Assembly: GCA_016875225.1 (NCBI GenBank)
Contig: VGRW01000008.1
Coordinates: forward strand, 12,960-76,959
From: Deltaproteobacteria bacterium
Lineage (GTDB): Bacteria > Myxococcota_A > UBA9160 > SZUA-336
Reading direction: 5' to 3'
Length of the DNA stretch: 64,000 bases
This document shows, piece after piece, positions 1 through 64,000 of this stretch (position 1 is the stretch's first letter; each line of letters begins with the position of its first letter). The notes below the pieces were generated by a model. That model was not told the DNA's origin, made no database searches, and saw only the letters and a program-made list of their open reading frames with translations. Both the position numbers and the translations under genes were made by a program.

Positions 1-91
1 GCGCATCCGCCCAGCAGTCGAGCCCGGCGCAGCAGCAGCTCGGGGCGCCGCTCCCGCGGGGGCGTGATCTCCAGCGCGATGCCGAGTGCAG

Positions 92-1024
92 TCACTGCGC
101 ATCTTCGAGCTCGGAGACGAGCGTCGCTCGGAACGCCTCGAGCACCGCGCTGCGCCAGGCACCCGCCGATTCCTCCAACCAGACCGCATCGTCGAGGTCC
201 GCGCGAGGTCCGCGGATCTGGTGCAGGCGCCCCTCTCGCAGGTGCGGGTCCGCGATCGATCGCGGCAGCACGGCGGCGCCGGCGCCGAGCAGCGCGAGCT
301 CCAGCGCCATGTCGGTGGTCGCAGCAAAGACGCGGACGTCGACGGCGATGCGACGGCGCGGGAACTGATGCGCGAGCCAGCGACGGATCAACGGGCTGGC
401 GGGGTAGTAGTCGATCACGGCCAGCCCCGAGAGGCCGCCCGCGTCGATGCGCCCGCGTGGCGGGCGTTGGCTCGAGACGAGAACGAGCTTCTGCCGGAAC
501 AGCAGACTCGAGCGGATGCGCGGCGACGCAGAGCGGCCGCCCCGCAGGCTGAGCGCGAAATCGAGGCGGCTCTGCGCGAGCAGCTCGCGAAGCTCCGCGT
601 GGGGCGCGAAGAGCAGCTTCACGCGCGCATCGGGATGCCGCGCGACGAACGCGGCGACGATCCGCGCGACCCTGGCTCGCGAGGCGCCCGGGAAGAGCCC
701 GAGCCGGACCACGCCGCGCACCGCGCGCTCCTCGTTCGCGACCTCCGCGAGCGCGAGGCGCAGCGACTCGTGCACGGGCCCGAACAGGCGCGCCAGCGTG
801 CGGCCCTCGGCGGTCGGGGCCAGACGCCGTCCGATCCGGTCGAAGAGGCGCACGCCGAGCGAGGCCTCGAGCGCCGCGACGCTCTGGCTCACCGCGGAGC
901 GGGTGAGCGAGAGCTGCCGCGCCGCGCGGCTCACCCCGCCGTGCTGCGCGACCGCGGCAAAGGTGCGCAGCTTGTTGAGATCGATCTTGTCAAGATTCAC
1001 TGGACGAACTCGTCTGAAACTCAA
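92..1024 (-). CDS. LysR-family transcriptional regulator
   Basis: N-terminal LysR HTH (LNKLRTFAAVAQHGGVSRAARQLSLTRSAVSQSVAALE) followed by a substrate-binding domain of about 300 aa. Divergent from folB-gor. Confidence 0.9.
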   Translation of the reverse strand: MSFRRVRPVNLDKIDLNKLRTFAAVAQHGGVSRAARQLSLTRSAVSQSVAALEASLGVRLFDRIGRRLAPTAEGRTLARLFGPVHESLRLALAEVANEERAVRGVVRLGLFPGASRARVARIVAAFVARHPDARVKLLFAPHAELRELLAQSRLDFALSLRGGRSASPRIRSSLLFRQKLVLVSSQRPPRGRIDAGGLSGLAVIDYYPASPLIRRWLAHQFPRRRIAVDVRVFAATTDMALELALLGAGAAVLPRSIADPHLREGRLHQIRGPRADLDDAVWLEESAGAWRSAVLEAFRATLVSELEDAQ

Positions 1025-1084
1025 GCTCGCCTAATCTACCAGAATCCGGCTAGGATCCCCTCGGGGCGCGATCCCGGAGGTCGC

Positions 1085-1459
1085 TTGGGCGTACTGGAAT
1101 TTCGCGGGGCACGACTCGACGTGCTTCTCGGCTGCACGGCCGGGGAGCGGGCGCGGCCCCAGCCGGTCGACCTCGACGTGGCCGTGCGCTTCGCGGAGCT
1201 GCCGGGGGCCTGCACCAGCGACCGGCTCGCCGAAACCGTCTGCTACGCGGAGCTGATCGACGCCGCGCGTGCGCTCTGCGCGGGTCGCGAGTTCCACCTG
1301 GTGGAGCGCCTGGCGCACGAGCTCTTCGTCCACCTGCGCGCGCTGCTGCCTCCTGGCGCGGAGCTCTGGCTGCGCGCGACGAAGCTACACCCGCCGGTCG
1401 ACGGACTCGCGGGCGGCGTCGCCTTCTCGCTCGGCGATTTCGCTGGACCCAACCGTTAG
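1085..1459 (+). CDS. folB: dihydroneopterin aldolase (FolB-like)
   Basis: C-terminal two-thirds of ORF 86..1459 matches FolB (…ETVCYAELIDAA…EFHLVERLAHELF…). The N-terminal part of that ORF is antisense shadow of the LysR gene. TTG at 1085 lies 5 nt after GGAGG, and the length (about 125 aa) fits FolB. The exact start is uncertain. Confidence 0.55.
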   Translation: MGVLEFRGARLDVLLGCTAGERARPQPVDLDVAVRFAELPGACTSDRLAETVCYAELIDAARALCAGREFHLVERLAHELFVHLRALLPPGAELWLRATKLHPPVDGLAGGVAFSLGDFAGPNR

Positions 1460-1469
1460 AATTCCGCCC

Positions 1470-2828
1470 ATGGCGCGATACGACTTCGACCTGTTCACGA
1501 TCGGTGCGGGCTCCGGAGGCGTGCGCGCGAGCCGGATGTCCGCGGCGCATGGCGCGCGCGTCGCGATCGCCGAGGAGCGAGAGCTCGGCGGCACCTGCGT
1601 GAACGTGGGCTGCATCCCGAAGAAGCTTCTCGTCTACGCATCGGAGTACGCGGAGCACTTCGCCGACTCCGCGGGCTTCGGCTGGAGCGTCGGCGAGCGA
1701 AGCTTCGACTGGGCCCGGCTGATCGAGAACAAGGATCGGGAGATCAAGCGACTGAACTCCGTCTACGAGCGCCTGCTCGACGACGCGGGCGTGACGCGCT
1801 TCGCGGGACGTGCGCGGATCGTCGACCCCCACAGCGTCGAGATCGGCGGACGCACGATCACGGCGCAGCACCTGCTCGTGGCGACCGGCGGCTGGCCGAC
1901 GCTCCCCGCGATCCCCGGGATCGAGCACGCGATCAGCTCGAACGAGGCCTTCCACCTGAAGGAGCTGCCGCGAAGCGTCGTCGTGGTCGGCGGCGGCTAC
2001 ATCGCGGTCGAGTTCGCCGGGATCTGGAACGGCCTCGGCTCGCGCACCACCGAGCTCTACCGCGGCGAGCTCTTTCTGCGCGGCTTCGACGACGATCTGC
2101 GCCGCGCGCTCGCGCGCGAGATGAGGGGGAAGGGCGTCGATCTCCGCTTCGGCGCGAACGTCGCGCGGATCGAGAAGCGCGCGGGCCGCCTCTGCGCGCA
2201 GCTCGAGGACGGCTCGGAGATCGAGGCCGAGCAGATCCTCTACGCGACGGGTCGCGCCCCGAACGTGGCCGGGCTCGGGCTCGAGCAGGCGGGCCCCGCG
2301 CTCGACGCTGCGGGAGCCGTGATCGTCGACGCGTTCATGCGCAGCTCCGTGCCGAGCATCTGGGCGATCGGCGACGTGACGAACCGGCTGAACCTGACGC
2401 CGGTCGCGATCCACGAAGGCATGGCGGTCGCGGCCACGCTCTTCGCGGGACGGCCCACCGCGCCGAATCACAGCGACGTGCCGACGGCGGTCTTCAGCCA
2501 GCCCCAGATCGGAACCGTCGGGCTCACGGAATCCGCCGCCCGCGAGCGCTTCGGCAGAATCGACGTCTACCGCACCAGCTTCCGCTCGCTGCGAAACACG
2601 CTCACAGGCAGCGAGGAGAAGACGCTGATGAAGCTCGTGGTCGAGAGCGCGAGTCAGCGGGTTCTCGGCGCGCACATGGTCGGCCCCGAGGCGGGCGAGA
2701 TCATCCAGGGGATCGCGATAGCCGTGAAGGCCGGGGCGACCAAGGCCGTCTTCGACGCGACGATCGGCATCCATCCCACCGCGGCCGAGGAGTTCGTGAC
2801 GATGCGAACTCCAGTCTCCAGCGGCTGA
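1470..2828 (+). CDS. gor: glutathione-disulfide reductase
   Basis: MARYDFDLFTIGAGSGG…ELGGTCVNVGCIPKK matches the redox-active disulfide and FAD motif of Gor. Length 453 aa. Start taken at the internal ATG of ORF 1269..2828. Confidence 0.85.
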   Translation: MARYDFDLFTIGAGSGGVRASRMSAAHGARVAIAEERELGGTCVNVGCIPKKLLVYASEYAEHFADSAGFGWSVGERSFDWARLIENKDREIKRLNSVYERLLDDAGVTRFAGRARIVDPHSVEIGGRTITAQHLLVATGGWPTLPAIPGIEHAISSNEAFHLKELPRSVVVVGGGYIAVEFAGIWNGLGSRTTELYRGELFLRGFDDDLRRALAREMRGKGVDLRFGANVARIEKRAGRLCAQLEDGSEIEAEQILYATGRAPNVAGLGLEQAGPALDAAGAVIVDAFMRSSVPSIWAIGDVTNRLNLTPVAIHEGMAVAATLFAGRPTAPNHSDVPTAVFSQPQIGTVGLTESAARERFGRIDVYRTSFRSLRNTLTGSEEKTLMKLVVESASQRVLGAHMVGPEAGEIIQGIAIAVKAGATKAVFDATIGIHPTAAEEFVTMRTPVSSG

Positions 2829-2916
2829 AGCGCAGCCGGCAACCCTGCACGGTACGGTGGAGCTCGCGCGGCTTGGTTCGTTGACACGTCCCGGAGCCTC
2901 GGATAGCTTGCGCCCG

Positions 2917-3240
2917 ATGACCCGCGAACGGCGCACCGACGAGCCACGGCGCTGGGCGCCGCCGCTGCGCGGTCTCGCACTCGTCGCAGCTCTCGCGATC
3001 GTCTCGAGCGCGCTGCTCCCGCTGGTGCACGGCGCTGCGAGCCATTCCGGCGACTGCGGCGTCTGCAGCCTGTTCGCCCACGACGCCGGCGCCGCCGCGG
3101 GTCTGGTCGCGACGCCGGACGTCGAGCCCGTCGTCCTCGGTCGAGAGAGCGTCGTGAGCGAGCCCGAAGCCGTGCCGAAGCGCGCCGATTTCGACCGCCG
3201 TTCCGCGCGCGCCCCGCCCGCGCCCTCCATCGCAATCTGA
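2917..3240 (+). CDS. small hypothetical membrane/secreted protein with a CxxC motif
   Basis: ORF 2857..3240 has a hydrophobic segment (LALVAALAIVSSALLPLV) then HSGDCGVC. It lies upstream of the OMP-znuABC locus and may be a metal-binding small protein. Start ambiguous (2857 or 2917). Confidence 0.35.
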   Translation: MTRERRTDEPRRWAPPLRGLALVAALAIVSSALLPLVHGAASHSGDCGVCSLFAHDAGAAAGLVATPDVEPVVLGRESVVSEPEAVPKRADFDRRSARAPPAPSIAI

Positions 3241-3266
3241 GTCGAGTTCCGACGATCGTTTCGGTG

Positions 3267-3287
3267 CCGTCCGCTTCGAGCGGACGG
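3267..3287. promoter_or_regulatory. 21-bp palindrome CCGTCCGC-ttcga-GCGGACGG upstream of the OMP-znuABC locus
   Basis: Perfect 8-bp inverted arms with a 5-nt spacer, 24 nt upstream of the proposed OMP start. It could be an operator or an RNA hairpin. Confidence 0.35.
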
Positions 3288-3310
3288 TGCTCGGGGCCTT
3301 GCACGGCCCG

Positions 3311-4579
3311 ATGGAGGAATCGATGGCACCATTGCGCTCTCACGCGGCTTGCGCCGCGCTCGCACTCGCGGCTTGTCTTGCACCCGATCGCGCCGCGAGC
3401 GCGGAGAACGAAGTAGAGACCCTGCGCAGCGAGCTCGCCGCCACCCGGGGCGAGCTCGACGAGACCCGAGCGACGCTCGCGCGGACGATCACGCTCGTGG
3501 AGGACCTGTCGCGAAAGGTCGACGACGTCAGCTCTCGCGAGCCGGCTCGAGTGGAGGCGCGAGCGCCGGCCGCCGACGAGACCGCGCGCCTGCCGCCGGT
3601 CGACGCGAGCAATCCGGCGATCAGCTTCGTGGTCGACGCGAAGGCGCGCTCGGACACGCACGGCGACGACGGCGTCGGCTTCCTGCTCGGCTCCGCGGAG
3701 CTCTTCATCTCGGCACCGATCGACCCGTACCTGCGCGGCTACGTGAGCATCAACGCGACGAGCGACGAGTCCTTCGACGTCGAGGAGGCCGCGCTCGTGA
3801 CGACCGCGCTGCCGCTGAACCTGACCGTCAAGGCGGGTCGGCTCTTCGCGGACGTCGGCCGCTTTCCGCACTGGCACGACGAGGCGCTGCCGTTCGTGGA
3901 ACGACCCGCGTCGATCGACCGCATCTTCGGCGGCGAGACGCGCGCGGAGGGCGTCGAGGCCTCTTGGCTCGCGCCGATCGACCAGTTCGTGCAGCTGACC
4001 GCGGGCGTCTACAACTCGATCGGCGAGCTGCCGGACGGATTCGAGAGCTTCGTCGGCCAGCCGTCCTACAGCGAGCTCACCTATCTGCTTCGGCCGCATA
4101 CCTACTTCGATCTCTCCGACGTCCTGAATCTGGAGCTCGGCGGAACCTACGTTGCTGCGCCGAGCGGCACGCGCCGGCGCCTCTACGGGGTCGACCTCGC
4201 GCTGCGACACCAGCCGGGAACGAACTCGTTCTACCAGGGCGCCGTGCTCGGCTCGGAGTGGTACTGGAACGATCAGGACTTCCTCGACGGCGCCGGAGGC
4301 TCGGAGCGATTCCATCGCGACGGCGGCTACGCGTATCTCGAGGGCTTCTTCGGGCGCAGCTTCTCGGGCGGAATCCTCTTCGACCATGCCGAGGAGATCG
4401 CCGACGAGGCCGCGCGCCAGAACACCTACGCCGGCTTCGTCACCTGGAAGCCGTCGGAGTTCCAACGCCTGCGCTTCCAGCTCGGCGAGATCGACCAGTC
4501 CGGGCCGAACGACCTGCGCGTCTGGCTGCAGTGGACCGCCTTCATCGGGAGTCACAGTCATGGCTTCGCCAATCGCTAG
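3311..4579 (+). CDS. putative outer-membrane beta-barrel protein (porin-like), first gene of the zinc-uptake locus
   Basis: Signal peptide (MAPLRSHAACAALALAACLA), a coiled-coil segment, then a long region of alternating beta-strand character with Y/F/W-rich turns. Directly upstream of znuA, which it overlaps. Confidence 0.55.
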   Translation: MEESMAPLRSHAACAALALAACLAPDRAASAENEVETLRSELAATRGELDETRATLARTITLVEDLSRKVDDVSSREPARVEARAPAADETARLPPVDASNPAISFVVDAKARSDTHGDDGVGFLLGSAELFISAPIDPYLRGYVSINATSDESFDVEEAALVTTALPLNLTVKAGRLFADVGRFPHWHDEALPFVERPASIDRIFGGETRAEGVEASWLAPIDQFVQLTAGVYNSIGELPDGFESFVGQPSYSELTYLLRPHTYFDLSDVLNLELGGTYVAAPSGTRRRLYGVDLALRHQPGTNSFYQGAVLGSEWYWNDQDFLDGAGGSERFHRDGGYAYLEGFFGRSFSGGILFDHAEEIADEAARQNTYAGFVTWKPSEFQRLRFQLGEIDQSGPNDLRVWLQWTAFIGSHSHGFANR

Positions 4580-5456
4580 CTCGCTTCTCGCGCTCGCGAC
4601 CGCGCTTCGCGTCGTCGCCACCACTCCGGACGTCGCCGACATGACGCGTCAGATCGGGGGCGATCGGGTCGAGGTGACCACGCTCGCGTCCGGCACGCAG
4701 GATCCCCACAAGGTCCCCGTGAAGCCGAGCTTCGTCACGAAGCTGAACCGCGCCGACGTGCTCGTCGTGCAGGGCCTGGGACTCGAGCACGCGTTTCTTC
4801 CCGCGCTGCTCGAGGCCGCTCGGAACCCGCGCATCGCGCCGGGCGCCAAGGCCTACATCGACAGCTCGCTCTTCGTCGAGACGCTCGACGTTCCGAGCAG
4901 CCAGGATCGCAGCCAGGGTGAGCTCCACCCGCTCGGCAATCCGCACTTCAACATGGACCCGGTGCAGGGCAAGCTCATGGCGCGAGCGATCGCCGAGGGG
5001 CTGGAGCGCGTCGACCCCGAAGGGGCGAGCGTCTACCGCGAGGGGCTCGCGCGGTTCACGGCGATCCTCGACGAGAAGATCCCCGTCTGGCTCGAGCTCG
5101 CCAAGCCGCTGCGCGGACGCAAGGCGGTCTCCTACCACCAGGATCTGGTCTACTTCGCCCATCGCTTCGGGCTCGTGCTCGAGGGGACGATCGAGACCCG
5201 GCCGGGCGTGCCCGCGACACCGAGACACGTAGAGGAGCTGATCGCGCGGATGAAGGTCGAGGACGTCCGGCTCGTGATCCGGGAGGTCGCCTACGAGATG
5301 CCGCTCGCGGAGACGATCGCCGGCCGGACCGGCGGGCGCGTGGCGACGGTCGCCACGCTGACGGGCGGGCTGCCCGGAGCGGAGAGCTACGTCGAGTTCA
5401 TCGAGGCGAATCTGCGCGCGGTGCTCGCGGCGGCTGGCGACGGAGATCCGCGATAA
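4560..5456 (+). CDS. znuA: metal ABC transporter substrate-binding protein (ZnuA/TroA family)
   Basis: Signal peptide [20 protein letters not shown]. Cluster-9 SBP features (…[12 protein letters not shown]…[12 protein letters not shown]…). Followed by the ATPase and permease genes. Confidence 0.8.
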
Positions 5457-5473
5457 CCGCGCAAGCGGCGCGA

Positions 5474-6127
5474 ATGGACGAGCCGGCGCTCGTCGTCGAG
5501 CGCGCGGACCTCGGCTACGCCGGACAGCCGGTGCTGCGGCAGGTCTCGCTCGAGATCCGCCCGGCGGAGTTCGTCGCCGTGCTCGGCCCGAACGGCTCGG
5601 GGAAGACCACCCTGCTGCGCAGCCTGCTCGGCTTCCTCCCGCCGCTCTCGGGAAGCGTCGTTCGCGCTCGCGGCGCGCGCATCGGCTACGTGCCGCAGCG
5701 CGAGACGCTCGACTCGCACTATCCGCTCTCGGGAGCCGACGTCGCGCTCTTCGGCACGTATGGCGACGTGCCGTTCTGGCGCCGCCTGGGCCGAGACGCG
5801 AAGCGGCGCGCTCGCGCAGCGCTCGGGGCCTGCGACGCGCTCGAGTTCGCGAGCCGCCGCTACGCCGAGCTCTCGGGTGGACAGCGGCAGAGGATCCTGA
5901 TCGCGCGCGCGCTCGCGACGGCGCCGAACCTGCTTCTTCTGGACGAGCCGACCGCGGGCGTCGACCGCGGCTCCGAGATCGCGATTCTCGATTCGCTCTC
6001 GGCTCTGCGACGGGAGCGCTCGCTCTCGATCTGGCTCGTCACGCACCACGAAGAGGCGCTGCGCGGGCGGGTCGACCGGATCGCGCGCGTCGCGGAAGGC
6101 GCGGTGGCGCTCGAGGTGCCGGCGTGA
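5474..6127 (+). CDS. znuC: metal ABC transporter ATP-binding protein
   Basis: Walker [10 protein letters not shown], signature LSGGQRQR, Walker B LLLDEP. Confidence 0.85.
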
Positions 6128-6969
6128 TCGAGCTGCTCTCGGGGGATCTCCTGTTCCGGAACGTGATCGTGGGTGGCACGATCGTGTGCGTGCTCTGCTC
6201 GGTGCTCGGGGTCTACGTGGTGCTCCGGCGCCTGGTCCTGCTCGGCGTGGCGCTGCCGCAGGCCGGCGCCGCCGGAATTGCCGCGGTCTTCTTCGCGACC
6301 GGCCATTCGCACGGCGATCCGGGTCAGGCGCACGCGCTCGCGCTGGGCGGGTCGCTCCTGGCCACGTTCACGGCGCTGGGCGCGCTCGTGCTCGCGGGTC
6401 GGAATGCGACCCGGCCGGTCGAATGGCGGATCGGCGGCGTTCTGGCGATCGCGACGGCCGCGACACTTCTCTTTGTCGCGATGTCCCCGACCGGAGATCT
6501 CGAGATGACGAGCCTGCTTCGCGGAGAGCTGCTCTCGATCTCCGACCGCGACCTGATCGTGCTCGTGGCCGTCGCAGCGGTGATCGCCTTCGTCTTCGTG
6601 CTGTTCCGCCGCGAGCTCCTGCTCGTCTCGTTCGACCCCGAGTTCGCGCGAACGATCGGCCGCGACCCGGTCCGCTACGACCTCGTGCTCCATCTGCTGC
6701 TCGGGGCGACCATCTCGATCGGCGTGATGACGGCGGGGCCGATGGGGGTGTTCGCCTTCCTCGTGCTTCCGGCGCTGGCGGCGCTTCGCCTGGGGCGCTC
6801 GATGCGGACGACGTTCGCCGTCGCGGCGGCGATCGCCCTGGTCTCGTCGCTCGGGGGCTTCGAGCTCTCGTACGCAGCGGACCTCCCGACCGGCCCGGTG
6901 TACGTCCTGATCGCCGCGTCGATCTGGCTGCTCTCGAACGCCGCCATGTGGGTGCGCGGATCGCCGTGA
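6124..6969 (+). CDS. znuB: metal ABC transporter permease
   Basis: About 8 predicted TM helices, ZnuB/TroCD-like. 4-nt overlap with znuC. Confidence 0.85.
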
Positions 6970-7601
6970 CCGATTCGGGCGAGCTCGATCCGCAGCGCCC
7001 CAACACGGAGCTCCTGCTTCGCGCCTACGCGAGCGGGATCTTTCCGATGGTCGATCCGCGCAAGCGCAGGATCGAGTACTTCAGCCCGGATCCGCGCGCC
7101 GTGATCCCGCTGGAGCGCTTCCACGTGCCGAGAAGCCTCGCGCGCGTGCGCGCGAAGCGGCCCTTCGAGATCCGCAGCGACACCGTCTTCGAGGGCGTGA
7201 TGCGCGCCTGCGCCGAGCCCCGCGCAGGGCGGACCGAGACCTGGCTCGACGAGCGGCTGATCGCCGCGTACGTCGAGCTGCACGCGCACGGATTCGCGCA
7301 CAGCGTCGAGGCGTTTCGCGAGGGACGGCTCGTCGGCGGGCTGTACGGCGTCCACATCGGCGCGGCGTTCTTCGGCGAGAGCATGTTCAGCCGGCTGGAG
7401 ATCGGCGGAACCGACGCCTCGAAGCTCTGCCTGGTGGAGCTGGTCGAGCGACTTCGCGCAGGCGGATTCGAGCTACTCGACACGCAGTTCTCGACGCCGC
7501 ACCTCGCGCGCTTCGGCTGCGTCGAGATTCCGCGCGAGCGCTACCTCGCGCTGCTCGAGATCGCGATCCGGCGCCGGGGAGAATGGTCGAGCGGCGGTTA
7601 G
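6966..7601 (+). CDS. aat: leucyl/phenylalanyl-tRNA--protein transferase
   Basis: LLLRAYASGIFPM…YFSPDPRAVIPLERFHVPRSL…WLDERLIAAYVELHAHGFAHSVE… is the typical Aat family. GTG start overlaps the znuB stop. The upstream part of ORF 6186..7601 is a shadow frame. Confidence 0.8.
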   Translation: MTDSGELDPQRPNTELLLRAYASGIFPMVDPRKRRIEYFSPDPRAVIPLERFHVPRSLARVRAKRPFEIRSDTVFEGVMRACAEPRAGRTETWLDERLIAAYVELHAHGFAHSVEAFREGRLVGGLYGVHIGAAFFGESMFSRLEIGGTDASKLCLVELVERLRAGGFELLDTQFSTPHLARFGCVEIPRERYLALLEIAIRRRGEWSSGG

Positions 7602-7611
7602 CTCGCCGCGC

Positions 7612-8823
7612 TCAGGCTCGCTCGGGATCGAAGGCGATCCGCATCTCCTTCGCGCCGTTCACGAAGTTCGAACGCAGTCGGCGCGGCGGCGAAACCAGGC
7701 GGGGGTTCCGGAGCCGCTTCAGGATCTCCTGGAAGACCACCACCAGCTCGAGCCGCGCCAGGTTCGCGCCCAGACAGAAGTGCTCGCCGATCCCGAACGC
7801 GAGGTGCGGGTTGTCGACGCGCCCGATGTCGAAGCGGTCCGGCTCGACGAAGACCTCTTCGTCGCGATTCGCCGCCGGGTACCACATCACGACCTTCTGT
7901 CCCTTCGCGATCCTGCGTCCGCGAAGCTCCGTGTCGCGGGTCGCCGTGCGCCGGAAGTAGTGCACCGCCGGATCGAAGCGCACGAACTCCTCGACCGCCT
8001 GCGGCACCAGCGCGGGGTTCGCGACCAGCCGCGCCAGCTGGTCGGGGTGGTCGAGAAGCGCCTTCATTCCATTGGTCGTCACGGTGCGCGTCGTCTCGCT
8101 TCCGGCGACCAGCAGCAACAGGAAGAAGGAGCAGTACTCGAGCTCGGAGAGCTTCTCGCCGTCGATCTCGTGGAAGAGCAGGGCCGTGGTCAGGTTGTCG
8201 GCCGGATCCTTGCGGTACCTCTCGGCGAGCTTCATCGCGAAGCCGAACATCTGAGCCGAAGCGTCGCGCGCGTCCGCCTCGCTGTTCTGGAACTCCGGAT
8301 CGTCGAAGCCGATCAGCTTGTTCGAGAGCTCGAAGATCAGCTTGCGGTCTTCCTGCGGCACGCCCATCAGCTCGCAGATGACCTGCAGCGGGAGCTCCGC
8401 GGCGAGCTCGCCGACGAACTCGCACTCTCCTTTGTGCGCGACGCCGTCGACGATGCGCCTGGCGAGTCCGCGCAGGTAGTCTTCCTGCTTCGCGACCATC
8501 TGCGGCGTGAACCCGCGCTGCACGATGCGCCGGAACTTCACGTGCTGCGGCGGATCCATGTTCAGCATGAGCAGGCGAATGCCCGCGAGCGACGTCTCGT
8601 CGCGGTCCTCGATGTTCGTGCCGCCGAGCCAGCTCGAGTAGAGCAGCGGATCGCGCGAGATGGTCTTCACGTCCTCGTACTTGGTCACGCACCAGAATCC
8701 GGGGCCGTTCCTCTCGGGATGCCAGTGCACGGGGTCGCGGGTGCGCAGCTCTTTGAGCCAGTGATGCGGCGTTCCAGCGACGAAGTGGTCCGGGTTGGCG
8801 AGGTCGATGTCCTCGAGATTCAT
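7612..8823 (-). CDS. cytochrome P450 monooxygenase
   Basis: EXXR (ETTR) and haem-binding loop FGIGEHFCLGANLAR. 404 aa from MNLEDIDLANPDHF. The N-terminal extension of ORF 7612..9411 is rejected. Confidence 0.9.
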   Translation of the reverse strand: MNLEDIDLANPDHFVAGTPHHWLKELRTRDPVHWHPERNGPGFWCVTKYEDVKTISRDPLLYSSWLGGTNIEDRDETSLAGIRLLMLNMDPPQHVKFRRIVQRGFTPQMVAKQEDYLRGLARRIVDGVAHKGECEFVGELAAELPLQVICELMGVPQEDRKLIFELSNKLIGFDDPEFQNSEADARDASAQMFGFAMKLAERYRKDPADNLTTALLFHEIDGEKLSELEYCSFFLLLLVAGSETTRTVTTNGMKALLDHPDQLARLVANPALVPQAVEEFVRFDPAVHYFRRTATRDTELRGRRIAKGQKVVMWYPAANRDEEVFVEPDRFDIGRVDNPHLAFGIGEHFCLGANLARLELVVVFQEILKRLRNPRLVSPPRRLRSNFVNGAKEMRIAFDPERA

Positions 8824-8831
8824 CTGCGGAT

Positions 8832-8845
8832 CAGAACACGTTCTA
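8832..8845. promoter_or_regulatory. KstR-type operator-like palindrome (CAGAACACGTTCTA) in the divergent cyp450/echA promoter
   Basis: Matches TnnAACnnGTTnnA at 13 of 14 defining positions. 9 nt upstream of the P450 start. Confidence 0.55.
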
Positions 8846-8876
8846 CCCGGGCTCGCAAGACGGTTGAGGGGCAGAT

Positions 8877-8890
8877 TGGAACGTGTTTCA
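8877..8890. promoter_or_regulatory. KstR-type operator-like palindrome (TGGAACGTGTTTCA)
   Basis: Second box in the same 75-bp intergenic region, 9 nt upstream of the enoyl-CoA hydratase ATG. Confidence 0.55.
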
Positions 8891-8898
8891 ATCGAGCC

Positions 8899-9696
8899 AT
8901 GAGCCCAGCCCACGCCCTGGTCGAGAAGGAAGGTCACGTTCTGGTCGTGACCATGAACCGCCCCGAGGCGAAGAACGCGCTGTCGCCGGACATGCTCTGG
9001 CGCATGTACGAGGCCTGGCGCCGGCTCGACGCCGACGCGGATCTGCGCTGCGCGATCCTGACCGGCGCGGGCGGAACGTTCTGCGCGGGCGCGGACCTGA
9101 AGACGATGGGCCGCGAGAAGCCCGACGAGGAGATGCAGAAGCGCATGAAGGAAGTGCCGGACCTGCACTGGCAGGCGCTGCTGCGGCACAACCGGCCGAT
9201 GAAGCCGATCATCGCGGCCGTCGAGGGCTACGCGCTCGCGGGTGGCACGGAGATCCTGCAGGGAACCGACATCCGCGTGGCCGGCGAGTCGGCGGTGTTC
9301 GGGGTGACCGAAGCGCGGCGCGGCCTGTTCCCGCTCGGCGGCTCGACGATCCGCCTGCGCCGGCAGATCCCGTACACGCTCGCGGCGGAGATCCTGCTCA
9401 CAGGGCGCCACGTGAGCGCGAGCGAGGCGAAGGAGTTCGGGCTGATTGGACGCGTGGTGCCGACCGGGTCGGCGCTCGACGAGGCGCGCAGGATCGCCGA
9501 GACGATCTGCGAGAACGGCCCGCTCTCGGTGCAGGCGATCGTGAAGGCGCTGCGCCTGTACGATCAGAGCATGAGCGAGTCGGAGGCGCTGGCGTTGGAG
9601 CTCGAGCTCGGCTGGCCGATCTTCGCCAGCGAGGACGCGAAGGAGGGCCCGCGCGCCTTCGCCGAGAAGCGCAAGCCGGTCTTCAAGGGGCGCTAG
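8899..9696 (+). CDS. enoyl-CoA hydratase/isomerase (crotonase family)
   Basis: …LVVTMNRPEAKNAL…FCAGADLK…AAVEGYALAGGTEIL… 265 aa. In frame with ORF 7780..9696, whose upstream part is shadow. Confidence 0.85.
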   Translation: MSPAHALVEKEGHVLVVTMNRPEAKNALSPDMLWRMYEAWRRLDADADLRCAILTGAGGTFCAGADLKTMGREKPDEEMQKRMKEVPDLHWQALLRHNRPMKPIIAAVEGYALAGGTEILQGTDIRVAGESAVFGVTEARRGLFPLGGSTIRLRRQIPYTLAAEILLTGRHVSASEAKEFGLIGRVVPTGSALDEARRIAETICENGPLSVQAIVKALRLYDQSMSESEALALELELGWPIFASEDAKEGPRAFAEKRKPVFKGR

Positions 9697-9861
9697 AAGC
9701 GGTCTCAGAGACCCCGACCCGAGCCCGGCGCGCGGATTCGGCCCGAGATCGAGGCGCGAGAGCGCAGGCGTATCTCGTCGATACGGCGAGCTCTCGCAAC
9801 GACGAGATCGGGGCGAAGACGCGTGCCCGGCGACGGGAGCGGGTTCTCGAGACCGCTTCTA
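9694..9861. repeat. 13-bp perfect terminal inverted repeats (TAGAAGCGGTCTC … GAGACCGCTTCTA) bracketing the convergent echA/ACAD intergenic region
   Basis: Left repeat 9694..9706 begins with the echA stop codon. Right repeat 9849..9861 ends with the complement of the ACAD stop codon. The arms are 142 bp apart, and the inner ends are themselves short palindromes (GGTCTCaGAGACC, TCTCGAGA). Confidence 0.5.
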
Positions 9862-10974
9862 GTCGGCGAGCGCGTCGCCGAGGCGCTCGAGGTGGCGCGC
9901 GGCGGAGCCGAGCGTGAGCTCGATCTGGCGCGTCCACAGATAGGAGCGGTGCAGCGGGTAGTCGTTGTCCATGCCGATCCCGCCGTGCAGGTGCTGCGCG
10001 GCGTAGGTCGCGTGGTTGCCGCCGTCGGCCGCCCAGATCTTCGCGACCGAGACCGCCGTCGCCGCAGACCGTCCCTGCGAGAGCAGGAACGCGGCCTGCT
10101 GCATCGTGAGCCGCATCGCCTCGAGCTGGATGTAGGCGTCGGCGGCGCGTTGGTGCACGGCCTGGAAGCTGCCGATCGGCCGGTCGAACTGCTTGCGCTC
10201 GCTGGTGTAGCTCGCCGTCATGCGCAGCGCGCGCTCGGCCACGCCGACCTGCAGCGCGCACAGGCCGGTGATCGCGCGCTCGGTGATCCACTCGATCATC
10301 TTCTTGCCGCGCGAGAACGTGCCGAGCACGTCCTGCGCCTTCACCCTGGCTCGCTGCAGGCGCAGCGTCGCGATCGGCTCGCGGTTGGTCGCCGTCTGCA
10401 TCTCGAGCTTCACGCCGGGGCCCTTCGGGTCGACCAGGAACAGACCCACGCGTCCGCCCCCGACGCTGGCCGGCACGAGGATCCGCGCGGCGAGCTTCGC
10501 GGCCGGCACGCAGACCTTCGTGCCCGAGAGCCTGAACGACGCGCCGTCGCGCGTCGCGCGCGTGGAGGGCTTCGTGGGATCGTCCGAGTCGGCCTCCTCG
10601 AACGCGCCGCTGAGCACGACCTGCCCCGCGATCACACCCGGAAGGAACGCGGCTTTCTGTGCGGCGGATCCGAACTCCGCGATCGGCAGCGCCCCGAGCG
10701 CGAGCGTGGCCCAGAACGGGATCGGAGCGACGGCGCGGCCGACCTCCTCCAGCAGGCAGCAGAGCTCGATCACGCCGAGCCCGCTGCCGCCGTAGGCCTC
10801 GGGAAGACACGCGCCGAGAAGATTCGCCTTCGCGAGCTCGCTCCAGAGCTCGGCGTCGTGTCCGCTTCCGCTCCGCTCGATCTCCCCGATGCGCTCGTGG
10901 GAAGCTCGGTCGCCGAGGATCTTCCGCGCGAGCTCGGAGAGGGCCTTCTGGTCGTCGCTGTAGGCGAAGTTCAT
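9859..10974 (-). CDS. acyl-CoA dehydrogenase family protein, probable non-catalytic partner subunit
   Basis: ACAD fold throughout. At the position of the catalytic base (the YEGTxE-like region) it reads GGIGMDNDYP, with no Glu. Immediately downstream of a canonical ACAD. Confidence 0.8.
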   Translation of the reverse strand: MNFAYSDDQKALSELARKILGDRASHERIGEIERSGSGHDAELWSELAKANLLGACLPEAYGGSGLGVIELCCLLEEVGRAVAPIPFWATLALGALPIAEFGSAAQKAAFLPGVIAGQVVLSGAFEEADSDDPTKPSTRATRDGASFRLSGTKVCVPAAKLAARILVPASVGGGRVGLFLVDPKGPGVKLEMQTATNREPIATLRLQRARVKAQDVLGTFSRGKKMIEWITERAITGLCALQVGVAERALRMTASYTSERKQFDRPIGSFQAVHQRAADAYIQLEAMRLTMQQAAFLLSQGRSAATAVSVAKIWAADGGNHATYAAQHLHGGIGMDNDYPLHRSYLWTRQIELTLGSAARHLERLGDALAD

Positions 10975-10981
10975 CTCTACA

Positions 10982-12160
10982 CTATGCCTTGTAGTGCGGC
11001 ATCTGCAGGCCGGCCATCGCGATGATGTCGCGTTGGACTTCGTTGGTACCGCCGCCGAACGTGAGGATCAGCGCCGAGCGGTACATTCGCTCGACGCGCC
11101 CCGCCAGGATCGCACCGGGCGAGCGGGCCTTGAGCTTTCCCGCGGCGCCGAAGATCTCCATCATCGCGCGGTACGCCTCGACGAAGAACTCCGACGCGTA
11201 GACCTTGACCGTCGAGGCCTCGGCCGGGTGCAGGCGCGAGTGGGTCAGCGTCCAGGCCTGCTTCCAGAGCATGAGCTTCAGCGCCTCGCCGCCCGCCTGA
11301 CACTTCGCCAGGTTGCGGCGCACGAAGGGCTGGTCGATCACGCGCCCGCCGTCGGCGAGCCGCGTCTTCCTCGCCCAGGCCCGGACCTCGTCCTGGAGCT
11401 TCTCGAACGGGCCGATCGGAAACAGCGAGACGCGCTCGTGGTTCAGCTGGTTCGTGATCAGGCCCCAGCCGTTGTTCTCGCCGCCGATCAGGTAGCGCGC
11501 CGGCACGCGCACGCCGTCGAAGAAGGTCGCGTTCGTGCGCACGTCGGCCATGGTCCAGATCGGCGTCAGCTTGAATCCAGGCGCGGTGGTCGGAACGATG
11601 AAGATCGAGATCCCGCGGTGCTTCTTCGAGGTCGGGTCGGTGCGCGCGGCGAGCCAGATGTAGTCGGCGAAATCCGCCAGGCTCGTGAAGGTCTTCTGCC
11701 CGTTGATCACCCACTCGTCGCCGTCGCGCACGGCGCTGGTCGAAAGCGACGCAAGGTCGGTTCCGGCCCCAGGCTCGGAGTAGCCGATCGCGAAGTGCAG
11801 GTCGCCGGCGAGGATTCGCGGCAGGATCTCCGCTTTCACTTCGGGACTGCCGTACGCCATCAGCGTCGGTCCGACCGTGCCGAGCGTGAGGAAGGGCAGG
11901 GGGAAGCCCGCGCGCTGCACCTCGTCCGCGAACAGGAACTGCTCGAGCGGCGTGCGGTCCTGGCCGCCGTATTCCTTGGGCCAGCCGATCCCCAGCCAGC
12001 CGTCGCGGCCCATCTTCGCGAGCGCCTTGCGGTATTCGGGGCCGCCGCCCTCTCCGCCCGCCGAGAGCTCCGCCACGAGCTGCTTCGTCATGAGCTTCGC
12101 GAAGTAGCCGCGAAGCTGGTCGCGCAGGAGCGCGAGTTCGGGCGAGAGGTCGATGTACAT
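10982..12160 (-). CDS. acyl-CoA dehydrogenase (catalytic subunit)
   Basis: ACAD N, M and C domains. C-terminal FGGGTNEVQR carries the catalytic Glu. Confidence 0.85.
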   Translation of the reverse strand: MYIDLSPELALLRDQLRGYFAKLMTKQLVAELSAGGEGGGPEYRKALAKMGRDGWLGIGWPKEYGGQDRTPLEQFLFADEVQRAGFPLPFLTLGTVGPTLMAYGSPEVKAEILPRILAGDLHFAIGYSEPGAGTDLASLSTSAVRDGDEWVINGQKTFTSLADFADYIWLAARTDPTSKKHRGISIFIVPTTAPGFKLTPIWTMADVRTNATFFDGVRVPARYLIGGENNGWGLITNQLNHERVSLFPIGPFEKLQDEVRAWARKTRLADGGRVIDQPFVRRNLAKCQAGGEALKLMLWKQAWTLTHSRLHPAEASTVKVYASEFFVEAYRAMMEIFGAAGKLKARSPGAILAGRVERMYRSALILTFGGGTNEVQRDIIAMAGLQMPHYKA

Positions 12161-12186
12161 GCGGGCTTCTCCTCGAGAAGACCCGC
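12161..12186 (-). promoter_or_regulatory. 5'-UTR hairpin sequestering the SD of the ACAD gene
   Basis: mRNA sequence GCGGGUCUUCUCGAGGAGAAGCCCGC-AUG. This gives a stem of 5+6 bp with a 1-nt bulge and a GAG loop. The SD GAGGAG is half inside the stem, and the hairpin ends exactly at the start codon. Confidence 0.45.
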
Positions 12187-12188
12187 AT

Positions 12189-12202
12189 TAGAACGGGTTC
12201 CA
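12189..12202. promoter_or_regulatory. KstR-type operator-like palindrome (TAGAACGGGTTCCA) upstream of the ACAD pair
   Basis: Fits TnnAACnnGTTnnA. Followed by CAATCGAGCC, which also follows the box at 8877. Confidence 0.55.
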
Positions 12203-12212
12203 ATCGAGCCGG

Positions 12213-13676
12213 TCAACCCGCCTGGAACACTCCGGCGTGCGGCTGCTCGAACGCGCGCGCGGCGAGCGCGTCGAGGATCACCCCTTCGCGCAGACCCCAG
12301 TCGCAGATCATCAGCCCCGACAGCGCCAGCCGCGCGAGCACGGCCGACATGATCACCGCTCCGGTCGGTAGCAGGTCCGCGCGCTTCTCGTCGATTCCAG
12401 GCAGCGCGAGGCGCTCGGCATGACTCGAGCGCGCGAGCCTGCGCGCGAGACCGTCGAAGTCCTCCGCGCTGACCAGCAGGCCGCGCAGATCCGCGCTCGG
12501 CGCGTCGTCGGGGACGCCGAGCAGGAGCCGTGCGAGCGCGCGCACGGTTCCCCCCGCCGCGATGCAGCGCACCGACCCGAGCGCGCGGATCCGGCCGGCG
12601 ATCGGATCGAGCGAATCCTCGACGCGCGCGCGCACGGCGCGCACCTCGGCGGCGGAGAGTGGATCCGAGCGCACCAGCTCGCCGTGCAGCCGCGTGACCC
12701 CGAGGCGAAGCGTCGTCTCGAAGCGCAGCCCGGACGCGTTGCCGACCGCGAGCTCGAGGCTGCCTCCGCCCAGATCGAGCCCCAGCGCGTTCTCGTCGCC
12801 CAGGCCGACGCGGCGCCGGAACGCCGAGAAGATCAGGCGTGCCTCTTCCTCGCCGGAGAGGGTGCGCACCTCGCTGCCGAGCGCGCGGGTGATACGCTCG
12901 GCGAGCTTGCGGCCGTTCTTCGCGTCGCGAATCGCCGACGTCGCCACCGCGACCAGCTCCTGCGCGCCCGCGCGGTCCGCGAGGCGCCGCAGCCTGCGCG
13001 CGCCGTCGACCGCGCGCTCGCAGAGCTCGTCGGAGAGCTTCGATTCCTGCGCGAGCGCGGCGCCGAGCCGGAGCATCTCGCGCTCGCGCGCGACGCGCAC
13101 GATGTGACCGTCTGCGGTCACGTCGGCGACCAGCAGCGTGAACGAGGTGCTGCCCAGATCCACGACGGCGATCCGCCGCCGGGCGTCGACGTCGGGCCGC
13201 GCGGCTCCGGCGCGGGGCGGCGGCAGGTACGACGCTCTCGCGCGCCCTCCCGCGCCGTCCTGCAGCAGCCAGGTGGAGCCCTTGGGGCAGCCCGCTCCGC
13301 CCTCCATCTCGAGCGCGCCGGGAACGAGCTTCTCGACCAGCGCGGGAATCAGATCGCCGTGGCACGCGAGCAGCGCCGTCTCGCCGCCGAGCGACCGCAC
13401 GAGCGAGAGCGCGCCGCTGGTGCTCGCTCCCTCCGCGATTCGCGCGTCGATCTCGACGCCGAGCCCGAACCGCGCGGCGATCGGCTCCGCGGTCTGCCGG
13501 CAGCGAAGCGCGGGGCTCGAGATCACGCGCGCGAGCGCGACGCCTTCGAACCGCTCGACCAGACCCAGCGCCTGGTCGTGACCCGCGGGCGAGAGCGGCC
13601 GCATGCCGTCGGCATTCTCCCAGCCGAGGCGACGCTGCGCCTTCGCGTGGCGAACCAGATAGATCTTCACTCCCAC
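12213..13676 (-). CDS. fusion protein: histidine-phosphatase (SixA-like) N-domain plus Ppx/GppA exopolyphosphatase domain
   Basis: N-terminus has IYLVRHAKA…(RHx motif) and ACHGDLI (second catalytic His). After about residue 165 comes IAVVDLGSTSFTLLVADV…, the Ppx/GppA actin-like fold. Same strand as ppk1, 47 bp downstream of it. Confidence 0.75.
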   Translation of the reverse strand: MGVKIYLVRHAKAQRRLGWENADGMRPLSPAGHDQALGLVERFEGVALARVISSPALRCRQTAEPIAARFGLGVEIDARIAEGASTSGALSLVRSLGGETALLACHGDLIPALVEKLVPGALEMEGGAGCPKGSTWLLQDGAGGRARASYLPPPRAGAARPDVDARRRIAVVDLGSTSFTLLVADVTADGHIVRVAREREMLRLGAALAQESKLSDELCERAVDGARRLRRLADRAGAQELVAVATSAIRDAKNGRKLAERITRALGSEVRTLSGEEEARLIFSAFRRRVGLGDENALGLDLGGGSLELAVGNASGLRFETTLRLGVTRLHGELVRSDPLSAAEVRAVRARVEDSLDPIAGRIRALGSVRCIAAGGTVRALARLLLGVPDDAPSADLRGLLVSAEDFDGLARRLARSSHAERLALPGIDEKRADLLPTGAVIMSAVLARLALSGLMICDWGLREGVILDALAARAFEQPHAGVFQAG

Positions 13677-13723
13677 CCTCGGTGACTAGAGTAGTGCGCC
13701 CGACGCGCGCGCGCCGGGCCCTG

Positions 13724-15808
13724 CTATGGCGCGCGCGACCGGCCCTTATCGTCGGCCATCGCTCGCTGTCGCGCGAGGTCCTGGAAGCGATCGTGCGAGG
13801 TCGGCACCGCGGCCTGCGGGTCGCGCCGCCAGACCCCGTCGGAACCGAGCGACCAGGAGAGCGGGTTCGGCGCCAGGTTCACCGCGAGAATCTCCTCCAA
13901 CCTCGCTTGCAGCGTCGGGTCGTCGATCTGCACCAGCGTCTCGACGCGACGGTCGAGGTTCCTCGTCATCAGATCGGCGGAGCCGATGAAGTAGCGCGGC
14001 GTGCGATCGGGATGGCCGAAGCGCAGGATGCGCGAGTGCTCGAGGAAGCGCCCCAGCGTCGAGCGGACGCGAATGCGCTCGGAGAGACCGGCGATTCCCG
14101 GACGCAGGCAGCAGATGCTGCGCACGATCAGGTCGATCTCGGTTCCGGCTCGGGCCGCGGCGTACAGAGCGTCGATGATCCCGTCGTCGGACAGGTTGTT
14201 CACCTTGATCGCGATCCGGCCGTCCCCGGACTCCGCCTCGCGGCGGATCTCGTCGAGCAGTCGCGAGCGCAGGGTCGCGGGCGCGACCAGCAGGCGCCGG
14301 TAGCCGCTCGGCCGGGCGCAGCCCGTCAGGAAGTTGAAGACCTCGGAGATGTCGGCGCCGAGCTCCGGCCGTGCCGAGAGCAGGCCCACGTCCTCGTAGG
14401 TGTCGGCGGTGGTCGGGTTGTAGTTCCCGGTGCCGATGTGGCAGTAGCGCCGGATCGAACTGCCCTCGCGGCGCACGACCAGCGCGATCTTCGCGTGGGT
14501 CTTCAGCCCGACGATGCCGTAGACGACATGCACACCGGCCTGCTCGAGCCGCCGCGCCCACTCGATGTTCGAGCTCTCGTCGAAGCGCGCCTTCAGCTCG
14601 ATCAGCGCGACGACCTCTTTGCCGGTCTGCGCGGCGCGCATCAGCGCGCGCACGATCGGATTGTCGCGCCCCGAGGTCCGGTACAGCGTGTGCTTGATCG
14701 CGAGCACGTCCGGGTCGGTCGCGGCCTGCGTGAGGAACGCCTCGACCGAGCTTCGGAACGAGTCGTAGGGGTGGTGGACGAGCACGTCGGCTTCGCGGAT
14801 CACCGTGAACAGATCCGGTGCCGTGGTGCTGGGGACCAGCCGCGGCGGCGTCTGCGGCAGCCAGGCCGGATCCTTCAGGTCGGGGCGGTCGAGCGCGTAG
14901 AACGCCCAGAGACTGTTGAGCCCCAGCGGCCCGTCGAGCACGTAGACCTCGTCGTGCTCGAGCTCGAGCTCGGCCACGAGCAGGTCGCGCACGCGCGTCG
15001 ACATGCTCCGGTCGATCTCGAGCTGCACGGCGTCGTTCATGCGCAGCCGGCGCTGCAGGCCGGACTGGATCGCCTCGAGCAGGTCGTCCGCGTCGTCCTC
15101 GTCGAGCGCGAGCTCCGCGTCGAGCGTGAGGCGGAACGGATGATTCGAGACGATCTCCATGCCGGGGAAGAGCGCGTCGAGATGGGCCGCGATCAGCTGC
15201 TCGATCGGAAGGAAGCGCTCGCCGTCGGGCAGCGCGTGGAAGCGCGGCAGCAGCCCGGGAACCTTCACGCGCGCGAAGCGGCTGTCGCCGCTGCCCGGGT
15301 CGCGCACCACCACGGCCAGGTTCAGCGACAGGTTCGAGACGTACGGAAACGGGTGCGCTCGGTCGACGGCCTGCGGCGTGAGCACCGGCAGGATCTGCTC
15401 CTCGAAGACCGTCTGCAGCAGCTTGCGGTCGGTCGCGTCGAGCTCCGCCCACGCGGCCAGGCGGATCCGCTGCTCGGCGAGCGCGGGCAGGATCTCCTTG
15501 TGCAGAATTCCCTCCTGCACGCGCAGTTGCTCGAGCACCTGCAAGCGGATCTCGGCCAGCTGCTCGCGCGGGGTTCGCCCGTCCGATGCGGGCTTGGTCA
15601 CGCCGGCGTCGACCTGCGCGCGGAGCCCGGCCACCCGAACCTGGAAGAACTCGTCGAGGTTGGAGCCGACGATCGCGACGTACTTCACGCGCTCGAGAAG
15701 TCTCTGCCGTGGGTCCTCGGCCAGCGCGAGCACGCGCCAGTTCCAGTCGAGCCACGAGAGCTCGCGATTGAGAAATCGGACTGCTGTCGAGCCCTCGGCG
15801 GCATCCAT
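13724..15808 (-). CDS. ppk: polyphosphate kinase 1
   Basis: RFLNRELSWLDWNWRVL… N-terminus, PLD-like HKD region and C-terminal domains typical of PPK1. Start placed at MDAAEG (15808) by alignment to PPK1 N-termini. The ORF extends to 15865. Confidence 0.85.
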   Translation of the reverse strand: MDAAEGSTAVRFLNRELSWLDWNWRVLALAEDPRQRLLERVKYVAIVGSNLDEFFQVRVAGLRAQVDAGVTKPASDGRTPREQLAEIRLQVLEQLRVQEGILHKEILPALAEQRIRLAAWAELDATDRKLLQTVFEEQILPVLTPQAVDRAHPFPYVSNLSLNLAVVVRDPGSGDSRFARVKVPGLLPRFHALPDGERFLPIEQLIAAHLDALFPGMEIVSNHPFRLTLDAELALDEDDADDLLEAIQSGLQRRLRMNDAVQLEIDRSMSTRVRDLLVAELELEHDEVYVLDGPLGLNSLWAFYALDRPDLKDPAWLPQTPPRLVPSTTAPDLFTVIREADVLVHHPYDSFRSSVEAFLTQAATDPDVLAIKHTLYRTSGRDNPIVRALMRAAQTGKEVVALIELKARFDESSNIEWARRLEQAGVHVVYGIVGLKTHAKIALVVRREGSSIRRYCHIGTGNYNPTTADTYEDVGLLSARPELGADISEVFNFLTGCARPSGYRRLLVAPATLRSRLLDEIRREAESGDGRIAIKVNNLSDDGIIDALYAAARAGTEIDLIVRSICCLRPGIAGLSERIRVRSTLGRFLEHSRILRFGHPDRTPRYFIGSADLMTRNLDRRVETLVQIDDPTLQARLEEILAVNLAPNPLSWSLGSDGVWRRDPQAAVPTSHDRFQDLARQRAMADDKGRSRAP

Positions 15809-16011
15809 CTCGGCTTCCAGACGGTAACGGGTGGAAGCCGGAATCATATTACATTTCGATGACATACGCGTGTGGCAGCACGTCTCGCCGAAGCTGCCGG
15901 CAAAGCTTGGGATCGTTCTGGCGCAGGCCGGCCGGCCGGTGGCCGACGCGGCGGACGATTTGCTGGGACCAGGTTCGCAGCGAGTTCCCGGCTGACCTAC
16001 CGTGGCCGGGA

Positions 16012-17172
16012 ATGCGACTCCTGGCCGGGGCGAGGAACTTCGAAGTCACCGAGCTGCCGATCTACGAGCCCTCCGGCTCGGGCGAGCACCTGTACGCGTG
16101 GATCGAGAAGGAGGGCGTCGATTCGGATCGGGTCGTCGACGCGCTGAGCCGTGCGACGGGACGGCCCGCGCGCGACATCGGCTACGCGGGCCGCAAGGAT
16201 CGCGTGGCGATCGCGCGGCAGTGGTTCAGCATCCGGCTCGCGGACGAGGCGGCGCTATTGCGGATCGAGGCGCCCGCGGGCGCGCGAATCTCGCTGCTCG
16301 CGACCTCGCGCGACCGCAGCAAGCTCCGGCTCGGGCAGCTGCGCGGCAATCGATTCCGACTCGGTCTGGGCGCGGACGGCGGCGCGCCGGACGCGGGTCT
16401 CGCGGAGCTTCGCGCGGCGCTCGCGCGCGCGACGGAGCTCGGCGTCGCGAACCGGTTCGGCGCGCAGCGCTTCGGCGCCGGCGCGGCGAACGTCGCGATC
16501 GCGATCGCCTGGGCGCGCGGAGACACCGCGCGCGCCGTGGAGCTGTGCATCGATCCGACCGGCGGCTGGAAGCTCGGCGACCCGCTGCCCTCCGGCTTTC
16601 GACCCGGCCCCTCCGGGCGCGTGCTCGGCGCGCTGCGCCGCGCACCCGCAAATGCCGAGCTCGCGCTTCGCGAGGCGGGACGGCGCTTCGCGCAGCTGAT
16701 AGCGTCGGCGGCTCAGAGCGCGGTGTTCAACTCCGTGCTCGAGGCGCGTCGCTCGGCGGGGCTGCTGCACACGCTGCGCGCGGGCGACGTCGCCCGCCGC
16801 CGCGAGGGCGGGCTGTTTCGCTGCCTTCCCGGCGACGCGGCCGAGATCACCGCGCGCGCGGCGCCGGGAAGGCTCGAGATCTCGGCGACCGGTCCGCTGC
16901 CGGGCTTCGACGCGTACGCGCCGAGCCCGGCGATCGCCGCGGAGGAGCGCGCCTGGAGCGCGTCGACCGGCGTGGACTGGAGCTCCTTCGAGCGCGGCCG
17001 AGCACTATCGAGCCCGGGCGATCGCCGCGCGCTGATCGTTCCGTTCCTGGAGCCGCCCCAGCTCGCGGTCGACGCCGATGTCGTCCGGCTCGGCTTCGCG
17101 CTCCCCGCGGGAAGCTACGCGACCGAAGTCCTGACAGAGATCGGTGTAGAGGTTCCCGAGCGCCGCCCCTAG
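16012..17172 (+). CDS. truD: tRNA pseudouridine(13) synthase TruD
   Basis: GEHLYAWIEKEGVDSDRVVDALSRATGRPARDIGYAGRKDRVAIARQWFSI contains the TruD catalytic Asp motif (GxKD). Start at MRLLAGARNFEV. Upstream ORF residues are rejected. Confidence 0.8.
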   Translation: MRLLAGARNFEVTELPIYEPSGSGEHLYAWIEKEGVDSDRVVDALSRATGRPARDIGYAGRKDRVAIARQWFSIRLADEAALLRIEAPAGARISLLATSRDRSKLRLGQLRGNRFRLGLGADGGAPDAGLAELRAALARATELGVANRFGAQRFGAGAANVAIAIAWARGDTARAVELCIDPTGGWKLGDPLPSGFRPGPSGRVLGALRRAPANAELALREAGRRFAQLIASAAQSAVFNSVLEARRSAGLLHTLRAGDVARRREGGLFRCLPGDAAEITARAAPGRLEISATGPLPGFDAYAPSPAIAAEERAWSASTGVDWSSFERGRALSSPGDRRALIVPFLEPPQLAVDADVVRLGFALPAGSYATEVLTEIGVEVPERRP

Positions 17173-17278
17173 TCATTTCGCGCAGCGGCGACGTTGTACA
17201 CCAGCGTCGCAGCAAGAGAGGCGCTTCTGGCACCGATACCTCGGAAGTCCGGATCTGCCCGCCGAGCCGAGGACCGCA

Positions 17279-18106
17279 ATGCCCGACACCCCCACGATCT
17301 CGATCGCGCTGGCGCGAAAGCTCGCTGCCGCGCACGAGGCCCTGCACGTCGAGGGCATGCGCGCCGTGGCCGCGCTCGAGGGAAACCCGTTCGAGGTCGA
17401 GGTTCGCCGTTTCGGGCACGCGACCGCGACGCTCTCGGCCAAGCTCGCCATCGTCGAGTGGTACAACCGCGTGGTCGGCCTCGAGCTCCAGGACGCAGCC
17501 GCGATTCCAGAGATGCTCGCGTTCTTCCGCGCGCGGGGAATTCGCGCGCGCTTCGAGATCGGCCCGGCGGAGCTCACGAACGCGCTCGCGCTGCAGCTCG
17601 CGATCGAGCGCGTCGGCGTCGAGCGCATCGAGACGGTGGTGTACGCGCCGATCGACGCGTTGGTCGCGCCGCGCGCGTCGTCCGTCTCGATCCGACCCTC
17701 GCCGTTCGAGGAGATCGACCTGTTCCTCGACCTCTGGGCGCGCGGATTCGCGCTGCCCGGATTCCTCTGGACCGACGTGAAGCGGCTTCGCGAGGCCTGG
17801 TTCAGCGTGCCGGGACTCGAGCGGTACCTTGCCATTCTCGACGGCGAGCCGATCGCGTGCGGCGCTCTCTACGTGCGCGGGGACGTGGGCTATCTCTGCG
17901 TATCGGCAACGCTTCCCGAAGCGCGGGGGCGCGGCGCCCAGGCCGCGCTGATCGCGCGCCGCTGGCGCGACGCGGCTGCGGCCGGCTGCCGCTACGTCGT
18001 CAGCACGACCCCGTTCGGTGGGACCAGCCAGGCGAACATGGAGCGCGCGGGAATGCGCAGCGCTCATTCCATCTGCATCTGGCTCGACTACGGAATGGCG
18101 CTCTAG
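17279..18106 (+). CDS. GNAT-family N-acetyltransferase
   Basis: C-terminal acetyl-CoA binding motif region (…GYLCVSATLPEARGRGAQAALIARRWRDAAAAGCRYVVS…). Confidence 0.65.
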   Translation: MPDTPTISIALARKLAAAHEALHVEGMRAVAALEGNPFEVEVRRFGHATATLSAKLAIVEWYNRVVGLELQDAAAIPEMLAFFRARGIRARFEIGPAELTNALALQLAIERVGVERIETVVYAPIDALVAPRASSVSIRPSPFEEIDLFLDLWARGFALPGFLWTDVKRLREAWFSVPGLERYLAILDGEPIACGALYVRGDVGYLCVSATLPEARGRGAQAALIARRWRDAAAAGCRYVVSTTPFGGTSQANMERAGMRSAHSICIWLDYGMAL

Positions 18107-18123
18107 GCGCTTGTCGCCCGGAA

Positions 18124-18137
18124 TGGAACGTGTTCCA
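18124..18137. promoter_or_regulatory. KstR-type operator-like perfect palindrome (TGGAACGTGTTCCA)
   Basis: Perfect 14-bp palindrome in the 127-bp gap upstream of the secreted-protein/LLM/acyl-CoA-synthetase operon. Confidence 0.6.
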
Positions 18138-18233
18138 ATCCGCCTCGAGAAGGCGCGGGTGTCGCACGGGAAGGGCGGAGTCGAGGAGGGCGCCGGGTCG
18201 GTTCGCAGAGCCGCTGCGAGAGGGAGCTTCTCC

Positions 18234-18878
18234 ATGAGGGTTTCTCTCTCGCTGCGTAGCGCGCGGATCGCATCGGGGATGGTGGCGATCTCCCTGGCTC
18301 TGGCGGCACCCGCGTCTTCCGAATCGAGCGGTCCGCAGCCGGGCTCGACGGGCGTGCCGGCGGGCGCGGGCTTCGAGGCGGAGCCGACCTGCATCTCGTG
18401 CCAGGGCGGCTTTCCGCTGAACTCCGACGGCCGCGACCGGCTCACACTCGCGGGAGTTCCTGCGCGCTACGTCCCCGGCCAGCGCTACCGGCTCGTTCTC
18501 GACCTGCGCCACCCCGACGAGGAGCGCAGACGCTGGGGCTTCCAGCTGACGGCCGTGAGCGCGACGAAGCTCACGGGCGCGGGGTCGTTCGCGGTGACCG
18601 ACGCTGCGAACACGCAGCGGATCGCGGGTACGTTCGGAGATCGCCAGTACATGAGCCACTCCTACTTCGGGACCGGCGTCGGCGACGCGGGCGGACGCAG
18701 CTGGAGCTTCGACTGGATCGCGCCCGCGCGCGAGGTCGGACGCGTCGCGTTCTACGGCGTCGGCAGCGCCGCCGATGCCGACGGCTCGAAGGAAGGCGAT
18801 CGCATCTACGGGCCCGCGCCGAGGCCGCTGGCGACGAGCGATCCGGGCTCGAGCGCGGAGAAGGAGCAACGCCGTTGA
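18234..18878 (+). CDS. secreted hypothetical protein
   Basis: Signal peptide MRVSLSLRSARIASGMVAISLALAAPASS, then EPTCISCQGG… beta-rich domain. Upstream KstR-like box at 18124. The 5' part of ORF 18018..18878 is rejected. Confidence 0.5.
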   Translation: MRVSLSLRSARIASGMVAISLALAAPASSESSGPQPGSTGVPAGAGFEAEPTCISCQGGFPLNSDGRDRLTLAGVPARYVPGQRYRLVLDLRHPDEERRRWGFQLTAVSATKLTGAGSFAVTDAANTQRIAGTFGDRQYMSHSYFGTGVGDAGGRSWSFDWIAPAREVGRVAFYGVGSAADADGSKEGDRIYGPAPRPLATSDPGSSAEKEQRR

Positions 18879-19747
18879 AGTTCTGGCAGTCCGCATCGTT
18901 CAGTGAGCCGGAGCAGCTGATCGAGATCGCGAAGCTCGCGGAGCAGGTCGGCTTCGACGGACTCCTCTTGTCCGATCATCTCTTCTTTCCCGGCAGGCTC
19001 GAATCGAAGTACCCCTACTCGCCCGACGGAGACCCGGGGTTCACGCCCGAGACGCCGTGGCCCGAGCCGTTCGCCGCGATCGCCGCGATGGCGGCGGTCA
19101 CGCGTCGGCTGCGCTTCGCGACGCTGGTCTACATCCTGCCGCTGCGAAATCCGCTCGAAGTCGCGAAGTCGACCGCCACGCTCGACCTGCTCTCCGACGG
19201 GCGCTTCGTCCTCGGCGTCGGCGCGGGCTGGATGAAGGAGGAGTTCGACCAGCTCGGCGTCGACTTCCGCACCCGCGGCGCGCGCTTCGACGAGTCGATC
19301 GACGTGCTGCGCACGCTCTGGTCCGGCGGGATGGTCGAGCACCACGGGCGCTTCTTCGACTTCGCGCGCCTGCAGATGAGCCCGAAGCCGAAGCGGAGCG
19401 TGCCGATCTACGTCGGCGGCGCGAGCGACGCGGCGCTGCGCCGCACCGCGCAGCGCGGCGACGGCTGGCTCGGCAACGGCTCCGACCCCGAAGAGGCTGC
19501 GCGGATCCTCGCCGAGCTCGCGCGGCTGCGCCGCGAGGCCGGCCGCGAGAAGCTGCCGTTCGAGGCCGTCGTGCCGCTCACCACGCCGCCCGACCCCGAC
19601 GTGCTTCGCCGGCTCGAGGACCAGGGTGCGCACGGCACGGTGAGCTACCCGTTCACGTTCGCACTCGGGCCGAATTCGACGCTCGAGCAGAAACGCAGCT
19701 ACCTCGAAGGCTTCGCTGCGAACGTGATCCGCAAGGCGCGGGGCTGA
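18875..19747 (+). CDS. LLM-class flavin/F420-dependent oxidoreductase (luciferase-like)
   Basis: …GFDGLLLSDHLFFP…LGVGAGW… TIM-barrel LLM motifs. TTG start 8 nt after AAGGAG. Confidence 0.75.
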   Translation: MKFWQSASFSEPEQLIEIAKLAEQVGFDGLLLSDHLFFPGRLESKYPYSPDGDPGFTPETPWPEPFAAIAAMAAVTRRLRFATLVYILPLRNPLEVAKSTATLDLLSDGRFVLGVGAGWMKEEFDQLGVDFRTRGARFDESIDVLRTLWSGGMVEHHGRFFDFARLQMSPKPKRSVPIYVGGASDAALRRTAQRGDGWLGNGSDPEEAARILAELARLRREAGREKLPFEAVVPLTTPPDPDVLRRLEDQGAHGTVSYPFTFALGPNSTLEQKRSYLEGFAANVIRKARG

Positions 19748-21420
19748 TGGCGGATCTCGCGGCGATCGAGGCGCGCCTCACCGGCCCGGGCGGCCCGTTC
19801 GAGATCGCGGTCGAAGACGTGCTCGGCGCGCGAATGCCGGTGTTCAAGAACCGGCTGCGCTCGCTGCGCAGTCTGCTCGAGCTCTCGTCGGCGCAGGGAG
19901 AGAAGGAGTATCTCGTCCATCGCGACCGGCGCATCTCGTACGACGAGCACCTGCGTCTGGTCGCGAAGCTGGCGGGCGTGCTGCGCGACCGCTTCGGAGT
20001 CCGGAAGGGGGATCGCGTCGCGATCCTGGCCGAGAACGGCCCCGAGTGGATCCTCTCGTTCTGGGCCGCGCAGGCGCTCGGCGCGGTCGCCGTGGGCCTG
20101 AACGGCTGGTGGGTCGGCGACGAGATCCGCTACGGCGTTCGCGACTGCGATCCGAAGCTCTTGATCGCGGATCGCCGCAGGCTCGAGCGAGTGTCCGCGT
20201 CCGAGCTCCGCGTGCCGGTGCTCGAGATCGAGAGCGACTTCGAGCGGCTCCTCGCGCGAGCCGACGACGCTCCGCTCGCCGAGGTCGAGATCTGCGAGGA
20301 CGATCCCGCGGCGATCCTCTACACGAGCGGAACCACCGGCCGGCCGAAGGGCGCGACGAACACGCAGCGCAACATCCTCGCGCTGCTCGGCCTGCAGTTC
20401 TTCCACGGCGCGCGGATGATGCTGGCCGCGGCCGCCGACGGGCGGGCTCCCACCGGTCCCGCACGGCCGCCCTGCGCGCTCGTGACGACGCCGCTCTTCC
20501 ACGTCTCGGGTCTGTACACCGGCGCGATCGTGATGCTCGCCAGCGGCGCGAAGACGGTCTGGCGCTCGGGACGCTTCGATCCCGTGGACGTGATGCGACT
20601 GATCGAGCGCGAGCGGGTCACGTCCTGGGGGCCGATGGGAACGATGGTCCATCGCGTCGTCCATCATCCGGACGTCGCCAAGTACGATCTCTCGAGCGTC
20701 GCGAGCATCGGCTCCGGCGGCGCGCCGATGAGCCCGGAGCTGCAGCAGAAGATCCGAGCCGTGTTTCCGACCGCGCAGGCGAGCCTCGGGCTCGGCTACG
20801 GCCTGACGGAATGCACGGCGCTGGCGACGCTCGCGTTCGGCGAGGAGCTCGCGCGCCACCCGACCACGGCGGGACGACCCTTGCCGACCGTGCAGCTCGA
20901 GATCCGCGGCGCCGACGGGCGCGCGCTCGCCGAGGGCGAGACCGGCGAGATCTGCGTGCGAAGCCCGCTCGTGATGGCCGGATACTGGCGCAACCCGCAG
21001 GCCAGCGCGGAATCGATCGCGGCGGACCGCTGGCTTCGCACCGGCGACGTCGGGCGGATCGAGCAGGGCCGGCTCTACGTCGATTCGCGCGCGCGCGACC
21101 TGATCCTGCGCGGAGCCGAGAACATCTACCCGGTCGAGATCGAGCAGCGTCTCGAAGCGCACCCCGACGTGCTCGAGGCGGCGGTGGTCGGCGTCGACCA
21201 CGAGGAGCTCGGCCAGGAAGTGAAGGCGATCGTCGTGCCCCGTCCGGGCGCCCGGGTGAGCGCGGCGCAGCTCGCGGCCTGGGTGGCCGAGGCGCTGGCG
21301 GCCTTCAAGGTCCCCGCGCACTGGCAGCTGCGCGCGGAGCCGCTGCCGCGAAACGCGACCGGAAAGGTGCTGAAGAACGTCCTCGTCGGAGCAGCCGGAA
21401 ACGCCTTCGTCGCCGAGTAG
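19747..21420 (+). CDS. acyl-CoA synthetase (AMP-dependent ligase, FadD-like)
   Basis: AMP-binding motif YTSGTTGRPKGA. C-terminal …GKVLK. Start ATG overlaps the upstream TGA. Confidence 0.85.
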   Translation: MADLAAIEARLTGPGGPFEIAVEDVLGARMPVFKNRLRSLRSLLELSSAQGEKEYLVHRDRRISYDEHLRLVAKLAGVLRDRFGVRKGDRVAILAENGPEWILSFWAAQALGAVAVGLNGWWVGDEIRYGVRDCDPKLLIADRRRLERVSASELRVPVLEIESDFERLLARADDAPLAEVEICEDDPAAILYTSGTTGRPKGATNTQRNILALLGLQFFHGARMMLAAAADGRAPTGPARPPCALVTTPLFHVSGLYTGAIVMLASGAKTVWRSGRFDPVDVMRLIERERVTSWGPMGTMVHRVVHHPDVAKYDLSSVASIGSGGAPMSPELQQKIRAVFPTAQASLGLGYGLTECTALATLAFGEELARHPTTAGRPLPTVQLEIRGADGRALAEGETGEICVRSPLVMAGYWRNPQASAESIAADRWLRTGDVGRIEQGRLYVDSRARDLILRGAENIYPVEIEQRLEAHPDVLEAAVVGVDHEELGQEVKAIVVPRPGARVSAAQLAAWVAEALAAFKVPAHWQLRAEPLPRNATGKVLKNVLVGAAGNAFVAE

Positions 21421-21468
21421 TACACTCGAGGTCGTCTGGCCGAAGCGAGACACCGGGAGGACGACGAG

Positions 21469-22626
21469 ATGGCGAAGCTCGAGATCCAGGGCCGTTGTGA
21501 CCCGCGCTTCAAGCGCGTGCGCGAGCTCTTCGAGGCGGGGTTCGAGAGCGGCGCCGAGCTCGGCGCCGGTCTGAACGTCGTCGTCGACGGGCGCGAGCTG
21601 ATCGACCTCTGGGGCGGATTCGCGGACCGGGAGCGAACGCGTCCCTGGCGACGGGACACGCTCGCGAACGTGTACTCGACGACGAAGGGCATCACCGCGA
21701 TCGCGGCGCACCAGCTCGTCGAGCGCGGCGAGCTGGAGCTCGACGCGCCGGTCGCGCGCTACTGGCCCGAGTTCGCGCAGAAGGGCAAGGCCTCGATTCC
21801 GGTGCGCATGCTCTTGAACCATCGGGCCGGACTCGCGGCCGTGACCCGGCCGCTCGCGCCCGCGGATCTCTTCGACTGGGCGACCATGACGCGCGCGCTC
21901 GAAGAGCAGGAGCCGTGGTGGAAGCCGGGAGCCGACCACGGCTATCACGCGCTCACCTACGGCTGGCTCGTCGGCGAGCTGATCCGGCGCGTGAGCGGCA
22001 TGAGCGTCGGGCGCTACGTGCGCGAGCACGTCGCCGCGCCGCTCGGCGCGGAGTTCTGGATCGGGCTTCCCGAAGAGCTCGACGCGCGCACCGCGGAGCT
22101 GCACCAGGGTCCGATCTCGACCGACGGGCCGAACCTGATGCAGCGGATGGCGGCCGAGCCGAACGGCGTGCTCGCGAAGGCCTTCGGCAATCCGCCGCTC
22201 CTGCTGATGAGCCCGAACACCCGAGCCTGGCGTGCGGCGGAGCTGCCCGCCGCGAACGGACACACGACCGCTCCGGCGCTCGCGCGCATCTACGCCGCGC
22301 TCGCCAGCGGAGGCGAGCTCGACGGCGTGCGCATTCTTCGGCGCGACACGATCGAGCGCGCTCGCGAAGAGGAGTCGTACGGCCCGGACCGCGTGCTCGC
22401 GCTCGTCTCCCGCTTCGGTCTCGGCTTCATGCTTCCGCCGGAAAACGAGCCGCTCGGTCCCAACCCGCGCACGTTCGGGCACGGCGGGGCGGGCGGATCG
22501 CTCGGCCTCGCGGATCCGGAGACGAAGGTCGGCTTCGGCTACGTGATGAACCTGATGCACACCGGCGCCTGGCTCGCGGACCCGCGGCCGCGCGCCCTGC
22601 TCGACGCGCTCTACGAAGGGCTCTGA
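21469..22626 (+). CDS. serine hydrolase, beta-lactamase/esterase (class C-like) family
   Basis: SxxK motif YSTTKG, …YHALTYGWLV…, C-terminal HGGAGGS (KTG-box variant). Confidence 0.8.
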   Translation: MAKLEIQGRCDPRFKRVRELFEAGFESGAELGAGLNVVVDGRELIDLWGGFADRERTRPWRRDTLANVYSTTKGITAIAAHQLVERGELELDAPVARYWPEFAQKGKASIPVRMLLNHRAGLAAVTRPLAPADLFDWATMTRALEEQEPWWKPGADHGYHALTYGWLVGELIRRVSGMSVGRYVREHVAAPLGAEFWIGLPEELDARTAELHQGPISTDGPNLMQRMAAEPNGVLAKAFGNPPLLLMSPNTRAWRAAELPAANGHTTAPALARIYAALASGGELDGVRILRRDTIERAREEESYGPDRVLALVSRFGLGFMLPPENEPLGPNPRTFGHGGAGGSLGLADPETKVGFGYVMNLMHTGAWLADPRPRALLDALYEGL

Positions 22627-23414
22627 CCCGCTCGCGGCACTCCAATCAGGTAGCTCGCGTGGATCGGCGGCCCCGCGAGGCGGATCCGTCCGATCTCCCA
22701 GGTGTACGCATCTCGGTGTCGCGGCTCGAGCGCGTCGACCAGCGCCTGCAGCTCGCGCTCCGAGTAGATCCGCAGCCACGAGACGATCCCGTCCCAGAGC
22801 ACGAAGAGCGGCACGATCGGCACGAGATACGTGAGCGGCAGCCACGAGCAGCGGAACGGGCGCAGGAAGGGGAGTGAGAGCGCGACCGAGAGCGGCGCGA
22901 GCAGGAGTCCGAGCAGCGCGAGCGGCTCGCGCCCGATCACCTCGAAGCTCGCGATCGCGCGGCCCGAAGCGGCGGCGTCGGCGAGGATCCGGCGCGCGGT
23001 CTCGGGCCGGAAGTGGTGCAGGGCGTTGAACAGCGTCCGGACGCCCGCGAGCTCGCGGGGAACGCGCGTCGCGTCGACGGGCTCGCGATGCCAGTCGATC
23101 CGCCCGGACGAGCGCGCGCAGACGCGCGAGAGCGCGCCCTCGTTCGGGTAGGCGTCGGTGAGCAGCGCACTCACGTCGACGCTCCGGTCCGCGAGCGAGG
23201 CCACGATCTCCGCGATCGGGCCCGCGCCGCCGGAGCAGAGATCGACGATCCGCGTCTCGCCGGCCGCCGCGAGCGTCGCTTCGAGCTTCGGCGCGAGCGC
23301 CGCCCCGTGTCCGGCGACGCGCGAGGCGAACGCGAGGTACGCCGTGCCGGCGTCGCGAAGCACGTTCGGGAACCACGGTTGGTCCTCGAGCTCGAACAGA
23401 TGCAAGCGGTTCAT
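22611..23414 (-). CDS. class I SAM-dependent methyltransferase-like protein
   Basis: Rossmann glycine-rich motif VDLCSGGAG. Start chosen at MNRLHLFELED because the longer ORF (to 23492) would overlap the divergent MerR gene. Confidence 0.55.
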   Translation of the reverse strand: MNRLHLFELEDQPWFPNVLRDAGTAYLAFASRVAGHGAALAPKLEATLAAAGETRIVDLCSGGAGPIAEIVASLADRSVDVSALLTDAYPNEGALSRVCARSSGRIDWHREPVDATRVPRELAGVRTLFNALHHFRPETARRILADAAASGRAIASFEVIGREPLALLGLLLAPLSVALSLPFLRPFRCSWLPLTYLVPIVPLFVLWDGIVSWLRIYSERELQALVDALEPRHRDAYTWEIGRIRLAGPPIHASYLIGVPRAGQSPS

Positions 23415-23442
23415 CGCGCGCGCTCTTGTACCATGGGACCGG

Positions 23443-23907
23443 ATGAGCCAGTGGATCCCGATCGGTCGCTTCGCCCAGGTCTCGGGCTTCACGATCCGAG
23501 CGCTTCGCCACTACGAGAGCCTCGGGCTGCTCGTGCCCGCGCGCGTCGATCCCGGCAGCGGCTACCGCTTCTATCGGCCCGAGCAGCTTCCCGACGCGCT
23601 GCGCGTGCGGCTGCTGCGCGCGCTCGAGATGCCGCTGCCCGACGTCGTGGCGGTGATGCGCGATCCGGACGGCCCGGCCGCACTCGAGGCGCTTCGCGCG
23701 CACCGAGTGCGCGTCGCCTCGCGGCTCGGCGAACTCGAGCAGCAGCTCGCGCGACTCGACGAGTGGCTGCACGGCGCGCTGCAGGAGCTCGACGCCGATC
23801 AGCCCGCGCTCGACGAGGGCACCGCCGCGCCGGCCGAGGACGACCGACCCGCGGAGCCGCTGGAGCGCGCCTTCCTGGGGCTCTTCGGTCCGCCCGGAAA
23901 ACCCTGA
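23443..23907 (+). CDS. MerR-family transcriptional regulator
   Basis: N-terminal MerR HTH (IGRFAQVSGFTIRALRHYESLGLLVPARVDPGSGYRFY) plus a coiled-coil dimerisation segment. Confidence 0.75.
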   Translation: MSQWIPIGRFAQVSGFTIRALRHYESLGLLVPARVDPGSGYRFYRPEQLPDALRVRLLRALEMPLPDVVAVMRDPDGPAALEALRAHRVRVASRLGELEQQLARLDEWLHGALQELDADQPALDEGTAAPAEDDRPAEPLERAFLGLFGPPGKP

Positions 23908-24099
23908 CGACGGCACACAGCCGCGAGCGCCCGTTTTCGATTCCTGTTCGCGGGAAATTCCCGGTGGAAAAAAACCACGATTGTGATCCAGGGTACGGCT
24001 CCGGATCCGACCCGATGCAAACGTCGCCCCCGTAGGGCGGCACGCCCCTGAGATCAGCGGCTCGTCGCGATCAGGTCTGCATCGCTTGGGGGATTCATC

Positions 24100-25077
24100 G
24101 TGTCGTTCTCGGTTCTGCGCCCTCTGATCCATCTACTCGTCTTCATGGCGCTCGCCGGCTCGGCTGCCGCGCAAGACGTGACGCTTCGTTGGTACCCCGC
24201 GGCGGGCAGCGCGGTCGCCGGCTACAAGGCGTACATCGCTCGCTCGGGGCCGGGGCCGCTGGTGGCCGCGGCCATCGACTTGGGGCGCCCGGCGGCCGGC
24301 TCCGACGGCGTCGTGAGCGTGCGCCTGCGCGGCGTGGATCGCACCGCGCCGTTGCTCTCGATCGAGATGACGTCCTACGACTCGCTCGGGCGCGAATCCG
24401 CGCGCTCCAATCGGGTGCTTCTCACGGGCGATCGCGAGACGGTCTCGGAGCCGGGCTGGTCCGCGGACTTCGAGGACTCTGCCGACGAGAGCCGCTACCC
24501 GGGGTTTCTCGATTACCGCGGCGCCTTCGCGATTCGCGGACTCTCGGACGGGAACCTCGTGGTCGGCTCGCCGGTTCCCGCAAACGATGGCCTGAGCGTC
24601 TCTCGCTTCGTCGGGGCCCAGAGCTCGGGCTGGGCGCCGTACGAGCTCGAGGGGCGGATCATGGTGCTCCTCGGATCGACGGCCTCGGGCGTCGCCTTGC
24701 GCGCGAGCGCCTACCTGAACGCGGGGTTCCTGCTCGGTGGAGACGGCGCTGGCGAGTTCGCGCTGGACCAGCTCGGAAAGCCCGAACTCACCTGCGCGGG
24801 CTCTCCGTCGACGGGGGTGCGGATCTCGCGCGGCCGTTGGTATCGCTTTCGGCTACGCCACACGGCGCCGGGCGGTGTCGCGCGGCTTCGCGCGAAGATC
24901 TGGCGTCCGGCCGAGATCGAGCCGAGTCGGTGGCAGGCCGACTGCTGGACGGACGTGCCGGCGGCGAGCGACACCGGAGCGTTCGCGCTGTACCAGGCCG
25001 GCTCGGGCATCACCTATTGGGACGACCTCGTCGTGAGGACCGTGACGGGCACGTACAGTCAGCCCCCGTCCCTCTGA
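24100..25077 (+). CDS. secreted hypothetical protein
   Basis: GTG start 6 nt after GGGGGA. Signal peptide LIHLLVFMALAGSAAAQ. No recognisable catalytic motif. Confidence 0.5.
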   Translation: MSFSVLRPLIHLLVFMALAGSAAAQDVTLRWYPAAGSAVAGYKAYIARSGPGPLVAAAIDLGRPAAGSDGVVSVRLRGVDRTAPLLSIEMTSYDSLGRESARSNRVLLTGDRETVSEPGWSADFEDSADESRYPGFLDYRGAFAIRGLSDGNLVVGSPVPANDGLSVSRFVGAQSSGWAPYELEGRIMVLLGSTASGVALRASAYLNAGFLLGGDGAGEFALDQLGKPELTCAGSPSTGVRISRGRWYRFRLRHTAPGGVARLRAKIWRPAEIEPSRWQADCWTDVPAASDTGAFALYQAGSGITYWDDLVVRTVTGTYSQPPSL

Positions 25078-25171
25078 TTCCCCGACTGCGGACACCCGAC
25101 ACTTCGGGGTGTCACGGCGGCGGGAGTCTCGAATGGCTATCCTCGGGATTCATCCTGCTGGAGCCTTGCCG

Positions 25172-25954
25172 ATGCCCTTCGCGAGCGTGAACCGCCACGA
25201 CCTCTATTTCGAGGACTCCGGGGGAAACCGGCCTGCCGTGATCTTCAGCCACGGGTTCCTGCTCGATCACTCGATGTGGGGCGCGCAGGTCGAGGCCTTC
25301 TCGGGCCAGCTCCGCTGCATCACCTGGGATCAGCGCGGCCACGGCATGAGCGACTGCCTCGGGCCCTTCGACTACTACGACTCCGCGGCCGACGCGATCG
25401 GGATCCTCGACCACCTCGGAATCGAGAAGGCGGCCTTCGTGGGGATGTCGCAGGGGGGATTCCTGTCGCTGCGGGCGGCCTCGAAGTTCGCGCCGCGCGT
25501 GAAGTCGCTCGTGCTGATCGGCACGGTCGCCGCGCTGCCGGACGACGAGGTCCAGGATGCGCAGCGCGAGATCGCCGACAGCTGGCTCGCGCAGGGCCCG
25601 GTGGGCGAGATCGCCACCCGGATGGCGACGATGATCTTCGGGCCCAAGTACAAGGCGGAGCCCTGGATCGGCAAGTGGCAGGCGAAGCTGCCCTGCGAGT
25701 TCGCCCATCCCTGGGAGGCGATGCTCGCGCGCGACGACTTCACTCCCTTCCTCGCGGACGTCCGCTGCCCGTCGTTGCTCGTCCACGGCAGCAAGGACGC
25801 GGCCTTCGCTCTCGACGCGGCCAAGGCGATGCGAGACGGCCTTCCGGACTGCAAGGGACTCGTCGTCGTGCGCGGTGCGGAACATGCCGCGAACCTCACC
25901 CACGCGAAGGCGGTGAACGAGGCGCTGCAGGAGTTCCTGCGCAAGTACGCCTGA
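25172..25954 (+). CDS. alpha/beta-fold hydrolase
   Basis: HGFLLD oxyanion region, nucleophile elbow GMSQGG, C-terminal His region. Start at MPFASVN. Confidence 0.8.
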   Translation: MPFASVNRHDLYFEDSGGNRPAVIFSHGFLLDHSMWGAQVEAFSGQLRCITWDQRGHGMSDCLGPFDYYDSAADAIGILDHLGIEKAAFVGMSQGGFLSLRAASKFAPRVKSLVLIGTVAALPDDEVQDAQREIADSWLAQGPVGEIATRMATMIFGPKYKAEPWIGKWQAKLPCEFAHPWEAMLARDDFTPFLADVRCPSLLVHGSKDAAFALDAAKAMRDGLPDCKGLVVVRGAEHAANLTHAKAVNEALQEFLRKYA

Positions 25955-26028
25955 GCCCTCGCAACCGGGCGCGTGGCCCGCGGTTGCACCATCGGGACGG
26001 GATCGAGCCCGTTCCGATGACGACGAGG

Positions 26029-26355
26029 AGCAAGGCCATGAGGCTCGACCGAAGTCCGTTGGCGTTCGTGGCGATCGTCGGAGTTCTGCTGATCGCAGGA
26101 CCCGCGCTCGCAGACGACGTCCCTTCCCCGAAGCGGGATCGCGCGCAGCGCCAGGAGTTCTGCAAGCAGAATCCGCAGAAGTGCGAGGAGCAGCGCGCGC
26201 GGATGAAGCAGCGCCGGGACGAGTTCAGGGCGAAGTGCGAAGCCGATCCCGCCTGGTGCGAGCAGAAGAAGAAGAAGAAGAAGCGCCGCGAGCGCTTCCA
26301 CGAGCGGCACGGAACGGGGCCGGCTAGCGAAGGGGCGCCGCAACCTCCCGAATGA
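26029..26355 (+). CDS. small secreted Lys/Arg-rich protein with repeated Cys motifs
   Basis: Signal peptide LAFVAIVGVLLIAGPALA. Two CxxxP(x)xCE-like motifs (CKQNPQKCEE / CEADPAWCEQ). K6 run encoded by (AAG)6. 3' end overlaps the convergent LLM gene by about 30 nt, so the exact extent is uncertain. Confidence 0.4.
   Translation, partial: SKAMRLDRSPLAFVAIVGVLLIAGPALADDVPSPKRDRAQRQEFCKQNPQKCEEQRARMKQRRDEFRAKCEADPAWCEQKKKKKKRRERFHERHGTGPASEGAPQPPE
26266..26283 (+). repeat. (AAG)6 trinucleotide tract
   Basis: Six perfect AAG units in a genome of about 70% GC. In frame, encoding K6 in the small secreted protein. Confidence 0.7.
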
Positions 26356-27226
26356 ACCGGTCCAGCGTCGCGAGCTTCCGATCGCGAGGGCCGAGCGTGA
26401 AGTCGGGCACGATCAGCTCGTCCACGCCGGCCTCGCGATACTCGCGGACGATGTCTCGCACCTCGTCGACGTTGCCGATGATCGAGGGCCGGTCGATCGG
26501 CCGGCTGCGCAGCTTCTCGGCGAGATCGCGGTCGTCGGTCAGGAACAGCAGAGCCACCGCGGAGCGCTGGATCGCGCGCGTCGGCCGGCCGAGCTCGGCG
26601 CAGTAGCCGTCCAGGATCGCCATCTTGTGGCGCAGTCTCGCCACGTCGCCCCAGACGTTCCACTCGTCGGCGAAGCGCGCCGCGATCCGCAGCGTGACCT
26701 TCTCGCCGCCGCCTCCGATCAAGAGCGGCAGCGGTCTCTGCACCGGCTTCGGCTCCAGAACCGCGTTCGACAGCGCGTAGTGCGCGCCGCGAAACGTCGT
26801 CGTCTCGTTGGCGAAGAGCGACTTGATCAGCTCGCACGCCTCCGCCAGTCGCTCGAGCCGCTGCTTCACGGTGTAGAACGGAATTCCGTACTGGCGGTGC
26901 TCGTTCTCCTGCCAGCCTGCACCCAGGCCGAGCACGAAGCGCCCGCCGCAGATCTGATCCAGCGTCGCGGCCATCTTCGCGAGCACGGCCGGATGGCGGT
27001 AGGTGTTTCCGGTCACGAGCGGGCCGAGTCGGAGCCGCGGCACCGAGACGGCGAGCGCGGCCAGCGTCGTCCAGCACTCCGGCCAGGGAACCCGCGTGTT
27101 CGCACCATCGGGCATGAAGTGGTCGGCGCAGTAGATCCCGTCCCAGCCGGTCGACTCCGCATGCCGCGCGATCTCGAGCACGTCGGCGAAGCTCTGCATC
27201 GGCGCGGGCCAGACGCTGAAGCGCAA
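26324..27226 (-). CDS. LLM-class F420/flavin-dependent oxidoreductase
   Basis: …GWDGIYCADHF…LGLGAGW… luciferase-like monooxygenase motifs. 300 aa. Confidence 0.8.
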   Translation of the reverse strand: MRFSVWPAPMQSFADVLEIARHAESTGWDGIYCADHFMPDGANTRVPWPECWTTLAALAVSVPRLRLGPLVTGNTYRHPAVLAKMAATLDQICGGRFVLGLGAGWQENEHRQYGIPFYTVKQRLERLAEACELIKSLFANETTTFRGAHYALSNAVLEPKPVQRPLPLLIGGGGEKVTLRIAARFADEWNVWGDVARLRHKMAILDGYCAELGRPTRAIQRSAVALLFLTDDRDLAEKLRSRPIDRPSIIGNVDEVRDIVREYREAGVDELIVPDFTLGPRDRKLATLDRFIREVAAPLR

Positions 27227-27237
27227 TGGATCCTCCC

Positions 27238-27783
27238 TCAGGTTCCCGGAAACTTCGCGTGGTGCGCCCCGACCAGGAACACCGCGAGCCGCGCGGGCAC
27301 GTGGCCGCGGTTGTGCCAGGCGTGGCGGGTGCCGTTCTGCACCACGCAGTCACCGGCGCGCAGATGTGCGACCACGCCGTCGTCGAGCTCGAGCCAGACC
27401 TCGCCCTCGAGGACCACTTCGAAGTCGATCGTCGCGGTGGTGTGCATCCCCGGCGCATCCGCCTCCATGTGGCTCGCAAGCCCCGGCAGCGCGGCCTCGA
27501 GCTCCTTCACCGCGGCGGGCAGGTCGGCCACCGCGGGCCGTGTGTGCGAATCGGGCGGGATCGTGAACATTCCGAAGCGGAAGCCGCCGACGGGCGGGAA
27601 GTAGGGATTCTGCTCCGGCGGCGAGCCGTCGTCGGGAAAGGACGGCGCGCGGTTCGCGCCCCAGAGCCGGTGGAACTCCGAGCCGGGCAAAAGCCCCGGT
27701 GTGATTCCCTCGACCTGTGAGTCCGAGGCAATCACGGCTTTGCCCGAGCGATCGTGACCGGTGACGACGCGGCGGATCTTCAT
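27238..27783 (-). CDS. cupin-domain protein
   Basis: Cupin motifs near the C-terminus (…GMHTTATIDFEVVLEGEVWLE…HLRAGDCVVQNGTRHAWHN). Start at MKIRRVV with GGAGG 6 nt upstream. The longer ORF to 28089 is rejected. Confidence 0.6.
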   Translation of the reverse strand: MKIRRVVTGHDRSGKAVIASDSQVEGITPGLLPGSEFHRLWGANRAPSFPDDGSPPEQNPYFPPVGGFRFGMFTIPPDSHTRPAVADLPAAVKELEAALPGLASHMEADAPGMHTTATIDFEVVLEGEVWLELDDGVVAHLRAGDCVVQNGTRHAWHNRGHVPARLAVFLVGAHHAKFPGT

Positions 27784-27795
27784 CTTCCACCTCCT

Positions 27796-28719
27796 GTGCG
27801 GGTAGTATGGCGCGATCCGCAGGAGAGGGGCGCCGAACTGACGAACTCCGCAACGCCTGCCGACTCGACCGCGATCCCGCTTCTCGTTCTCGCGCGGAGC
27901 GCTGACGCGCGCGAGCTGCCCGTCGCAGCGGCCGCGCTTGCAGCTGCAAGCCTCGCGAGCGATCCGAGCGATGCGGAGCCTCGCGTCGCCGAGATGCTGC
28001 GCAGCTTCGGCCGCGCGCTGATCCTCGACCTGGGCTCGCCGCGAAGCGGGTCGCCGACCGAAGCGAGCCTCGGCTACGAGGCGTTTCACGATCCGACGTC
28101 GCTGCGCTGCGAGATCGCCGAGCTCTGCCGCGGGGCCGGAGTCTCGGCGCGCGCGAGGGCCGCCGTCGCGAGCGGCCGCGTGCCGGCCGCGTACCTGGGG
28201 GTGGATCCGCGCTTGCGCTGGCTCGAGATCGAACTACGGCGCGACGCCCCTCTGTGGCGGCCGATCCTGCGCGCGGCCTCGCGCTATGCGGCAAGCGAGC
28301 GGGGCGCGCTGTACGACGCATTCGCACGCACCGAGTTCCGAGCCGAGATCGGAGGCGGTCGCGTCGCGATCCGGATCGGCGCGACCGATGCGCTGCTCGA
28401 CGAGCTGCTCGATTCCCGCGGCGTCTCGAGCTGGGCGTACGTCACGGCCTGGAATCCGCGCGCGCAAGCGCTTCCCCCGGGCGAGAACGCGCTGCGGCAC
28501 GACGCGCTGGTCCGGCGCCTCGAGCACGAGGGCTTCCGCTTCTTCGAGGGAGAGGGCGTCGGCGAGAGCGCCGAGTGGACGCCCGAGCGGAGCGTCCTGA
28601 TCCTGGGAATCTCCGAGCCGCAGGCGCTCGCGCTGGGAGAGCGCTGCGAGCAGGAGGCGATCGTCGTGGGAGAGCGGGGCCAGCCCGCGCGTCTCCGCTT
28701 CTGTGCGGGCGCGTGTTGA
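27796..28719 (+). CDS. conserved hypothetical protein (possibly DUF3293-like C-terminal domain)
   Basis: C-terminal region …WAYVTAWNPRAQALPPGENALRHDALVRRLEHEGFRFFEGEGVGESAEWTPERSVLILGISEPQALALGERCEQEAIVVG… resembles, from memory only, a conserved domain often found beside ADP-ribose-processing genes. Start uncertain: GTG 27796, ATG 27754 or ATG 27994 are all possible. Confidence 0.45.
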   Translation: MRVVWRDPQERGAELTNSATPADSTAIPLLVLARSADARELPVAAAALAAASLASDPSDAEPRVAEMLRSFGRALILDLGSPRSGSPTEASLGYEAFHDPTSLRCEIAELCRGAGVSARARAAVASGRVPAAYLGVDPRLRWLEIELRRDAPLWRPILRAASRYAASERGALYDAFARTEFRAEIGGGRVAIRIGATDALLDELLDSRGVSSWAYVTAWNPRAQALPPGENALRHDALVRRLEHEGFRFFEGEGVGESAEWTPERSVLILGISEPQALALGERCEQEAIVVGERGQPARLRFCAGAC

Positions 28720-29636
28720 CCGGCGAACGCGAGCGCTTCCGCGGCGCGCTTCTCGGCCTGGCCTGCGGCGACGCGGTGGGCACGTCGGTCGAATTCAGGC
28801 CGCGCGGAAGCTTCGCCCCGCTCGACGACATGATCGGCGGCGGCGCTTTCCGTCTTCGTCCGGGCGAGTGGACCGACGACACCTCCATGGCGCTCTGCCT
28901 CGCGCGCAGCCTGGTCGAGACCGGAGGCTTCGACGCGCGCGATCAGATCGAGCGCTACGCGCGCTGGCAGCGAGACGGGTACCTGTCGAGCAACGGTCGC
29001 TGCTTCGACATCGGCACGACCGTTGCCGACGCGCTCGCGCGCTTCCGAGAGAGTGGCGATCCGTGGAGCGGCTCGACCGATCCCCGCAGCGCCGGCAACG
29101 GCTCGCTGATGCGGCTCGCGCCGGTGCCGATGTTCTATGCGCCCGACTCGGTCGCCGCGATCCACTGGAGCGGCCAGAGCTCGCGAACGACACACGGATG
29201 TGACGAGGCCATCGACGCCTGCCGGCTCTTCGGCGCGATGCTCGCGCGCGCGCTGGCCGGCGCAGATCGCGAGACCGTGCTCGCGGCTGGAAGGGATCTG
29301 CCCGGGGATGCCGCGCCGCTCGCGCCGAAGATCGCGGCGATTGCGCGAGGAGACTACACGGCGAAGTCCGAGCGCGAGATCCGCGGCAGCGGATACGTCG
29401 TCGCGTCGCTCGAGGCCGCGCTGTTCTGCTTCGCCAAGACGACGAGCTATCGCGACGCCACCTTGCGCGCGGCGAACCTGGGCGAGGACGCCGACACGAC
29501 GGCCGCGATCTGCGGTCAGCTCGCGGGCGCGTTCTACGGCGAGTCCGCGATCCCCGCGGCCTGGCGCGAGAAGCTCGCGATGCGGGCGCTGATCGAGGAG
29601 ACCGCCGATGCGCTCCGCGCCGCGCGCCCTGCCTGA
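28713..29636 (+). CDS. ADP-ribosylglycohydrolase family protein
   Basis: LLGLACGDAVGTSVEF…GEWTDDTSMALCLA…GNGSLMRLAPV…AANLGEDADTTAAICGQLAGAFYG are hallmark ARH/DraG motifs. GTG start overlaps the upstream stop. Confidence 0.8.
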   Translation: MLTGERERFRGALLGLACGDAVGTSVEFRPRGSFAPLDDMIGGGAFRLRPGEWTDDTSMALCLARSLVETGGFDARDQIERYARWQRDGYLSSNGRCFDIGTTVADALARFRESGDPWSGSTDPRSAGNGSLMRLAPVPMFYAPDSVAAIHWSGQSSRTTHGCDEAIDACRLFGAMLARALAGADRETVLAAGRDLPGDAAPLAPKIAAIARGDYTAKSEREIRGSGYVVASLEAALFCFAKTTSYRDATLRAANLGEDADTTAAICGQLAGAFYGESAIPAAWREKLAMRALIEETADALRAARPA

Positions 29637-30159
29637 ACGAACCTGGTGGATCGAGCCGGGCCGCCTGATGGGCGGCGCCTACCCGGGCGACCTCGATCCG
29701 AGGATCGCGCGCGACAAGGTCGCCGCGCTCCTGGACGTGGGGATTCGCGCGTTCGTGAACCTGATGGAGGAGCGAGAGAGCAACCGCGACGGGGCCGCGT
29801 TCGCGCCCTACGCGCCGATCGCAGCGGAGCTCGCGCGCGAGCGAGAGCTCCAGATCGAGTGCGCGCGCTTTCCGATCGTCGACCAGCGGATTCCGAGCGT
29901 CGCCGGGATGCGCGCGATCCTCGCCTTCATCGACGCGAGGCTCGCGCTCGACCGCCCCTGCTTCGTGCACTGCTGGGGCGGGCGCGGCCGCACGGGGACC
30001 GTCGCGGGAATCCACTTGATCCGGATCGGCCGCGCGACTCGCGAGAGCTTCGAGGCCACGATCCGCGAGCTTCGCGGCGCGGACGCGATGCGCGGCTCCG
30101 CGCCCGAGAACGAGCTCCAGCGCGGCTTCGTGCGCCGCTATCCGTTCGACGACGCCTGA
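29608..30159 (+). CDS. Cys-based protein tyrosine/dual-specificity phosphatase-like protein
   Basis: P-loop VHCWGGRGRTG (CX5R). Confidence 0.7.
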   Translation: MRSAPRALPERTWWIEPGRLMGGAYPGDLDPRIARDKVAALLDVGIRAFVNLMEERESNRDGAAFAPYAPIAAELARERELQIECARFPIVDQRIPSVAGMRAILAFIDARLALDRPCFVHCWGGRGRTGTVAGIHLIRIGRATRESFEATIRELRGADAMRGSAPENELQRGFVRRYPFDDA

Positions 30160-30195
30160 ACGCAGGACGCGATCCGATCGCGTTTCGGTCGGTAC

Positions 30196-31260
30196 TCAGC
30201 CGCCGCCGAGCGTGCGCACGAGCGTGAGCGCCGAGCTGGCCAGGCCGTCGATCTGGGCGCGAAACGCGTTGGTGTCGGCGTTGGCGCCCATCACGCCTTT
30301 CAGGTAGCGGGCCATCACGCCCTCGACGATCGCGGCGAGGCGCCAGTACTGGAACGCGCGGTAGTAGTCGACGTTGGTGATCGGGCGGCCCGTCAGCCTC
30401 GAGTACAGCGCGAGAACTTCGGCGCGGGTCTGGAAGCCGCCCGCGGCCGACGGCGAGGCGGCTGCTGCGGCGCTGCCGCCGGCCTCGCCGGGCTCGGCCC
30501 AGTTGTTCATCAGGTAGCCCAGGTCGGCCAGCGCATCTCCGAGCGTGCAGAGCTCCCAGTCGAGCACCGCGGCGATGCGCGCGTTCGCGCCGGTGATGCA
30601 GTTGCCGAGCCGGTAGTCGCCGTGGACGATGCCGGTGTACTTCTGCTCGGGCATCAGCGCGACCAGCGCCTCGTGCACCTCGTCCATGGCGGGCAGCTCG
30701 CGGGTCTTCGATTTCTCCCACTGCGTGCGCCAGCGGTTGAGCTGTCGCGGCAGGTAGGCCTCCTTGCGGCCGAGGTCGCCGAGGCCGATCGCGTCGGGAT
30801 CGACCAGGTGCAGGCGCGCGAGCACGCCCACCAGGGACTCGCCGATCTCGTGCCGCTGCGCGGGCGAGAACAGCCTGGCGACGGTCGTCGCGTCGGTGAT
30901 CACGTGGCCCGCCACGAATTTCATCACGTAGAACGGCGCGTCGTTCACGGCGACGTCGGTGCAGAGGCCGAGCGCGGGAGCGACCGGCACGTCCGTCCTC
31001 GCGCCGATCGCCGCGACGATCTTGTGCTCGCGTCCCATGTCGTGCGCGGTCGCGAGCACCGCGCCGAGCGGCGGCCGACGCAGCACGAAGAGCTCGCCGT
31101 CGGCGGCCGTGACCTTGTAGGTCAGGTTCGAGTGGCCGCCCGCGATCAGCTCGAATCGGAACGGCGCGCGCGCGCCTTCGACGTGCTTCGCGAGCCAGTC
31201 GCCGACGCGTGCCTCGTGGATGCCCCGGACGTCCCCCGTGCCTGTCGCGGTCTCGCTCAT
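30196..31260 (-). CDS. phosphotransferase-family protein (APH / acyl-CoA-dehydrogenase-associated kinase-like)
   Basis: …YKVTAADGELFVLRRPP…, catalytic HGDYRLGNCI and DWELCTLGD motifs of the APH/ChoK fold. Start at MSETATG. The upstream part of ORF 30196..31983 is rejected. Confidence 0.75.
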   Translation of the reverse strand: MSETATGTGDVRGIHEARVGDWLAKHVEGARAPFRFELIAGGHSNLTYKVTAADGELFVLRRPPLGAVLATAHDMGREHKIVAAIGARTDVPVAPALGLCTDVAVNDAPFYVMKFVAGHVITDATTVARLFSPAQRHEIGESLVGVLARLHLVDPDAIGLGDLGRKEAYLPRQLNRWRTQWEKSKTRELPAMDEVHEALVALMPEQKYTGIVHGDYRLGNCITGANARIAAVLDWELCTLGDALADLGYLMNNWAEPGEAGGSAAAAASPSAAGGFQTRAEVLALYSRLTGRPITNVDYYRAFQYWRLAAIVEGVMARYLKGVMGANADTNAFRAQIDGLASSALTLVRTLGGG

Positions 31261-32063
31261 CGCCGCATCGTACCCGATACCGGGAACTCGACGCGGACGC
31301 GCCCGAGCGGGCCGAAGTCCGCCTCGGCTGCGTCGCCCGGGGCGAGCTCGAGGATGTCCATGCAGCAGCCGGTGGTGACGATCTCGCCCGGACGGAGTCC
31401 GCGTCCCCAGCGCGGCAGCTCGTTCGCGAGCCAGCGCAGAGCCAGGAGCGGCGATCCGATCACGTTCGCGCCGCGCCCGCGCGAGGCCTCGCGCCCGTTC
31501 ACGAACGTGGTCACCTCGAGCTGCGCGAGGTCGAGCGCGCGAAACGCCTCGATCTCTTCGCCGCCGACCCAGTGCGATCCGAGCGCGTTGTCCGCCGCGG
31601 CGTCCAGCGCCGGGACGCTGCGCCAGTCGGCGAAGCGAGTGTCGGCCAGCTCGATCGACGGGATCGCGGCGCCGACGGCGTCGACGACGGCGTCGAGCTC
31701 GAACGGGGCGGAGCGCCCCGGGAGCGCGCGCGCGATGCGGAACGAGAACTCGGTCTCGACCAGCAGGTTCGAGAAGCGCGCCGGATCGAGCCGCGCCGGA
31801 CTCCTCGCCACGCGACCCTCGATCAGCCGGCCGAAGAGCGGCGACGGAATGCCGAGCTGCCGCTGCACCGCTGGATTGATGTAGGCGATCTTGTAGCCGA
31901 TCGTGCGGCCGAGGTGAGAGGCGAATCGATCCTGAACGGTGTAGGCCTCGGCGAGGTCGCGCGGCCCGGCGCCGTCGGGCCATGCCGCGAGCGGTCGGCG
32001 CAACGAATCCGCGTCCCGAAGCGCGACTGCCGCGAGCTCGATCCGCTGCGCCGCCTGGGTCAT
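31257..32063 (-). CDS. 2-keto-4-pentenoate hydratase / hydratase-decarboxylase family (MhpD/HpaH-like, FAH fold)
   Basis: …AYTVQDRFASHLGRTIGYKIA… and C-terminal …GEIVTTG… are typical of this family. 4-nt overlap with the downstream gene. Confidence 0.7.
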   Translation of the reverse strand: MTQAAQRIELAAVALRDADSLRRPLAAWPDGAGPRDLAEAYTVQDRFASHLGRTIGYKIAYINPAVQRQLGIPSPLFGRLIEGRVARSPARLDPARFSNLLVETEFSFRIARALPGRSAPFELDAVVDAVGAAIPSIELADTRFADWRSVPALDAAADNALGSHWVGGEEIEAFRALDLAQLEVTTFVNGREASRGRGANVIGSPLLALRWLANELPRWGRGLRPGEIVTTGCCMDILELAPGDAAEADFGPLGRVRVEFPVSGTMRR

Positions 32064-32070
32064 CGGGCCG

Positions 32071-33618
32071 TCACGACGTGGCCCTGCCCGGAAATCCCGC
32101 CCAGAGGCGCCGGGTCGCGGAGCCGGGATCGAGCTCGAGCGCGCAGGTCGCGTCGAGCGTCATCGTCTCGCGACGCTCCACGGTGTAGGCAGGCCAATCG
32201 GGCAGGGAGCTCGCGCCCGGCGCGCCGCTTCGCGCGAACCCGGACCACGCGTCGACGAGCTGCGCCTCGAGTCGCTCGACGTCCGGGCCGCTACCCGCGA
32301 ACGCCCGTCCCGCCGCGCTTCGCACGTTGCCGAACACGAACGGAATCTCGGCGGCGTGGCAGGCGCCGAGCGCCCCTCCTAGAAGCGCCGCGGGCCGCGT
32401 GAACAGGTAGGCGTGCACGCTCGCGCCGGCGGCGAGCTGCGCGTCGGCCAGATCGAGCGTCGGGATCCGGTAGACGCGATCGGTCTCGAGCGCGCAGAAC
32501 AGGTCGACGGGCGTAGTTCCCACGCGCGCCTCGCCCGAGCGGCGGTAGCCCTCGATCAGCGCGCGTGCGCGCTCCGGGTCGCGTCCGGGAACGCGCTGCT
32601 CGACCCGCGCGCGAAGGCCCGCCTCGTCCAGCTTCTGCAGCCGCAGATCCATCGCCGCGAAGAGCTTCCACTCGTCGCGATTGCTCCCTACCAGAAGGGG
32701 AACGTCGCGCGAGAGCCCGGTCCGGATCGCGTCGAGCGGCGGCTCCTGGAGCACGATCCCGTCGACGACCGGCTGGAACGGAAGCCAGCCCGGCGTGCCG
32801 ACGCGCCGCGCGACGATTCTGGACTGCGCCTCGAGCAGCACTGCCACGGGCACGTCGCGGAGCGCCCGCGTCGCGTCCCTCGCGATCCCGAGCTCGCGCA
32901 AGAGCTCGTCCGCGATCGCGATCGCGCTCGCGCTCGCCTCGTCGTGCAGGTGACTGGCCGCTCCGCTCTGCGCGATCGCTCGCTGGAACAGGCCGCGCGC
33001 CGCCGGGGTGCCGAGCAGGGCGGCCACGCTGCGCCCGCCCGACGACTCCCCGAAGATCGTCACGTTCTCGGGATCGCCGCCGAGCGCGGCTGCGTTGTCG
33101 CGCACCCACGCGAGCGCCTCGATCTGGTCGAGCAGTCCGAGATTCGCCTGCGCGCCGAGCCCCGCGGCACCGCGCGCGCCGAGATACAGGAACCCGAGCG
33201 CGCCGAGCCGGTAGTTGATCGTCACCACGACGACTCCGCCGCGCGAGACGAGCCCGGTCGGATCGTAGCTCTCCTGCGAGCCCGACCCGACCGTGAAGCC
33301 TCCGCCGTGGATCCAGACCAGAACCGGGCGGCGTGCGCCATCAGGGGACGGAGTCCAGGCGTTCAGGTACAGGCAGTCCTCGCTCTGCGCTCCGACGCTG
33401 GTTCCCGGCAGCGCGCCGGCGCCGAAGGCGGTCTGCGGCGCGGAGCCGCCGAACGCGTCGGCGTCTCGGACTCCGACCCAGCTCTCGGGCGGCTCGGGCG
33501 GTCGGAAGCGGCGCACCCCGACCGGAGCGCGCGCGTACGGAATGCCGAGGAAGCGCGTGACACCGTTCTTGGTGCGGCCCGCGAGCTTGCCACTCGTCGT
33601 CTCGATCACCGGATTCAC
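32071..33618 (-). CDS. carboxylesterase (type B, para-nitrobenzyl esterase-like)
   Basis: …VWIHGGGFTVGS…, nucleophile elbow GESSGG, EDCLYLNAWTP. 515 aa. Confidence 0.85.
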   Translation of the reverse strand: MNPVIETTSGKLAGRTKNGVTRFLGIPYARAPVGVRRFRPPEPPESWVGVRDADAFGGSAPQTAFGAGALPGTSVGAQSEDCLYLNAWTPSPDGARRPVLVWIHGGGFTVGSGSQESYDPTGLVSRGGVVVVTINYRLGALGFLYLGARGAAGLGAQANLGLLDQIEALAWVRDNAAALGGDPENVTIFGESSGGRSVAALLGTPAARGLFQRAIAQSGAASHLHDEASASAIAIADELLRELGIARDATRALRDVPVAVLLEAQSRIVARRVGTPGWLPFQPVVDGIVLQEPPLDAIRTGLSRDVPLLVGSNRDEWKLFAAMDLRLQKLDEAGLRARVEQRVPGRDPERARALIEGYRRSGEARVGTTPVDLFCALETDRVYRIPTLDLADAQLAAGASVHAYLFTRPAALLGGALGACHAAEIPFVFGNVRSAAGRAFAGSGPDVERLEAQLVDAWSGFARSGAPGASSLPDWPAYTVERRETMTLDATCALELDPGSATRRLWAGFPGRATS

Positions 33619-33633
33619 GCGCGCGCGAGCCTA

Positions 33634-34680
<1,047 letters not shown>

Positions 34681-34827
34681 CCCTCACCCCCGAGATTCGA
34701 GTGGCTCGCGCGATTGTGGTCGCCCGCCTCGGAGTACGTCAACGCGTCTCGGACGCGTGAGACGAAAAAGGGGCGGCCTGCGCCGTCGCGCCTGCCGCCC
34801 CTTGGTCTGCAACGCTTCGTCGTCCGG

Positions 34828-35238
34828 TCAGTATTTCCACTTCGCGCCGTCGAAGCGGAAGATCTCCATGATCTCGACCTTCTCGACGACCTGCGGCGAG
34901 CTCGACTTCGCGCCCTCCACCGTCGGGCCGGCCTTCTGGTAGCGGACCTCGTTGTAGACGAGCGTGCCGACTCCCGGTGCCCCTGGCTTGGCCCGCGTCT
35001 GGCAGCGGATCGGCACCTTCTCGTAGCCGGTGTAGGCGCCGACGACCTGACCGCCGTTCGGCACGTACTGGATCTTCTGCAGGTTCTGCTGCTCGCGGGC
35101 CGCGAGCTTGCCCATCCACTGCGCGCAGAAGCTGTCGAAGCTCTCCGCCGCCGCTACCGCGGGCATGGCCAGGGCGATCACGCCCGCGACGCCGAGCGCG
35201 CGAAGCGCCCGCAAGCTGTTCGATGTCGCTCGATGCAT
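34828..35238 (-). CDS. small secreted hypothetical protein
   Basis: Start at MHRATSNSL…. Signal peptide ALGVAGVIALAMPAVAAA. The longer ORF to 35391 is rejected. Confidence 0.45.
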   Translation of the reverse strand: MHRATSNSLRALRALGVAGVIALAMPAVAAAESFDSFCAQWMGKLAAREQQNLQKIQYVPNGGQVVGAYTGYEKVPIRCQTRAKPGAPGVGTLVYNEVRYQKAGPTVEGAKSSSPQVVEKVEIMEIFRFDGAKWKY

Positions 35239-35498
35239 ATGTCTTCCATCGCCTCCCGGGTTCGGGGCCGCCCTCCGAGGCCAATGCGTTCGATCGGAAA
35301 CGAGCGCTGCGGAGTGAAGCCCGACGGATCGGGGACGATTTCTGCGTGATTCTGGACCCGTACTTGCAAATCCCGCAATTCCCATCATCATGCGCGTCGG
35401 CCGCGGCGACCTGCGTGCCTCTTGCGCCTGTGAGCACCTGTGCGGCAGGATGCGGGCGTCACTGCTTCCCCATCAGCCCATCGGGAGGATCCTGAATC

Positions 35499-36371
35499 AT
35501 GAATCGAGTCATTTCCCTCGCCCTGACCTGCGTTCTGCTGCTCGGAACGAGTGGCTGCGCGACCATGCACGACACGTTCGGAGACGCGGCTCCCGTCGTC
35601 TGCGGGGTACTCGGTGGCGTGGCGGGTGCAGGCATCGGCGCGATCGCCTCCGACTGGCGCAACAACGAAGATCACCGGAACGACCAGAAGGCCGGCTACG
35701 CGATCGGCGCTGGCGCCGGTGCGGTGACGGGCGCGCTGCTCTGCGCCCTGGGTGCCCCGGACGACGTGCGCAACCCGCCGACGGTTCGCTCCACCTGCAC
35801 GCCGGCCTCGGGCGCGCCTCCGCTCGCCGTCGAGTGCCGCTGCGTCGCGACCTCCGAGACCGGCACGATCAAGGGCTACGCGTGGGACTTCGGCGACGGC
35901 GGGAAGTCGACCGAGCAGAACGCGAAGCACACCTACACCGCAGCGGGTAACTACAACGCGAAGTGCAGCGCGACCGACAGCTACGACGCCGTGGGCTCGG
36001 GCAGCTCGGCGGTCTCCGTCGCGGCCGCGACCCGCAAGACGATCGTGCTCCGCGGCATCAACTTCGACTTCGACCGCGCGACGATCAAGCCGGAGTTCGA
36101 GGGCGTGCTCGACGCGGGCGTGGAAGCTCTGAAGGAGAACGCGGACGTGCGCGTGCAGGTGGCCGGCTACACCGACAGCGTGGGCACCGACGCCTACAAC
36201 CAGGGTCTGTCGGAGCGGCGCGCGAATGCGGTGCTCGAGTACCTGTCCACTCACGGGATCGACGGATCGCGGCTCAGCGCGGTCGGCTTCGGCGAGACCA
36301 ACCCGGTCGCGGACAACGCGACCGACGACGGCCGCACCCAGAACCGGCGCGTCGAGCTCAACATCCAGTAA
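35499..36371 (+). CDS. OmpA-family lipoprotein with a PKD domain
   Basis: Lipobox LLLGTSGC. Gly-zipper segment. PKD-like motif (GYAWDFGDGG…HTYTAAGNY). C-terminal OmpA domain (…VAGYTDSVGTDAYNQGLSERRANAV…NRRVELN). Confidence 0.85.
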   Translation: MNRVISLALTCVLLLGTSGCATMHDTFGDAAPVVCGVLGGVAGAGIGAIASDWRNNEDHRNDQKAGYAIGAGAGAVTGALLCALGAPDDVRNPPTVRSTCTPASGAPPLAVECRCVATSETGTIKGYAWDFGDGGKSTEQNAKHTYTAAGNYNAKCSATDSYDAVGSGSSAVSVAAATRKTIVLRGINFDFDRATIKPEFEGVLDAGVEALKENADVRVQVAGYTDSVGTDAYNQGLSERRANAVLEYLSTHGIDGSRLSAVGFGETNPVADNATDDGRTQNRRVELNIQ

Positions 36372-36381
36372 CCGGAGAATT

Positions 36382-36425
36382 CCCTGGGATGCCGCCCGGC
36401 TCTCGGGCATGGCGGCGTCCCAGGG
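36382..36425. terminator. bidirectional stem-loop between convergent genes
   Basis: CCCTGGGATGCCGCC - 14-nt loop - GGCGGCGTCCCAGGG. This is a 15-bp stem with one G-U pair, 10 nt after the OmpA-family stop and 30 nt before the convergent lipoprotein stop. No U-tract, so it may be a non-canonical terminator or RNA stability element. Confidence 0.5.
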
Positions 36426-36454
36426 AGCTTCCGGCCTCTCGCGGAGCAGGAAGC

Positions 36455-36775
36455 TCAGTTCGGGAGCGCCTGCTCCGCCGCGTCGTCGGCCGGCTCGGCC
36501 ACACCCTCTGCGGCGGCATCCCCGGCGAGTGCGGCCTTCGCGGCCGCGAGCGCCTGCGCGAGGGATTCGTCGTTCGGATCGGCTCCGAGAGCCAGCGAGC
36601 AGAGTCGCGCGGCCTCGGCCCAGTTCTGCGCGGCCGCCGTCTCGAGACACGTCGCCGCGTACTCGTTGGCCGGCGCCCCTCTGGCGGCGCCCACCTCGGG
36701 CGTGCCGCGGTCTCCCTGCTGCCCGCAGGCCGCGAGTCCGAAAACCGCGATCGCGATCAGAGCTCCTCGAAGCAT
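36455..36775 (-). CDS. small lipoprotein, hypothetical
   Basis: Signal plus lipobox (AIAVFGLAACG). Ala-rich, 106 aa. Confidence 0.45.
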   Translation of the reverse strand: MLRGALIAIAVFGLAACGQQGDRGTPEVGAARGAPANEYAATCLETAAAQNWAEAARLCSLALGADPNDESLAQALAAAKAALAGDAAAEGVAEPADDAAEQALPN

Positions 36776-36907
36776 GAACCCTCCTCGTCCCCCGATCCTT
36801 CGGGTGGCCAGAGGCTACAGCGGGCCAATCTGCACCGTCAGTGCGCAGATCACACTTTGATCCGGTCGGTCCTGTAACGATCCCCGACACGGTCCGATAG
36901 GAGCCGG

Positions 36908-37963
36908 GTGGTGATCCGGCACTCGATCGAACGACTCGGGCTGGTGATCGCGGCGCTGCTGCTCAGCGCGTGCGCCTCGCTGCCGTGGCCGAGCGGCTCG
37001 GCTCGCCAGACCGGCGCTGCCGCCGGCGACGGCTGGATCGATCTTCGCGGAGTCGTGCACGTGCACACCCGTGTGTCACACGACAGTCACGGATCCATCG
37101 CAGCAGTCGTCGATGCGGCGAACGGAGCCGGGGTCGCCTGGGTCGCCTTCTCGGAGCACACGCGAAACGCCCGGGGCGTCCCGGCGAGCGGCGTGATCGA
37201 CGGCGTGATCCTGATCCCCGGCTGGGAAGTCTCGGTTCTGGGCGGCTCGATGCTCGCGCTCGGCGTGAGCGACGCGGCGCGCCTGCCTCGCGCGCCGCGC
37301 GCGCTGGTCGAAGAGATCCACGCGCGCGGCGGCGCGGCGTTCGTCGGGCACATCGAGCGCTCGGCGCTGATGGAGCCGGCGCGATTCGCCGCGGCCGAGC
37401 CGGACGGGATCGAGATCGCGAATCTGCACGCGCGCGCCGCAGAGGTGCCGACCCGGCTCGCACTCGGACACCTGCTGCTCCCCGCGCAGCTGGCGCTGCG
37501 CCCGCTGCTCGGCGCTCCGCGCGCGAATCTCGCGCGCTGGTCCGAGCTGCCCGGCGCCCGAAGCATCGTCGGTGGCGTCGACGCGCACGCGAAGTTCCGC
37601 GCGCTCGGGCCGCTTGGCGGAACGATCGACCGCTACCGCGACACGTTCCGCCTGCTCACCACCCACGTGCGCGTTCGCGAGCGAAGCGCGTCCGCGATCC
37701 TGGAGGCGCTGCGCGAGGGCCGGAGCTACGTCGCCTTCGAGGGGATCGCGCCGGTGGACTCCTTCGAGGTCTCCCGCGAGGGCAGCTCCGTCCGAGTCCG
37801 GGCGCCTCGCGAAGCGCGGCTATTGCTCGTCTGCGCCGGAGCCGTCGAGAGCGAGGCCGTCGGGCTCGAAGTGGAGCTCCGAGCCAGCGAGGACACGAGC
37901 CGGTGTCATGTCGAGGCCTGGCTCGGCGACCGGCTCTGGATCGCGACGAGCCGTCTTGGCTGA
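36908..37963 (+). CDS. PHP-domain (polymerase/histidinol-phosphatase-like) metallophosphoesterase lipoprotein
   Basis: Lipobox LLLSAC. HVHTRVSHDSHGS PHP motif I. Further His/Asp motifs (VGHIE…DAHAK). Confidence 0.65.
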   Translation: MVIRHSIERLGLVIAALLLSACASLPWPSGSARQTGAAAGDGWIDLRGVVHVHTRVSHDSHGSIAAVVDAANGAGVAWVAFSEHTRNARGVPASGVIDGVILIPGWEVSVLGGSMLALGVSDAARLPRAPRALVEEIHARGGAAFVGHIERSALMEPARFAAAEPDGIEIANLHARAAEVPTRLALGHLLLPAQLALRPLLGAPRANLARWSELPGARSIVGGVDAHAKFRALGPLGGTIDRYRDTFRLLTTHVRVRERSASAILEALREGRSYVAFEGIAPVDSFEVSREGSSVRVRAPREARLLLVCAGAVESEAVGLEVELRASEDTSRCHVEAWLGDRLWIATSRLG

Positions 37964-38010
37964 GCACAGCCACTGCGGCGGATCCGGTCGGGTTTTGCTT
38001 AACTCCGCGA

Positions 38011-38841
38011 ATGATGGAGTCGTCGCCCGTGCTTCGCTTCGAGAACCTCGAGCAGTACCTGCTGCTGAAGAACGGGAATTTCCTCTACAAGGTGCCCTAC
38101 CAGGGCGGCTTCGCGGTGCTGAAGGTCTACTACGGAAGCCTGCCGATGTGGCGCTACCGCTGGAAGAGCGCGGGGAACCTGCTGGTCGCCAACCAGACCG
38201 CGGTCATGCCCTGGTCGAGGCGCAAGACCGAGCTCGACTGCATCCGGCTCTGGCGCGAGGCTGGATTTCGCGTCTTCAACGTCTACTACGACCGCGTAGA
38301 GGGCCTGCCGCCGGACGGCTACGCGCTCTTCGAATGGGTCGACGCGCCGCGCTTCGTCAACTACTTCGCCGACCGGACCATCCCGATCGCGACCCGGCTC
38401 GAAACGTGGCGTCGCTTCCTGCCGGTCTGGCACCGGCGCCATCGATTCGCCGTGGAGCGCCGCGAGCCGCGCTTCGTGCACGAGAACGGCGATCTGAAGC
38501 ACGTGATGATCGTCGGCGACGAGTTCCTGTTCTTCGACTTCGAGACCTGCTTCCGCTCGCGCGATCGCGTGAAGGAGATCGTCGCGCGCGAGATCCTCTG
38601 CTACCTGAAGTCGATGGCGCGAACCGTCCACGACGAGTTCGACACGTTTCTCGAGGAGACCGTCGCGCACTATCCGGGCCGCGATCTGCTCACCTACACG
38701 CGCGAGTTCGCCTTCGCCGATCCGAATCCGCTGGTGCGCTTCGGCCGCAAGCTCGACCTGGCCTTCCGCGAACGCGCCCAGAAGAGCTCGTCGAAGTACC
38801 GCATCGCCGCGCGCCTGGACACCATGCTGGGCCGCGGATGA
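38011..38841 (+). CDS. protein-kinase-like fold protein (Kdo/WaaP/RIO-type atypical kinase-like)
   Basis: AVLKVYYG (VAIK-like Lys), hinge EWVD, HENGDLKHVMIV catalytic-loop-like segment, FFDFE (DFG equivalent). Confidence 0.6.
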   Translation: MMESSPVLRFENLEQYLLLKNGNFLYKVPYQGGFAVLKVYYGSLPMWRYRWKSAGNLLVANQTAVMPWSRRKTELDCIRLWREAGFRVFNVYYDRVEGLPPDGYALFEWVDAPRFVNYFADRTIPIATRLETWRRFLPVWHRRHRFAVERREPRFVHENGDLKHVMIVGDEFLFFDFETCFRSRDRVKEIVAREILCYLKSMARTVHDEFDTFLEETVAHYPGRDLLTYTREFAFADPNPLVRFGRKLDLAFRERAQKSSSKYRIAARLDTMLGRG

Positions 38842-39677
38842 CTTCGGGCGTCGGCATGCCGATCCGCGTCGCCGGTCTCGACGGAACCCTGCTCGCGATC
38901 TCCAGAAGAGGCGACGGCCGACACCAGGTGGTTTCGACACAGATTCAAGGCAGACCCGTGATCGTCAAGTTGTACGGGCGCAAGCGGACGCGATTCCCGA
39001 CGCTGGCGCGCGCGTTCGGCCACCGCTTTCTGGTCGCGAAGACGGGCCTGGCCGCGCGCACGCGGCGCGACACCGACGCCAGGATTCTCGGACTCTGGCG
39101 GTGGCATGGTTTCGCCGTTCCCGAGATCCTCGATCTTCCGCTTCCCGAATCGGACGATCGGCCCTATCTCGTCCTGGAGCGGATCGACGGCGAGACGGTT
39201 CGCTCGGAGCTTCGCGATGCCCGCTTTTCGATCGAGCGACTCGAAGCGGGGCTTTCCCGCTTCGGCGCCGAGTGGTGCCGCCGACACGCGCTCGCCGAGA
39301 GGCTGCGCGAGCCGGGCTTGATCCAGGCGCATCCCGGCTTCGAACATCTGATCGATCGCGCCGGCGAGTGGGTGAGCTTCGACTTCGAGTACGCCTACAC
39401 CGACCCACGGCGGGTCGAGACGCTGATCGCGGTCGAGATCGCGGGCTTCGTGGCGTCGCTTCAGCGCGCGGCCGGCGCGCGGGCAGGGGCCCTGCTCGGT
39501 GTGCTCGTCGCGGCCTACCCGGACCGCGATCGCCTGGCGCGCGTCAGACACTCCGCGCTGGTCGGGCGCTTTCCGGCGGTCGACGCGCTCACCTCGCTGG
39601 TTCCCGCACTGCGCTCGCGCGGTCCCCGCAGGATCCGCTCGAGCGTCGGCGCGCTCTCGAGAGCGCTCGCGGGCTAG
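38838..39677 (+). CDS. paralogous kinase-like protein, possibly a degenerate pseudokinase
   Basis: Same architecture (VIVKLYGRK… EWVSFDFEYA). The catalytic-loop position reads HPGFEHLIDR, lacking the conserved Asp. ATGA overlap with the upstream paralogue. Confidence 0.55.
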   Translation: MTSGVGMPIRVAGLDGTLLAISRRGDGRHQVVSTQIQGRPVIVKLYGRKRTRFPTLARAFGHRFLVAKTGLAARTRRDTDARILGLWRWHGFAVPEILDLPLPESDDRPYLVLERIDGETVRSELRDARFSIERLEAGLSRFGAEWCRRHALAERLREPGLIQAHPGFEHLIDRAGEWVSFDFEYAYTDPRRVETLIAVEIAGFVASLQRAAGARAGALLGVLVAAYPDRDRLARVRHSALVGRFPAVDALTSLVPALRSRGPRRIRSSVGALSRALAG

Positions 39678-39695
39678 CGCCCGGAGGCGCAGACC

Positions 39696-40634
39696 TCAGC
39701 GGCCCTGCCACCCGTGCGCGGCGCTGCGCGCGAGTCTGACGCCGGTCGGCCCGGCGAAGGCGGCTCCGTGGCGTCGGTCGCAGCGCGCCAGGTCTCCGTC
39801 GAGCGTGTAGACCCCGCCGCGCGTCACCCGGTAGCTCCCGTAATCCGGGTCCGCGAACTTCGAGCCCGGGTAGGGTCGGTACAGATCGGCGACGATCTCC
39901 TCGACGTTCCCCGCCATGTCGAGCGCGCCGCAGGGCGAGGCGCCGTCGGGATAGACACCAACGGGTGTCGTGCCCCCGATCCCGCCCTCGCGCGTGTTGC
40001 AGCGCGAAGCCGAGAACGCCTCGCCCCACGGGTGTGCGCGCGCGTCGGTGCCCCGCGCGGCCCGCTCCCACTCGGGCTCGGTCGGCACCCGGAAGGTGGT
40101 TCCGGTTTGCTCCGAGAGCCATTCCACGTAGAGCAGGATCGCTTGCCACGACACGCCGAACACCGGGTGGTTCGCGCGGCCGCGCGCGGGCACGCCGCTC
40201 GGCCAGTGCGCGGGGATCTCGTCGACGCCCGTCTCCGCCAGGAAACGCGCCCACTCCGCTTCGGTCACGGGATGGACGGCGATCTCGAACGCGTCGAGCT
40301 CCACCTGGCGGCGCGGCGTCGACTTCTCGAACCACGCCTCCGGAACGTTCCACCTCCGCGCGAGCTCGGCCACCTCGGCAAGGTCGGTGCCCATCCAGAA
40401 GCGGCCCGCAGGCACTCGGCACATCCGCGGCCGGAGCGGATCGATCCGCGGATCGCCGATCAGGCCGAGCGCGGTTCCCGCGGAGATTCGCGCCAGCAGG
40501 GGCTCTGAAACATCTGCGACGAACGCGAGCAGCGGCTCGAGCAGCCGCTCGCGGGCACTCGGCGCGAGGCGCGCGAGCACGGCTTCGATCTGCGGCAGCC
40601 GGTTCGAGAGCAGGCCCGGGTCGATCGCGTCCAC
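39696..40634 (-). CDS. formylglycine-generating-enzyme (FGE/SUMF1) family protein
   Basis: …RMCRVPAGRFWMGTD…HPVTEAEWARFLAETG…HPVFGVSWQAILLYVEWLS…GNVEEIV…YRVTRGG… are FGE-sulfatase domain signatures. GTG start chosen at VDAIDPG. The R-rich N-terminal extension is rejected. Confidence 0.6.
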   Translation of the reverse strand: MDAIDPGLLSNRLPQIEAVLARLAPSARERLLEPLLAFVADVSEPLLARISAGTALGLIGDPRIDPLRPRMCRVPAGRFWMGTDLAEVAELARRWNVPEAWFEKSTPRRQVELDAFEIAVHPVTEAEWARFLAETGVDEIPAHWPSGVPARGRANHPVFGVSWQAILLYVEWLSEQTGTTFRVPTEPEWERAARGTDARAHPWGEAFSASRCNTREGGIGGTTPVGVYPDGASPCGALDMAGNVEEIVADLYRPYPGSKFADPDYGSYRVTRGGVYTLDGDLARCDRRHGAAFAGPTGVRLARSAAHGWQGR

Positions 40635-40795
40635 GCCGCGCAAAGTCCGCCATCGCCATGTGCCGCGCAAGCGCGCTCGCCTTGACGGGCGCCCGGCGCG
40701 ATGGCATCGCAGAGCGAAGGGGGGAACGTGCACGAAGCAGGTTCGGGATCGACGGCGCTGCGCCGCGCGGCGCTCCGGCTCCGCAGCGCGCGCTG

Positions 40796-40900
40796 CCGTG
40801 GGACGTCGCGATGGCCGCCGTCTACCTGGCCAGCGAGGCGGGCGTGCGCGTGAACGGCGCCTGTCTCGACGTGCACGGCGTGGGATTCCTCGCGTCATGA
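40796..40900 (+). pseudogene. probable remnant of an SDR-family gene (C-terminal 35 codons only)
   Basis: …PWDVAMAAVYLASEAGVRVNGACLDVHGVGFLAS* matches the SDR C-terminal consensus (P.DVA.AV.FLASd.as.itG..l.VdGG). Nothing SDR-like lies upstream of it. Its stop overlaps the ATG of the next gene. Confidence 0.3.
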
Positions 40901-41790
40901 AGCGGACGCGGGCCGCGCTTCCCTGGCTGGCCGCCGCAGCGATCCTCGCGATCCTGTTCGCGCGCGTCGATCGCGAGGCGACGCTCGCCGCGCTCGGGGC
41001 CGCGAAGCTCGGCGCCTATGCGCCGGTCGCGATCCTGTTCACCGCCGTCTGGCTCGCGCTCGACGCGTTCGTGCTGCGCGGGGTGTTCGCGCGGGTGGGC
41101 GCTTCGCTCTCGTTCCGGGAGATGGCGCTGGCGCGCGCCGCGACGTACCCGTGGATGGTCGTCTCGTTCGATCTGGCGAACGTCGCGCTCGTGGCGGGTC
41201 TGCGGCGCAGCACCGGCGCAGCGGTGTCGAGCCTCTCCGCGGCCATGCTCGCGCACTACGCCTGCGATCTGGTCGCGCTGGCGACGGTCGCGTCGCTCGG
41301 CTCGCTCTCCGCAGGCGGGACCGTCGCGATCCTGCTGCGGCCGATCCTGCTCGGGATCGCGGCCGTCGCGTCCGGGGTCCTGATCGCGGCGCGACTCGGC
41401 GTCGCGCGCTTCGGCCGAGGCAAGCTCGCCGCAGCGGTGGCCGGGTTCCGCGCTCGGGACCTGCTGCGAGTGGTCGCGCTTCGCGGTCTGTTCTACGCGA
41501 GCTTCGCGCTCTTCGTCTGGCTCACGCTTCCGTGCTTCGCGCTCGAGGTGCCGTTCCTCGACGTGCTCGCGCGAATGCCGCTGGTGCAGAGCGTCGCGGC
41601 GCTGCCGATCTCGCCCGCCGGGATCGGCACCGCCCAGGCCGCCATGCTCGCGCTCTTCGCTGGCTTCGGCCCCGCGTCGAGCTGGCTTGCGTACTCGCTC
41701 GTCTACGGACTGACTCTGGTGCTGCTGCGGCTGCCGATCGGATTCGCGGTCTGGGGAAGGAACGCGCTCGAGGTGCCGCGTGGCGCGTGA
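40897..41790 (+). CDS. integral membrane protein (lysylphosphatidylglycerol-synthase-TM / UPF0104 flippase-like family)
   Basis: About 8 TM helices, LPG_synthase_TM-like pattern. Start at MKRTRAALPWLAAAAILAILFARV. Confidence 0.6.
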   Translation: MKRTRAALPWLAAAAILAILFARVDREATLAALGAAKLGAYAPVAILFTAVWLALDAFVLRGVFARVGASLSFREMALARAATYPWMVVSFDLANVALVAGLRRSTGAAVSSLSAAMLAHYACDLVALATVASLGSLSAGGTVAILLRPILLGIAAVASGVLIAARLGVARFGRGKLAAAVAGFRARDLLRVVALRGLFYASFALFVWLTLPCFALEVPFLDVLARMPLVQSVAALPISPAGIGTAQAAMLALFAGFGPASSWLAYSLVYGLTLVLLRLPIGFAVWGRNALEVPRGA

Positions 41791-42745
41791 GTCGCGAAGC
41801 CGCCGCTGGCTCGTCGCGCCGCTTGCGCTCGTCGCCGGCTGCAGCCTCTCGGTTCCGTTCGCGGACGACCTGCTGTTCAGCCTGGACAAGCAGCAGCTCC
41901 CCGTCGCCGAGGACTGCCGCCGCTGTCACTCCGAGGTGGTCGAGGAGTGGTCCGACTCGCCGCACGCGGTCGCCTGGACCTCGAAGCAGTTCGCCGCGCT
42001 CACGGCGGATCACTCGGCCGAGGCGTGCGTCGGCTGTCACGCGCCCGCTCCGCTCGGGCCCAAGGGTGAGATCGCGCTTCGCGCGGATCACCGCGAGGAG
42101 GGAGTGACCTGCGTGAGCTGTCACCTGATGCCGGACGCGGCCCCGCTCACCATGCGCGGCCCGCACGCGCGAACCTCTCCGGTCGAGGTGCACCCGATCG
42201 CGGTCGACGAGCTCTTCGCCAAGCCCGAGCTCTGCGGCACCTGCCACGAGGCGGCGCTCGAGCAGTACCGCGAGTCGCCGGCCAGGCGCGACGGCTCGGA
42301 GAAGGAGACCTGTCAGGGCTGCCACATGCCGTCGGTGCACCGCACGATCGAGAGCTACGACGCGTCCCGGCCGTACTCGCGCGTGCTCGTCGCGCTGGGC
42401 AGCCCGATCGACGGACGCCGCCATCGCTTCGGCGTTCCGCTCGAGCCCTGGGAGGACATCGAGCTCGTCGCGCGCCGCGAGGGCGAGCGCTGGATCGTCG
42501 ACGTGAGAAACGGCCTGCCGCACGCGCTTCCGACCGGCAATTTCGGTCCGCGCGAGGTGCGGCTTAGCGCCGGCGACGATGTGATCCGGCTCCGCGCGGC
42601 GCTGGACCAGGCGATTCCCGCGGGAGCGGAGCGTCGCTTCGAGCTCCGGGCGGGCCCCGAGAGCGAGGTCGTGCTGGAGCGGCGCGACCCGCGCAGCGGC
42701 AGTTACGAGCGGCTGGCCCCGAAGCCGGCGCAGGGGCCGAAGTGA
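41780..42745 (+). CDS. pentahaem c-type cytochrome lipoprotein
   Basis: Lipobox LALVAGCS. Five CxxCH motifs (CRRCH, CVGCH, CVSCH, CGTCH, CQGCH). Confidence 0.8.
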   Translation: MARESRSRRWLVAPLALVAGCSLSVPFADDLLFSLDKQQLPVAEDCRRCHSEVVEEWSDSPHAVAWTSKQFAALTADHSAEACVGCHAPAPLGPKGEIALRADHREEGVTCVSCHLMPDAAPLTMRGPHARTSPVEVHPIAVDELFAKPELCGTCHEAALEQYRESPARRDGSEKETCQGCHMPSVHRTIESYDASRPYSRVLVALGSPIDGRRHRFGVPLEPWEDIELVARREGERWIVDVRNGLPHALPTGNFGPREVRLSAGDDVIRLRAALDQAIPAGAERRFELRAGPESEVVLERRDPRSGSYERLAPKPAQGPK

Positions 42746-43380
42746 CTCCGCGCCGCGTGCCGCGCTTCGGCCGGACCACGCGTTGGTTCCACTGGACCTT
42801 CGCGCTCGCGTTCCTCACGCTCGCGTCGAGCGGGGCGCTTCTGCTCGCGCGTGCGGAGCTGGGTCTTTCGGGCGTCTGGATCGCCCGCCTGATCGAGACC
42901 CACAAGATCGCGGGCGTGGTGATCCTGACCGCGCCCTGGCTGATCGGTCTGTCCGGCGACCGGCGCGCCTGGCTCGCGGATCTGTCCGAGACCGCGCGGC
43001 TCGGGCGCGACGATCTGGTCTGGCTCGTGAAGCAGCCGCTCGCGATGCTGGGCCGCGCCGAGCTCCCCGCGCAGCACAAGCTGAACGCCGGGCAGAAGCT
43101 GAACGCGCTCGCGGTCGCCGCGATCTCGGGAGCGATGATCGCGACCGGAATGCACCTGTGGTGGGAGCCCGGCTCCTTCTTCGCGCTGGTCGTGCACGTG
43201 AGCGGCTTCCTGGCCTGGATCCCCGCGTTCGCCGTGCACCTGTTCATGGCGCTGATCAATCCGAGCACGCGCCCGGCGCTGCGCGCGATGGTCCGCGGCG
43301 ACGTCGATCGCGACTGGGCGGCGCACCACCATTCGCGCTGGCTCGATTCGGTCGAGCGCGACGGGCGGGGCGAGCCGTGA
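42742..43380 (+). CDS. cytochrome b subunit (Ni/Fe-hydrogenase / FdnI / PhsC-type b561 family)
   Basis: RFGRTTRWFHWTFALAFL… plus four TM helices with conserved His. Confidence 0.7.
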   Translation: MTPRRVPRFGRTTRWFHWTFALAFLTLASSGALLLARAELGLSGVWIARLIETHKIAGVVILTAPWLIGLSGDRRAWLADLSETARLGRDDLVWLVKQPLAMLGRAELPAQHKLNAGQKLNALAVAAISGAMIATGMHLWWEPGSFFALVVHVSGFLAWIPAFAVHLFMALINPSTRPALRAMVRGDVDRDWAAHHHSRWLDSVERDGRGEP

Positions 43381-44786
43381 GACTCCGACTGGTCCTGCTC
43401 GCGGCGATCGTGCTCGTGCCCGCGCTGCTCGCGCTACTGCTCCTGCGCTCGGGCGCGCGAAGCGACGCGGCGCCGGTCGAGAAGCCGGCGCTCGAGTCGG
43501 CCCCCGAGCCGGGAATCGTCGCCGCGGCGGACCGTCTTCTCGGCGGCGCGCTCGATCCCGGCCCGCTCTCCGCGGCGCACGCGGATCTAGCAGGTGTGGG
43601 GAGCTGTCTCGACTGCCACGGCAGCGCGAGTCACGTGATCGACGCGCGCTGCGTCGCCTGCCACCAGGAGATCGGCGCCCGCGCGCAGCGGAAGCTCGGC
43701 TGGCACGCGACGTTCGAGGAGCCGTGCCGGACCTGCCACGCGGAGCACCGCGGCGCGGACGCCGAGCTGATCGATTTCGAGCGCGATTCGTTCCAGCACG
43801 ACCTGTCGCGTTTTCCGCTTCGCGGCGAGCACCAGACGGCAAAGTGCGAGGACTGCCACCTCGCGCTGCCGGCGTCGGGCCGGGCGGAGAAGGTCTTCCA
43901 CTACCAAGGCGTGCCGTTCGCGAGCTGCACCGACTGTCACGTCGATCCGCACGCGGGCGGCCCGCGCGCGCCGGAGAACCTGGGGAAGATCCGCCAGGTC
44001 GCGCTCGACGAGTCCGCGCCCGCGCTCGCGGCGCGCGATCCCGAGCACCCGCTCGCGGCCCGCGACTGCGCGACCTGCCATCGCGAGTCGGGCTTTCGCG
44101 CGGCGCAGCTTCGCCGCGGCAGCTTCGACCACGACGCCGACACGCACTTCTCGCTCCGCGGCGCGCACGCTTCGGTCGCCTGCGACAGCTGTCACACCGA
44201 AGAGCGACGCAAACAGGAGCGGAAGTCCGGCACGGCGCCCGGTCGCGCCGCCGATCCCGACTGCGCGACCTGCCACGAGGATCCGCACCGCGGCAAGATG
44301 CGCTCCGAGAACGGCTGCCGCTCCTGTCACTCCGAGTCGGGCTGGAGCCAGGACTTCGACCACGCCCGCGACACGCGCTTCGAGCTCGACGACCTGCACG
44401 CGAAGCTGGACTGCGGCGCCTGCCACGCGGACCAGAGCTTCCGCGCGCAGGGGCGCGAGTGCAGGGACTGTCACCAGGATGCCGAGCGGCTCCTCGCCGG
44501 GCGCTTCGGGGATTCCCCCGTCGAGCCGGACGTGCACGCGGAGGGCGTCGCCTGCGCCGACTGCCATGGACCGACGCGCGCCGCGAACCGCCCGGCCGCG
44601 CTCGCGGCTCGCTGCGTCGAGTGCCACACGCCGGAGTTCGCGGACCTGCTCTCGACCTGGACCTCGAAGCTCGACGCGCTCGCGTCGCGATCCTCGCTCG
44701 ACCCGGAGCTCGCGGAGCGACTCCGCCGCAGCGGTCCGCACAACTTCGCGCTCGCGCGCAAGCTTCTCGGCGAGTCGCCGCGCTAG
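43377..44786 (+). CDS. multihaem c-type cytochrome (about 13 CxxCH)
   Basis: CLDCH, CVACH, CRTCH, CEDCH, CTDCH, CATCH, CDSCH, CATCH, CRSCH, CGACH, CRDCH, CADCH, CVECH. N-terminal TM/signal anchor. GTG start overlaps the upstream stop. Confidence 0.8.
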   Translation: MRLRLVLLAAIVLVPALLALLLLRSGARSDAAPVEKPALESAPEPGIVAAADRLLGGALDPGPLSAAHADLAGVGSCLDCHGSASHVIDARCVACHQEIGARAQRKLGWHATFEEPCRTCHAEHRGADAELIDFERDSFQHDLSRFPLRGEHQTAKCEDCHLALPASGRAEKVFHYQGVPFASCTDCHVDPHAGGPRAPENLGKIRQVALDESAPALAARDPEHPLAARDCATCHRESGFRAAQLRRGSFDHDADTHFSLRGAHASVACDSCHTEERRKQERKSGTAPGRAADPDCATCHEDPHRGKMRSENGCRSCHSESGWSQDFDHARDTRFELDDLHAKLDCGACHADQSFRAQGRECRDCHQDAERLLAGRFGDSPVEPDVHAEGVACADCHGPTRAANRPAALAARCVECHTPEFADLLSTWTSKLDALASRSSLDPELAERLRRSGPHNFALARKLLGESPR

Positions 44787-44818
44787 CCGGACGCCGCGCG
44801 AAGCGGGATACTCGCCGC

Positions 44819-45880
44819 ATGAACGAGCCAGGCAAGGGCGCGGGCCTCGTCGTCGCGCGCGTGCTCGTTGGCCTGGCGCTGCTCGTGGCCACGCTCTGGG
44901 TGCTGCGGCCGTTCCTCGTGCCGGGAGCCTGGGCGGCCATCACCGCGTACGTGACCTGGCCGGTCTACGCGCGGGCGCGCGCGCTCACCAAGCGCCCGGC
45001 GCTCACGGCGGGCTTCTTCACGCTCGTGCTGGCCGCGATCGTCGCGATTCCAGTCGGCTGGCTGCTGGTGGTGCTGGCCACCGAGGCCACGCAGGTGGCG
45101 GCGCAGCTTCGCGACTGGGCCGCGCAGGGGGGGCCGTTCCCCGAGTTCGTGACCGCTCGACCCTGGCTCGACTCGCGCCTGCAGGAGCTGCGCGAGAACA
45201 CGCTCTTCGGCCACGCGGGGCTCGGCGAGTGGATCGGCCGCTACGGCAGCGACCTGTCGTCGCGCGCGGTCACGATCACGGGCGGCATCGCGCGCAACCT
45301 GCTCGACTTCCTGATCACGATCGTCGTGCTCTTCGCGCTCTACCTGGACGGCGAGCGCGTCGGCACGCAGGCGCGGCGCCTGGCCGTGCTGCTGATGCCG
45401 AGCAACGACCCCGGCCTAGTCGACCACGTGGGCGCGATCGTGCGTGCGGTGGTCTTCGGCCTGCTCGGCACCGCGATCGTGCAAGGGGCGCTCGCGGGGC
45501 TCGGCTTCTGGGTGCTGGACGTGCCGTCGGCCGTCTTCCTCGGCTTCGCGACCGTGCTGACGGCGCTGCTGCCGGGCGGCCCGGCCATCATCTGGGGCGC
45601 GACCTGCGTCTGGCTCTACTTCGAGGGCCGCGTCGGCGCGACGATCGCGCTCGCCCTCTACGGCGCGCTGATCGTCAGCACCGTCGACAACTTCCTGCGC
45701 CCGCTCCTGATCAGCGGCTCGACGCGCATCCCGTTCCTGCTCGTCTTCCTCGGCGTGCTCGGCGGCCTGGCCAGCCTTGGCCTGCTCGGAATGTTCGTCG
45801 GCCCCGTCCTCCTCGCCGTCGGCTTCGGCCTGCTCGCCGAGTTCCCGGACCGCGTCGCGCCGCGCGCGGCCGGCGAGTAG
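44819..45880 (+). CDS. AI-2E family transporter (PerM/YhhT-like)
   Basis: 8-TM pattern, …WAAITAYVTWPVY… typical UPF0118/AI-2E. Confidence 0.8.
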   Translation: MNEPGKGAGLVVARVLVGLALLVATLWVLRPFLVPGAWAAITAYVTWPVYARARALTKRPALTAGFFTLVLAAIVAIPVGWLLVVLATEATQVAAQLRDWAAQGGPFPEFVTARPWLDSRLQELRENTLFGHAGLGEWIGRYGSDLSSRAVTITGGIARNLLDFLITIVVLFALYLDGERVGTQARRLAVLLMPSNDPGLVDHVGAIVRAVVFGLLGTAIVQGALAGLGFWVLDVPSAVFLGFATVLTALLPGGPAIIWGATCVWLYFEGRVGATIALALYGALIVSTVDNFLRPLLISGSTRIPFLLVFLGVLGGLASLGLLGMFVGPVLLAVGFGLLAEFPDRVAPRAAGE

Positions 45881-45896
45881 CGCGCGCGGCGCGAGC

Positions 45897-46358
45897 TCAC
45901 GTCGTCGGAAAGAGCCGGATCTGATCGGGCCCCTGGTAGCGGCCGTCGAGCCAGATGCGCTCGAGGCGGCGCGAGCAGATGCGGAAGCCGTCGCGGGTGC
46001 GCACGAGCTCGTCGTCGTAGCGGCTGCCCTCGGTGACCAGGACCTCTTCGCCCGAATCGATCCGCACCTGAACGTGCGTGCCGGTCAGGTAGGAGCTGCA
46101 GCGCACGACGTCGCCCGCGAGCTCGACAAGCGGGTTGGTGATCACGTGCTGCGTGGACTTGAAGATCGACATCGCGTGCGCGAGCCAGCCGGCGAGCTCG
46201 GGGAAGCGCAGATCGATGCCGCCGGCGACCGCGTAGTGGATCCGCGCGTCGGGCGTGAAGACGCGCTCGAGCGCCTTCCAGTCCTTGGCGTCGATCGCGA
46301 CTGCGTAGCGGTAGAGGAGCTGCGTGATCTCGATCGTGTCTTCCGCGTCGCCGCGCAT
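45897..46358 (-). CDS. NTF2-like (SnoaL/DUF4440-type) protein
   Basis: …ITQLLYRYAVAIDAKDWKALERVFTPDARIHY… is a classic SnoaL-like N-terminus. 153 aa. Confidence 0.6.
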   Translation of the reverse strand: MRGDAEDTIEITQLLYRYAVAIDAKDWKALERVFTPDARIHYAVAGGIDLRFPELAGWLAHAMSIFKSTQHVITNPLVELAGDVVRCSSYLTGTHVQVRIDSGEEVLVTEGSRYDDELVRTRDGFRICSRRLERIWLDGRYQGPDQIRLFPTT

Positions 46359-47908
46359 CAGATCGCGCGCTCGCGGCCGGCCCAGTAGGGGTCGCGGAGC
46401 TTGCGCTTGTAGAGCTTGCCGTTGGGGTCGCGCGGGAGCTCGGCGAGGAAGTCGATCGTCCGGGGCAGCTTGAACTTCGCGAGCTTGTCGGCGCAGAAGG
46501 CGAGGATCTCGGCGGCGAGCTGTGGGCCCGGCTCGACGCCGGCGGCGGGCTCGACCACGGCCTTCACCTCCTCGCCCCAGTCGGCGTTGGGGATCCCGAA
46601 GACCGCGACGTCGGCGATCTTCGGGTGGCCGAGCAGCACGTTCTCGATCTCGGCCGGGTAGATGTTCGCGCCGCCCGAGATGATCATGTCGATCTTGCGG
46701 TCACACAGGAACAGGTAGCCCGCGTCGTTCAGGTAGCCGACGTCGCCGACGGTGAAGTAGTTGCCGATCCGGTTCTTGCGCGTCTTCTCGCTGTCCTTGT
46801 GGTACTCGAAGTCGGCCTGCCCCAGGCGCATGTACACCGTGCCCTGCTGGCCGGTGGGGAGCTCCTGCCCCGCGTCGTCGAAGATCTTGATCTCGGCGCC
46901 GGGCCAGGCGCGGCCGACCGTGCCCGGGTGCACGCGCCACCCCTGTGGCGTGACGAGCGTGCCGCCGCCCTCGGTGGCCGCGTAGTACTCGAAGATCGAG
47001 TCGCCCCACCAGTCCAGCATTCGCCGCTTCACGTCGGGCGGGCAGGGCGCTGCCGCGTGCACCATCGTGCGGGTCGAGCTGCAGTCGTACTTCGCGCGCA
47101 CCTCCGGCGGCAGCGCGAGCATGCGGTGGAACTGCGTCGGCACCATGTGACTCGTGGTGACTCGGTACTTGTCGATCAGGCGCAGGCAGTCCTCCGGCGT
47201 CCACTTGTCCATCAGCACCACCGGGTGACCGAAGTGCATGGACGAGGACGCGAAGACCAGCACCGCCGTGTGGTAGAGCGGCGAGCCGACGATGTGGACG
47301 TTTCCGTCCTCGGGCTTGATCCCGAACATCGACAGGAAGCCGGTGAAGAGCGTCGCGATGATGTCGGGATCGAGCGGCGGCAGCGGCCGGCGCACGCCCT
47401 TGGGCTTTCCGGTCGTGCCCGAGGTGTAGTTCATCACCGCGCCCGCGGCGCGCTCGGCGGGAAGCGTCTCGGGCTGGCCGGCGACGAGCTCGTCGAAGGG
47501 ACGGAAGCTCGGGATCGCGCCGATCGCGAATCGCCCCGAAGCGGGGAAGCGGATCTCGTCGGCCGCGGCGCGGCAGGTGTCGGCGATTCGGTCCGATGCG
47601 ATGAACGCCTTCGCCTCGCTGTCGGCGACGATGTAGGCGATCTCGGCCGGCGCGAGGTGCCAGTTGATCGGCACCAGGTACCAGCCCGACTGCGCGCAGG
47701 CGAGGTTCAGCGCGAAGAACTCCGCGCAGTTCGGAAGCGCCACGGCCACCGCGTCGCCCTGTCGCAGACCCAGCGCGCGAAGGCCGTTCGCGATCCGGTT
47801 CTGCAGCGCGAACAGCTCGCCGCGAGTGTAGGCACGCTCGTCGGGCGCGATCAACGCGAGCCGCGACGGGTCGCGCTGCGCGTAGCTCCAGAAGCCATGG
47901 TCTGCCAC
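46358..47908 (-). CDS. acyl-CoA synthetase (AMP-dependent ligase)
   Basis: YTSGTTGKPKGV, …GEEVKAVV…, C-terminal GKLYKRKL. GTG start preceded by AGGAGG. The upstream R-rich ORF portion is rejected. Confidence 0.85.
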   Translation of the reverse strand: MADHGFWSYAQRDPSRLALIAPDERAYTRGELFALQNRIANGLRALGLRQGDAVAVALPNCAEFFALNLACAQSGWYLVPINWHLAPAEIAYIVADSEAKAFIASDRIADTCRAAADEIRFPASGRFAIGAIPSFRPFDELVAGQPETLPAERAAGAVMNYTSGTTGKPKGVRRPLPPLDPDIIATLFTGFLSMFGIKPEDGNVHIVGSPLYHTAVLVFASSSMHFGHPVVLMDKWTPEDCLRLIDKYRVTTSHMVPTQFHRMLALPPEVRAKYDCSSTRTMVHAAAPCPPDVKRRMLDWWGDSIFEYYAATEGGGTLVTPQGWRVHPGTVGRAWPGAEIKIFDDAGQELPTGQQGTVYMRLGQADFEYHKDSEKTRKNRIGNYFTVGDVGYLNDAGYLFLCDRKIDMIISGGANIYPAEIENVLLGHPKIADVAVFGIPNADWGEEVKAVVEPAAGVEPGPQLAAEILAFCADKLAKFKLPRTIDFLAELPRDPNGKLYKRKLRDPYWAGRERAI

Positions 47909-47922
47909 GGTATTCGCGCCTC

Positions 47923-49080
47923 CTAAGGCTTGTGGTCGGCGACGATGTAGGTGCTGAAGTACTGCGAGCCGCCGCCGTAGGCGTGGCCGAGCGCCTTGCG
48001 CACGCCGTCGACCTGGTGCTCGCCCGCCTGGCCGCGCACCTGCATCGCGGCCTCGGCGAAGCGGATCAGGCCCGAGGCGCCGATCGGGTTCGAGGACAGC
48101 ACGCCCCCCGACATGTTCACCGGCAGATCGCCGTCGATCGCGGTCGCGCCCTCGTAGGTCATCTTCCAGCCCTGGCCTTCCTCGGCGAAGCCCATCGACT
48201 CCATCCACATCGGCTCGAACCACGAGAACGGCACGTAGATCTCCGCGCAGTCGATCTCGGCGCGCGGGTTGGTGATGCGCGCCTTCTTGTACAGATCGGC
48301 GGCGTTCATCCTAGCTGCGAGCGGGTTCACCTGGTCGCGGCCCGCGAACATGGTGGGCTCGGAGCGCATCGCGGTGGCGTGCACCCAGGCGGGCTTTCCC
48401 GGCGCCTTCGCCGCCGCGCTCTCGCTCGCGAAGATCATCGCGCATGCGCCGTCCGACGACGGGCAGGTCTCGAGATAGCGGATCGGATCCCAGAGCATCG
48501 GCGAGTTCATCACCTGCTCGAACGTGACGCCGGGAATCTTCACGTGCGCGTACGGGTTCTTTAGCGCGTTCTGGCGGTCCTTCACCGCGACGCGGATGCC
48601 CGTGTCCTCGGGCGCGCCGGAGCGGCGGATGTAGGCGCGGATCAGCGGCGCGAAGTAGCCGCCCGCGCCCGCCACGACGGCGACGCTGAACGGCGGCGAC
48701 ACGGTGAGCGCCCACATCGCGTTCGACTCCGACTGCTTCTCGAAGCCGACGCAGAGCACGCGCTCGAAGATCCCCGACTCGACCAGCGACGACGCGACGA
48801 TTCCCGTCGAGCCGCCGACGCTGCCGGCGGTGTGCACGCGGATCATCGGCTTTCCCGCGCCGCCGAGCGCCTCGGCGAGGAACAGCTCCGGCATCATCAC
48901 GCCCTCGAACATGTCGGGCGCCTTGCCGATCACGACCGCGTCGACGTCGGCGAAGGAGAGGTCCGCGTCCTCGAGCGCGCGAAGCGCGGCCTCGCGCACC
49001 AGCCCGGGCATCGACACGTCGATGCGCTTGGCGTCGTACTTGGTCTGGCCGATCCCGATCACGGCGCTGCGGCTGGCCAT
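47923..49080 (-). CDS. SCP-x/Ltp2-like thiolase-fold protein lacking the nucleophilic Cys (putative retro-aldolase subunit)
   Basis: Thiolase fold with a C-terminal GG motif region. At the acyl-nucleophile position it reads VHTAGSVGGSTG, with no Cys. Start at MASRSAVIGIGQTKY. Confidence 0.75.
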   Translation of the reverse strand: MASRSAVIGIGQTKYDAKRIDVSMPGLVREAALRALEDADLSFADVDAVVIGKAPDMFEGVMMPELFLAEALGGAGKPMIRVHTAGSVGGSTGIVASSLVESGIFERVLCVGFEKQSESNAMWALTVSPPFSVAVVAGAGGYFAPLIRAYIRRSGAPEDTGIRVAVKDRQNALKNPYAHVKIPGVTFEQVMNSPMLWDPIRYLETCPSSDGACAMIFASESAAAKAPGKPAWVHATAMRSEPTMFAGRDQVNPLAARMNAADLYKKARITNPRAEIDCAEIYVPFSWFEPMWMESMGFAEEGQGWKMTYEGATAIDGDLPVNMSGGVLSSNPIGASGLIRFAEAAMQVRGQAGEHQVDGVRKALGHAYGGGSQYFSTYIVADHKP

Positions 49081-50129
49081 CAGTCGCCCTCCAGCACGCA
49101 GACCAGGTTCTGCTGCAGGCACGGGCCCTGCGTCGCGTGCGCGACCGCGCGATCGCCGCGCCCGGCCGCGATCCGCTGTGCGGCCTCGCCGATCCGGACC
49201 AGCCCCGCGGCCATGTACGGGTGAGAGGCGAGCGCGCCCCCCGACGGGTTGATCGCGACGCCCTCGCCGAGCCCCAGCGCCGCGCGCAGGATCAGCTCCT
49301 GGTGCGAGTACGGCGCGTGCAGCTCGGCGAAGTCGACCCGGCCCGCGTGCACGCCCGCCTTCGCCGCCGCGATCTCCGTCGACGCCGAGCGCGAGAGGTC
49401 GCGAAGCCCGAGCCCCAGCGGCTCGATCCGGTGATCGAAGCCGCGGATCCAGACCGGCCGCGCGCAGAGCTCCCGCGCCTTCTCGCCCGCGACCACGACC
49501 ATCGCCGACGCCCCGTCGGTGATCGGCGGCAGGTCGTGCGCGCGAAGCGGCGAGCAGACGTACGGCTCGGCGAGAAGCTTCTCGATGTCGACGCTGCCGC
49601 TCACCACGGCGTGCGGATTCGCCACCGCGTCACGCCGGCTGCGCGCGACGACGGCCGCCAGGTCGCGTTCGCTCTTGCCAGTGGCTTCGAGAAACGCGCG
49701 CGCCTGGATCGCGGCCAGGCTGTGCGCGTCGGGCCAGAGCGGCAGCATCGTGTACGGGTCGAGCTGCAGCGCCAGGATCTCGGCCAGATCCCCCGACGAC
49801 GACTTGCCGAACGAGTAGACCAGCGCCGAGTCGACGTCGCCGGTCTGGATCTTGATCCACGCCTCGTACAGCGCCCAGGCGCCGTCCATCTCGACGTGCG
49901 ACTCCTTGATCGGCGGCCAGGCGCCGACCGCGTCGAGCGCGCCGACGAAGGCGAAGCTCTGCCCCTGCAGGTAGTCGCTCGAGCCCGAGCAGGTGAAGCC
50001 GATCTCCGCGCGCGGCAGCTTCGCGGCGCGCACGGCCTCCTGCACCACCGGCATCAGGAACTCGACCTCGTTTCGCGTGTCGCGCGGGCTGGTCGACTGC
50101 GCGAACGAGACGATCGCCACCTCGCGCAT
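49080..50129 (-). CDS. thiolase-like protein (SCP-x/Ltp family)
   Basis: MREVAIVSFAQS…FTCSGSSDY… (candidate nucleophile Cys) … C-terminal thiolase motifs. ATGA overlap with the downstream thiolase-like gene. Confidence 0.7.
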   Translation of the reverse strand: MREVAIVSFAQSTSPRDTRNEVEFLMPVVQEAVRAAKLPRAEIGFTCSGSSDYLQGQSFAFVGALDAVGAWPPIKESHVEMDGAWALYEAWIKIQTGDVDSALVYSFGKSSSGDLAEILALQLDPYTMLPLWPDAHSLAAIQARAFLEATGKSERDLAAVVARSRRDAVANPHAVVSGSVDIEKLLAEPYVCSPLRAHDLPPITDGASAMVVVAGEKARELCARPVWIRGFDHRIEPLGLGLRDLSRSASTEIAAAKAGVHAGRVDFAELHAPYSHQELILRAALGLGEGVAINPSGGALASHPYMAAGLVRIGEAAQRIAAGRGDRAVAHATQGPCLQQNLVCVLEGD

Positions 50130-50614
50130 CAGAGGTGTTCCTTGTACGAGTCGTACTCCGCGTCGGGCTCGGCGATCGGCTTGAAGTAGCGGATGCTCGA
50201 CATGGTCGGGCCGAGCTGATCCCTTGGCACCCAGACCGCTTCGACCCGCATGCCCATGCGCACGTCCTCGAGCGCGCACTCCTGCAGCACGTGCAGCATG
50301 GGGATGTCCGCGCCGTCGAGCAGCACCGCCGCGCAGGTGTAGGGCGGGTTGAACGACAGGTTCTCCGACGGCACGCGCACGATGCAGAACGTGGTGACGG
50401 TGCCCTTGTTCGAGACCTGCACCTCTTCCTCGGTGCGCACCGCGCAGCGCGGGCAGGCGCCGCGCGGCGGCACGTACACGCGCCGGCACTCGATGCAGCG
50501 CTGGCCGAGGATGCGGCCCTCCGCGATGCCGCGCAGGAAGCGGCTCTGCGCGCGCCCGGTGACGTAGTCGTAGTCGAGCGCGACGGGGGCCGAGATGCTC
50601 TTCACCAGCTCCAC
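50129..50614 (-). CDS. DUF35 OB-fold / Zn-ribbon protein (thiolase-associated)
   Basis: Zn-ribbon CIECRRVYVPPRGACPRC followed by an OB-fold. GTG start 7 nt after GGAGG. Overlaps the thiolase start. Confidence 0.7.
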   Translation of the reverse strand: MELVKSISAPVALDYDYVTGRAQSRFLRGIAEGRILGQRCIECRRVYVPPRGACPRCAVRTEEEVQVSNKGTVTTFCIVRVPSENLSFNPPYTCAAVLLDGADIPMLHVLQECALEDVRMGMRVEAVWVPRDQLGPTMSSIRYFKPIAEPDAEYDSYKEHL

Positions 50615-50616
50615 GG

Positions 50617-51078
50617 CTAGACCTCCGGCTCGAAGCAGGCGATGTCGCCGATCTCGCCGCGCGTCTCGTCGCGCCAGCGCGCGCGCACGCGCATTCCCGT
50701 GCGCATGCGCGATTCGGCAAGCGCGTCCACCGCGTGCAGGAGCGGCGTGTCCGCGCCGTCGAGCAGGATCAGCGCGAACGCGAACGGCTGCGCGAGCGGC
50801 TGCTTCGCGCGCGGCTTCCCGACCCAGGTCCAGCCTTTGACCGTGCCGCCCGGCCCGACCGGCACGAACTCGTCGCTCGTGGCCTCGCCGGTCTCGGGGT
50901 CGTACTCGGCGGGCGGGACCAGCACGCGCCCCGCGCGGGTGCGCACGCCCTCGATCCGCCGCTCGCGCAGGCCCGCGAAGAAGCGGCCCAGCACCGGACC
51001 GACCGAGCGGCGGTAGGTGTACTCCACGTGGTGCAGCGCCGTGAGCGGCGCGTCGTCGCGCTTGGGGTCGGCGGCCAT
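50617..51078 (-). CDS. DUF35 OB-fold protein (second copy, Zn-ribbon degenerate)
   Basis: …HVEYTYRRSVGPVLGRFFAGL…GVRTRAGRVLVPPAEY… has the DUF35 pattern but lacks the four Cys. Confidence 0.65.
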   Translation of the reverse strand: MAADPKRDDAPLTALHHVEYTYRRSVGPVLGRFFAGLRERRIEGVRTRAGRVLVPPAEYDPETGEATSDEFVPVGPGGTVKGWTWVGKPRAKQPLAQPFAFALILLDGADTPLLHAVDALAESRMRTGMRVRARWRDETRGEIGDIACFEPEV

Positions 51079-51088
51079 CCCTGCGGAT

Positions 51089-51116
51089 TAGAACACGTTC
51101 CAAAGAAACGTGTCCA
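51089..51116. promoter_or_regulatory. KstR-type operator-like palindrome (TAGAACACGTTCCA) plus an adjacent half-degenerate repeat (AGAAACGTGTCCA)
   Basis: Lies in the 65-bp divergent region between the DUF35/thiolase operon and the LLM oxidoreductase gene. The flanking 20 nt (ctgcggatTagaacacgttc) is nearly identical to the P450 5' region. Confidence 0.6.
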
Positions 51117-51167
51117 CGCACGCAGGCCCCGGGTGACGGTAAGATGCGGGACCACAAGGAGTTCCCG

Positions 51168-52175
51168 ATGAAGCTCGGACTGCAGCTCGGCTACTGGCAG
51201 GGACAGCCGCCCACCAACCACGTGGCGCTCGCGCAGGAGGCGGAGCGGCTCGGCTACGACTCGGTCTGGACCGCGGAGGCCTGGGGCTCGGACGCGTTCA
51301 CGCCGCTGGCCTGGATCGGAGCGCACACCAGCAAGATCAAGCTCGCCACCGGCATCGTGCAGATCTCCGCGCGCACGCCGGCGTCGACCGCCATGCACGC
51401 GCTCACGCTCGACCACCTGTCGAAGGGCCGCGTGATCCTGGGGCTCGGCGTCTCGGGCCCGCAGGTGGTCGAGGGCTGGTACGGCCAGCCCTTCGACAAG
51501 CCGCTCGCGCGCACCCGCGAGTACGTCTCGATCATCCGCAAGATCCTGCGCCGCGAGGAGCCGGTCTCGAACGCTGGCCCGCACTACCCGCTGCCCTACA
51601 CCGGCCCGGGCGCGTGGGGGCTGGGCAAGCCGCTGCGCTCGATCGTGCACCCGCTGCGCGCGGACCTGCCGATCTACCTGGGCGCGGAGGGGCCGAAGAA
51701 CGTCGCGCTGGCCGCGGAGATCTGCGACGGCTGGACGCCGCTCTACTTCTCGCCGTTCCGGCCCGAGGTCTACGCGGAGTCGCTGGCGGGCGCGAAGCCC
51801 GGCTTCCAGATCGCGCAGGGCGTGGCGGTGAACATCACGAACGACCTGCAGGCGGGGCTTGCGCCGGTGAAGGCGATGCTCGGCTTCTACATCGGCGGCA
51901 TGGGCGCCAAGCAGCGCAACTTCCACAAGGAGCTGATGGGCCGGATGGGCTTCGAGGCCGAGGCCGACAAGATCCAGGACCTGTTCTTCGCGGGAAAGCG
52001 CGCCGAGGCGATCGCCGCGGTGCCGGACCAGTTCGCGGACGAGGTCTCGCTGGTCGGGCCGATCGAGCGCATTCGCGACCGGCTGCAGGCGTGGAAGAAG
52101 ACGCCGGTCACCACGCTGCTCGTCGCCGCGGGCGATCCCGCGGTGATGCGCACGATGGCCGAGCTGGTGCTGTAG
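51168..52175 (+). CDS. LLM-class F420/flavin-dependent oxidoreductase
   Basis: MKLGLQLGYWQG…LGYDSVWTAEAWGSDAF… Start 6 nt after AAGGAG. KstR-like box in the promoter. Confidence 0.8.
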   Translation: MKLGLQLGYWQGQPPTNHVALAQEAERLGYDSVWTAEAWGSDAFTPLAWIGAHTSKIKLATGIVQISARTPASTAMHALTLDHLSKGRVILGLGVSGPQVVEGWYGQPFDKPLARTREYVSIIRKILRREEPVSNAGPHYPLPYTGPGAWGLGKPLRSIVHPLRADLPIYLGAEGPKNVALAAEICDGWTPLYFSPFRPEVYAESLAGAKPGFQIAQGVAVNITNDLQAGLAPVKAMLGFYIGGMGAKQRNFHKELMGRMGFEAEADKIQDLFFAGKRAEAIAAVPDQFADEVSLVGPIERIRDRLQAWKKTPVTTLLVAAGDPAVMRTMAELVL

Positions 52176-52182
52176 ACGCGGC

Positions 52183-52884
52183 GTGGAGAAGCTCGTCTAC
52201 CTGCTCTGGAAGCGCGGGGCCGACGGCATCGAGCCGTTTCGCGAGCGGCTGCTCGAGCGGGCGGCCCCACGTCTTCTGGCCGACGGCGCGCTCTCGCTGG
52301 TGGCAAACGTCGCGGACCTGCACGCGCAGATCCCGCCACGCCACCCGCTGGTCGTGGGCGACGGCCGCGAGGTCTCGGCCTGCGTCTCCGTCTGGCTCGA
52401 GTCCCAGGACGCGCGCCCGGCGCTCGAGGCGACACTCGCAGGTGTCGCATCCAGGGTGGACGGCTATCTGGTGACGGAGTCGGTGCCGCTGCGCTGCCCG
52501 GACCGGACCTGGCCCGACGGCGTGCGCAGCCCCGGCGTCACGCTCTGGACCGCGTTTCCCAAGCCCGAACGGCTGGCCGACGAGGCGTTCTTCGCGCACT
52601 GGTACGGCTCGCACACGCCGCTCTCGTTCGAGATCCACCCGCTCTGGCAGTACGTGCGCAACGCGGTCGCGCGGCCGCTCACGCCCGGCGCGAAGCCGTT
52701 TCGCGCCATCGTCGAGGAGCGCTTCCGCTCGCTCGAAGAGATCCTCGACTTCAAACGCTTCTTCGGGGGCGACCTGGCGAACATCCGGCGCGTGACCGAC
52801 GACCTCGCGGCCTTCACCGAGATGGCGACCATGAACACCACGCCGATGAGCGAGTTCATCGTGAGGAGCGAGCCGTGGCTCTAG
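52183..52884 (+). CDS. hypothetical protein (possible EthD-like alpha+beta barrel)
   Basis: GTG start. No diagnostic motif. Co-directional with the neighbouring catabolic genes. Confidence 0.45.
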   Translation: MEKLVYLLWKRGADGIEPFRERLLERAAPRLLADGALSLVANVADLHAQIPPRHPLVVGDGREVSACVSVWLESQDARPALEATLAGVASRVDGYLVTESVPLRCPDRTWPDGVRSPGVTLWTAFPKPERLADEAFFAHWYGSHTPLSFEIHPLWQYVRNAVARPLTPGAKPFRAIVEERFRSLEEILDFKRFFGGDLANIRRVTDDLAAFTEMATMNTTPMSEFIVRSEPWL

Positions 52885-53972
52885 CCAGCCTCGCGAAGCG
52901 CTGGGGGGCGCTGCGGGAACGCCTGCCGCGCGATCTTCTGGCGCGCACGCTCGCCGGGGCGCAGCTGCTGCGGCTGCCCGCGAACGTGCCGCCGTGGACG
53001 CAGACGGGAATTCGCGTCGCCAAGGGCGACGAGGTCACGATCCTGGCCGAGGGGCGCGCGATCGTCTCGGTCGAGGCGGGTCTCGCCTCGCGGCCGCGCT
53101 ACGCGCTCTGGGCGCGGCTCGGCGGACGGGGACCGATCTGGACCGGCACGCGCGACACGCAGAGCTTCCGCTGCGATCGCGACGGCGCGCTCGAGCTCGC
53201 GATCTACAACGGCGAGTGGAAGTCGCCCGACGGCGTGCTCGCGACGCCGGTCGAGGCGTACGCGGGTCTCACCGGCGAGATCTTCGCGCTGATCCTGCAC
53301 TGGCGCGGCGAGGCGCGCGATGGCCTCGCGGCGATCGAGCGCGCCGCGCCCGGCGAGCCGCTGGTCGCCGCGGAGCTGGCGCGGATGGCGAATCCCGCCG
53401 TGCGCCCGGCGGGCTGGAACTACCTGTGGTTCCTCGGCCAGAGCGAGACGTTCCGCACGCTGCGCTCGCGCGACGTCGGCCCGAGCATCGGCTGCGTGAC
53501 CGACGACGACGTCGCGATCCTGCGCCGGCCCGTCTCTCTTCCGCTCGGACCCGACACGGAGATCGCCTGGCGCTGGCGCGTGACGTCGCTTCCGTCGGCG
53601 AAGCCCGAGGACCAGCTCCTGTGCCACGACTATCTCTCGGTCGCGGTCGAGTTCGACAACGGCCGCGATCTGTCCTGGTACTGGAGCGCGGCGCTCCCGC
53701 CCGAGACGCACTTCGCCTGCCCGATTCCGCAGTGGACCCCGCGCGAGACCCACCTGGTGGTGCGTTCCGGCGCGGACGGGCTCGGCGCCTGGAAGAGCGA
53801 GCGGAGAAACGTCTTCGCCGACTGCGCGCGCGCGATGGGCGAGCCGCCCGCGCGGATCGTCGCGGTCTGGCTGATCGCGGTGAGCCTGTTCCAGCACGGC
53901 CGCGGCGAGGCGGAGTTCGCCCAGATCGAGCTCTCGTCCGCCGGGGAGCGCGTCGAGGTCGCGGGCCGGTGA
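52875..53972 (+). CDS. hypothetical protein
   Basis: 365-aa ORF with good coding character. No recognised motif. Overlaps neighbours by 10 nt and 4 nt. Confidence 0.45.
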   Translation: MALASLAKRWGALRERLPRDLLARTLAGAQLLRLPANVPPWTQTGIRVAKGDEVTILAEGRAIVSVEAGLASRPRYALWARLGGRGPIWTGTRDTQSFRCDRDGALELAIYNGEWKSPDGVLATPVEAYAGLTGEIFALILHWRGEARDGLAAIERAAPGEPLVAAELARMANPAVRPAGWNYLWFLGQSETFRTLRSRDVGPSIGCVTDDDVAILRRPVSLPLGPDTEIAWRWRVTSLPSAKPEDQLLCHDYLSVAVEFDNGRDLSWYWSAALPPETHFACPIPQWTPRETHLVVRSGADGLGAWKSERRNVFADCARAMGEPPARIVAVWLIAVSLFQHGRGEAEFAQIELSSAGERVEVAGR

Positions 53973-54985
53973 GTCGGATCGAGGTTCGCGATTTCGCGAG
54001 CGCGGATCTCGCGCCCGCGGCGCAGCTGCTCTCGGATCGCTTCGCGCGCGCGGGCGCGCCGGCGGCCGGCTCCGCCTTCGCGCCGCACGACACGGCCTCG
54101 TGTCGCAAGGTGCTCGAGCGCCTCGCGTCCGAGAAGTACGTGCGCGGCGCGATCGCGAGCGCATCCGGCGCGCCGATCGGCTTCCTGTTCGCGCAAGCGA
54201 ACCTGACCGCGCCGGATTCGGCGCTCTCGTATTTCAGCCCGGCGTTCTCGGTCGGCAGCCCGCTCTCGGGCCACGCGGTGGCCGGGGGTCACGATCCCGG
54301 CGTGGTCTACCGCGAGCTCTTCGCGTTCCTTGCGGCCGACTTGGTAAGGGACGGGTTCCTCGACTTCGGTGTGGGCGTGCTCGTGTCCGAGCGCGAGGTC
54401 GCGGACGCCTGGTCCGCGCTCGGCTTCGGCCGGCACTTCACGCTCGCGCTTCGCGGCGTCGAGCCTCTGCCAGCGCCTCCGCGCGCGGATCTCGAGATCC
54501 GCGAGGCGCAGGAGGGCGATCTTCCCGGCGTCTTCGAGCTGCTCGCCGAGCAGCGGCGCTTCCACGCGCGCGCGCCCATGTTCCTGCCGGATCTGCGCAT
54601 CCTGCGCGAGCCGCAAGAGGCGATGACGCGCGCGCTTCTCGGCCAGCCGCGCTGCCCGATCTTCGTCGCCTGGCGCGACGGCCGCGCGCTCGGCATGCAG
54701 CTCTTCGCGCCGCGCTCGTTCGTGCCCTGGCCGCTCCGCGACGACGCGACCGTCTACCTGTTCCAGGGCGTGGTGCGCGAGAGCGAGCGGGGCGGCGGCG
54801 TCGGCGCGGCGCTGCTCGAGAACTCGCTCGCCTGGATGCGCCGAGAAGGCGTGCGCCGCTGCGGGCTGCACTTCCTGGCCGCGAATCCGTCCGGATCGGT
54901 GTTCTGGACCCGGCACGGATTCCGGCCGGCCGAGCACACACTGCATCGCACGGTCGACGCGCGAATCGCCTGGAGCGCCCGATGA
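53969..54985 (+). CDS. GNAT-family acetyltransferase (two-domain)
   Basis: C-terminal …VVRESERGGGVGAALLENSLAWMRREGVRRCGLHF… acetyl-CoA motif. GTG start overlapping the upstream stop. Confidence 0.6.
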   Translation: MSRIEVRDFASADLAPAAQLLSDRFARAGAPAAGSAFAPHDTASCRKVLERLASEKYVRGAIASASGAPIGFLFAQANLTAPDSALSYFSPAFSVGSPLSGHAVAGGHDPGVVYRELFAFLAADLVRDGFLDFGVGVLVSEREVADAWSALGFGRHFTLALRGVEPLPAPPRADLEIREAQEGDLPGVFELLAEQRRFHARAPMFLPDLRILREPQEAMTRALLGQPRCPIFVAWRDGRALGMQLFAPRSFVPWPLRDDATVYLFQGVVRESERGGGVGAALLENSLAWMRREGVRRCGLHFLAANPSGSVFWTRHGFRPAEHTLHRTVDARIAWSAR

Positions 54986-57900
54986 GCGAACGCGCGACCC
55001 ACCGCTTCGGAAAATTCGTCGTGCGATTTCGCCACGCGATCGCCGCCGGGCTCGCGCTCGCGACGCTCTTCTTCCTGTACCCGACGGTGAACGCGATTTC
55101 GACCGGGCTCGGGCGACCGCTTCCCGGCCCCTCGGTGCGGATCGGCAGCGACGCGCGGGCGCAGCTTCCGGATCACGCCTTCATCCACGCGCAGAACAAG
55201 TTCGCGGGGGAGTTCGGAAACTCGACGCTGGTCGCGATCGCGGTGGTGGTGGAGCAGGGCACGATCTGGACGCCGGAGACGCTGGCGAAGATCGACGCGA
55301 TCACCAAGTCGCTCGACGGCTGGGACTACGACGCGCGCGCGGACGAGCGCAAGCACCTGCGCGCCGAGCTCGAGCGCGAGGGACGGCTCGGCCGCGACGA
55401 GATCCGCGCCGAGCTCGACCGGCGCTTCCCGCCCTATCCGGTGAACCACGACCACGTCCGCTCGATCACGCACCTGTCCTCGCGCGTGGTGCAGATGGAG
55501 AAGGACGGCACGATCACGGCCGAGCTCCTGATGGAGGATCCGCCCGAGACACAGGCAGAGGCAGACCTGATCCGCCGCCGCGCGCTCGAGCTGATGCCGG
55601 ACCAGATGCGCCAGATGCTCGTGTCGCGCGACGAGAAGGCGGCGCTGATCACGGCCGGCTTCGTCACGCACCGGCTGAATGGCCTCGAGGTCTACCGCGC
55701 GGTCTTCGACCACCTGCGCGCCATGCAGGAGCGGGAGCAGGACGCGCGGCACCGCGTCTACGTGACCGGCGCGCCGCTCGCGGTCGGCCATCTGCTCGCC
55801 CACGCCTGGCAGCTCGGGCTCTCGGTGGTGGGCGCGGTGCTGGCGATCTTCGCGCTGCTCTGGGCGTACTTCCGCCGCTGGCACGGCGTGCTGATCCCGA
55901 TGGTCGCGGCGGGAGTCACGGTGATCTGGGGCACCGGCTTCACCGGCTGGGCGGGGATCGCCTTCGACCCGCTGGTGATCGTGATCCCGATGCTGATCAC
56001 CGCGCGCGCGGTCTCGCACACGGTGCAGATGGCGGAGCGCTTCTTCGAGGACTACGAGCGTCTCTATCCGGTGTACGGCGACCGCGAGCGCGCCAGGCTC
56101 GAGGCGGCCGCGGTCGCGATGGGCGAGCTGGTCGTGCCGGGCACGCTCGGCATCCTCACCGACGTCGCGGGCCTGCTCGTGATCCTGGTGACCACGATCC
56201 CGCAGATGCGCGACCTTGGCATCTTCGGCGCGTTCTGGGTCGCATCGATCGTCGCGACGGTGGAGATCCTGCACCCGGTGCTGATCTGCTTCCTGCCCGC
56301 GCCGAAGGACTTCCACCACTACTCGCCGGCGCTGATGACCCGCTACGTCGGCTTCGTCGCCGACGTGGTCACGCACCCGCGCGGGCGCTGGGCGGTGACG
56401 GCGGCGTTCGCGGCGATCTTCCTCGTCTCGGGCTTCGCGACGCTGCGCTGGTCGACGATCGGCGAGGCTCGGCCCGGCGTGCCGCTGTTCTGGCCGGACC
56501 ACCCGTTCAACGTCGCGACCGGTGTGATCGGCGAGAAGTTCGGCGGCGCCGACGCGCTGGTGATCTACGCCGAGGGCGACCGCGACGAATCCGCGGGCGA
56601 GTCCGAGGTGCTGCGCAAGATGCAGGAGCTCGAGCGCGAGCTGCGCGCGAAGACCGGCGCGGTGGCGGTGATCTCGCCGGTCCCGCTGGTGCGCGCCGCG
56701 AACCGCTCGTTCCGCTACGGCGAGCCGAAGCAGGAGATCATTCCCGAGTCGGCGCGCGCGCTGCTGATCTTCCTGCGCTTCAACAGCCCGCCCGGCGCGC
56801 TCTCGTCGATCGTCACGAACGACGGGCGCGCCGCGACGCTCACGGCGATCTACCCCGATCACAAGGGCGAGACGATCCGCCGCGCGGTCGAGGTGTCGCA
56901 GGATTTCATCGCCAGGAATCCGATGGGCGCGATCTCGATCCGGCTGGCCGAGAACCACGGCACGCCGGAGCAGGCCTGGTGGCGGCCCGAACGCGTGAAG
57001 GACTTCGTCTACTACATGCTCGGGCCGCTCCTGCCGGCTCGCGCGCACACGCTGCGCGTGCTGCGCAAAGAAGACGGCGCCTACGTGCCGTTCGAGGTGA
57101 AGACCGTCGCGCGCGACGGCGCGCCGGAGTGGCTCGAGGAGTTCCGCGTGGCGGCGCTGGCGAAGTACGCCAAGGAGGCGAGCTCGCGTCGCCCGGGGCG
57201 CGTCTTCAACTGGCCCGAGCAGCTCGCGGACTGGCAGGCCTCGGACGTCGACCAATGGTTCGAGAACGACGAGCTGCGCATCCGCGCCGTCGCGGTGAAC
57301 ACGAAGGACCTGCTGGTTCAGGATCAGAAGTCGCAGGGCACGGCGCCGGTCTACCAGCCCACGCAGCAGTGGACGCGCGGCGTGCAGTTCGTGATGGCGG
57401 GCGGGCCGCTCGGAATGCTCGCGGCCGTGAACGACGAGGTCGAGCGCGGCCACCTCGCGAACATCTCGCTGATCCTCTTGGTGATCTTCGTGCTGCAAAA
57501 GGTGACGTACCGCTCCACGCTCTCGGGCGGGATCATCTTCCTGCAGCTCGCGACCGCGACGCTGCTCTCGCTCGCGTTCATGGCCGTGCGCGGCGTGGGC
57601 CTGAACATCAATACGCTTCCGGTGCAGGCGGTCGGCGTCGGGATCGGCGTGGACTACGCGATCTACATCGTCGACCGGATCCGCCAGGAGCTGCCGCGCG
57701 CCGCGGACCTGGAAGAGGCGATCCGCGCGGCGGTGCGCACGACCGGAATGGCGGTCACCTTCACGGGCACGACGGTGGTGGGCGGGATCGGCTTCTGGGT
57801 TCTCTCGGACCTGCGCTTCCAGGCCGAGATGGCGCAGCTTCTGATCGTGCTGATGGCGATCAACATGTTTGCGGCGGTCACGCTGGTGCCGGCGCTGTAT

Positions 57901-57990
57901 TCGATCCTGCGTCCGGGCGTGCCGCGAGCGCGGCGCGCGCCGGAGGCGAAATTGGAATCGGCCGCACCGGCCGAGGAGGAGGCGGCATGA
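54982..57990 (+). CDS. MMPL/RND-superfamily transporter
   Basis: 1002 aa. Two 6-TM bundles with large periplasmic loops, and sterol-sensing-domain-like TM regions (…[22 protein letters not shown]…, …[15 protein letters not shown]…). Confidence 0.85.
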
Positions 57991-58814
57991 GGCTCACGGG
58001 AAGGATCGCGATCGTGACCGGCGGCGCGCGCGGGATCGGGGCGGGCATCGCCCGCTGCCTGGCGGCCGAAGGAGCGAAGGTCGGAATCGTCGACATCGAC
58101 GGCGCGGAAGCGGAGAAGACCGCGGCGTCGCTCGGGGTCGCCGCGGTGGGTGTCGCCGCGGATGCCTCGGAGGTGGACGCGATCGCGGCGGCGACCGCGC
58201 GCATCCACGCCGAGCTCGGCGGTCTCGACATCTTCGTGAACAACGCGGGCGCGGGCACAGGCGTGATCCGGCCGGAGGAGATCCCGACCGGCCCGGGGCT
58301 CGAGAATCTGCCGCAGGTCTCGTGGGACTCGCAGCTCGCGAACAACCTGCGAACCACGTTCGCGGGCTGCCGCGCCGCGATCCCGCGCCTGCGCGCGCGC
58401 GGCGGCGGCGCGATCGTGAACATCGCCTCGATCGCGGGTCTGATGCCCTCTCCGCAGCTCGCAGCGTACGGTGCCGCGAAAGCGGGCGTGGTGCACCTGA
58501 CCAAGTCGCTCGCGCTGGAGCTCGGGCCGTCGAACATCCGCGTGAACGCGATCTGCCCGGGCTTCCTCTGGACGCGCGCCTGGGAGGGCCTGGCGACGAT
58601 GATGAAGCTCACGCGCGCGGAGCTCAGCGCGATGGAGCCACGCGAGATCTTCCTGGCCATGGTGAAGCAGGCCACGCCGCTCGGCCGCGAGCAGACGCCG
58701 GAGGACATCGGCAAGCTGGTCTGCTTCCTCGCCAGCGACGACGCGATCAACATCACCGGGCAGGAGATCAAGGTCGACGGCGGCATCACGCTGCGCACGG
58801 GCGCCGGCGTCTAG
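57987..58814 (+). CDS. SDR-family oxidoreductase
   Basis: [11 protein letters not shown](P)-binding motif, NNAG, catalytic YGAAK, C-terminal …[11 protein letters not shown]. Confidence 0.85.
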
Positions 58815-58880
58815 ACGCGCGAGCCCGACAACCCGCACCCCCGGCTGATACGATCGGCGCACGCGCCGAAGGAGACCCCG

Positions 58881-59666
58881 ATGAGCGAGCTGCTCTACGA
58901 GAAAGACGGACCGATCGCGACCCTGACCCTGAACCGCCCCGAGCGGATGAACACGATCTCGGGCCCGATGCTCGACGAGCTCTCCGCGCGGCTGCTCGAG
59001 GCCAACGCGGACCGCGACGTGCGCGTGATCGTCCTGACCGGCACGGGCCGCGCGTTCTGCGCGGGACTCGACCTGCAGGACGCATCGAGCGGCAAGGGGA
59101 TCGGCGGCGGCGGAGCGATGGGCTCGACGCTCGACCTGCGCAGCGCCCCGCCCACGGTGCTGCACGAGCTCGACACGCCCGTGATCTGCGCGCTGAACGG
59201 GGGCGCGGCGGGCTACGGAATGGACCTGGCGCTGGGCTGCGACATCCGCATCGCGAGCTCGCGCGCGAAGCTCGCCGCCGCGTTCACGCGCCGCGGCGTG
59301 CTGCCCGAGTCGGGCGGGACGTGGCTTCTGCCGCGGCTGGTCGGCTGGGCGAAGGCGTCGGAGATCATCTTCACCGGCCGCACGCTCGACGCAGATCAGT
59401 GTCTGGCGCTGGGGCTGGTGAACCAGGTCGTGCCCGAGGCGGAGCTCGCGCAGGCCACGCGCGCGCTCGCCAACGAGATCGCCTCGAACGCGCCGCTCGC
59501 CGTGCAGTCGGCCAAGCGCATGATGCGGATGGGCCTCTCGGAGCCGTTCGGCGAGCACGTGCACCACGTCTTCCTGCAGCTCCTGCCGCTGTTCCAGAGC
59601 CAGGACTTCCGCGAGGGCATGATGAGCTTCCTCGAGAAGCGCGAGCCGAAGTTCCACGGGAAGTAG
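58881..59666 (+). CDS. enoyl-CoA hydratase/isomerase
   Basis: …[13 protein letters not shown]…FCAGLDL…[22 protein letters not shown]…. Confidence 0.85.
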
Positions 59667-59683
59667 CCGCGCGCGGATTCCGC

Positions 59684-60622
59684 ATGCCCCTCGACCCGCA
59701 AGCCAGGCGCGTGCTCGACGTGCTCACCGCCGTCGCGGCCCCGGACCCGTGGACCGTCGACCCCGCGGCGTTCCGCGCGCAGGTGCGCCAGATGCGCGTC
59801 GCCGCGCCGGCGGCGCCGATCGGCGGCGTCGCGGATCGCGAGATCCCCGGGCCCGGCGGGGCCGCGCTTCCGGTTCGGATCTACTCGCCGCTCGATCGCG
59901 AGGCCGGCGCGCTTCCCGTGCTGGCGTTCTTCCACGGCGGCGGCTTCGTGATCGGTGATCTCGACTCGCACGACGCGACCTGCCGGTCGCTCGCGAACGC
60001 CGCGCGCTGCGCGGTGGTGTCGGTGGACTACCGGCTCGCGCCCGAGGCGAAGTTCCCCGCCGCGGCCGAGGACTGCTTCGCCGCGACCTGCTGGATCGCC
60101 GAGAACGCCCGCGCGCTCGGCGTCGACGCAGGGCGCATCGCCGTCGGCGGCGACAGCGCGGGCGGAAACCTCGCGGCGGTGACCGCGCTGCTCGCGCGCG
60201 ACCGAGGCGGCCCGCGGCTCGCGCACCAGCTGCTCGTCTACCCGGTGATCGACTGCGCCTTCGACACGCGATCCTATCTCGAGAACGCCGAGGGCTACTT
60301 CCTGACCCGCGAGATGATGCGCTGGTTCTGGCACCACTACCTGGAGAAGCCCGAGCAGGCGGCCGACCCCTACGCATCGCCGATCCGCGCCGCGACACTC
60401 TCGGGTGTCGCGCCCGCGACCGTGATCACCGCCGAGTACGACCCGCTCCGGGACGAGGGCGAGGCCTATGCCGCGCGCCTCGCCGCGGCCGGGGTTCGCG
60501 CCTCGCTCACCCGCTACGGCGGCATGATCCACGGCTTCCTCGGCATGGGAAGCGCGATCGATCGGGGCCGCGCAGCTCTGCTGCAAGCCGCAGCCGAGCT
60601 GCGCGGCGCCTTCTCGCTCTAG
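59684..60622 (+). CDS. alpha/beta hydrolase fold-3 esterase/lipase (HSL family)
   Basis: HGGGF oxyanion motif, GDSAGG nucleophile elbow, C-terminal …HGF… His. Confidence 0.85.
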
Positions 60623-60635
60623 CAGGCCGAGAGCG

Positions 60636-61175
60636 TCACTCCCGCGGGATCAGCGGCTGCACCACCTCGCAGAAGGCCTCGACGGGCTTCACCAGGATCT
60701 CGCCGGGGCCGCGGCTCGCGTGGCGCACGGTGAAGATCGGCTCGGGCTCGGCCGACGCCGCGAAGTTCGCGGGAATCCGGTCCGAGAACGGAATTTCCGG
60801 CGTGAACAGGATCGCGGTCACCTGTGTGGGCGAGAGCAGCGCGGTGAGGCGCACCTGGTCCACGCCGTTCAGCCAGTAGCAGTCGACCGTGCGCCCGCGG
60901 ACGTCGCCACCGGGGCTCTTCACCAGCTCGATGATCTGCATCACGCCCAGCCGCACGATGATGTCGACGGGCTGCTGCTTCGGCCACCAGCTCTGGTAGG
61001 GATCGAACCAGTGCCGGCCGATGTGCGCGCGCTCTTCGGCGTCGAGCGGCATCATGTCCGCGGCGACGTCGAGGACCTTCTCGCGCCAGGTCCCGTCGGC
61101 ATTCTTCGCCTTGAAGCGGTCGTAGAATTTCTCGCGCGTGGCGGCGGTGTTCAGCACCAGGTCGAGCTTGCGCAT
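60636..61175 (-). CDS. hypothetical protein
   Basis: Start at MRKLDLVLN, 5 nt after AAGGGGA. No recognisable motif. Confidence 0.45.
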   Translation of the reverse strand: MRKLDLVLNTAATREKFYDRFKAKNADGTWREKVLDVAADMMPLDAEERAHIGRHWFDPYQSWWPKQQPVDIIVRLGVMQIIELVKSPGGDVRGRTVDCYWLNGVDQVRLTALLSPTQVTAILFTPEIPFSDRIPANFAASAEPEPIFTVRHASRGPGEILVKPVEAFCEVVQPLIPRE

Positions 61176-61233
61176 GAAGCTCCCCTTCGAGACGTTGCCG
61201 ACGGTCGGTCCAGGCATCTTCGGGCTCTCCTAT

Positions 61234-63946
61234 CTAGGGTGGTAGGGATTCGGCCAACCCCCGGGCCTGTCTGGCCAGGGGGTGGAGCTCGCGGTCGCTC
61301 GCGATGGCCAGCGCTTCGCGAAGGTCTTCTCTCGCGCTCGCGGCGTCGCCGTCCGTTCCGCGACTGGCGCGAAGTCGCGCGCGTTCGAACAGGGCGAGCG
61401 CGAGCTCGACGGGCGCGGGGCCGGAACGCGACGCGGCGATCGAGCGCCCGTAGGCGAGCTCGGCCTCGTCGCTGCGCCCGGCCGCGGCCGCGCAGCCGGC
61501 GAGCAGCCTCGGGATCGACTGCACCCAGCCGGCCGTGAGAGCGACGCCGTTCGCCTCGGCGCGCTCGAGCGGCCGCTCGCACCCGGCGCTGAGCTCGGGC
61601 AGCCCGGCGCGGAGCGCGGCCTCGGTGAGCGCGCAGAGCGGAGCGAGCACGTGGATGTCGCCGCCCGCCGCGAGAACCAGCTTCAGAAGATTTCCCAGCC
61701 GCGGCCGATCGACCGACGCGGGGTCGCGAAGCGCGGCGATCAGCTCCCGGTACGCGGCGGCCACGACCTGCATCAGGGGCGCGGGCGCGTCGAAGATCGC
61801 GCCCGGCGTGACCAGCGCGGCGACGGCCAGCTCGGCCTCGTCGAAGGCGCCGCGCTGCGCAGCGGCGCACGCGCGCGCGCCGACGATCAGCGGCCCCCCC
61901 CCACGGATAGCGCGAGCGCTGCGTCGCGAGCAGCGCCGCGCGCGAGGTGCTCTCGAGCGCCGCGAAGTCCCCTCGCGCGAGGTTCAGGCAGGCCTGCTGC
62001 GAGAGCACCAGCGACAGGTCCATCAGGCTCTGCGCCCCGCGCGCGAGCCGCTCGGCCTCGTTTGCCGTCTCGGCCGCCTCGTCGACCCGCCCCAGGTGGA
62101 GCAGGCCCAGGGGAATTCGCGTGCAGGCGGCGCTGGCCAGCCACGTGTCGCGCGCGCGCCGGCCGCGGGCCAGCTCGTCGCGCCAGCCCTCGATCGCGTC
62201 GCGAACCTTCATCAGCGAGAAGCGCGCCAGCGCGAGCCCCATCGCCGCCTGGCGGCAGACCGCGTCGTCGTCGATCCGGGGCCCCATTCCGAGCGCGCGC
62301 TCTGCGTAGGCCTCGGCGCGCGCGGTGTCGCCGGCGGTCCAGCAGGCCTCGGACAGCGTCTCGAGGATCAGCGCGCCCAGCGCCGGCTGCGCGTCCGAGA
62401 GCTTCATGGCCAGCTCCATCAGCGCGCTCCGGTCGATCGGCTGCCCGTACGCCGCGCCGGCGCTGGTGATCTCGTCGCGGAGCAGGAGCATGCCCACGCG
62501 CGCGCGCCCGGCGTCGTCGCCGATCCGCGCGAAGAGCTCGGCGGACCTTTCGTAGTGCCGGCGGCAGGACTCGCGGTTGGCGTCGCGGTTTGCGGCGATT
62601 CCGGCTCGGAAGTGCAGCTCCGCGAGCTCCGCTGGAGTCTGCACGTCCGTCGCCCGGGTCGCGGCCTCGTAGAAGCGCGCGGCGTCGTGCCAGGCGCAGA
62701 TCGCGAAGGCCTGATCCGCGGCGCGGCGCGCGTAGTCGAGCAGGCGCTTCTGATCGACGCGGTCGCCGGCCAGGACCAGGTGGTGCGCGATCTCGAGCGC
62801 GTGCTCCCCGGTCGCGCTCGCGTACAGATCCTCGAGCACGTCCGCGAGCTCGCCGTGGATCTCGGCGCGCTCCGCCGCGGGCGTGGCGTCCAGCAGGACC
62901 TCGCGCACGAGCGGGTGCGCGAAGCGGTAGCTGCGGCGCTCGCCGGCGAGCAGTCCCGCTGCGACGGCTTCGGCCACCGAGGCCGCGATCGCGCCGTCGC
63001 TCATGCGACATGCGGCGCCCAGGGCGAGCAGGCCGAAGCGGTCGCCGATCAGCGCGGCGACGGTGAGGACCGACCGGGTTCGCACCCGCAGCCGGTCGAT
63101 CCGCGAGCCGAGCGCGGCGCCGAGCCTCGCGGGCACGGGAACCGTCGCTCGGGCCGCGCTCGCGCCGCCGCCTCGCCTGGCCGCGCGAGGCCTGCGGGGC
63201 CGCGGCGCGCCGTCGCGGATGAACTCGCGCACGAAGAGCGGATTCCCGCGCGTGGCCGTGGTGATCCGCCGGGCGGCCCTCGCAGGCAGAGCCGCGACGC
63301 CCAGACTCCCGGCCAGCTCGCGGACGTCGACGGCGTCGAGTCCCGAGAGGTCTCGCCGGTCGCAGATCGACTCGCGCTCCAGGTCCTCGACGGCTCGCGC
63401 GAGCCGGTCGTCCGATGCGGGAGGGCGCAGGGTCGCGACCACCAGGAGCGGAAGCGTGCCCTCGCTTCTGGAATCGGACATCGCGCCGACGAAGTGGCGC
63501 AGCAGGTCGAGCGACGCGGAGTCCGCGCAGTGCAGATCCTCGATCACCAGCGCGATCCGGCGCCGCAGCGCCAGCTTCTCGAAGACGCGGTAGATGGAGG
63601 AGAACAGCTCCGCGCGCTTGCGCTCGCCGCTCGCAATCTCCGTGTTCGGCAGCGGGCCGGCCATGCCGGCTTCGGGCTGCAGGAGCTGGCGAATCACGCC
63701 CGGCTCGTCGCCGAGCAGGGAGTCCAGGCTCTCGTCGTTCTGCAGCAGCCACTGCCGGAGCGCCTCGACGAAGGGCAGATAGGGCAGCGAAGCTTGAACC
63801 TGGCAGTGGCCGGTGACGACCTCGAAGTCCTCGCACTCCGGCTCGCGCTGGAGCTGCTCGACCAGGCTCGACTTGCCGATTCCCGCCTCGCCGACCACGA
63901 GCACGACGCGCGGTCGGCCCGCCGCGGCATCCGCGAGGCGCTCCAT
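61234..63946 (-). pseudogene. STAND-type AAA ATPase plus TPR/helical-repeat regulator, apparently frameshifted at a poly-G(9) tract
   Basis: N-terminal Walker A VVGEAGIGKSS. Walker B LVIEDLHCAD. Long alpha-helical repeat region. ORF 61151..63946 degenerates into Arg-rich nonsense right after the G9 run (plus-strand C9 at 61874..61882). ORF 61234..61773, in another frame, continues with plausible helical-repeat sequence. Confidence 0.5.
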
Positions 63947-64000
63947 CAGCCAGGCGAGCTCGTGAGCGCGGCCGACGAAAACTGGGGGCTCGGGGTGATC

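Follow-up and report, generated by a model that had tools for sequence, protein, structure and literature searches.

The DNA analysed here, a 64,000-nucleotide stretch referred to as the window, belongs to an uncultured Gram-negative lake bacterium of the Myxococcota and carries five 14-bp palindromes that match the operators of the Mycobacterium tuberculosis KstR repressor. They quite probably serve as operators for a TetR repressor of the KstR family whose gene lies outside the window and which would block the promoters of sterol-type side-chain genes. In our view the locus is a KstR-type regulon, already a known kind of system, in a phylum new to it. The close relatives of the window are Myxococcota or Deltaproteobacteria MAGs, and genes for OmpA, TruD, Aat and multihaem cytochromes are present on its contig, in agreement with the non-actinobacterial host proposed in an initial annotation of this DNA. 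The host lineage is not a rare one, in that its Ltp3 orthologues fall into at least 120 clusters of sequences (identity 78% or higher).

KstR-type boxes and their putative promoters

A position weight matrix (PWM) trained on the 16 published M. tuberculosis KstR sites alone (Kendall 2007) selects exactly five boxes in the window, at 20.4-25.4 bits, a range enclosed by that of the training sites themselves (18.9-27.0 bits); the next best position scores 8.8, leaving a 12-bit gap below the weakest of the five. These are the same five palindromes that the initial annotation had listed as KstR-type, and each is intergenic:

8832-8845, KstR-type box 1, CAGAACACGTTCTA, 8 nt upstream of the ATG of the cyp125-like gene on the minus strand, PWM 21.3 bits
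8877-8890, KstR-type box 2, TGGAACGTGTTTCA, 8 nt upstream of the ATG of the echA19-like gene on the plus strand, PWM 22.2 bits
12189-12202, KstR-type box 3, TAGAACGGGTTCCA, 28 nt upstream of the ATG of the chsE4-like gene, PWM 20.4 bits
18124-18137, KstR-type box 4, TGGAACGTGTTCCA, a perfect palindrome 96 nt upstream of g16, PWM 23.7 bits
51089-51102, KstR-type box 5, TAGAACACGTTCCA, between the divergent g50 and g51 (10 nt upstream of the minus-strand g50 ATG, 65 nt upstream of the plus-strand g51 ATG), PWM 25.4 bits, the window maximum

All five had been said to fit the consensus TnnAACnnGTTnnA, which is true of four; the box at 8832-8845 has a C at position 1 and so carries one mismatch. 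The boxes lie in four control regions (8824-8898, 12161-12212, 18107-18233 and 51079-51167) rather than the three described before, and the range 7612-12212 formerly given for the finding takes in just three of the five boxes. No KstR2 motif is present in the window, even when one mismatch is allowed.

The region between boxes 1 and 2 contains the following putative promoter elements, a stretch that is conserved across relatives (alignment A1):

8853-8869, a back-to-back pair of -35-like hexamers, TTGCGA (minus strand, 8858-8853) and TTGAGG (plus strand, 8864-8869)

TTGCGA is 17 nt from a -10-like TCTGAT (8835-8830) that overlaps box 1, and TTGAGG is 17 nt from a -10-like TTCAAT (8887-8892) that overlaps box 2. 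The same geometry is found at all five boxes, where a TTGACA-like hexamer (at least 4 of 6 positions) stands 17-18 nt upstream of a TYYRAT hexamer made by a box arm; the chance of this arrangement at five promoters is about 6e-8. The -10-like hexamers have no canonical A at position 2, and a strict promoter scan calls no promoter at the boxes; we infer promoters at all five from the geometry. Each box lies between its -35-like and -10-like hexamers and overlaps the latter, the position from which a bound dimer would be expected to block RNA polymerase. This agrees with M. tuberculosis, in which the KstR motif partly overlaps the -10 region (Kendall 2007, PMC1995591).

The boxes are conserved in eight related Myxococcota MAGs. 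Their distances to the orthologous ATGs are fixed in L012-L017, and L019 and L022 retain some of the boxes. In L012-L017 box 1 keeps its place and reads TAGAACGTGTTCTA, and box 2 is 8-10 nt from the ATG of the echA orthologue; L022 also keeps box 2, the echA and cyp genes there being frameshifted and unmapped. Box 3, which lies 10 nt downstream of the ppx stop codon in the window, has a counterpart in L012, L013, L014, L017 and L022, there 28-31 nt upstream of the g11 orthologue, and a conserved box 4 precedes the g16 orthologue in L022 and is also present in the metagenome locus L150. The 18-mer ATTRGAACACGTTCYAAT adjoins true mycobacterial kstR genes (L149, L187) and shows strong enrichment in metagenome contigs of high GC content (62 of 80 loci).

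Could the palindromes have arisen by chance, or be plain promoter elements that no dedicated regulator recognises? Their overlap with the -10-like hexamers means that conservation could partly reflect promoter function, but we regard this explanation as extremely improbable. The window holds four exact matches to the consensus where 0.03 are expected and five PWM sites where 0.005 are expected; all five boxes fall in the approximately 8% of the window that is intergenic, and the element is absent from the roughly 50 other window genes. Relatives of other species moreover keep both arms, even the one farther from the -10-like hexamer.

Genes behind the boxes

The genes that follow the five boxes, together with the rest of their operons, are these:

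7612-8823, minus strand, g08, CYP125-family P450 of the steroid C26-monooxygenase type (Pfam p450)
8899-9696, plus strand, g09, EchA19-like enoyl-CoA hydratase (NCBIfam PRK07799, 406 against a cut-off of 316)
9859-10974, minus strand, g10, ChsE5 (FadE27)-like beta subunit (PDB matches)
10982-12160, minus strand, g11, ChsE4 (FadE26)-like acyl-CoA dehydrogenase alpha subunit (PDB matches)
18234-22626, plus strand, four-gene operon g16-g19, start and stop codons overlapping or abutting
18234-18878, plus strand, g16, secreted choice-of-anchor V protein
18875-19747, plus strand, g17, TIGR03619 LLM oxidoreductase
19747-21420, plus strand, g18, CasG/FadD19-like steroid-CoA ligase (NF052580)
21469-22626, plus strand, g19, LipL-like beta-lactamase-fold esterase
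45897-51078, minus strand, six-gene operon of g50 (DUF35), g49 (DUF35), g48 (Ltp4-like, passes PRK07937), g47 (Ltp3-like, passes PRK08313), g46 (acyl-CoA synthetase) and g45 (SnoaL-like)
51168-58814, plus strand, operon led by g51, an Rv3520c-family (TIGR03559) LLM oxidoreductase, followed by EthD-like, DUF3047, GNAT, MMPL/HAE3 RND transporter (54982-57990) and SDR genes
58881-59666, a second EchA, after the g51 operon

By homology, g08-g11, g18, g51 and the g50-g47 cluster are specific counterparts of KstR regulon members. The g08 protein matches CYP125MRCA (PDB 8vxi) at 493 bits and M. tuberculosis CYP125 at 313 bits, and g09 scores 376 on the EchA19 model, just below its cut-off of 400. The two acyl-CoA dehydrogenase genes g11 and g10 are adjacent and co-directional; g11 matches 4x28_A at 465 bits and 6wy8_B at 410 bits, and g10 matches 6wy8_A (Tcur3481) at 302 bits and 4x28_D at 195 bits, with a degenerate middle domain (Acyl-CoA_dh_M under the Pfam cut-off). 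Sequence similarity points to a CYP125-type C26 monooxygenase and an alpha2beta2 ChsE4-ChsE5-type pair. The g18 protein scores 731 bits on the steroid-24-oyl-CoA synthetase model NF052580, whose cut-off is 750. The gene order of the g50-g45 operon recurs in L258, L257, L244 and L251. Box 5 would probably also control g51, on the other strand, with less certainty than for g50.

The initial annotation held that these genes mirror the KstR regulon. For the side chain this stands, with counterparts of CYP125, ChsE4/5, EchA19, CasG/FadD19, Rv3520c and Ltp3/4; it does not extend to the rings, as Pfam and other scans find none of the ring-cleavage genes kstD, kshAB and hsaA-D among the window genes, although they may lie elsewhere in the genome. 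Nor is mce4 found among the window genes. With ring-cleavage genes absent from the window, the assignment to sterols rests on the specificity of the CYP125, ChsE4/5, EchA19 and CasG homologies.

The absence of kshA, kstD, hsaA-D and mce4 from the window would suit a regulon for the beta-oxidation of lipids in general or of branched-chain fatty acids, in which the CYP125- and ChsE-like enzymes act on other methyl-branched or isoprenoid lipids. CYP124 is a methyl-branched lipid hydroxylase, and g08 matches it at 296 bits, near its score with M. tuberculosis CYP125; g47 and g48 match generic SCP2-thiolases alone in the PDB, and the M. tuberculosis KstR regulon likewise includes general lipid genes. 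Against this, the best matches are consistently steroid-specific (CYP125MRCA, ChsE4, Tcur3481, EchA19 and the steroid-24-oyl-CoA synthetase model, at the scores above), and we think a general lipid regulon unlikely.

KstR acts as a dimer on its motif, from which 3-oxo/3-hydroxy-cholest-en-26-oyl-CoA releases it. By analogy, a KstR-family TetR dimer on each operator, overlapping the -10-like hexamer, would keep RNA polymerase off the promoters of cyp125, echA19, chsE4-chsE5 and two operons, DUF35-DUF35-ltp4-ltp3-fadD and g16-LLM-steroid-CoA-ligase-esterase; the promoter of the divergent Rv3520c-type LLM/MMPL operon would probably be blocked too. A sterol-derived acyl-CoA would release the repressor and so switch on side-chain oxidation and beta-oxidation of a sterol or sterol-like isoprenoid lipid.

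The search for the regulator

The window encodes no TetR protein, as had been noted before: Pfam scans of nearly all called genes are negative, as are phmmer searches (TetR, QacR, AcrR and KstR seeds) and a helix-turn-helix regular expression, both applied to six-frame ORFs of at least 100 aa. The regulators that it does encode are:

92-1000, LysR
23443-23907, MerR
61151-63946, large AAA_16 protein

No KstR-like gene is found in a 4-kb left extension of the window (L006), or in nine related Myxococcota loci that reach at most 10 kb either side of cyp125. We infer that a KstR-like TetR acts in trans from outside the window.

The best lead toward the type of regulator, judged by homology, is a KstR-like TetR encoded directly upstream of the orthologous Ltp operon in L258, a locus from a more distant relative whose operon proteins are 62-82% identical to those of the window. 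It has TetR_N and TetR_C_20 domains, its best NCBIfam match is KstR, and it is 30% identical to M. tuberculosis KstR, although it scores 118 bits on the KstR equivalog model NF033703 against a cut-off of 280. Its recognition helix, VALGTLYKYF, is identical to that of KstR (VAVGTLYRYF) at 8 of 10 positions. No KstR box is seen in the 13.9 kb of L258, where the promoter of the TetR gene itself lies beyond the contig end. KstR-like TetRs also adjoin syntenic Ltp clusters in L244 and L251, and these clusters carry KstR boxes; tetranucleotide signatures do not place L244, L251 or L258 in the lineage of the window. In L257 an unrelated TetR (best match PsrA, 53 bits), with another palindrome, AAACGAACGTTCGTTT, is encoded ahead of the orthologous operon, indicating that the regulators of the Ltp operon are exchangeable.

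Such an exchange is one reason to ask whether the boxes are operators of a non-KstR regulator, one from a different TetR subfamily or from a different family altogether, which in Myxococcota has come to use the palindrome by convergence or by takeover. The failure to find a KstR-like gene in the window, L006 and the nine related loci would fit this, as would the position of the nearest linked KstR-like protein, that of L258, far under the equivalog cut-off. We nevertheless consider it improbable, because the match to KstR sites spans 14-18 bp and passes a PWM built from M. tuberculosis sites only, the sites accompany orthologues of KstR targets in M. tuberculosis-type divergent arrangements, and the L258 recognition helix is so close to that of KstR. 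A KstR-family repressor is the reading that we carry forward.

Significance and relation to known systems

Aerobic cholesterol-type catabolism and its control by KstR have been described for Actinobacteria, and Myxococcota are better known for making sterols and for preying on other microbes. A comparative survey found steroid pathways in Actinobacteria and Proteobacteria only, with Myxococcales and Deltaproteobacteria unmentioned, and reported cholesterol-pathway orthologues in nearly all steroid-degrading Actinobacteria (PMC4810484). A full-text literature search for KstR or CYP125 combined with Myxococc* returned nothing relevant.

Since the mycobacterial-like genes are each preceded by a KstR-type switch, gene set and control code would be common to two phyla. 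A wider reading, to which we give somewhat less than an even chance, is that the whole regulon, side-chain enzymes and KstR-type operator code together, is shared by Actinobacteria and a widespread uncultured Myxococcota lineage in which it is stably integrated and refitted for a diderm cell. The signs of stable integration put forward here are native composition, conserved synteny with housekeeping genes and presence in at least eight species; the refitting would consist of the secreted choice-of-anchor protein and the MMPL/HAE3 RND transporter in place of Mce4, with F420-family LLM enzymes. If this is true, these Myxococcota are unrecognised sterol degraders and an example of cis-regulatory elements surviving inter-phylum transfer. 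If a KstR-type regulon is indeed conserved in a common environmental lineage of the Myxococcota, it would widen the range of likely sterol degraders in lakes and soils, provide a clean case of repressor, operators and targets moving or persisting together across phyla, and offer testable operators, to which M. tuberculosis KstR is predicted to bind.

The nearest known system is the KstR regulon of M. tuberculosis and M. smegmatis (TetR Rv3574; Kendall 2007, PMC1995591), whose EMSA-positive M. tuberculosis sites are at Rv3545c (cyp125), Rv3503c/Rv3504 (fadE26), Rv3515c/Rv3516 (fadD19/echA19) and Rv3520c/Rv3521; the window genes correspond to entries in Table 3 of that paper. The two share the 14-bp palindrome, with window scores inside the M. 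tuberculosis range, and orthologous cyp125, fadE26-27, echA19 and fadD19-like ligase genes; judged by the putative -10-like hexamers of the window, the operator position, upstream of and overlapping the -10 region, is probably shared too. Box 5, between the Rv3520c-type g51 and the divergent DUF35-ltp4-ltp3 cluster, has the divergent layout of the Rv3520c/Rv3521 site, where Rv3520c points away from Rv3521-ltp4-ltp3, and boxes 1 and 2 resemble Rv3570c/Rv3571 in placing two boxes inside one divergent region. The window differs in its host, an uncultured member of the Myxococcota and not an actinobacterium, in that a kstR-fadE34 unit is not found in it or in the related loci, in having the MMPL/HAE3 RND transporter and secreted choice-of-anchor V protein instead of mce4, and in that ring-degradation genes are not seen in it.

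FadR (Thermus, Bacillus) and PsrA (Pseudomonas, Vibrio) are acyl-CoA-responsive TetR repressors of fatty-acid degradation. The system proposed here would share their general logic of a TetR dimer, a palindromic promoter operator and release by acyl-CoA, but its operators are different and no PsrA- or FadR-type site or gene is seen in the window; a PsrA-like TetR with its own palindrome appears to govern the orthologous operon in L257 alone. Other parallels are L244, L251 and L258, whose TetR_N plus TetR_C_20 regulators all score below the NF033703 cut-off and which have the orthologous DUF35-DUF35-ltp4-ltp3-fadD genes in the same order at 58-82% identity. Unlike the window, these three have the regulator gene beside the cluster, and in L244 and L251, as here, KstR-type boxes are present.

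KstR-type boxes and their putative promoters

The window is 71% G+C and contains four matches to the pattern TnnAACnnGTTnnA, where 0.03 are expected. The initial annotation had five palindromes fitting the mycobacterial KstR consensus; four do so exactly, and the one at 8832, CAGAACACGTTCTA, departs from the pattern at its first base. Because circularity was to be avoided, a weight matrix was trained solely on the M. tuberculosis KstR sites that Kendall et al. 2007 (PMC1995591) give in their Table 3; these 16 sites themselves score 18.9–27.0 bits. Exactly five window positions lie within this range:

KstR-type boxes (14 bp) in the window: start position and score on the M. tuberculosis matrix
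Box 1: 8832, 21.3 bits
Box 2: 8877, 22.2 bits
Box 3: 12189, 20.4 bits
Box 4: 18124, 23.7 bits
Box 5: 51089, 25.4 bits

The sixth-ranked position scores 8.8 bits. The region first annotated covers boxes 1 to 3, and boxes 4 and 5 lie outside it. All five boxes are in intergenic DNA, which is about 8% of the window. Box 4 is the most symmetrical. The degenerate box-like sequence AGAAACGTGTCCAC (51104–51117) abuts box 5 on the side of the LLM oxidoreductase gene g51; its matrix score is low, and it overlaps TGGACA, the -35-like hexamer of the putative g50 promoter; it may be a second, weak operator for g51. The KstR2 motif is absent from the window.

Each box has a -35-like hexamer 17–18 nt upstream that agrees with TTGACA at 4–5 of 6 positions (TTGCGA, TTGAGG, TTGACC, TTGTCG and TGGACA), and its proximal arm and flank form a TYYRAT hexamer (TCTGAT, TTCAAT, TCTAAT, TCCAAT and TCTAAT). 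By a post hoc calculation the chance of this geometry at five of five boxes is about 6e-8. The arrangement would match that in M. tuberculosis, where the KstR motif partly overlaps the -10 region (PMC1995591). A strict sigma-70 scan called no promoter because the TYYRAT hexamers lack A at position 2, and the promoters are therefore putative. The ATG codons of cyp125, echA19 and g50 lie 6–8 nt past the -10-like hexamer and have no Shine-Dalgarno sequence (8821–8835, 8887–8901 and 51076–51092), which suggests that these mRNAs may be leaderless; in an alignment of the cyp125/echA divergent region, three relatives (L015–L017) have a GGAGG-containing leader inserted exactly between hexamer and ATG. 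At the putative chsE4 promoter, the -35-like hexamer shares bases with the stop codon of ppx.

That the palindromes are due to chance, or are bare promoter elements as their overlap with these hexamers might imply, is extremely improbable; 200 Markov simulations give a null expectation of 0.005 sites per window within the M. tuberculosis range. LexA-type boxes (GAAC-N4-GTTC), which differ in spacing, and ECF-sigma GGAAC promoters, which the palindromic form does not suit, are unlikely identities for the boxes.

Genes behind the boxes

Genes were called from frame-specific GC content and checked against Pfam, NCBIfam and PDB sequences.

Box-linked genes and operons
7612–8823, minus strand: g08, CYP125-family P450 (CYP125MRCA 493 bits, M. 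tuberculosis CYP125 313 bits)
8899–9696: g09, EchA19-like (passes the PRK07799 equivalog; EchA19 model 376 bits, cut-off 400)
g11: ChsE4-type subunit of the steroid side-chain dehydrogenase ChsE4-ChsE5 (465 bits to 4x28_A)
g10: other ChsE4-ChsE5-type subunit (302 bits to 6wy8_A, a Thermomonospora homologue)
Operon behind box 4: choice-of-anchor V protein, TIGR03619 LLM oxidoreductase, acyl-CoA ligase, LipL-like esterase
Box 5, first divergent unit: DUF35, DUF35, Ltp4-like (PRK07937), Ltp3-like (PRK08313), FadD, SnoaL
Box 5, second divergent unit: led by an Rv3520c-family LLM oxidoreductase (TIGR03559, 456 bits, cut-off 335)

The ligase behind box 4 reaches 731 bits against the model for steroid-24-oyl-CoA synthetase (cut-off 750). 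In M. tuberculosis the EMSA-positive KstR sites include those at Rv3545c (cyp125), Rv3503c/Rv3504 (fadE26), Rv3515c/Rv3516 (fadD19/echA19) and Rv3520c/Rv3521, and ltp3 and ltp4 also belong to the regulon (PMC1995591). Judged by homology, the predicted CYP125, EchA19-like, ChsE4/ChsE5, steroid-CoA ligase, Rv3520c-family and Ltp3/Ltp4 proteins therefore match that regulon gene by gene, beyond the general lipid theme, in keeping with the likeness first noticed in the window. A non-sterol lipid as the substrate, which is compatible with KstR-type control of these genes, is an unlikely alternative. Pfam scans of nearly all called genes found no kstD, kshA, hsa or mce4 gene in the window.

The first gene behind box 4 (18234–18878) encodes a secreted protein whose sole match, at 68 bits, is to the choice-of-anchor V domain (NF041895). 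Three luciferase-like oxidoreductases (18875–19747, 26324–27226 and 51168–52175) exceed the cut-offs of TIGR03619, TIGR03560 and TIGR03559, families whose NCBIfam label is F420-dependent. The operon led by the Rv3520c-type gene also encodes, at 52875–57990, a DUF3047 protein, a GNAT protein and a 1002-aa MMPL/HAE3-type RND transporter with weak PDB matches to MmpL3 and the hopanoid transporter HpnN; this RND protein is a candidate for lipid or sterol transport in the place of Mce4.

Host lineage and conservation in relatives

Contigs with the same genes come from freshwater metagenomes of JGI and from Logan assemblies of public sequencing runs. CYP125 counterparts 68–86% identical are present in nine MAGs of the GTDB genome collection, mostly titled Myxococcota, Myxococcales or Deltaproteobacteria, and the next relatives are from Acidimicrobiales (42–48%) and from Solirubrobacterales and Sphingomonadales (about 39–40%). 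Ltp3 orthologues (78–95% identity) form at least 120 clusters, and among those listed every phylum-bearing name is Myxococcota. The contig also encodes OmpA/PKD, TruD, Aat, ZnuABC and multihaem cytochromes, and the non-actinobacterial host proposed at the outset is thus borne out both by the relatives and by the neighbouring genes. A chimeric contig or a recent insertion is ruled out by composition (G+C 0.704 in the regulon segments vs 0.714 in the rest; tetranucleotide correlation 0.92, control split 0.94) and by conserved synteny, the regulon segments alternating with ppk, ppx, truD and aat.

Several other genes were noted. The ppx gene, paired with a ppk1-like gene (12213–13670 / 13724–15808), encodes a histidine-phosphatase domain fused to Ppx/GppA, and its neighbour was assigned as ppk1 by eye from the translation. 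Between regulon segments, a cluster at 41780–44786 combines two multihaem c-type cytochromes with a membrane protein of the cytochrome b561 type, and has no linked box. A 931-aa ORF (61151–63946, minus strand), which overlaps the weak gene call g60, has an N-terminal AAA_16 domain (STAND or LAL-type ATPase), no detected HTH domain and no box nearby. A PEP-CTERM protein is encoded just beyond the window.

The sites are retained in related Myxococcota loci. In L012–L014 and L017, sites of at least 22 bits lie 8–10 nt from the echA ATG, 8 or 23–24 nt from that of cyp125 and 28–31 nt from that of chsE4. Both cyp/echA sites are kept in L015 and L016 (20.5–27.0 bits); L022 retains the chsE4 site, one cyp/echA-region box and the site upstream of g16, the start of the box 4 operon; and in L019 a site persists 31 nt ahead of cyp125. 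No site is present in L018, which is more distant.

The putative regulator and known KstR systems

As the initial annotation had it, Pfam scans found no TetR gene in the window, and there is none in its 4-kb left extension or in nine related Myxococcota loci. A local LysR or MerR is unlikely to be the regulator because neither gene has a box nearby. The M. tuberculosis KstR query, which matches PDB 5aqc over its full length, gave listed matches dominated by mycobacterial orthologues, and a 50%-clustered representative search gave 150 KstR-like clusters, followed up by 30 look-ups of members and seven of genomic context. Named members of those examined are Mycobacterium, Rhodococcus, Marmoricola or Streptomyces, and the contexts are kstR-fadE34 or kstR-ltp clusters. 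None of the contigs examined is placed in the window's lineage by tetranucleotide signature (r at most 0.88, vs 0.89–0.96 within it). A scan of GTDB genome contigs with CYP125 gave taxonomy and footprints and no regulator. P0188 was discarded as a lead, being an orphan, with KstR proteins of the Nocardioides type as the next relatives.

KstR-like TetRs (TetR_N and TetR_C_20) adjoin fadE34-like genes, with two boxes in each of L247 and L248 and one in L253, and in L244 and L251 they adjoin DUF35-DUF35-ltp4-ltp3 clusters 58–66% identical to that of the window. In L258 such a gene is immediately upstream of the orthologous Ltp operon, whose proteins are 72, 62, 75, 82 and 71% identical to those of g50–g46 in the same order. 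The best NCBIfam match of this TetR is KstR (118 bits, where the cut-off is 280). Identity to M. tuberculosis KstR is 30% overall and 8 of 10 residues within the recognition helix, and the contig ends before the TetR promoter is reached. The orthologous DUF35-ltp4-ltp3-fadD-cyp operon of L257 (GCA_947259215.1, CAMYLJ010000026.1; Ltp3 79% identical) lies behind an unrelated TetR (best match PsrA, 53 bits) and has no KstR boxes; its 7300–7346 region contains a perfect 16-bp palindrome, AAACGAACGTTCGTTT, 7 nt before the TetR ATG. This looks like replacement of regulator and operator at one operon. The Ltp operon is thus regularly governed by a TetR, one that can be swapped, and the KstR-like type is the one predicted to fit the window's boxes.

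The 18-mer ATTRGAACACGTTCYAAT adjoins true mycobacterial kstR in two metagenome loci (L149 and L187). Among the metagenome matches listed, 62 of 80 are on high-GC contigs, and at about 25 of the 80 listed loci (L121–L200) the site directly precedes an LLM oxidoreductase gene 29–39% identical to g17, an arrangement that we liken to the M. tuberculosis KstR sites at Rv0940c and Rv0953c (PMC1995591). Gene identity assigns only the 1.5-kb L150, among those listed, to the window's lineage. Another operon, shared by L122, L155, L178 and L183, lies behind AAATTAGAACGTGTTCTAATTT.

We consider it probable that a KstR-family repressor encoded in trans, outside the window, controls these genes: when bound it would block five or six promoters in a regulon for sterol side-chain catabolism, and a sterol-derived acyl-CoA would relieve the repression. 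Recognition of the same palindrome by a different regulator is rather improbable. In Actinobacteria, KstR and the genes it controls are well established (PMC1995591). CYP125 has been described as dispersed within that group, and our literature search found no report of either protein in Myxococcota; what is new here is a probable KstR-type regulon in a new phylum and in a new cell-envelope type.

Follow-up and report, generated by a model that had tools for sequence, protein, structure and literature searches.

Four adjacent genes in a 64-kb stretch of DNA (64,000 nucleotides, here called the window) from an uncultured Myxococcota lineage were identified as probably being the conserved Rv3521-ltp4-ltp3 module, a retro-aldolase for branched side chains, in a split-gene form. 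The connection to Rv3521-ltp4-ltp3 was made through synteny, NCBIfam models and the orthologues of Tsukamurella and Rhodococcus.

Gene organization and family membership

Third-position GC (0.94–0.97) defined four minus-strand genes within positions 47923–51078 of the window: DUF35-A (51078..50617, 153 aa), DUF35-B (50614..50129, 161 aa, GTG start) and the thiolase-fold genes L4 (50129..49080, 349 aa) and L3 (49080..47923, 385 aa). These calls coincide exactly with the coordinates of a preliminary description of this DNA, and the same four products (153, 161, 349 and 385 aa) were found in an independent public assembly. The gap between DUF35-A and DUF35-B is 2 nt, and the DUF35-B/L4 and L4/L3 junctions are 1-nt ATGA stop/start overlaps at 50129 and 49080, the latter being the overlap of two thiolase-fold genes seen previously; the four genes are translationally coupled. 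The thiolase-fold protein formerly given as 386 aa does have this fold and contains the reported string VHTAGSVGGSTG (L3 residues 82–93), its length being 385 aa (386 codons including the stop).

L3 scored 668 bits against NCBIfam PRK08313 (cut-off 514) and L4 scored 522 bits against PRK07937 "lipid-transfer protein" (cut-off 419); both are above the curated cut-offs and far beyond chance. By synteny, PRK07937 takes the place of ltp4 in Mycobacteriales and PRK08313 that of ltp3. Pfam Thiolase_C_1 was matched by L3 (110 bits) and L4 (30 bits). L3 is 65% identical to its Tsukamurella and 67% to its Rhodococcus orthologue, and L4 54% and 52% to the genes in the same position. In Tsukamurella (Mycobacteriales) the orthologues are part of a region annotated for steroid catabolism, which also has genes for a P450, a "steroid 3-ketoacyl-CoA thiolase" and a CoA-transferase; in Rhodococcus they adjoin genes for a P450 and a thiolase-family protein. 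The closest known systems are the mycobacterial Rv3521-Ltp4 (Rv3522)-Ltp3 (Rv3523) and the ltp3/ltp4 pair from Rhodococcus rhodochrous (Wilbrink et al. 2012, pmid 23059973); they have the same NCBIfam families in the same order of tandem DUF35, small thiolase-like and large thiolase-like protein.

This order (DUF35-A, DUF35-B, L4, L3) was kept in all 82 loci scorable for the four parts. The loci belong to Myxococcota, Actinomycetota, Gammaproteobacteria, Spirochaetes, Chloroflexi and Binatia, with L3 identities of 67–81% across the genome-scan loci, and the module family comprises more than 598 genome loci in many phyla. The four separate genes of the preliminary description are correct for this genome and are one of two common layouts, since the DUF35 pair is fused into one gene in 42 of the 82 loci; the Rv3521-type DUF35 protein is thus split into two genes here.

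As described previously, one DUF35 protein has a C4 ribbon and the other is degenerate. DUF35-A matched Pfam OB_ChsH2_C (37.5 bits, cut-off 27.1) with no zf-ChsH2 match in the Pfam scan, its sole Cys is residue 148, and none of 71 orthologues has ribbon Cys ligands; it is an OB-fold protein with a Cys-free hairpin in place of the zinc ribbon. Its sequence is 57% identical to the N-terminal half of a 309-aa Tsukamurella OB-fold protein, and in the Rv3521-type tandem-DUF35 protein it corresponds to the N-terminal half. DUF35-B, a zinc-ribbon and OB-fold protein (zf-ChsH2, 41.9 bits; OB_ChsH2_C, 54.9 bits) with the ligands C40, C43, C54 and C57 (CxxC...CxxC), is the counterpart of the C-terminal half. 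Its PDB sequence matches were the DUF35 chains 6ESQ_E, 3IRB, 6OK1_B and 9MYR_B. Cys40, Cys43 and Cys54 are kept in about 70 of 78 orthologues, the fourth ligand being Cys in 39, Asp in 28 and His in 4 of them.

Operators, neighbouring genes and the substrate

A KstR-type palindromic operator (51086..51102, TGGAACGTGTTCTAATC, one mismatch to the window consensus) is located in a 65-bp divergent promoter region, 24 nt upstream of the DUF35-A ATG, and six related loci have a box at −24 with no mismatches. The divergent gene (51144..52175, plus strand, 343 aa) encodes an LLM-class F420-dependent oxidoreductase of the Rv3520c family (TIGR03559 "F420_Rv3520c", 456 bits, cut-off 335), 57% identical to the LLM protein of the Tsukamurella steroid-catabolism region; in 12 other loci, too, its orthologues and the DUF35 gene are divergently arranged. 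The Rv3520c/Rv3521 region of M. tuberculosis likewise has a divergent LLM gene of this family with a KstR-type operator in between, and that intergenic site is EMSA-positive.

Five KstR-type boxes were found in the window against 0.02 expected. Three of them (8829–8845, 8874–8893 and 12189–12205) precede the genes for a P450 (7612..8823, minus strand, 43% identity to a Tsukamurella P450), an EchA19-like hydratase (8899..9696, plus strand, 60.5% identity to a Tsukamurella hydratase) and a heteromeric-type, ChsE4/5-like acyl-CoA dehydrogenase pair (9859..12160, minus strand). The hydratase scored 376 bits with the EchA19 model (cut-off 400) and 406 bits with PRK07799 (cut-off 316). All four genes have orthologues beside the module in other genomes. 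The fifth box (18121–18140), a perfect match to the box consensus, is followed on the plus strand by a weakly supported ORF (18354..18878, 174 aa), an F420 LLM gene (18875..19747) and a gene for a CasG/FadD19-like steroid-CoA ligase (19747..21420; steroid-24-oyl-CoA synthetase model, 731 bits, cut-off 750), orthologues of which lie beside the module in two other loci (L020 and L035). EchA19, FadD19-type, ChsE4/5-type and P450 genes also co-occur with Rv3521-Ltp4-Ltp3; unlike there, the KstR-box genes here are scattered among housekeeping genes and do not form one steroid island.

Also unlike Rv3521-Ltp4-Ltp3, an orthologous acyl-CoA synthetase gene and a SnoaL-like gene are co-transcribed with the module. 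The synthetase gene, downstream of L3 (46358..47908, minus strand, 516 aa; Pfam AMP-binding and AMP-binding_C), has orthologues directly adjoining the module, upstream or downstream, in about 50 of 86 related loci, with 56–75% identity in most; because of the published pathway logic, a role in re-thioesterification of the carboxylate product of cleavage is proposed for it. The last gene of the operon (45897..46358, minus strand, 153 aa) encodes a SnoaL_4/NTF2-like protein (Pfam SnoaL_4, 91.9 bits), is present only in the closest relatives (L001–L003) and is accessory, outside the conserved core. Other local neighbours are lipases/esterases, an MMPL transporter and a GNAT protein.

In actinobacteria, ltp3 and ltp4 were reported to be essential for degradation of C24-branched (plant-)sterol side chains, phytosterol induces both about 97-fold, and the literature presents Ltp3-Ltp4 as a heteromeric aldol-lyase acting on such side chains. 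M. neoaurum Δltp3 and Δltp4 strains were still able to form 4-HBC from phytosterols. The accessible literature yielded no in-vitro assay or structure of Ltp3, Ltp4 or Rv3521, and they are called aldolases on the basis of genetics and analogy. For the present organism, a sterol or sterol-like substrate is inferred and is not established, since tblastn detected no FadA5, Ltp2 or IpdAB homologue in the 64-kb window, and no ring-degradation or kstR gene was present among the window genes scanned against Pfam/NCBIfam. The same module could, with the same retro-aldol chemistry, act on another branched or isoprenoid-derived acyl-CoA, for instance from the tails of hopanoids, carotenoids or other terpenoids, or from the cell's own lipids. 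We consider this unlikely, although it agrees with the lack of those three homologues and of a ring-opening gene in the scanned set, with the lipase/esterase, MMPL and GNAT neighbours, and with the wide distribution and unusual conservation of the module, which could mean a more general role. Against it are the KstR-type operator that the module has in common with the P450, EchA19-like, ChsE4/5-like and CasG/FadD19-like genes, and the FadA5, Ltp2 and ChsH1/ChsH2 orthologues adjoining the module in related Myxococcota and Spirochaete MAGs. Neighbours of the module in other genomes also include KstR-like TetR genes.

Active sites of L3 and L4

The active-site positions of L3 were assigned by alignment to SCP2-type thiolases, PFC_04095, 6HSJ, 4BI9 and 7YVY. 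The nucleophile position is Gly86, Y282-V-P-F replaces the HDCF motif and Asn331 replaces the GHP His, all invariant in 80 of 80 orthologues. In the alignments Tyr282 stands at the position of the HDCF His in SCP2 thiolases; compared directly with Ltp2-like proteins, it falls on the Tyr of their YDHF/YDAF motif. In L4 the nucleophile position is Glu80 (Glu in 71 of 72 orthologues, Asp in one) inside an invariant S-H-V-E-M-D loop; because of this polar loop of its own, L4 may be catalytic and not a passive partner. His303 of L4 is Asn in most orthologues, as it is not in this genome. The nucleophilic Cys is absent from the aligned position of both proteins. The preliminary description was therefore right that L3 has no catalytic Cys, and its Ala (Ala85) is adjacent to the aligned residue, Gly86.

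Tyr is the proven catalytic base in TcLtp2 (Y294DHF) and CtSal (Y302DCY), and its retention as Tyr282 supports retro-aldol chemistry, with L3 as the putative catalytic aldolase subunit. Both known general acids are missing from L3 (Ltp2 Tyr344 is Asn331, Sal Cys304 of YDCY is Pro284), so that the mechanism is incomplete.

The DUF35-partnered, Cys-less thiolase-fold retro-aldolase proposed earlier is most likely correct in kind, whereas its assignment to Ltp2 and C17 cleavage was not supported: L3 reached 142 bits with PRK07855 (cut-off 469) versus 668 bits with PRK08313. An Ltp2 equivalent split into four genes, cleaving the C17–C20 bond of 17-hydroxy-3-oxo-4-pregnene-20-carboxyl-CoA to androstenedione and propionyl-CoA, is very improbable. 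It would account for the DUF35 partners, the Cys-less thiolase fold and the conserved Tyr at the YDHF position, and 6OK1, the T. curvata Ltp2-ChsH2(DUF35) steroid C17 side-chain aldolase, was among the Foldseek matches; that enzyme, too, has an SCP2-type thiolase fold without the nucleophilic Cys, begins its HDCF-equivalent motif with Tyr and depends on a DUF35 partner. However, it belongs to another orthogroup (about 27% identity), mutual identities among L3, L4 and Ltp2-like proteins are only 26–30%, and L3 matched 6OK1_A with only 73 bits versus 157 bits (E = 7.5e-45) for 4YZO_A. L3 has YVPF instead of YDHF and lacks the His and the second Tyr (Tyr344) of Ltp2, which is a homodimer whose DUF35 domain is fused to the ChsH2 hydratase, whereas here two different thiolase-fold subunits occur with free-standing, tandem DUF35 domains and no MaoC hydratase fusion. 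Moreover, related genomes encode an Ltp2 orthologue apart from the module's own proteins, accompanied by ChsH1- and ChsH2(DUF35)-type genes; with its ChsH2-fused DUF35 it co-exists with the module in seven loci (L007, L011, L015, L016, L018, L065 and L082), and in the MAG locus L007 it lies within the L4/L3-module gene cluster itself.

The C. testosteroni bile-acid C5 side-chain aldolase Sal-Shy(DUF35) (9MYR) resembles the Rv3521-ltp4-ltp3 counterpart in Gly at the nucleophile position, a catalytic Tyr, an amide at the GHP position (Gln352 in Sal, Asn331 in L3) and variable DUF35 zinc ligands (C3H1 there, C4/C3D/C3H among DUF35-B orthologues), and differs in Cys304, in being a Sal homodimer and in the fusion of its DUF35 to a MaoC hydratase.

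The best sequence and fold matches were the archaeal thiolase/HMG-CoA synthase/DUF35 complex (6ESQ, 6ET9), the benzoylsuccinyl-CoA thiolase BbsAB (7PXP), PhlABC (5M3K) and the thiolase-like ST0096 (4YZO); the L4 AF2 model (pLDDT 86) had 6ET9_C as top PDB fold match (TM 0.89). In this group, too, a DUF35 scaffold binds a thiolase-fold subunit, but its thiolases and acyltransferase have the nucleophilic Cys, and no member of the group combines two diverged subunits lacking that Cys with two diverged DUF35 domains. A genuine thiolase or acyltransferase of this kind, suggested by database names such as "acetyl-CoA C-acetyltransferase" and by true thiolases and PhlC among the best matches, is hardly credible given Gly86 and Glu80 in place of the Cys, the Cys-less HDCF position and the GHP His-to-Asn change in L3, substitutions that are invariant across orthologues.

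Proposed assembly and reaction

L3 and L4 would form a thiolase-fold heterodimer with one DUF35 domain clamping each subunit, B through its zinc ribbon and A through its zinc-free hairpin. Lacking the nucleophilic Cys, the complex would be unable to perform thiolysis. Tyr282 of L3, as the equivalent of the Ltp2/Sal catalytic base, would deprotonate the β-hydroxyl of a branched 3-hydroxyacyl-CoA, and retro-aldol breakage of the Cα–Cβ bond would yield a carbonyl compound together with a short acyl-CoA. For C24-branched sterols, the published pathway places C28 carboxylation and hydration before the release of propionyl-CoA by this reaction; the co-transcribed acyl-CoA synthetase may re-activate the carboxylate left by cleavage. 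A KstR-type repressor would control the module through the operator at 51086–51102, and the same operator is present at the P450, EchA19-like, acyl-CoA dehydrogenase and steroid-CoA-ligase-like genes of the window. With this module, a system of a known kind is seen in a new host, an uncultured Myxococcota lineage; the system itself is not new.

Organization of the DUF35/thiolase-fold operon

The G+C content of the window is about 71%, and raw ORF lists were therefore crowded with spurious frames. Third-position GC resolved a single coding frame along 45.9–51.1 kb of the minus strand, where six co-directional genes were obtained after gene starts had been set by inspection of start codons: DUF35-A (51078..50617, 153 aa), DUF35-B (50614..50129, 161 aa), the small thiolase-fold subunit L4 (50129..49080, 349 aa), the large thiolase-fold subunit L3 (49080..47923, 385 aa), an acyl-CoA synthetase (47908..46358, 516 aa) and a SnoaL_4 protein (46358..45897, 153 aa). 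Six identical gene calls are found in a public assembly whose contig encodes identical proteins. Pfam domains were OB_ChsH2_C in DUF35-A, zf-ChsH2 and OB_ChsH2_C in DUF35-B, and thiolase C-terminal domains in L4 and L3. The DUF35-B/L4 and L4/L3 junctions are ATGA stop/start overlaps, and DUF35-A is separated from DUF35-B by 2 nt, with a GGAGG within the 3′ end of DUF35-A. A sigma-70 and terminator consensus scan of 45700–51300 gave nothing above chance.

The preliminary description of this region, a Cys-less thiolase-fold gene with a second thiolase gene and two DUF35 genes, was a real observation. The overlap between the two thiolase genes amounts to one base (ATGA at L4/L3), the large protein has 385 residues instead of the 386 proposed, and the string VHTAGSVGGSTG is located at L3 residues 82–93. 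Beside the operon, 41780–44786 encodes two multihaem cytochromes c (321 and 469 aa) on either side of a cytochrome b561-type protein (207 aa), and a gene for an AI-2E family transporter comes next; this cluster appears unrelated to the module.

Family membership of L3 and L4

The preliminary description had assigned L3 to the Ltp2 type. L3 scored 141.9 bits with the Ltp2-type model PRK07855, far below its cut-off of 469, and 668.4 bits with NCBIfam PRK08313 (cut-off 514); L4 scored 522.2 bits with PRK07937 “lipid-transfer protein” (cut-off 419). All Pfam and NCBIfam families matching L4 were thiolase or thiolase-like, the Pfam scores being weak. The best solved-structure match of L3 was the Sulfolobus thiolase-like protein 4YZO (157 bits), followed by archaeal and SCP2 thiolases and BbsB, and the Ltp2 structure 6OK1_A (73 bits) was only eighth. 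Proteins from the related loci fell into four groups, L3, L4, Ltp2-like and FadA5-like, with 56–71% identity within and 26–31% between groups.

A separate PRK07855 protein (705 bits) is present in related loci, and Ltp2-like genes co-occur with the module in seven of these (L007, L011, L015, L016, L018, L065 and L082). The Myxococcota MAG locus L007 holds both sets in one co-directional cluster. Acyl-CoA dehydrogenase genes stand first and third in it, with the gene for a ChsH2-type protein (hot-dog, zf-ChsH2 and OB domains) between them. Genes for a MaoC protein of the ChsH1 type, the PRK07855 Ltp2-like protein and a “steroid 3-ketoacyl-CoA thiolase” of the FadA5 type (686 bits, cut-off 515) follow in this order, then those for an SDR and a luciferase-like protein, and the cluster ends with a double DUF35 gene in fused form, L4, L3 and the acyl-CoA synthetase orthologue. 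Since Ltp2 and the L4/L3 pair occur together as separate genes, they are distinct components, and the Ltp2 assignment could not be maintained.

The gene order DUF35-A, DUF35-B, L4, L3 was found in 82 of 82 loci with an intact region. DUF35-A and DUF35-B form one fused ORF in 42 of them, mostly from Actinomycetes, and two ORFs in the other 40; the fused proteins contain two OB domains and one zinc ribbon (zf-ChsH2), which lies in the C-terminal half. In a replicon of Tsukamurella tyrosinosolvens (Mycobacteriales), an AMP-ligase, a 309-aa OB-fold protein and two “thiolase domain” proteins (359 and 390 aa) are encoded within an annotated steroid region together with a P450, a “steroid 3-ketoacyl-CoA thiolase”, an enoyl-CoA hydratase, two CoA-transferase subunits and an F420 luciferase-like protein. 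Identity to the Tsukamurella counterparts was 65% for L3, 54% for L4, 57% for DUF35-A (with the N-terminal half of the OB-fold protein), 49% for DUF35-B (with its C-terminal half), 57% for the luciferase-like protein encoded divergently from DUF35-A (51144..52175, plus strand), 60.5% for the enoyl-CoA hydratase (8899..9696) and 43% for the P450 (7612..8823). An orthologous Rhodococcus pair (67% identity to L3, 52% to L4) likewise adjoins luciferase-like, P450 and thiolase-family genes.

The M. tuberculosis genes Rv3522 and Rv3523 are ltp4 and ltp3; Rv3521 encodes a conserved hypothetical protein and Rv3520c an F420-dependent oxidoreductase, and a KstR site in the Rv3520c/Rv3521 intergenic region is positive in EMSA. 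The window shows the same arrangement: the divergent luciferase-like gene matches the Rv3520c-named family TIGR03559 (456 bits, cut-off 335), and a KstR-type box lies in the shared promoter region. The equation of PRK08313 with Ltp3 was made through synteny and the gene numbering of the literature, not by direct alignment with H37Rv, and orthology to ltp3/ltp4 follows from converging lines in which the Tsukamurella, Nocardia and Rhodococcus loci stand in for the H37Rv and R. rhodochrous sequences. As judged from sequence, the module is thus the already known ltp3/ltp4/Rv3521 module and not an Ltp2 analogue. The 233-aa gene 52183..52884, which follows the luciferase-like gene, was considered as an Rv3519 counterpart and rejected, as it does not resemble the Tsukamurella gene in the corresponding place and has only a sub-threshold EthD match.

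The R. rhodochrous ltp3 and ltp4 genes are cited in later papers as essential for degradation of C24-branched sterol side chains, and Ltp3/Ltp4 is cited as a heteromeric aldol-lyase releasing propionyl- or acetyl-CoA. Phytosterol induces ltp3 and ltp4 about 97-fold in a Mycobacterium strain, and M. neoaurum strains lacking ltp3 or ltp4 still made 4-HBC from phytosterols. The literature searched contained no enzyme assay or structure of an Ltp3/Ltp4/Rv3521 complex; for the proposed retro-aldol cleavage of the hydrated, carboxylated C24-branched steroid-26-oyl-CoA it offered genetics and pathway proposals only.

The best 120 of the 8000 metagenome proteins scored were 78–95% identical to L3, and the few named by organism were mostly from Myxococcota; an uncultured myxobacterial lineage is therefore the very probable source of the window. 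More than 598 loci were found in a genome scan with one genome per species. The best 80 of these (67–81% identity) belonged to Myxococcota or “Deltaproteobacteria”, many Actinomycetes (Actinomadura, Nonomuraea, Nocardioides and Streptomyces), Gammaproteobacteria and MAGs, whose labels, possibly unreliable, include Spirochaetes, Chloroflexi, Binatia and others; no Mycobacterium was among these best 80. The database names of the orthogroup are all generic, none naming “Ltp3”, and designations such as “acetyl-CoA acetyltransferase” and “thiolase domain-containing protein” conceal a chemically different enzyme. A plausible mis-assignment to Ltp2 is corrected here to the Ltp3/Ltp4 orthogroup.

Active-site positions, DUF35 pair and proposed mechanism

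SCP2 thiolases contain a nucleophilic Cys, an HDCF motif and a GHP motif; in TcLtp2 the base is Tyr294 of YDHF and the acid Tyr344, and in CtSal the nucleophile position is Gly, the base Tyr302, the acid Cys304 of YDCY, and Gln352 occupies the Tyr344 position (PMC12329534). HMMER alignment of L3 to 6HSJ, 4BI9 and 7YVY placed Gly86 at the nucleophile position, Y282-V-P-F at HDCF and Asn331 at the GHP His. The nucleophilic Cys is therefore absent, as described preliminarily, but the equivalent residue is Gly86 and not the Ala (Ala85) then proposed. In thiolytic SCP2-type and DUF35-associated thiolases these positions are occupied by Cys, by the His and Cys of HDCF and by the His of GHP, in contrast to L3. 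The segments H-T-A-G86-S-V-G-G and Y282-V-P-F-S-W, together with E280 and N331, were invariant in 80 of 80 orthologues, and among paralogues at about 40% identity Gly86 and Asn331 were invariant and Tyr282 nearly so.

L3 resembles Ltp2 and Sal in its thiolase fold, in the replaced nucleophilic Cys and in the Tyr at the first HDCF-equivalent position; by direct alignment with Ltp2-like proteins, Tyr282 corresponds to the Tyr of YD(H/A)F. The published motif, YDHF, was found in Ltp2-like proteins of two actinomycete loci, and YDAF in those of the remaining loci. The acids differ, Tyr344 of Ltp2 being replaced by Asn331 and Cys304 of Sal by Pro284. By its aligned and conserved residues, L3 retains the aldolase base and lacks both known acids. 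The retro-aldolase chemistry proposed preliminarily is thus probably right in kind, with the Cys replaced and Tyr282 falling on the Ltp2/Sal base.

The thiolase catalytic positions of L4 are occupied by Glu80, H-A-P-Y and His303, so that alignment revealed no nucleophilic Cys in either subunit. Cys47 of L4 (“FTCSG”) was considered as a nucleophile and rejected, since it aligns to the L3 strand “AVVIG” and not to the nucleophile loop. The L4 loop S77-H-V-E80-M-D82 (window 49890–49907) is invariant, Glu80 at the nucleophile position being Glu in 71 of 72 orthologues and Asp in one. His271 at the HDCF position is kept in 66 of the 72, and the GHP position is Asn in 63 of the 72, the window protein having His303. 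Conservation of this kind speaks against an inert role for L4, and the S-H-V-E-M-D loop, of which no description was found in the literature examined, could be catalytic. In the Actinomadura-type loci L021, L031 and L032, an additional paralogue with the thiolase fold is encoded within a few kb of the module (14686–15843, 15310–16467 and 15632–16789, respectively); it keeps the nucleophile Cys (YAACASG), and YDLS takes the place of its HDCF motif.

Both the zinc ribbon and the OB domain of DUF35-B were above the Pfam cut-offs. DUF35-A showed the OB domain alone, its ribbon region being without metal ligands. The preliminary description of one C4 ribbon and one degenerate ribbon agrees with C40, C43, C54 and C57 of DUF35-B and the absence of all four in DUF35-A. 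Three Cys are kept in DUF35-B orthologues; as the fourth ligand (Cys57 column) 39 have Cys, 28 Asp and 4 His, a variability reminiscent of the C3H1 finger reported in the DUF35 domain of Shy. In DUF35-A orthologues the ribbon cysteines are never present, and a conserved Cys-free stretch (consensus GrvlvPP.EyDp.tg) takes their place. The DUF35 domains acting with Ltp2 and Sal are fused to MaoC hydratases (C-terminal in ChsH2, N-terminal in Shy), whereas DUF35-A and DUF35-B are without a hot-dog or MaoC domain; in L007 the ChsH2-type fusion is encoded by a gene other than the module DUF35.

The AF2 model of L4 (pLDDT 86) superposed on the archaeal DUF35-bound thiolase 6ET9_C with a TM-score of 0.89. 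From an input alignment of similar depth the L3 model was poor (pLDDT 66.5), its low-confidence parts including the active-site loops 283–286 and 311–335; these loops may become ordered only within the complex. In Foldseek searches with both models thiolases and aldolases were intermixed, so function is undecided by fold alone.

L3 and L4 would form a heterodimer, as supported by translational coupling, invariant adjacency and the genetics and naming in the literature, with one DUF35 domain per subunit by analogy with Ltp2, Sal, BbsAB and the archaeal complexes. Tyr282 of L3 would take the β-hydroxyl proton of a tertiary 3-hydroxyacyl-CoA, and bond breakage would yield a short acyl-CoA enolate, subsequently protonated by some acid. 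Because L3 is without the known aldolase acids, the L4 loop, through Glu80, could supply this general acid, or else L4 could carry out a different, second reaction. In either case, if true, the arrangement would be a new active-site solution in the thiolase superfamily. Under the proposed aldol cleavage the carbonyl product would bear the carboxyl group introduced earlier and would be re-activated by the adjacent acyl-CoA synthetase. Re-activation of the carboxylate product is stated as necessary in a pathway review, and the adjacency of the synthetase in about 50 of 86 loci fits this step. In L005, whose L3 is 82% identical to that of the window, the third gene downstream of the module (6976–8388) encodes a Carboxyl_trans carboxyltransferase, which would fit the carboxylation step proposed ahead of aldol cleavage.

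Targets for mutagenesis are G86, Y282-V-P-F and N331 of L3, the S-H-V-E-M-D loop of L4, and one zinc-bearing and one zinc-free DUF35. The enzyme is of relevance as it is present in M. tuberculosis and used in industrial phytosterol conversion.

KstR-type operators and sterol-type genes

With up to two mismatches, the KstR-box palindrome TAGAACNNGTTCTA gave five matches in the window, 0.21 being expected, and the longer window consensus TGGAACGTGTTCCAATC gave five distinct sites against 0.02 expected, all five intergenic. Two boxes (8829–8845 and 8874–8893) lie between the divergent P450 and EchA19-like genes; the hydratase scored 376 bits with the EchA19 model, below the cut-off of 400. One (12189–12205) is ahead of an acyl-CoA dehydrogenase pair, and one (18121–18140) is about 740 nt before genes for an F420 luciferase-like protein and a CasG/FadD19-like ligase (731 bits with the steroid-24-oyl-CoA synthetase model, below the cut-off of 750), with a weakly supported 174-aa ORF between. 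The last (51086–51102) is 24 nt before the DUF35-A start and faces the Rv3520c-type gene.

In the related loci 146 boxes were found in 1.5 Mb, nearly all intergenic. A box without mismatches stands at −24 of the DUF35 gene in six related loci, boxes are also present in non-actinobacterial loci (L009, L018 and L035), and orthologues of the boxed window genes adjoin the module in other genomes. No kstR-like gene was found in the window. In the closely related L002 a TetR gene lies between the luciferase-like and DUF35-A genes; its cluster, represented by the L010 member, is weakly KstR-like (107 bits, cut-off 280). No paper on KstR in Myxococcota was found in the literature searched. The five intergenic boxes upstream of sterol-type genes suggest a KstR-like regulon in a Myxococcota genome.

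The window contains three luciferase-like genes (18875–19747, 26324–27226 and 51144–52175), two matching F420-dependent NCBIfam families (Rv2161c and Rv3520c types) and that at 26324–27226 matching Pfam Bac_luciferase only; genes of these families imply the use of cofactor F420 in the lineage. Three lipase/esterase genes near the regulon encode a LipL-like esterase/β-lactamase (21469–22626, directly 3′ of the CasG/FadD19-like ligase gene on the same strand), a carboxylesterase (32071–33618) and a LipP1-family hormone-sensitive lipase (59684–60622; 423 bits, cut-off 350), which might hydrolyse steryl or other lipid esters. Downstream of the Rv3520c-type gene, 52183–57990 encodes the 233-aa protein, a DUF3047 protein, a GNAT protein and a 1002-aa MMPL/RND transporter, with DUF3047 and MMPL retained in the close relative L002; these genes may act in substrate uptake or export.

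No FadA5, Ltp2 or IpdAB homologue was found in the 64-kb window, and no ring-degradation gene among the window genes scanned. The substrate in the host could be another branched lipid. The five operators suggest a KstR-controlled sterol side-chain pathway in uncultured Myxococcota. Taken jointly with an obligately asymmetric DUF35-A/DUF35-B/L4/L3 hetero-tetramer having a new active-site solution, such a pathway is a tentative and rather unlikely proposition. Of residual interest are the asymmetric architecture, including the L4 S-H-V-E-M-D loop, and the KstR-type regulon in uncultured Myxococcota.

To our knowledge, steroid side-chain catabolism has so far been described in Actinobacteria and Proteobacteria. 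The module is also found in related MAGs under the labels Spirochaetes, Binatia and Chloroflexi. The KstR-type boxes hint that the range of sterol side-chain catabolism and of its regulator is wider than the classical steroid degraders; if true, steroid side-chain catabolism would extend past Actinobacteria and Proteobacteria.
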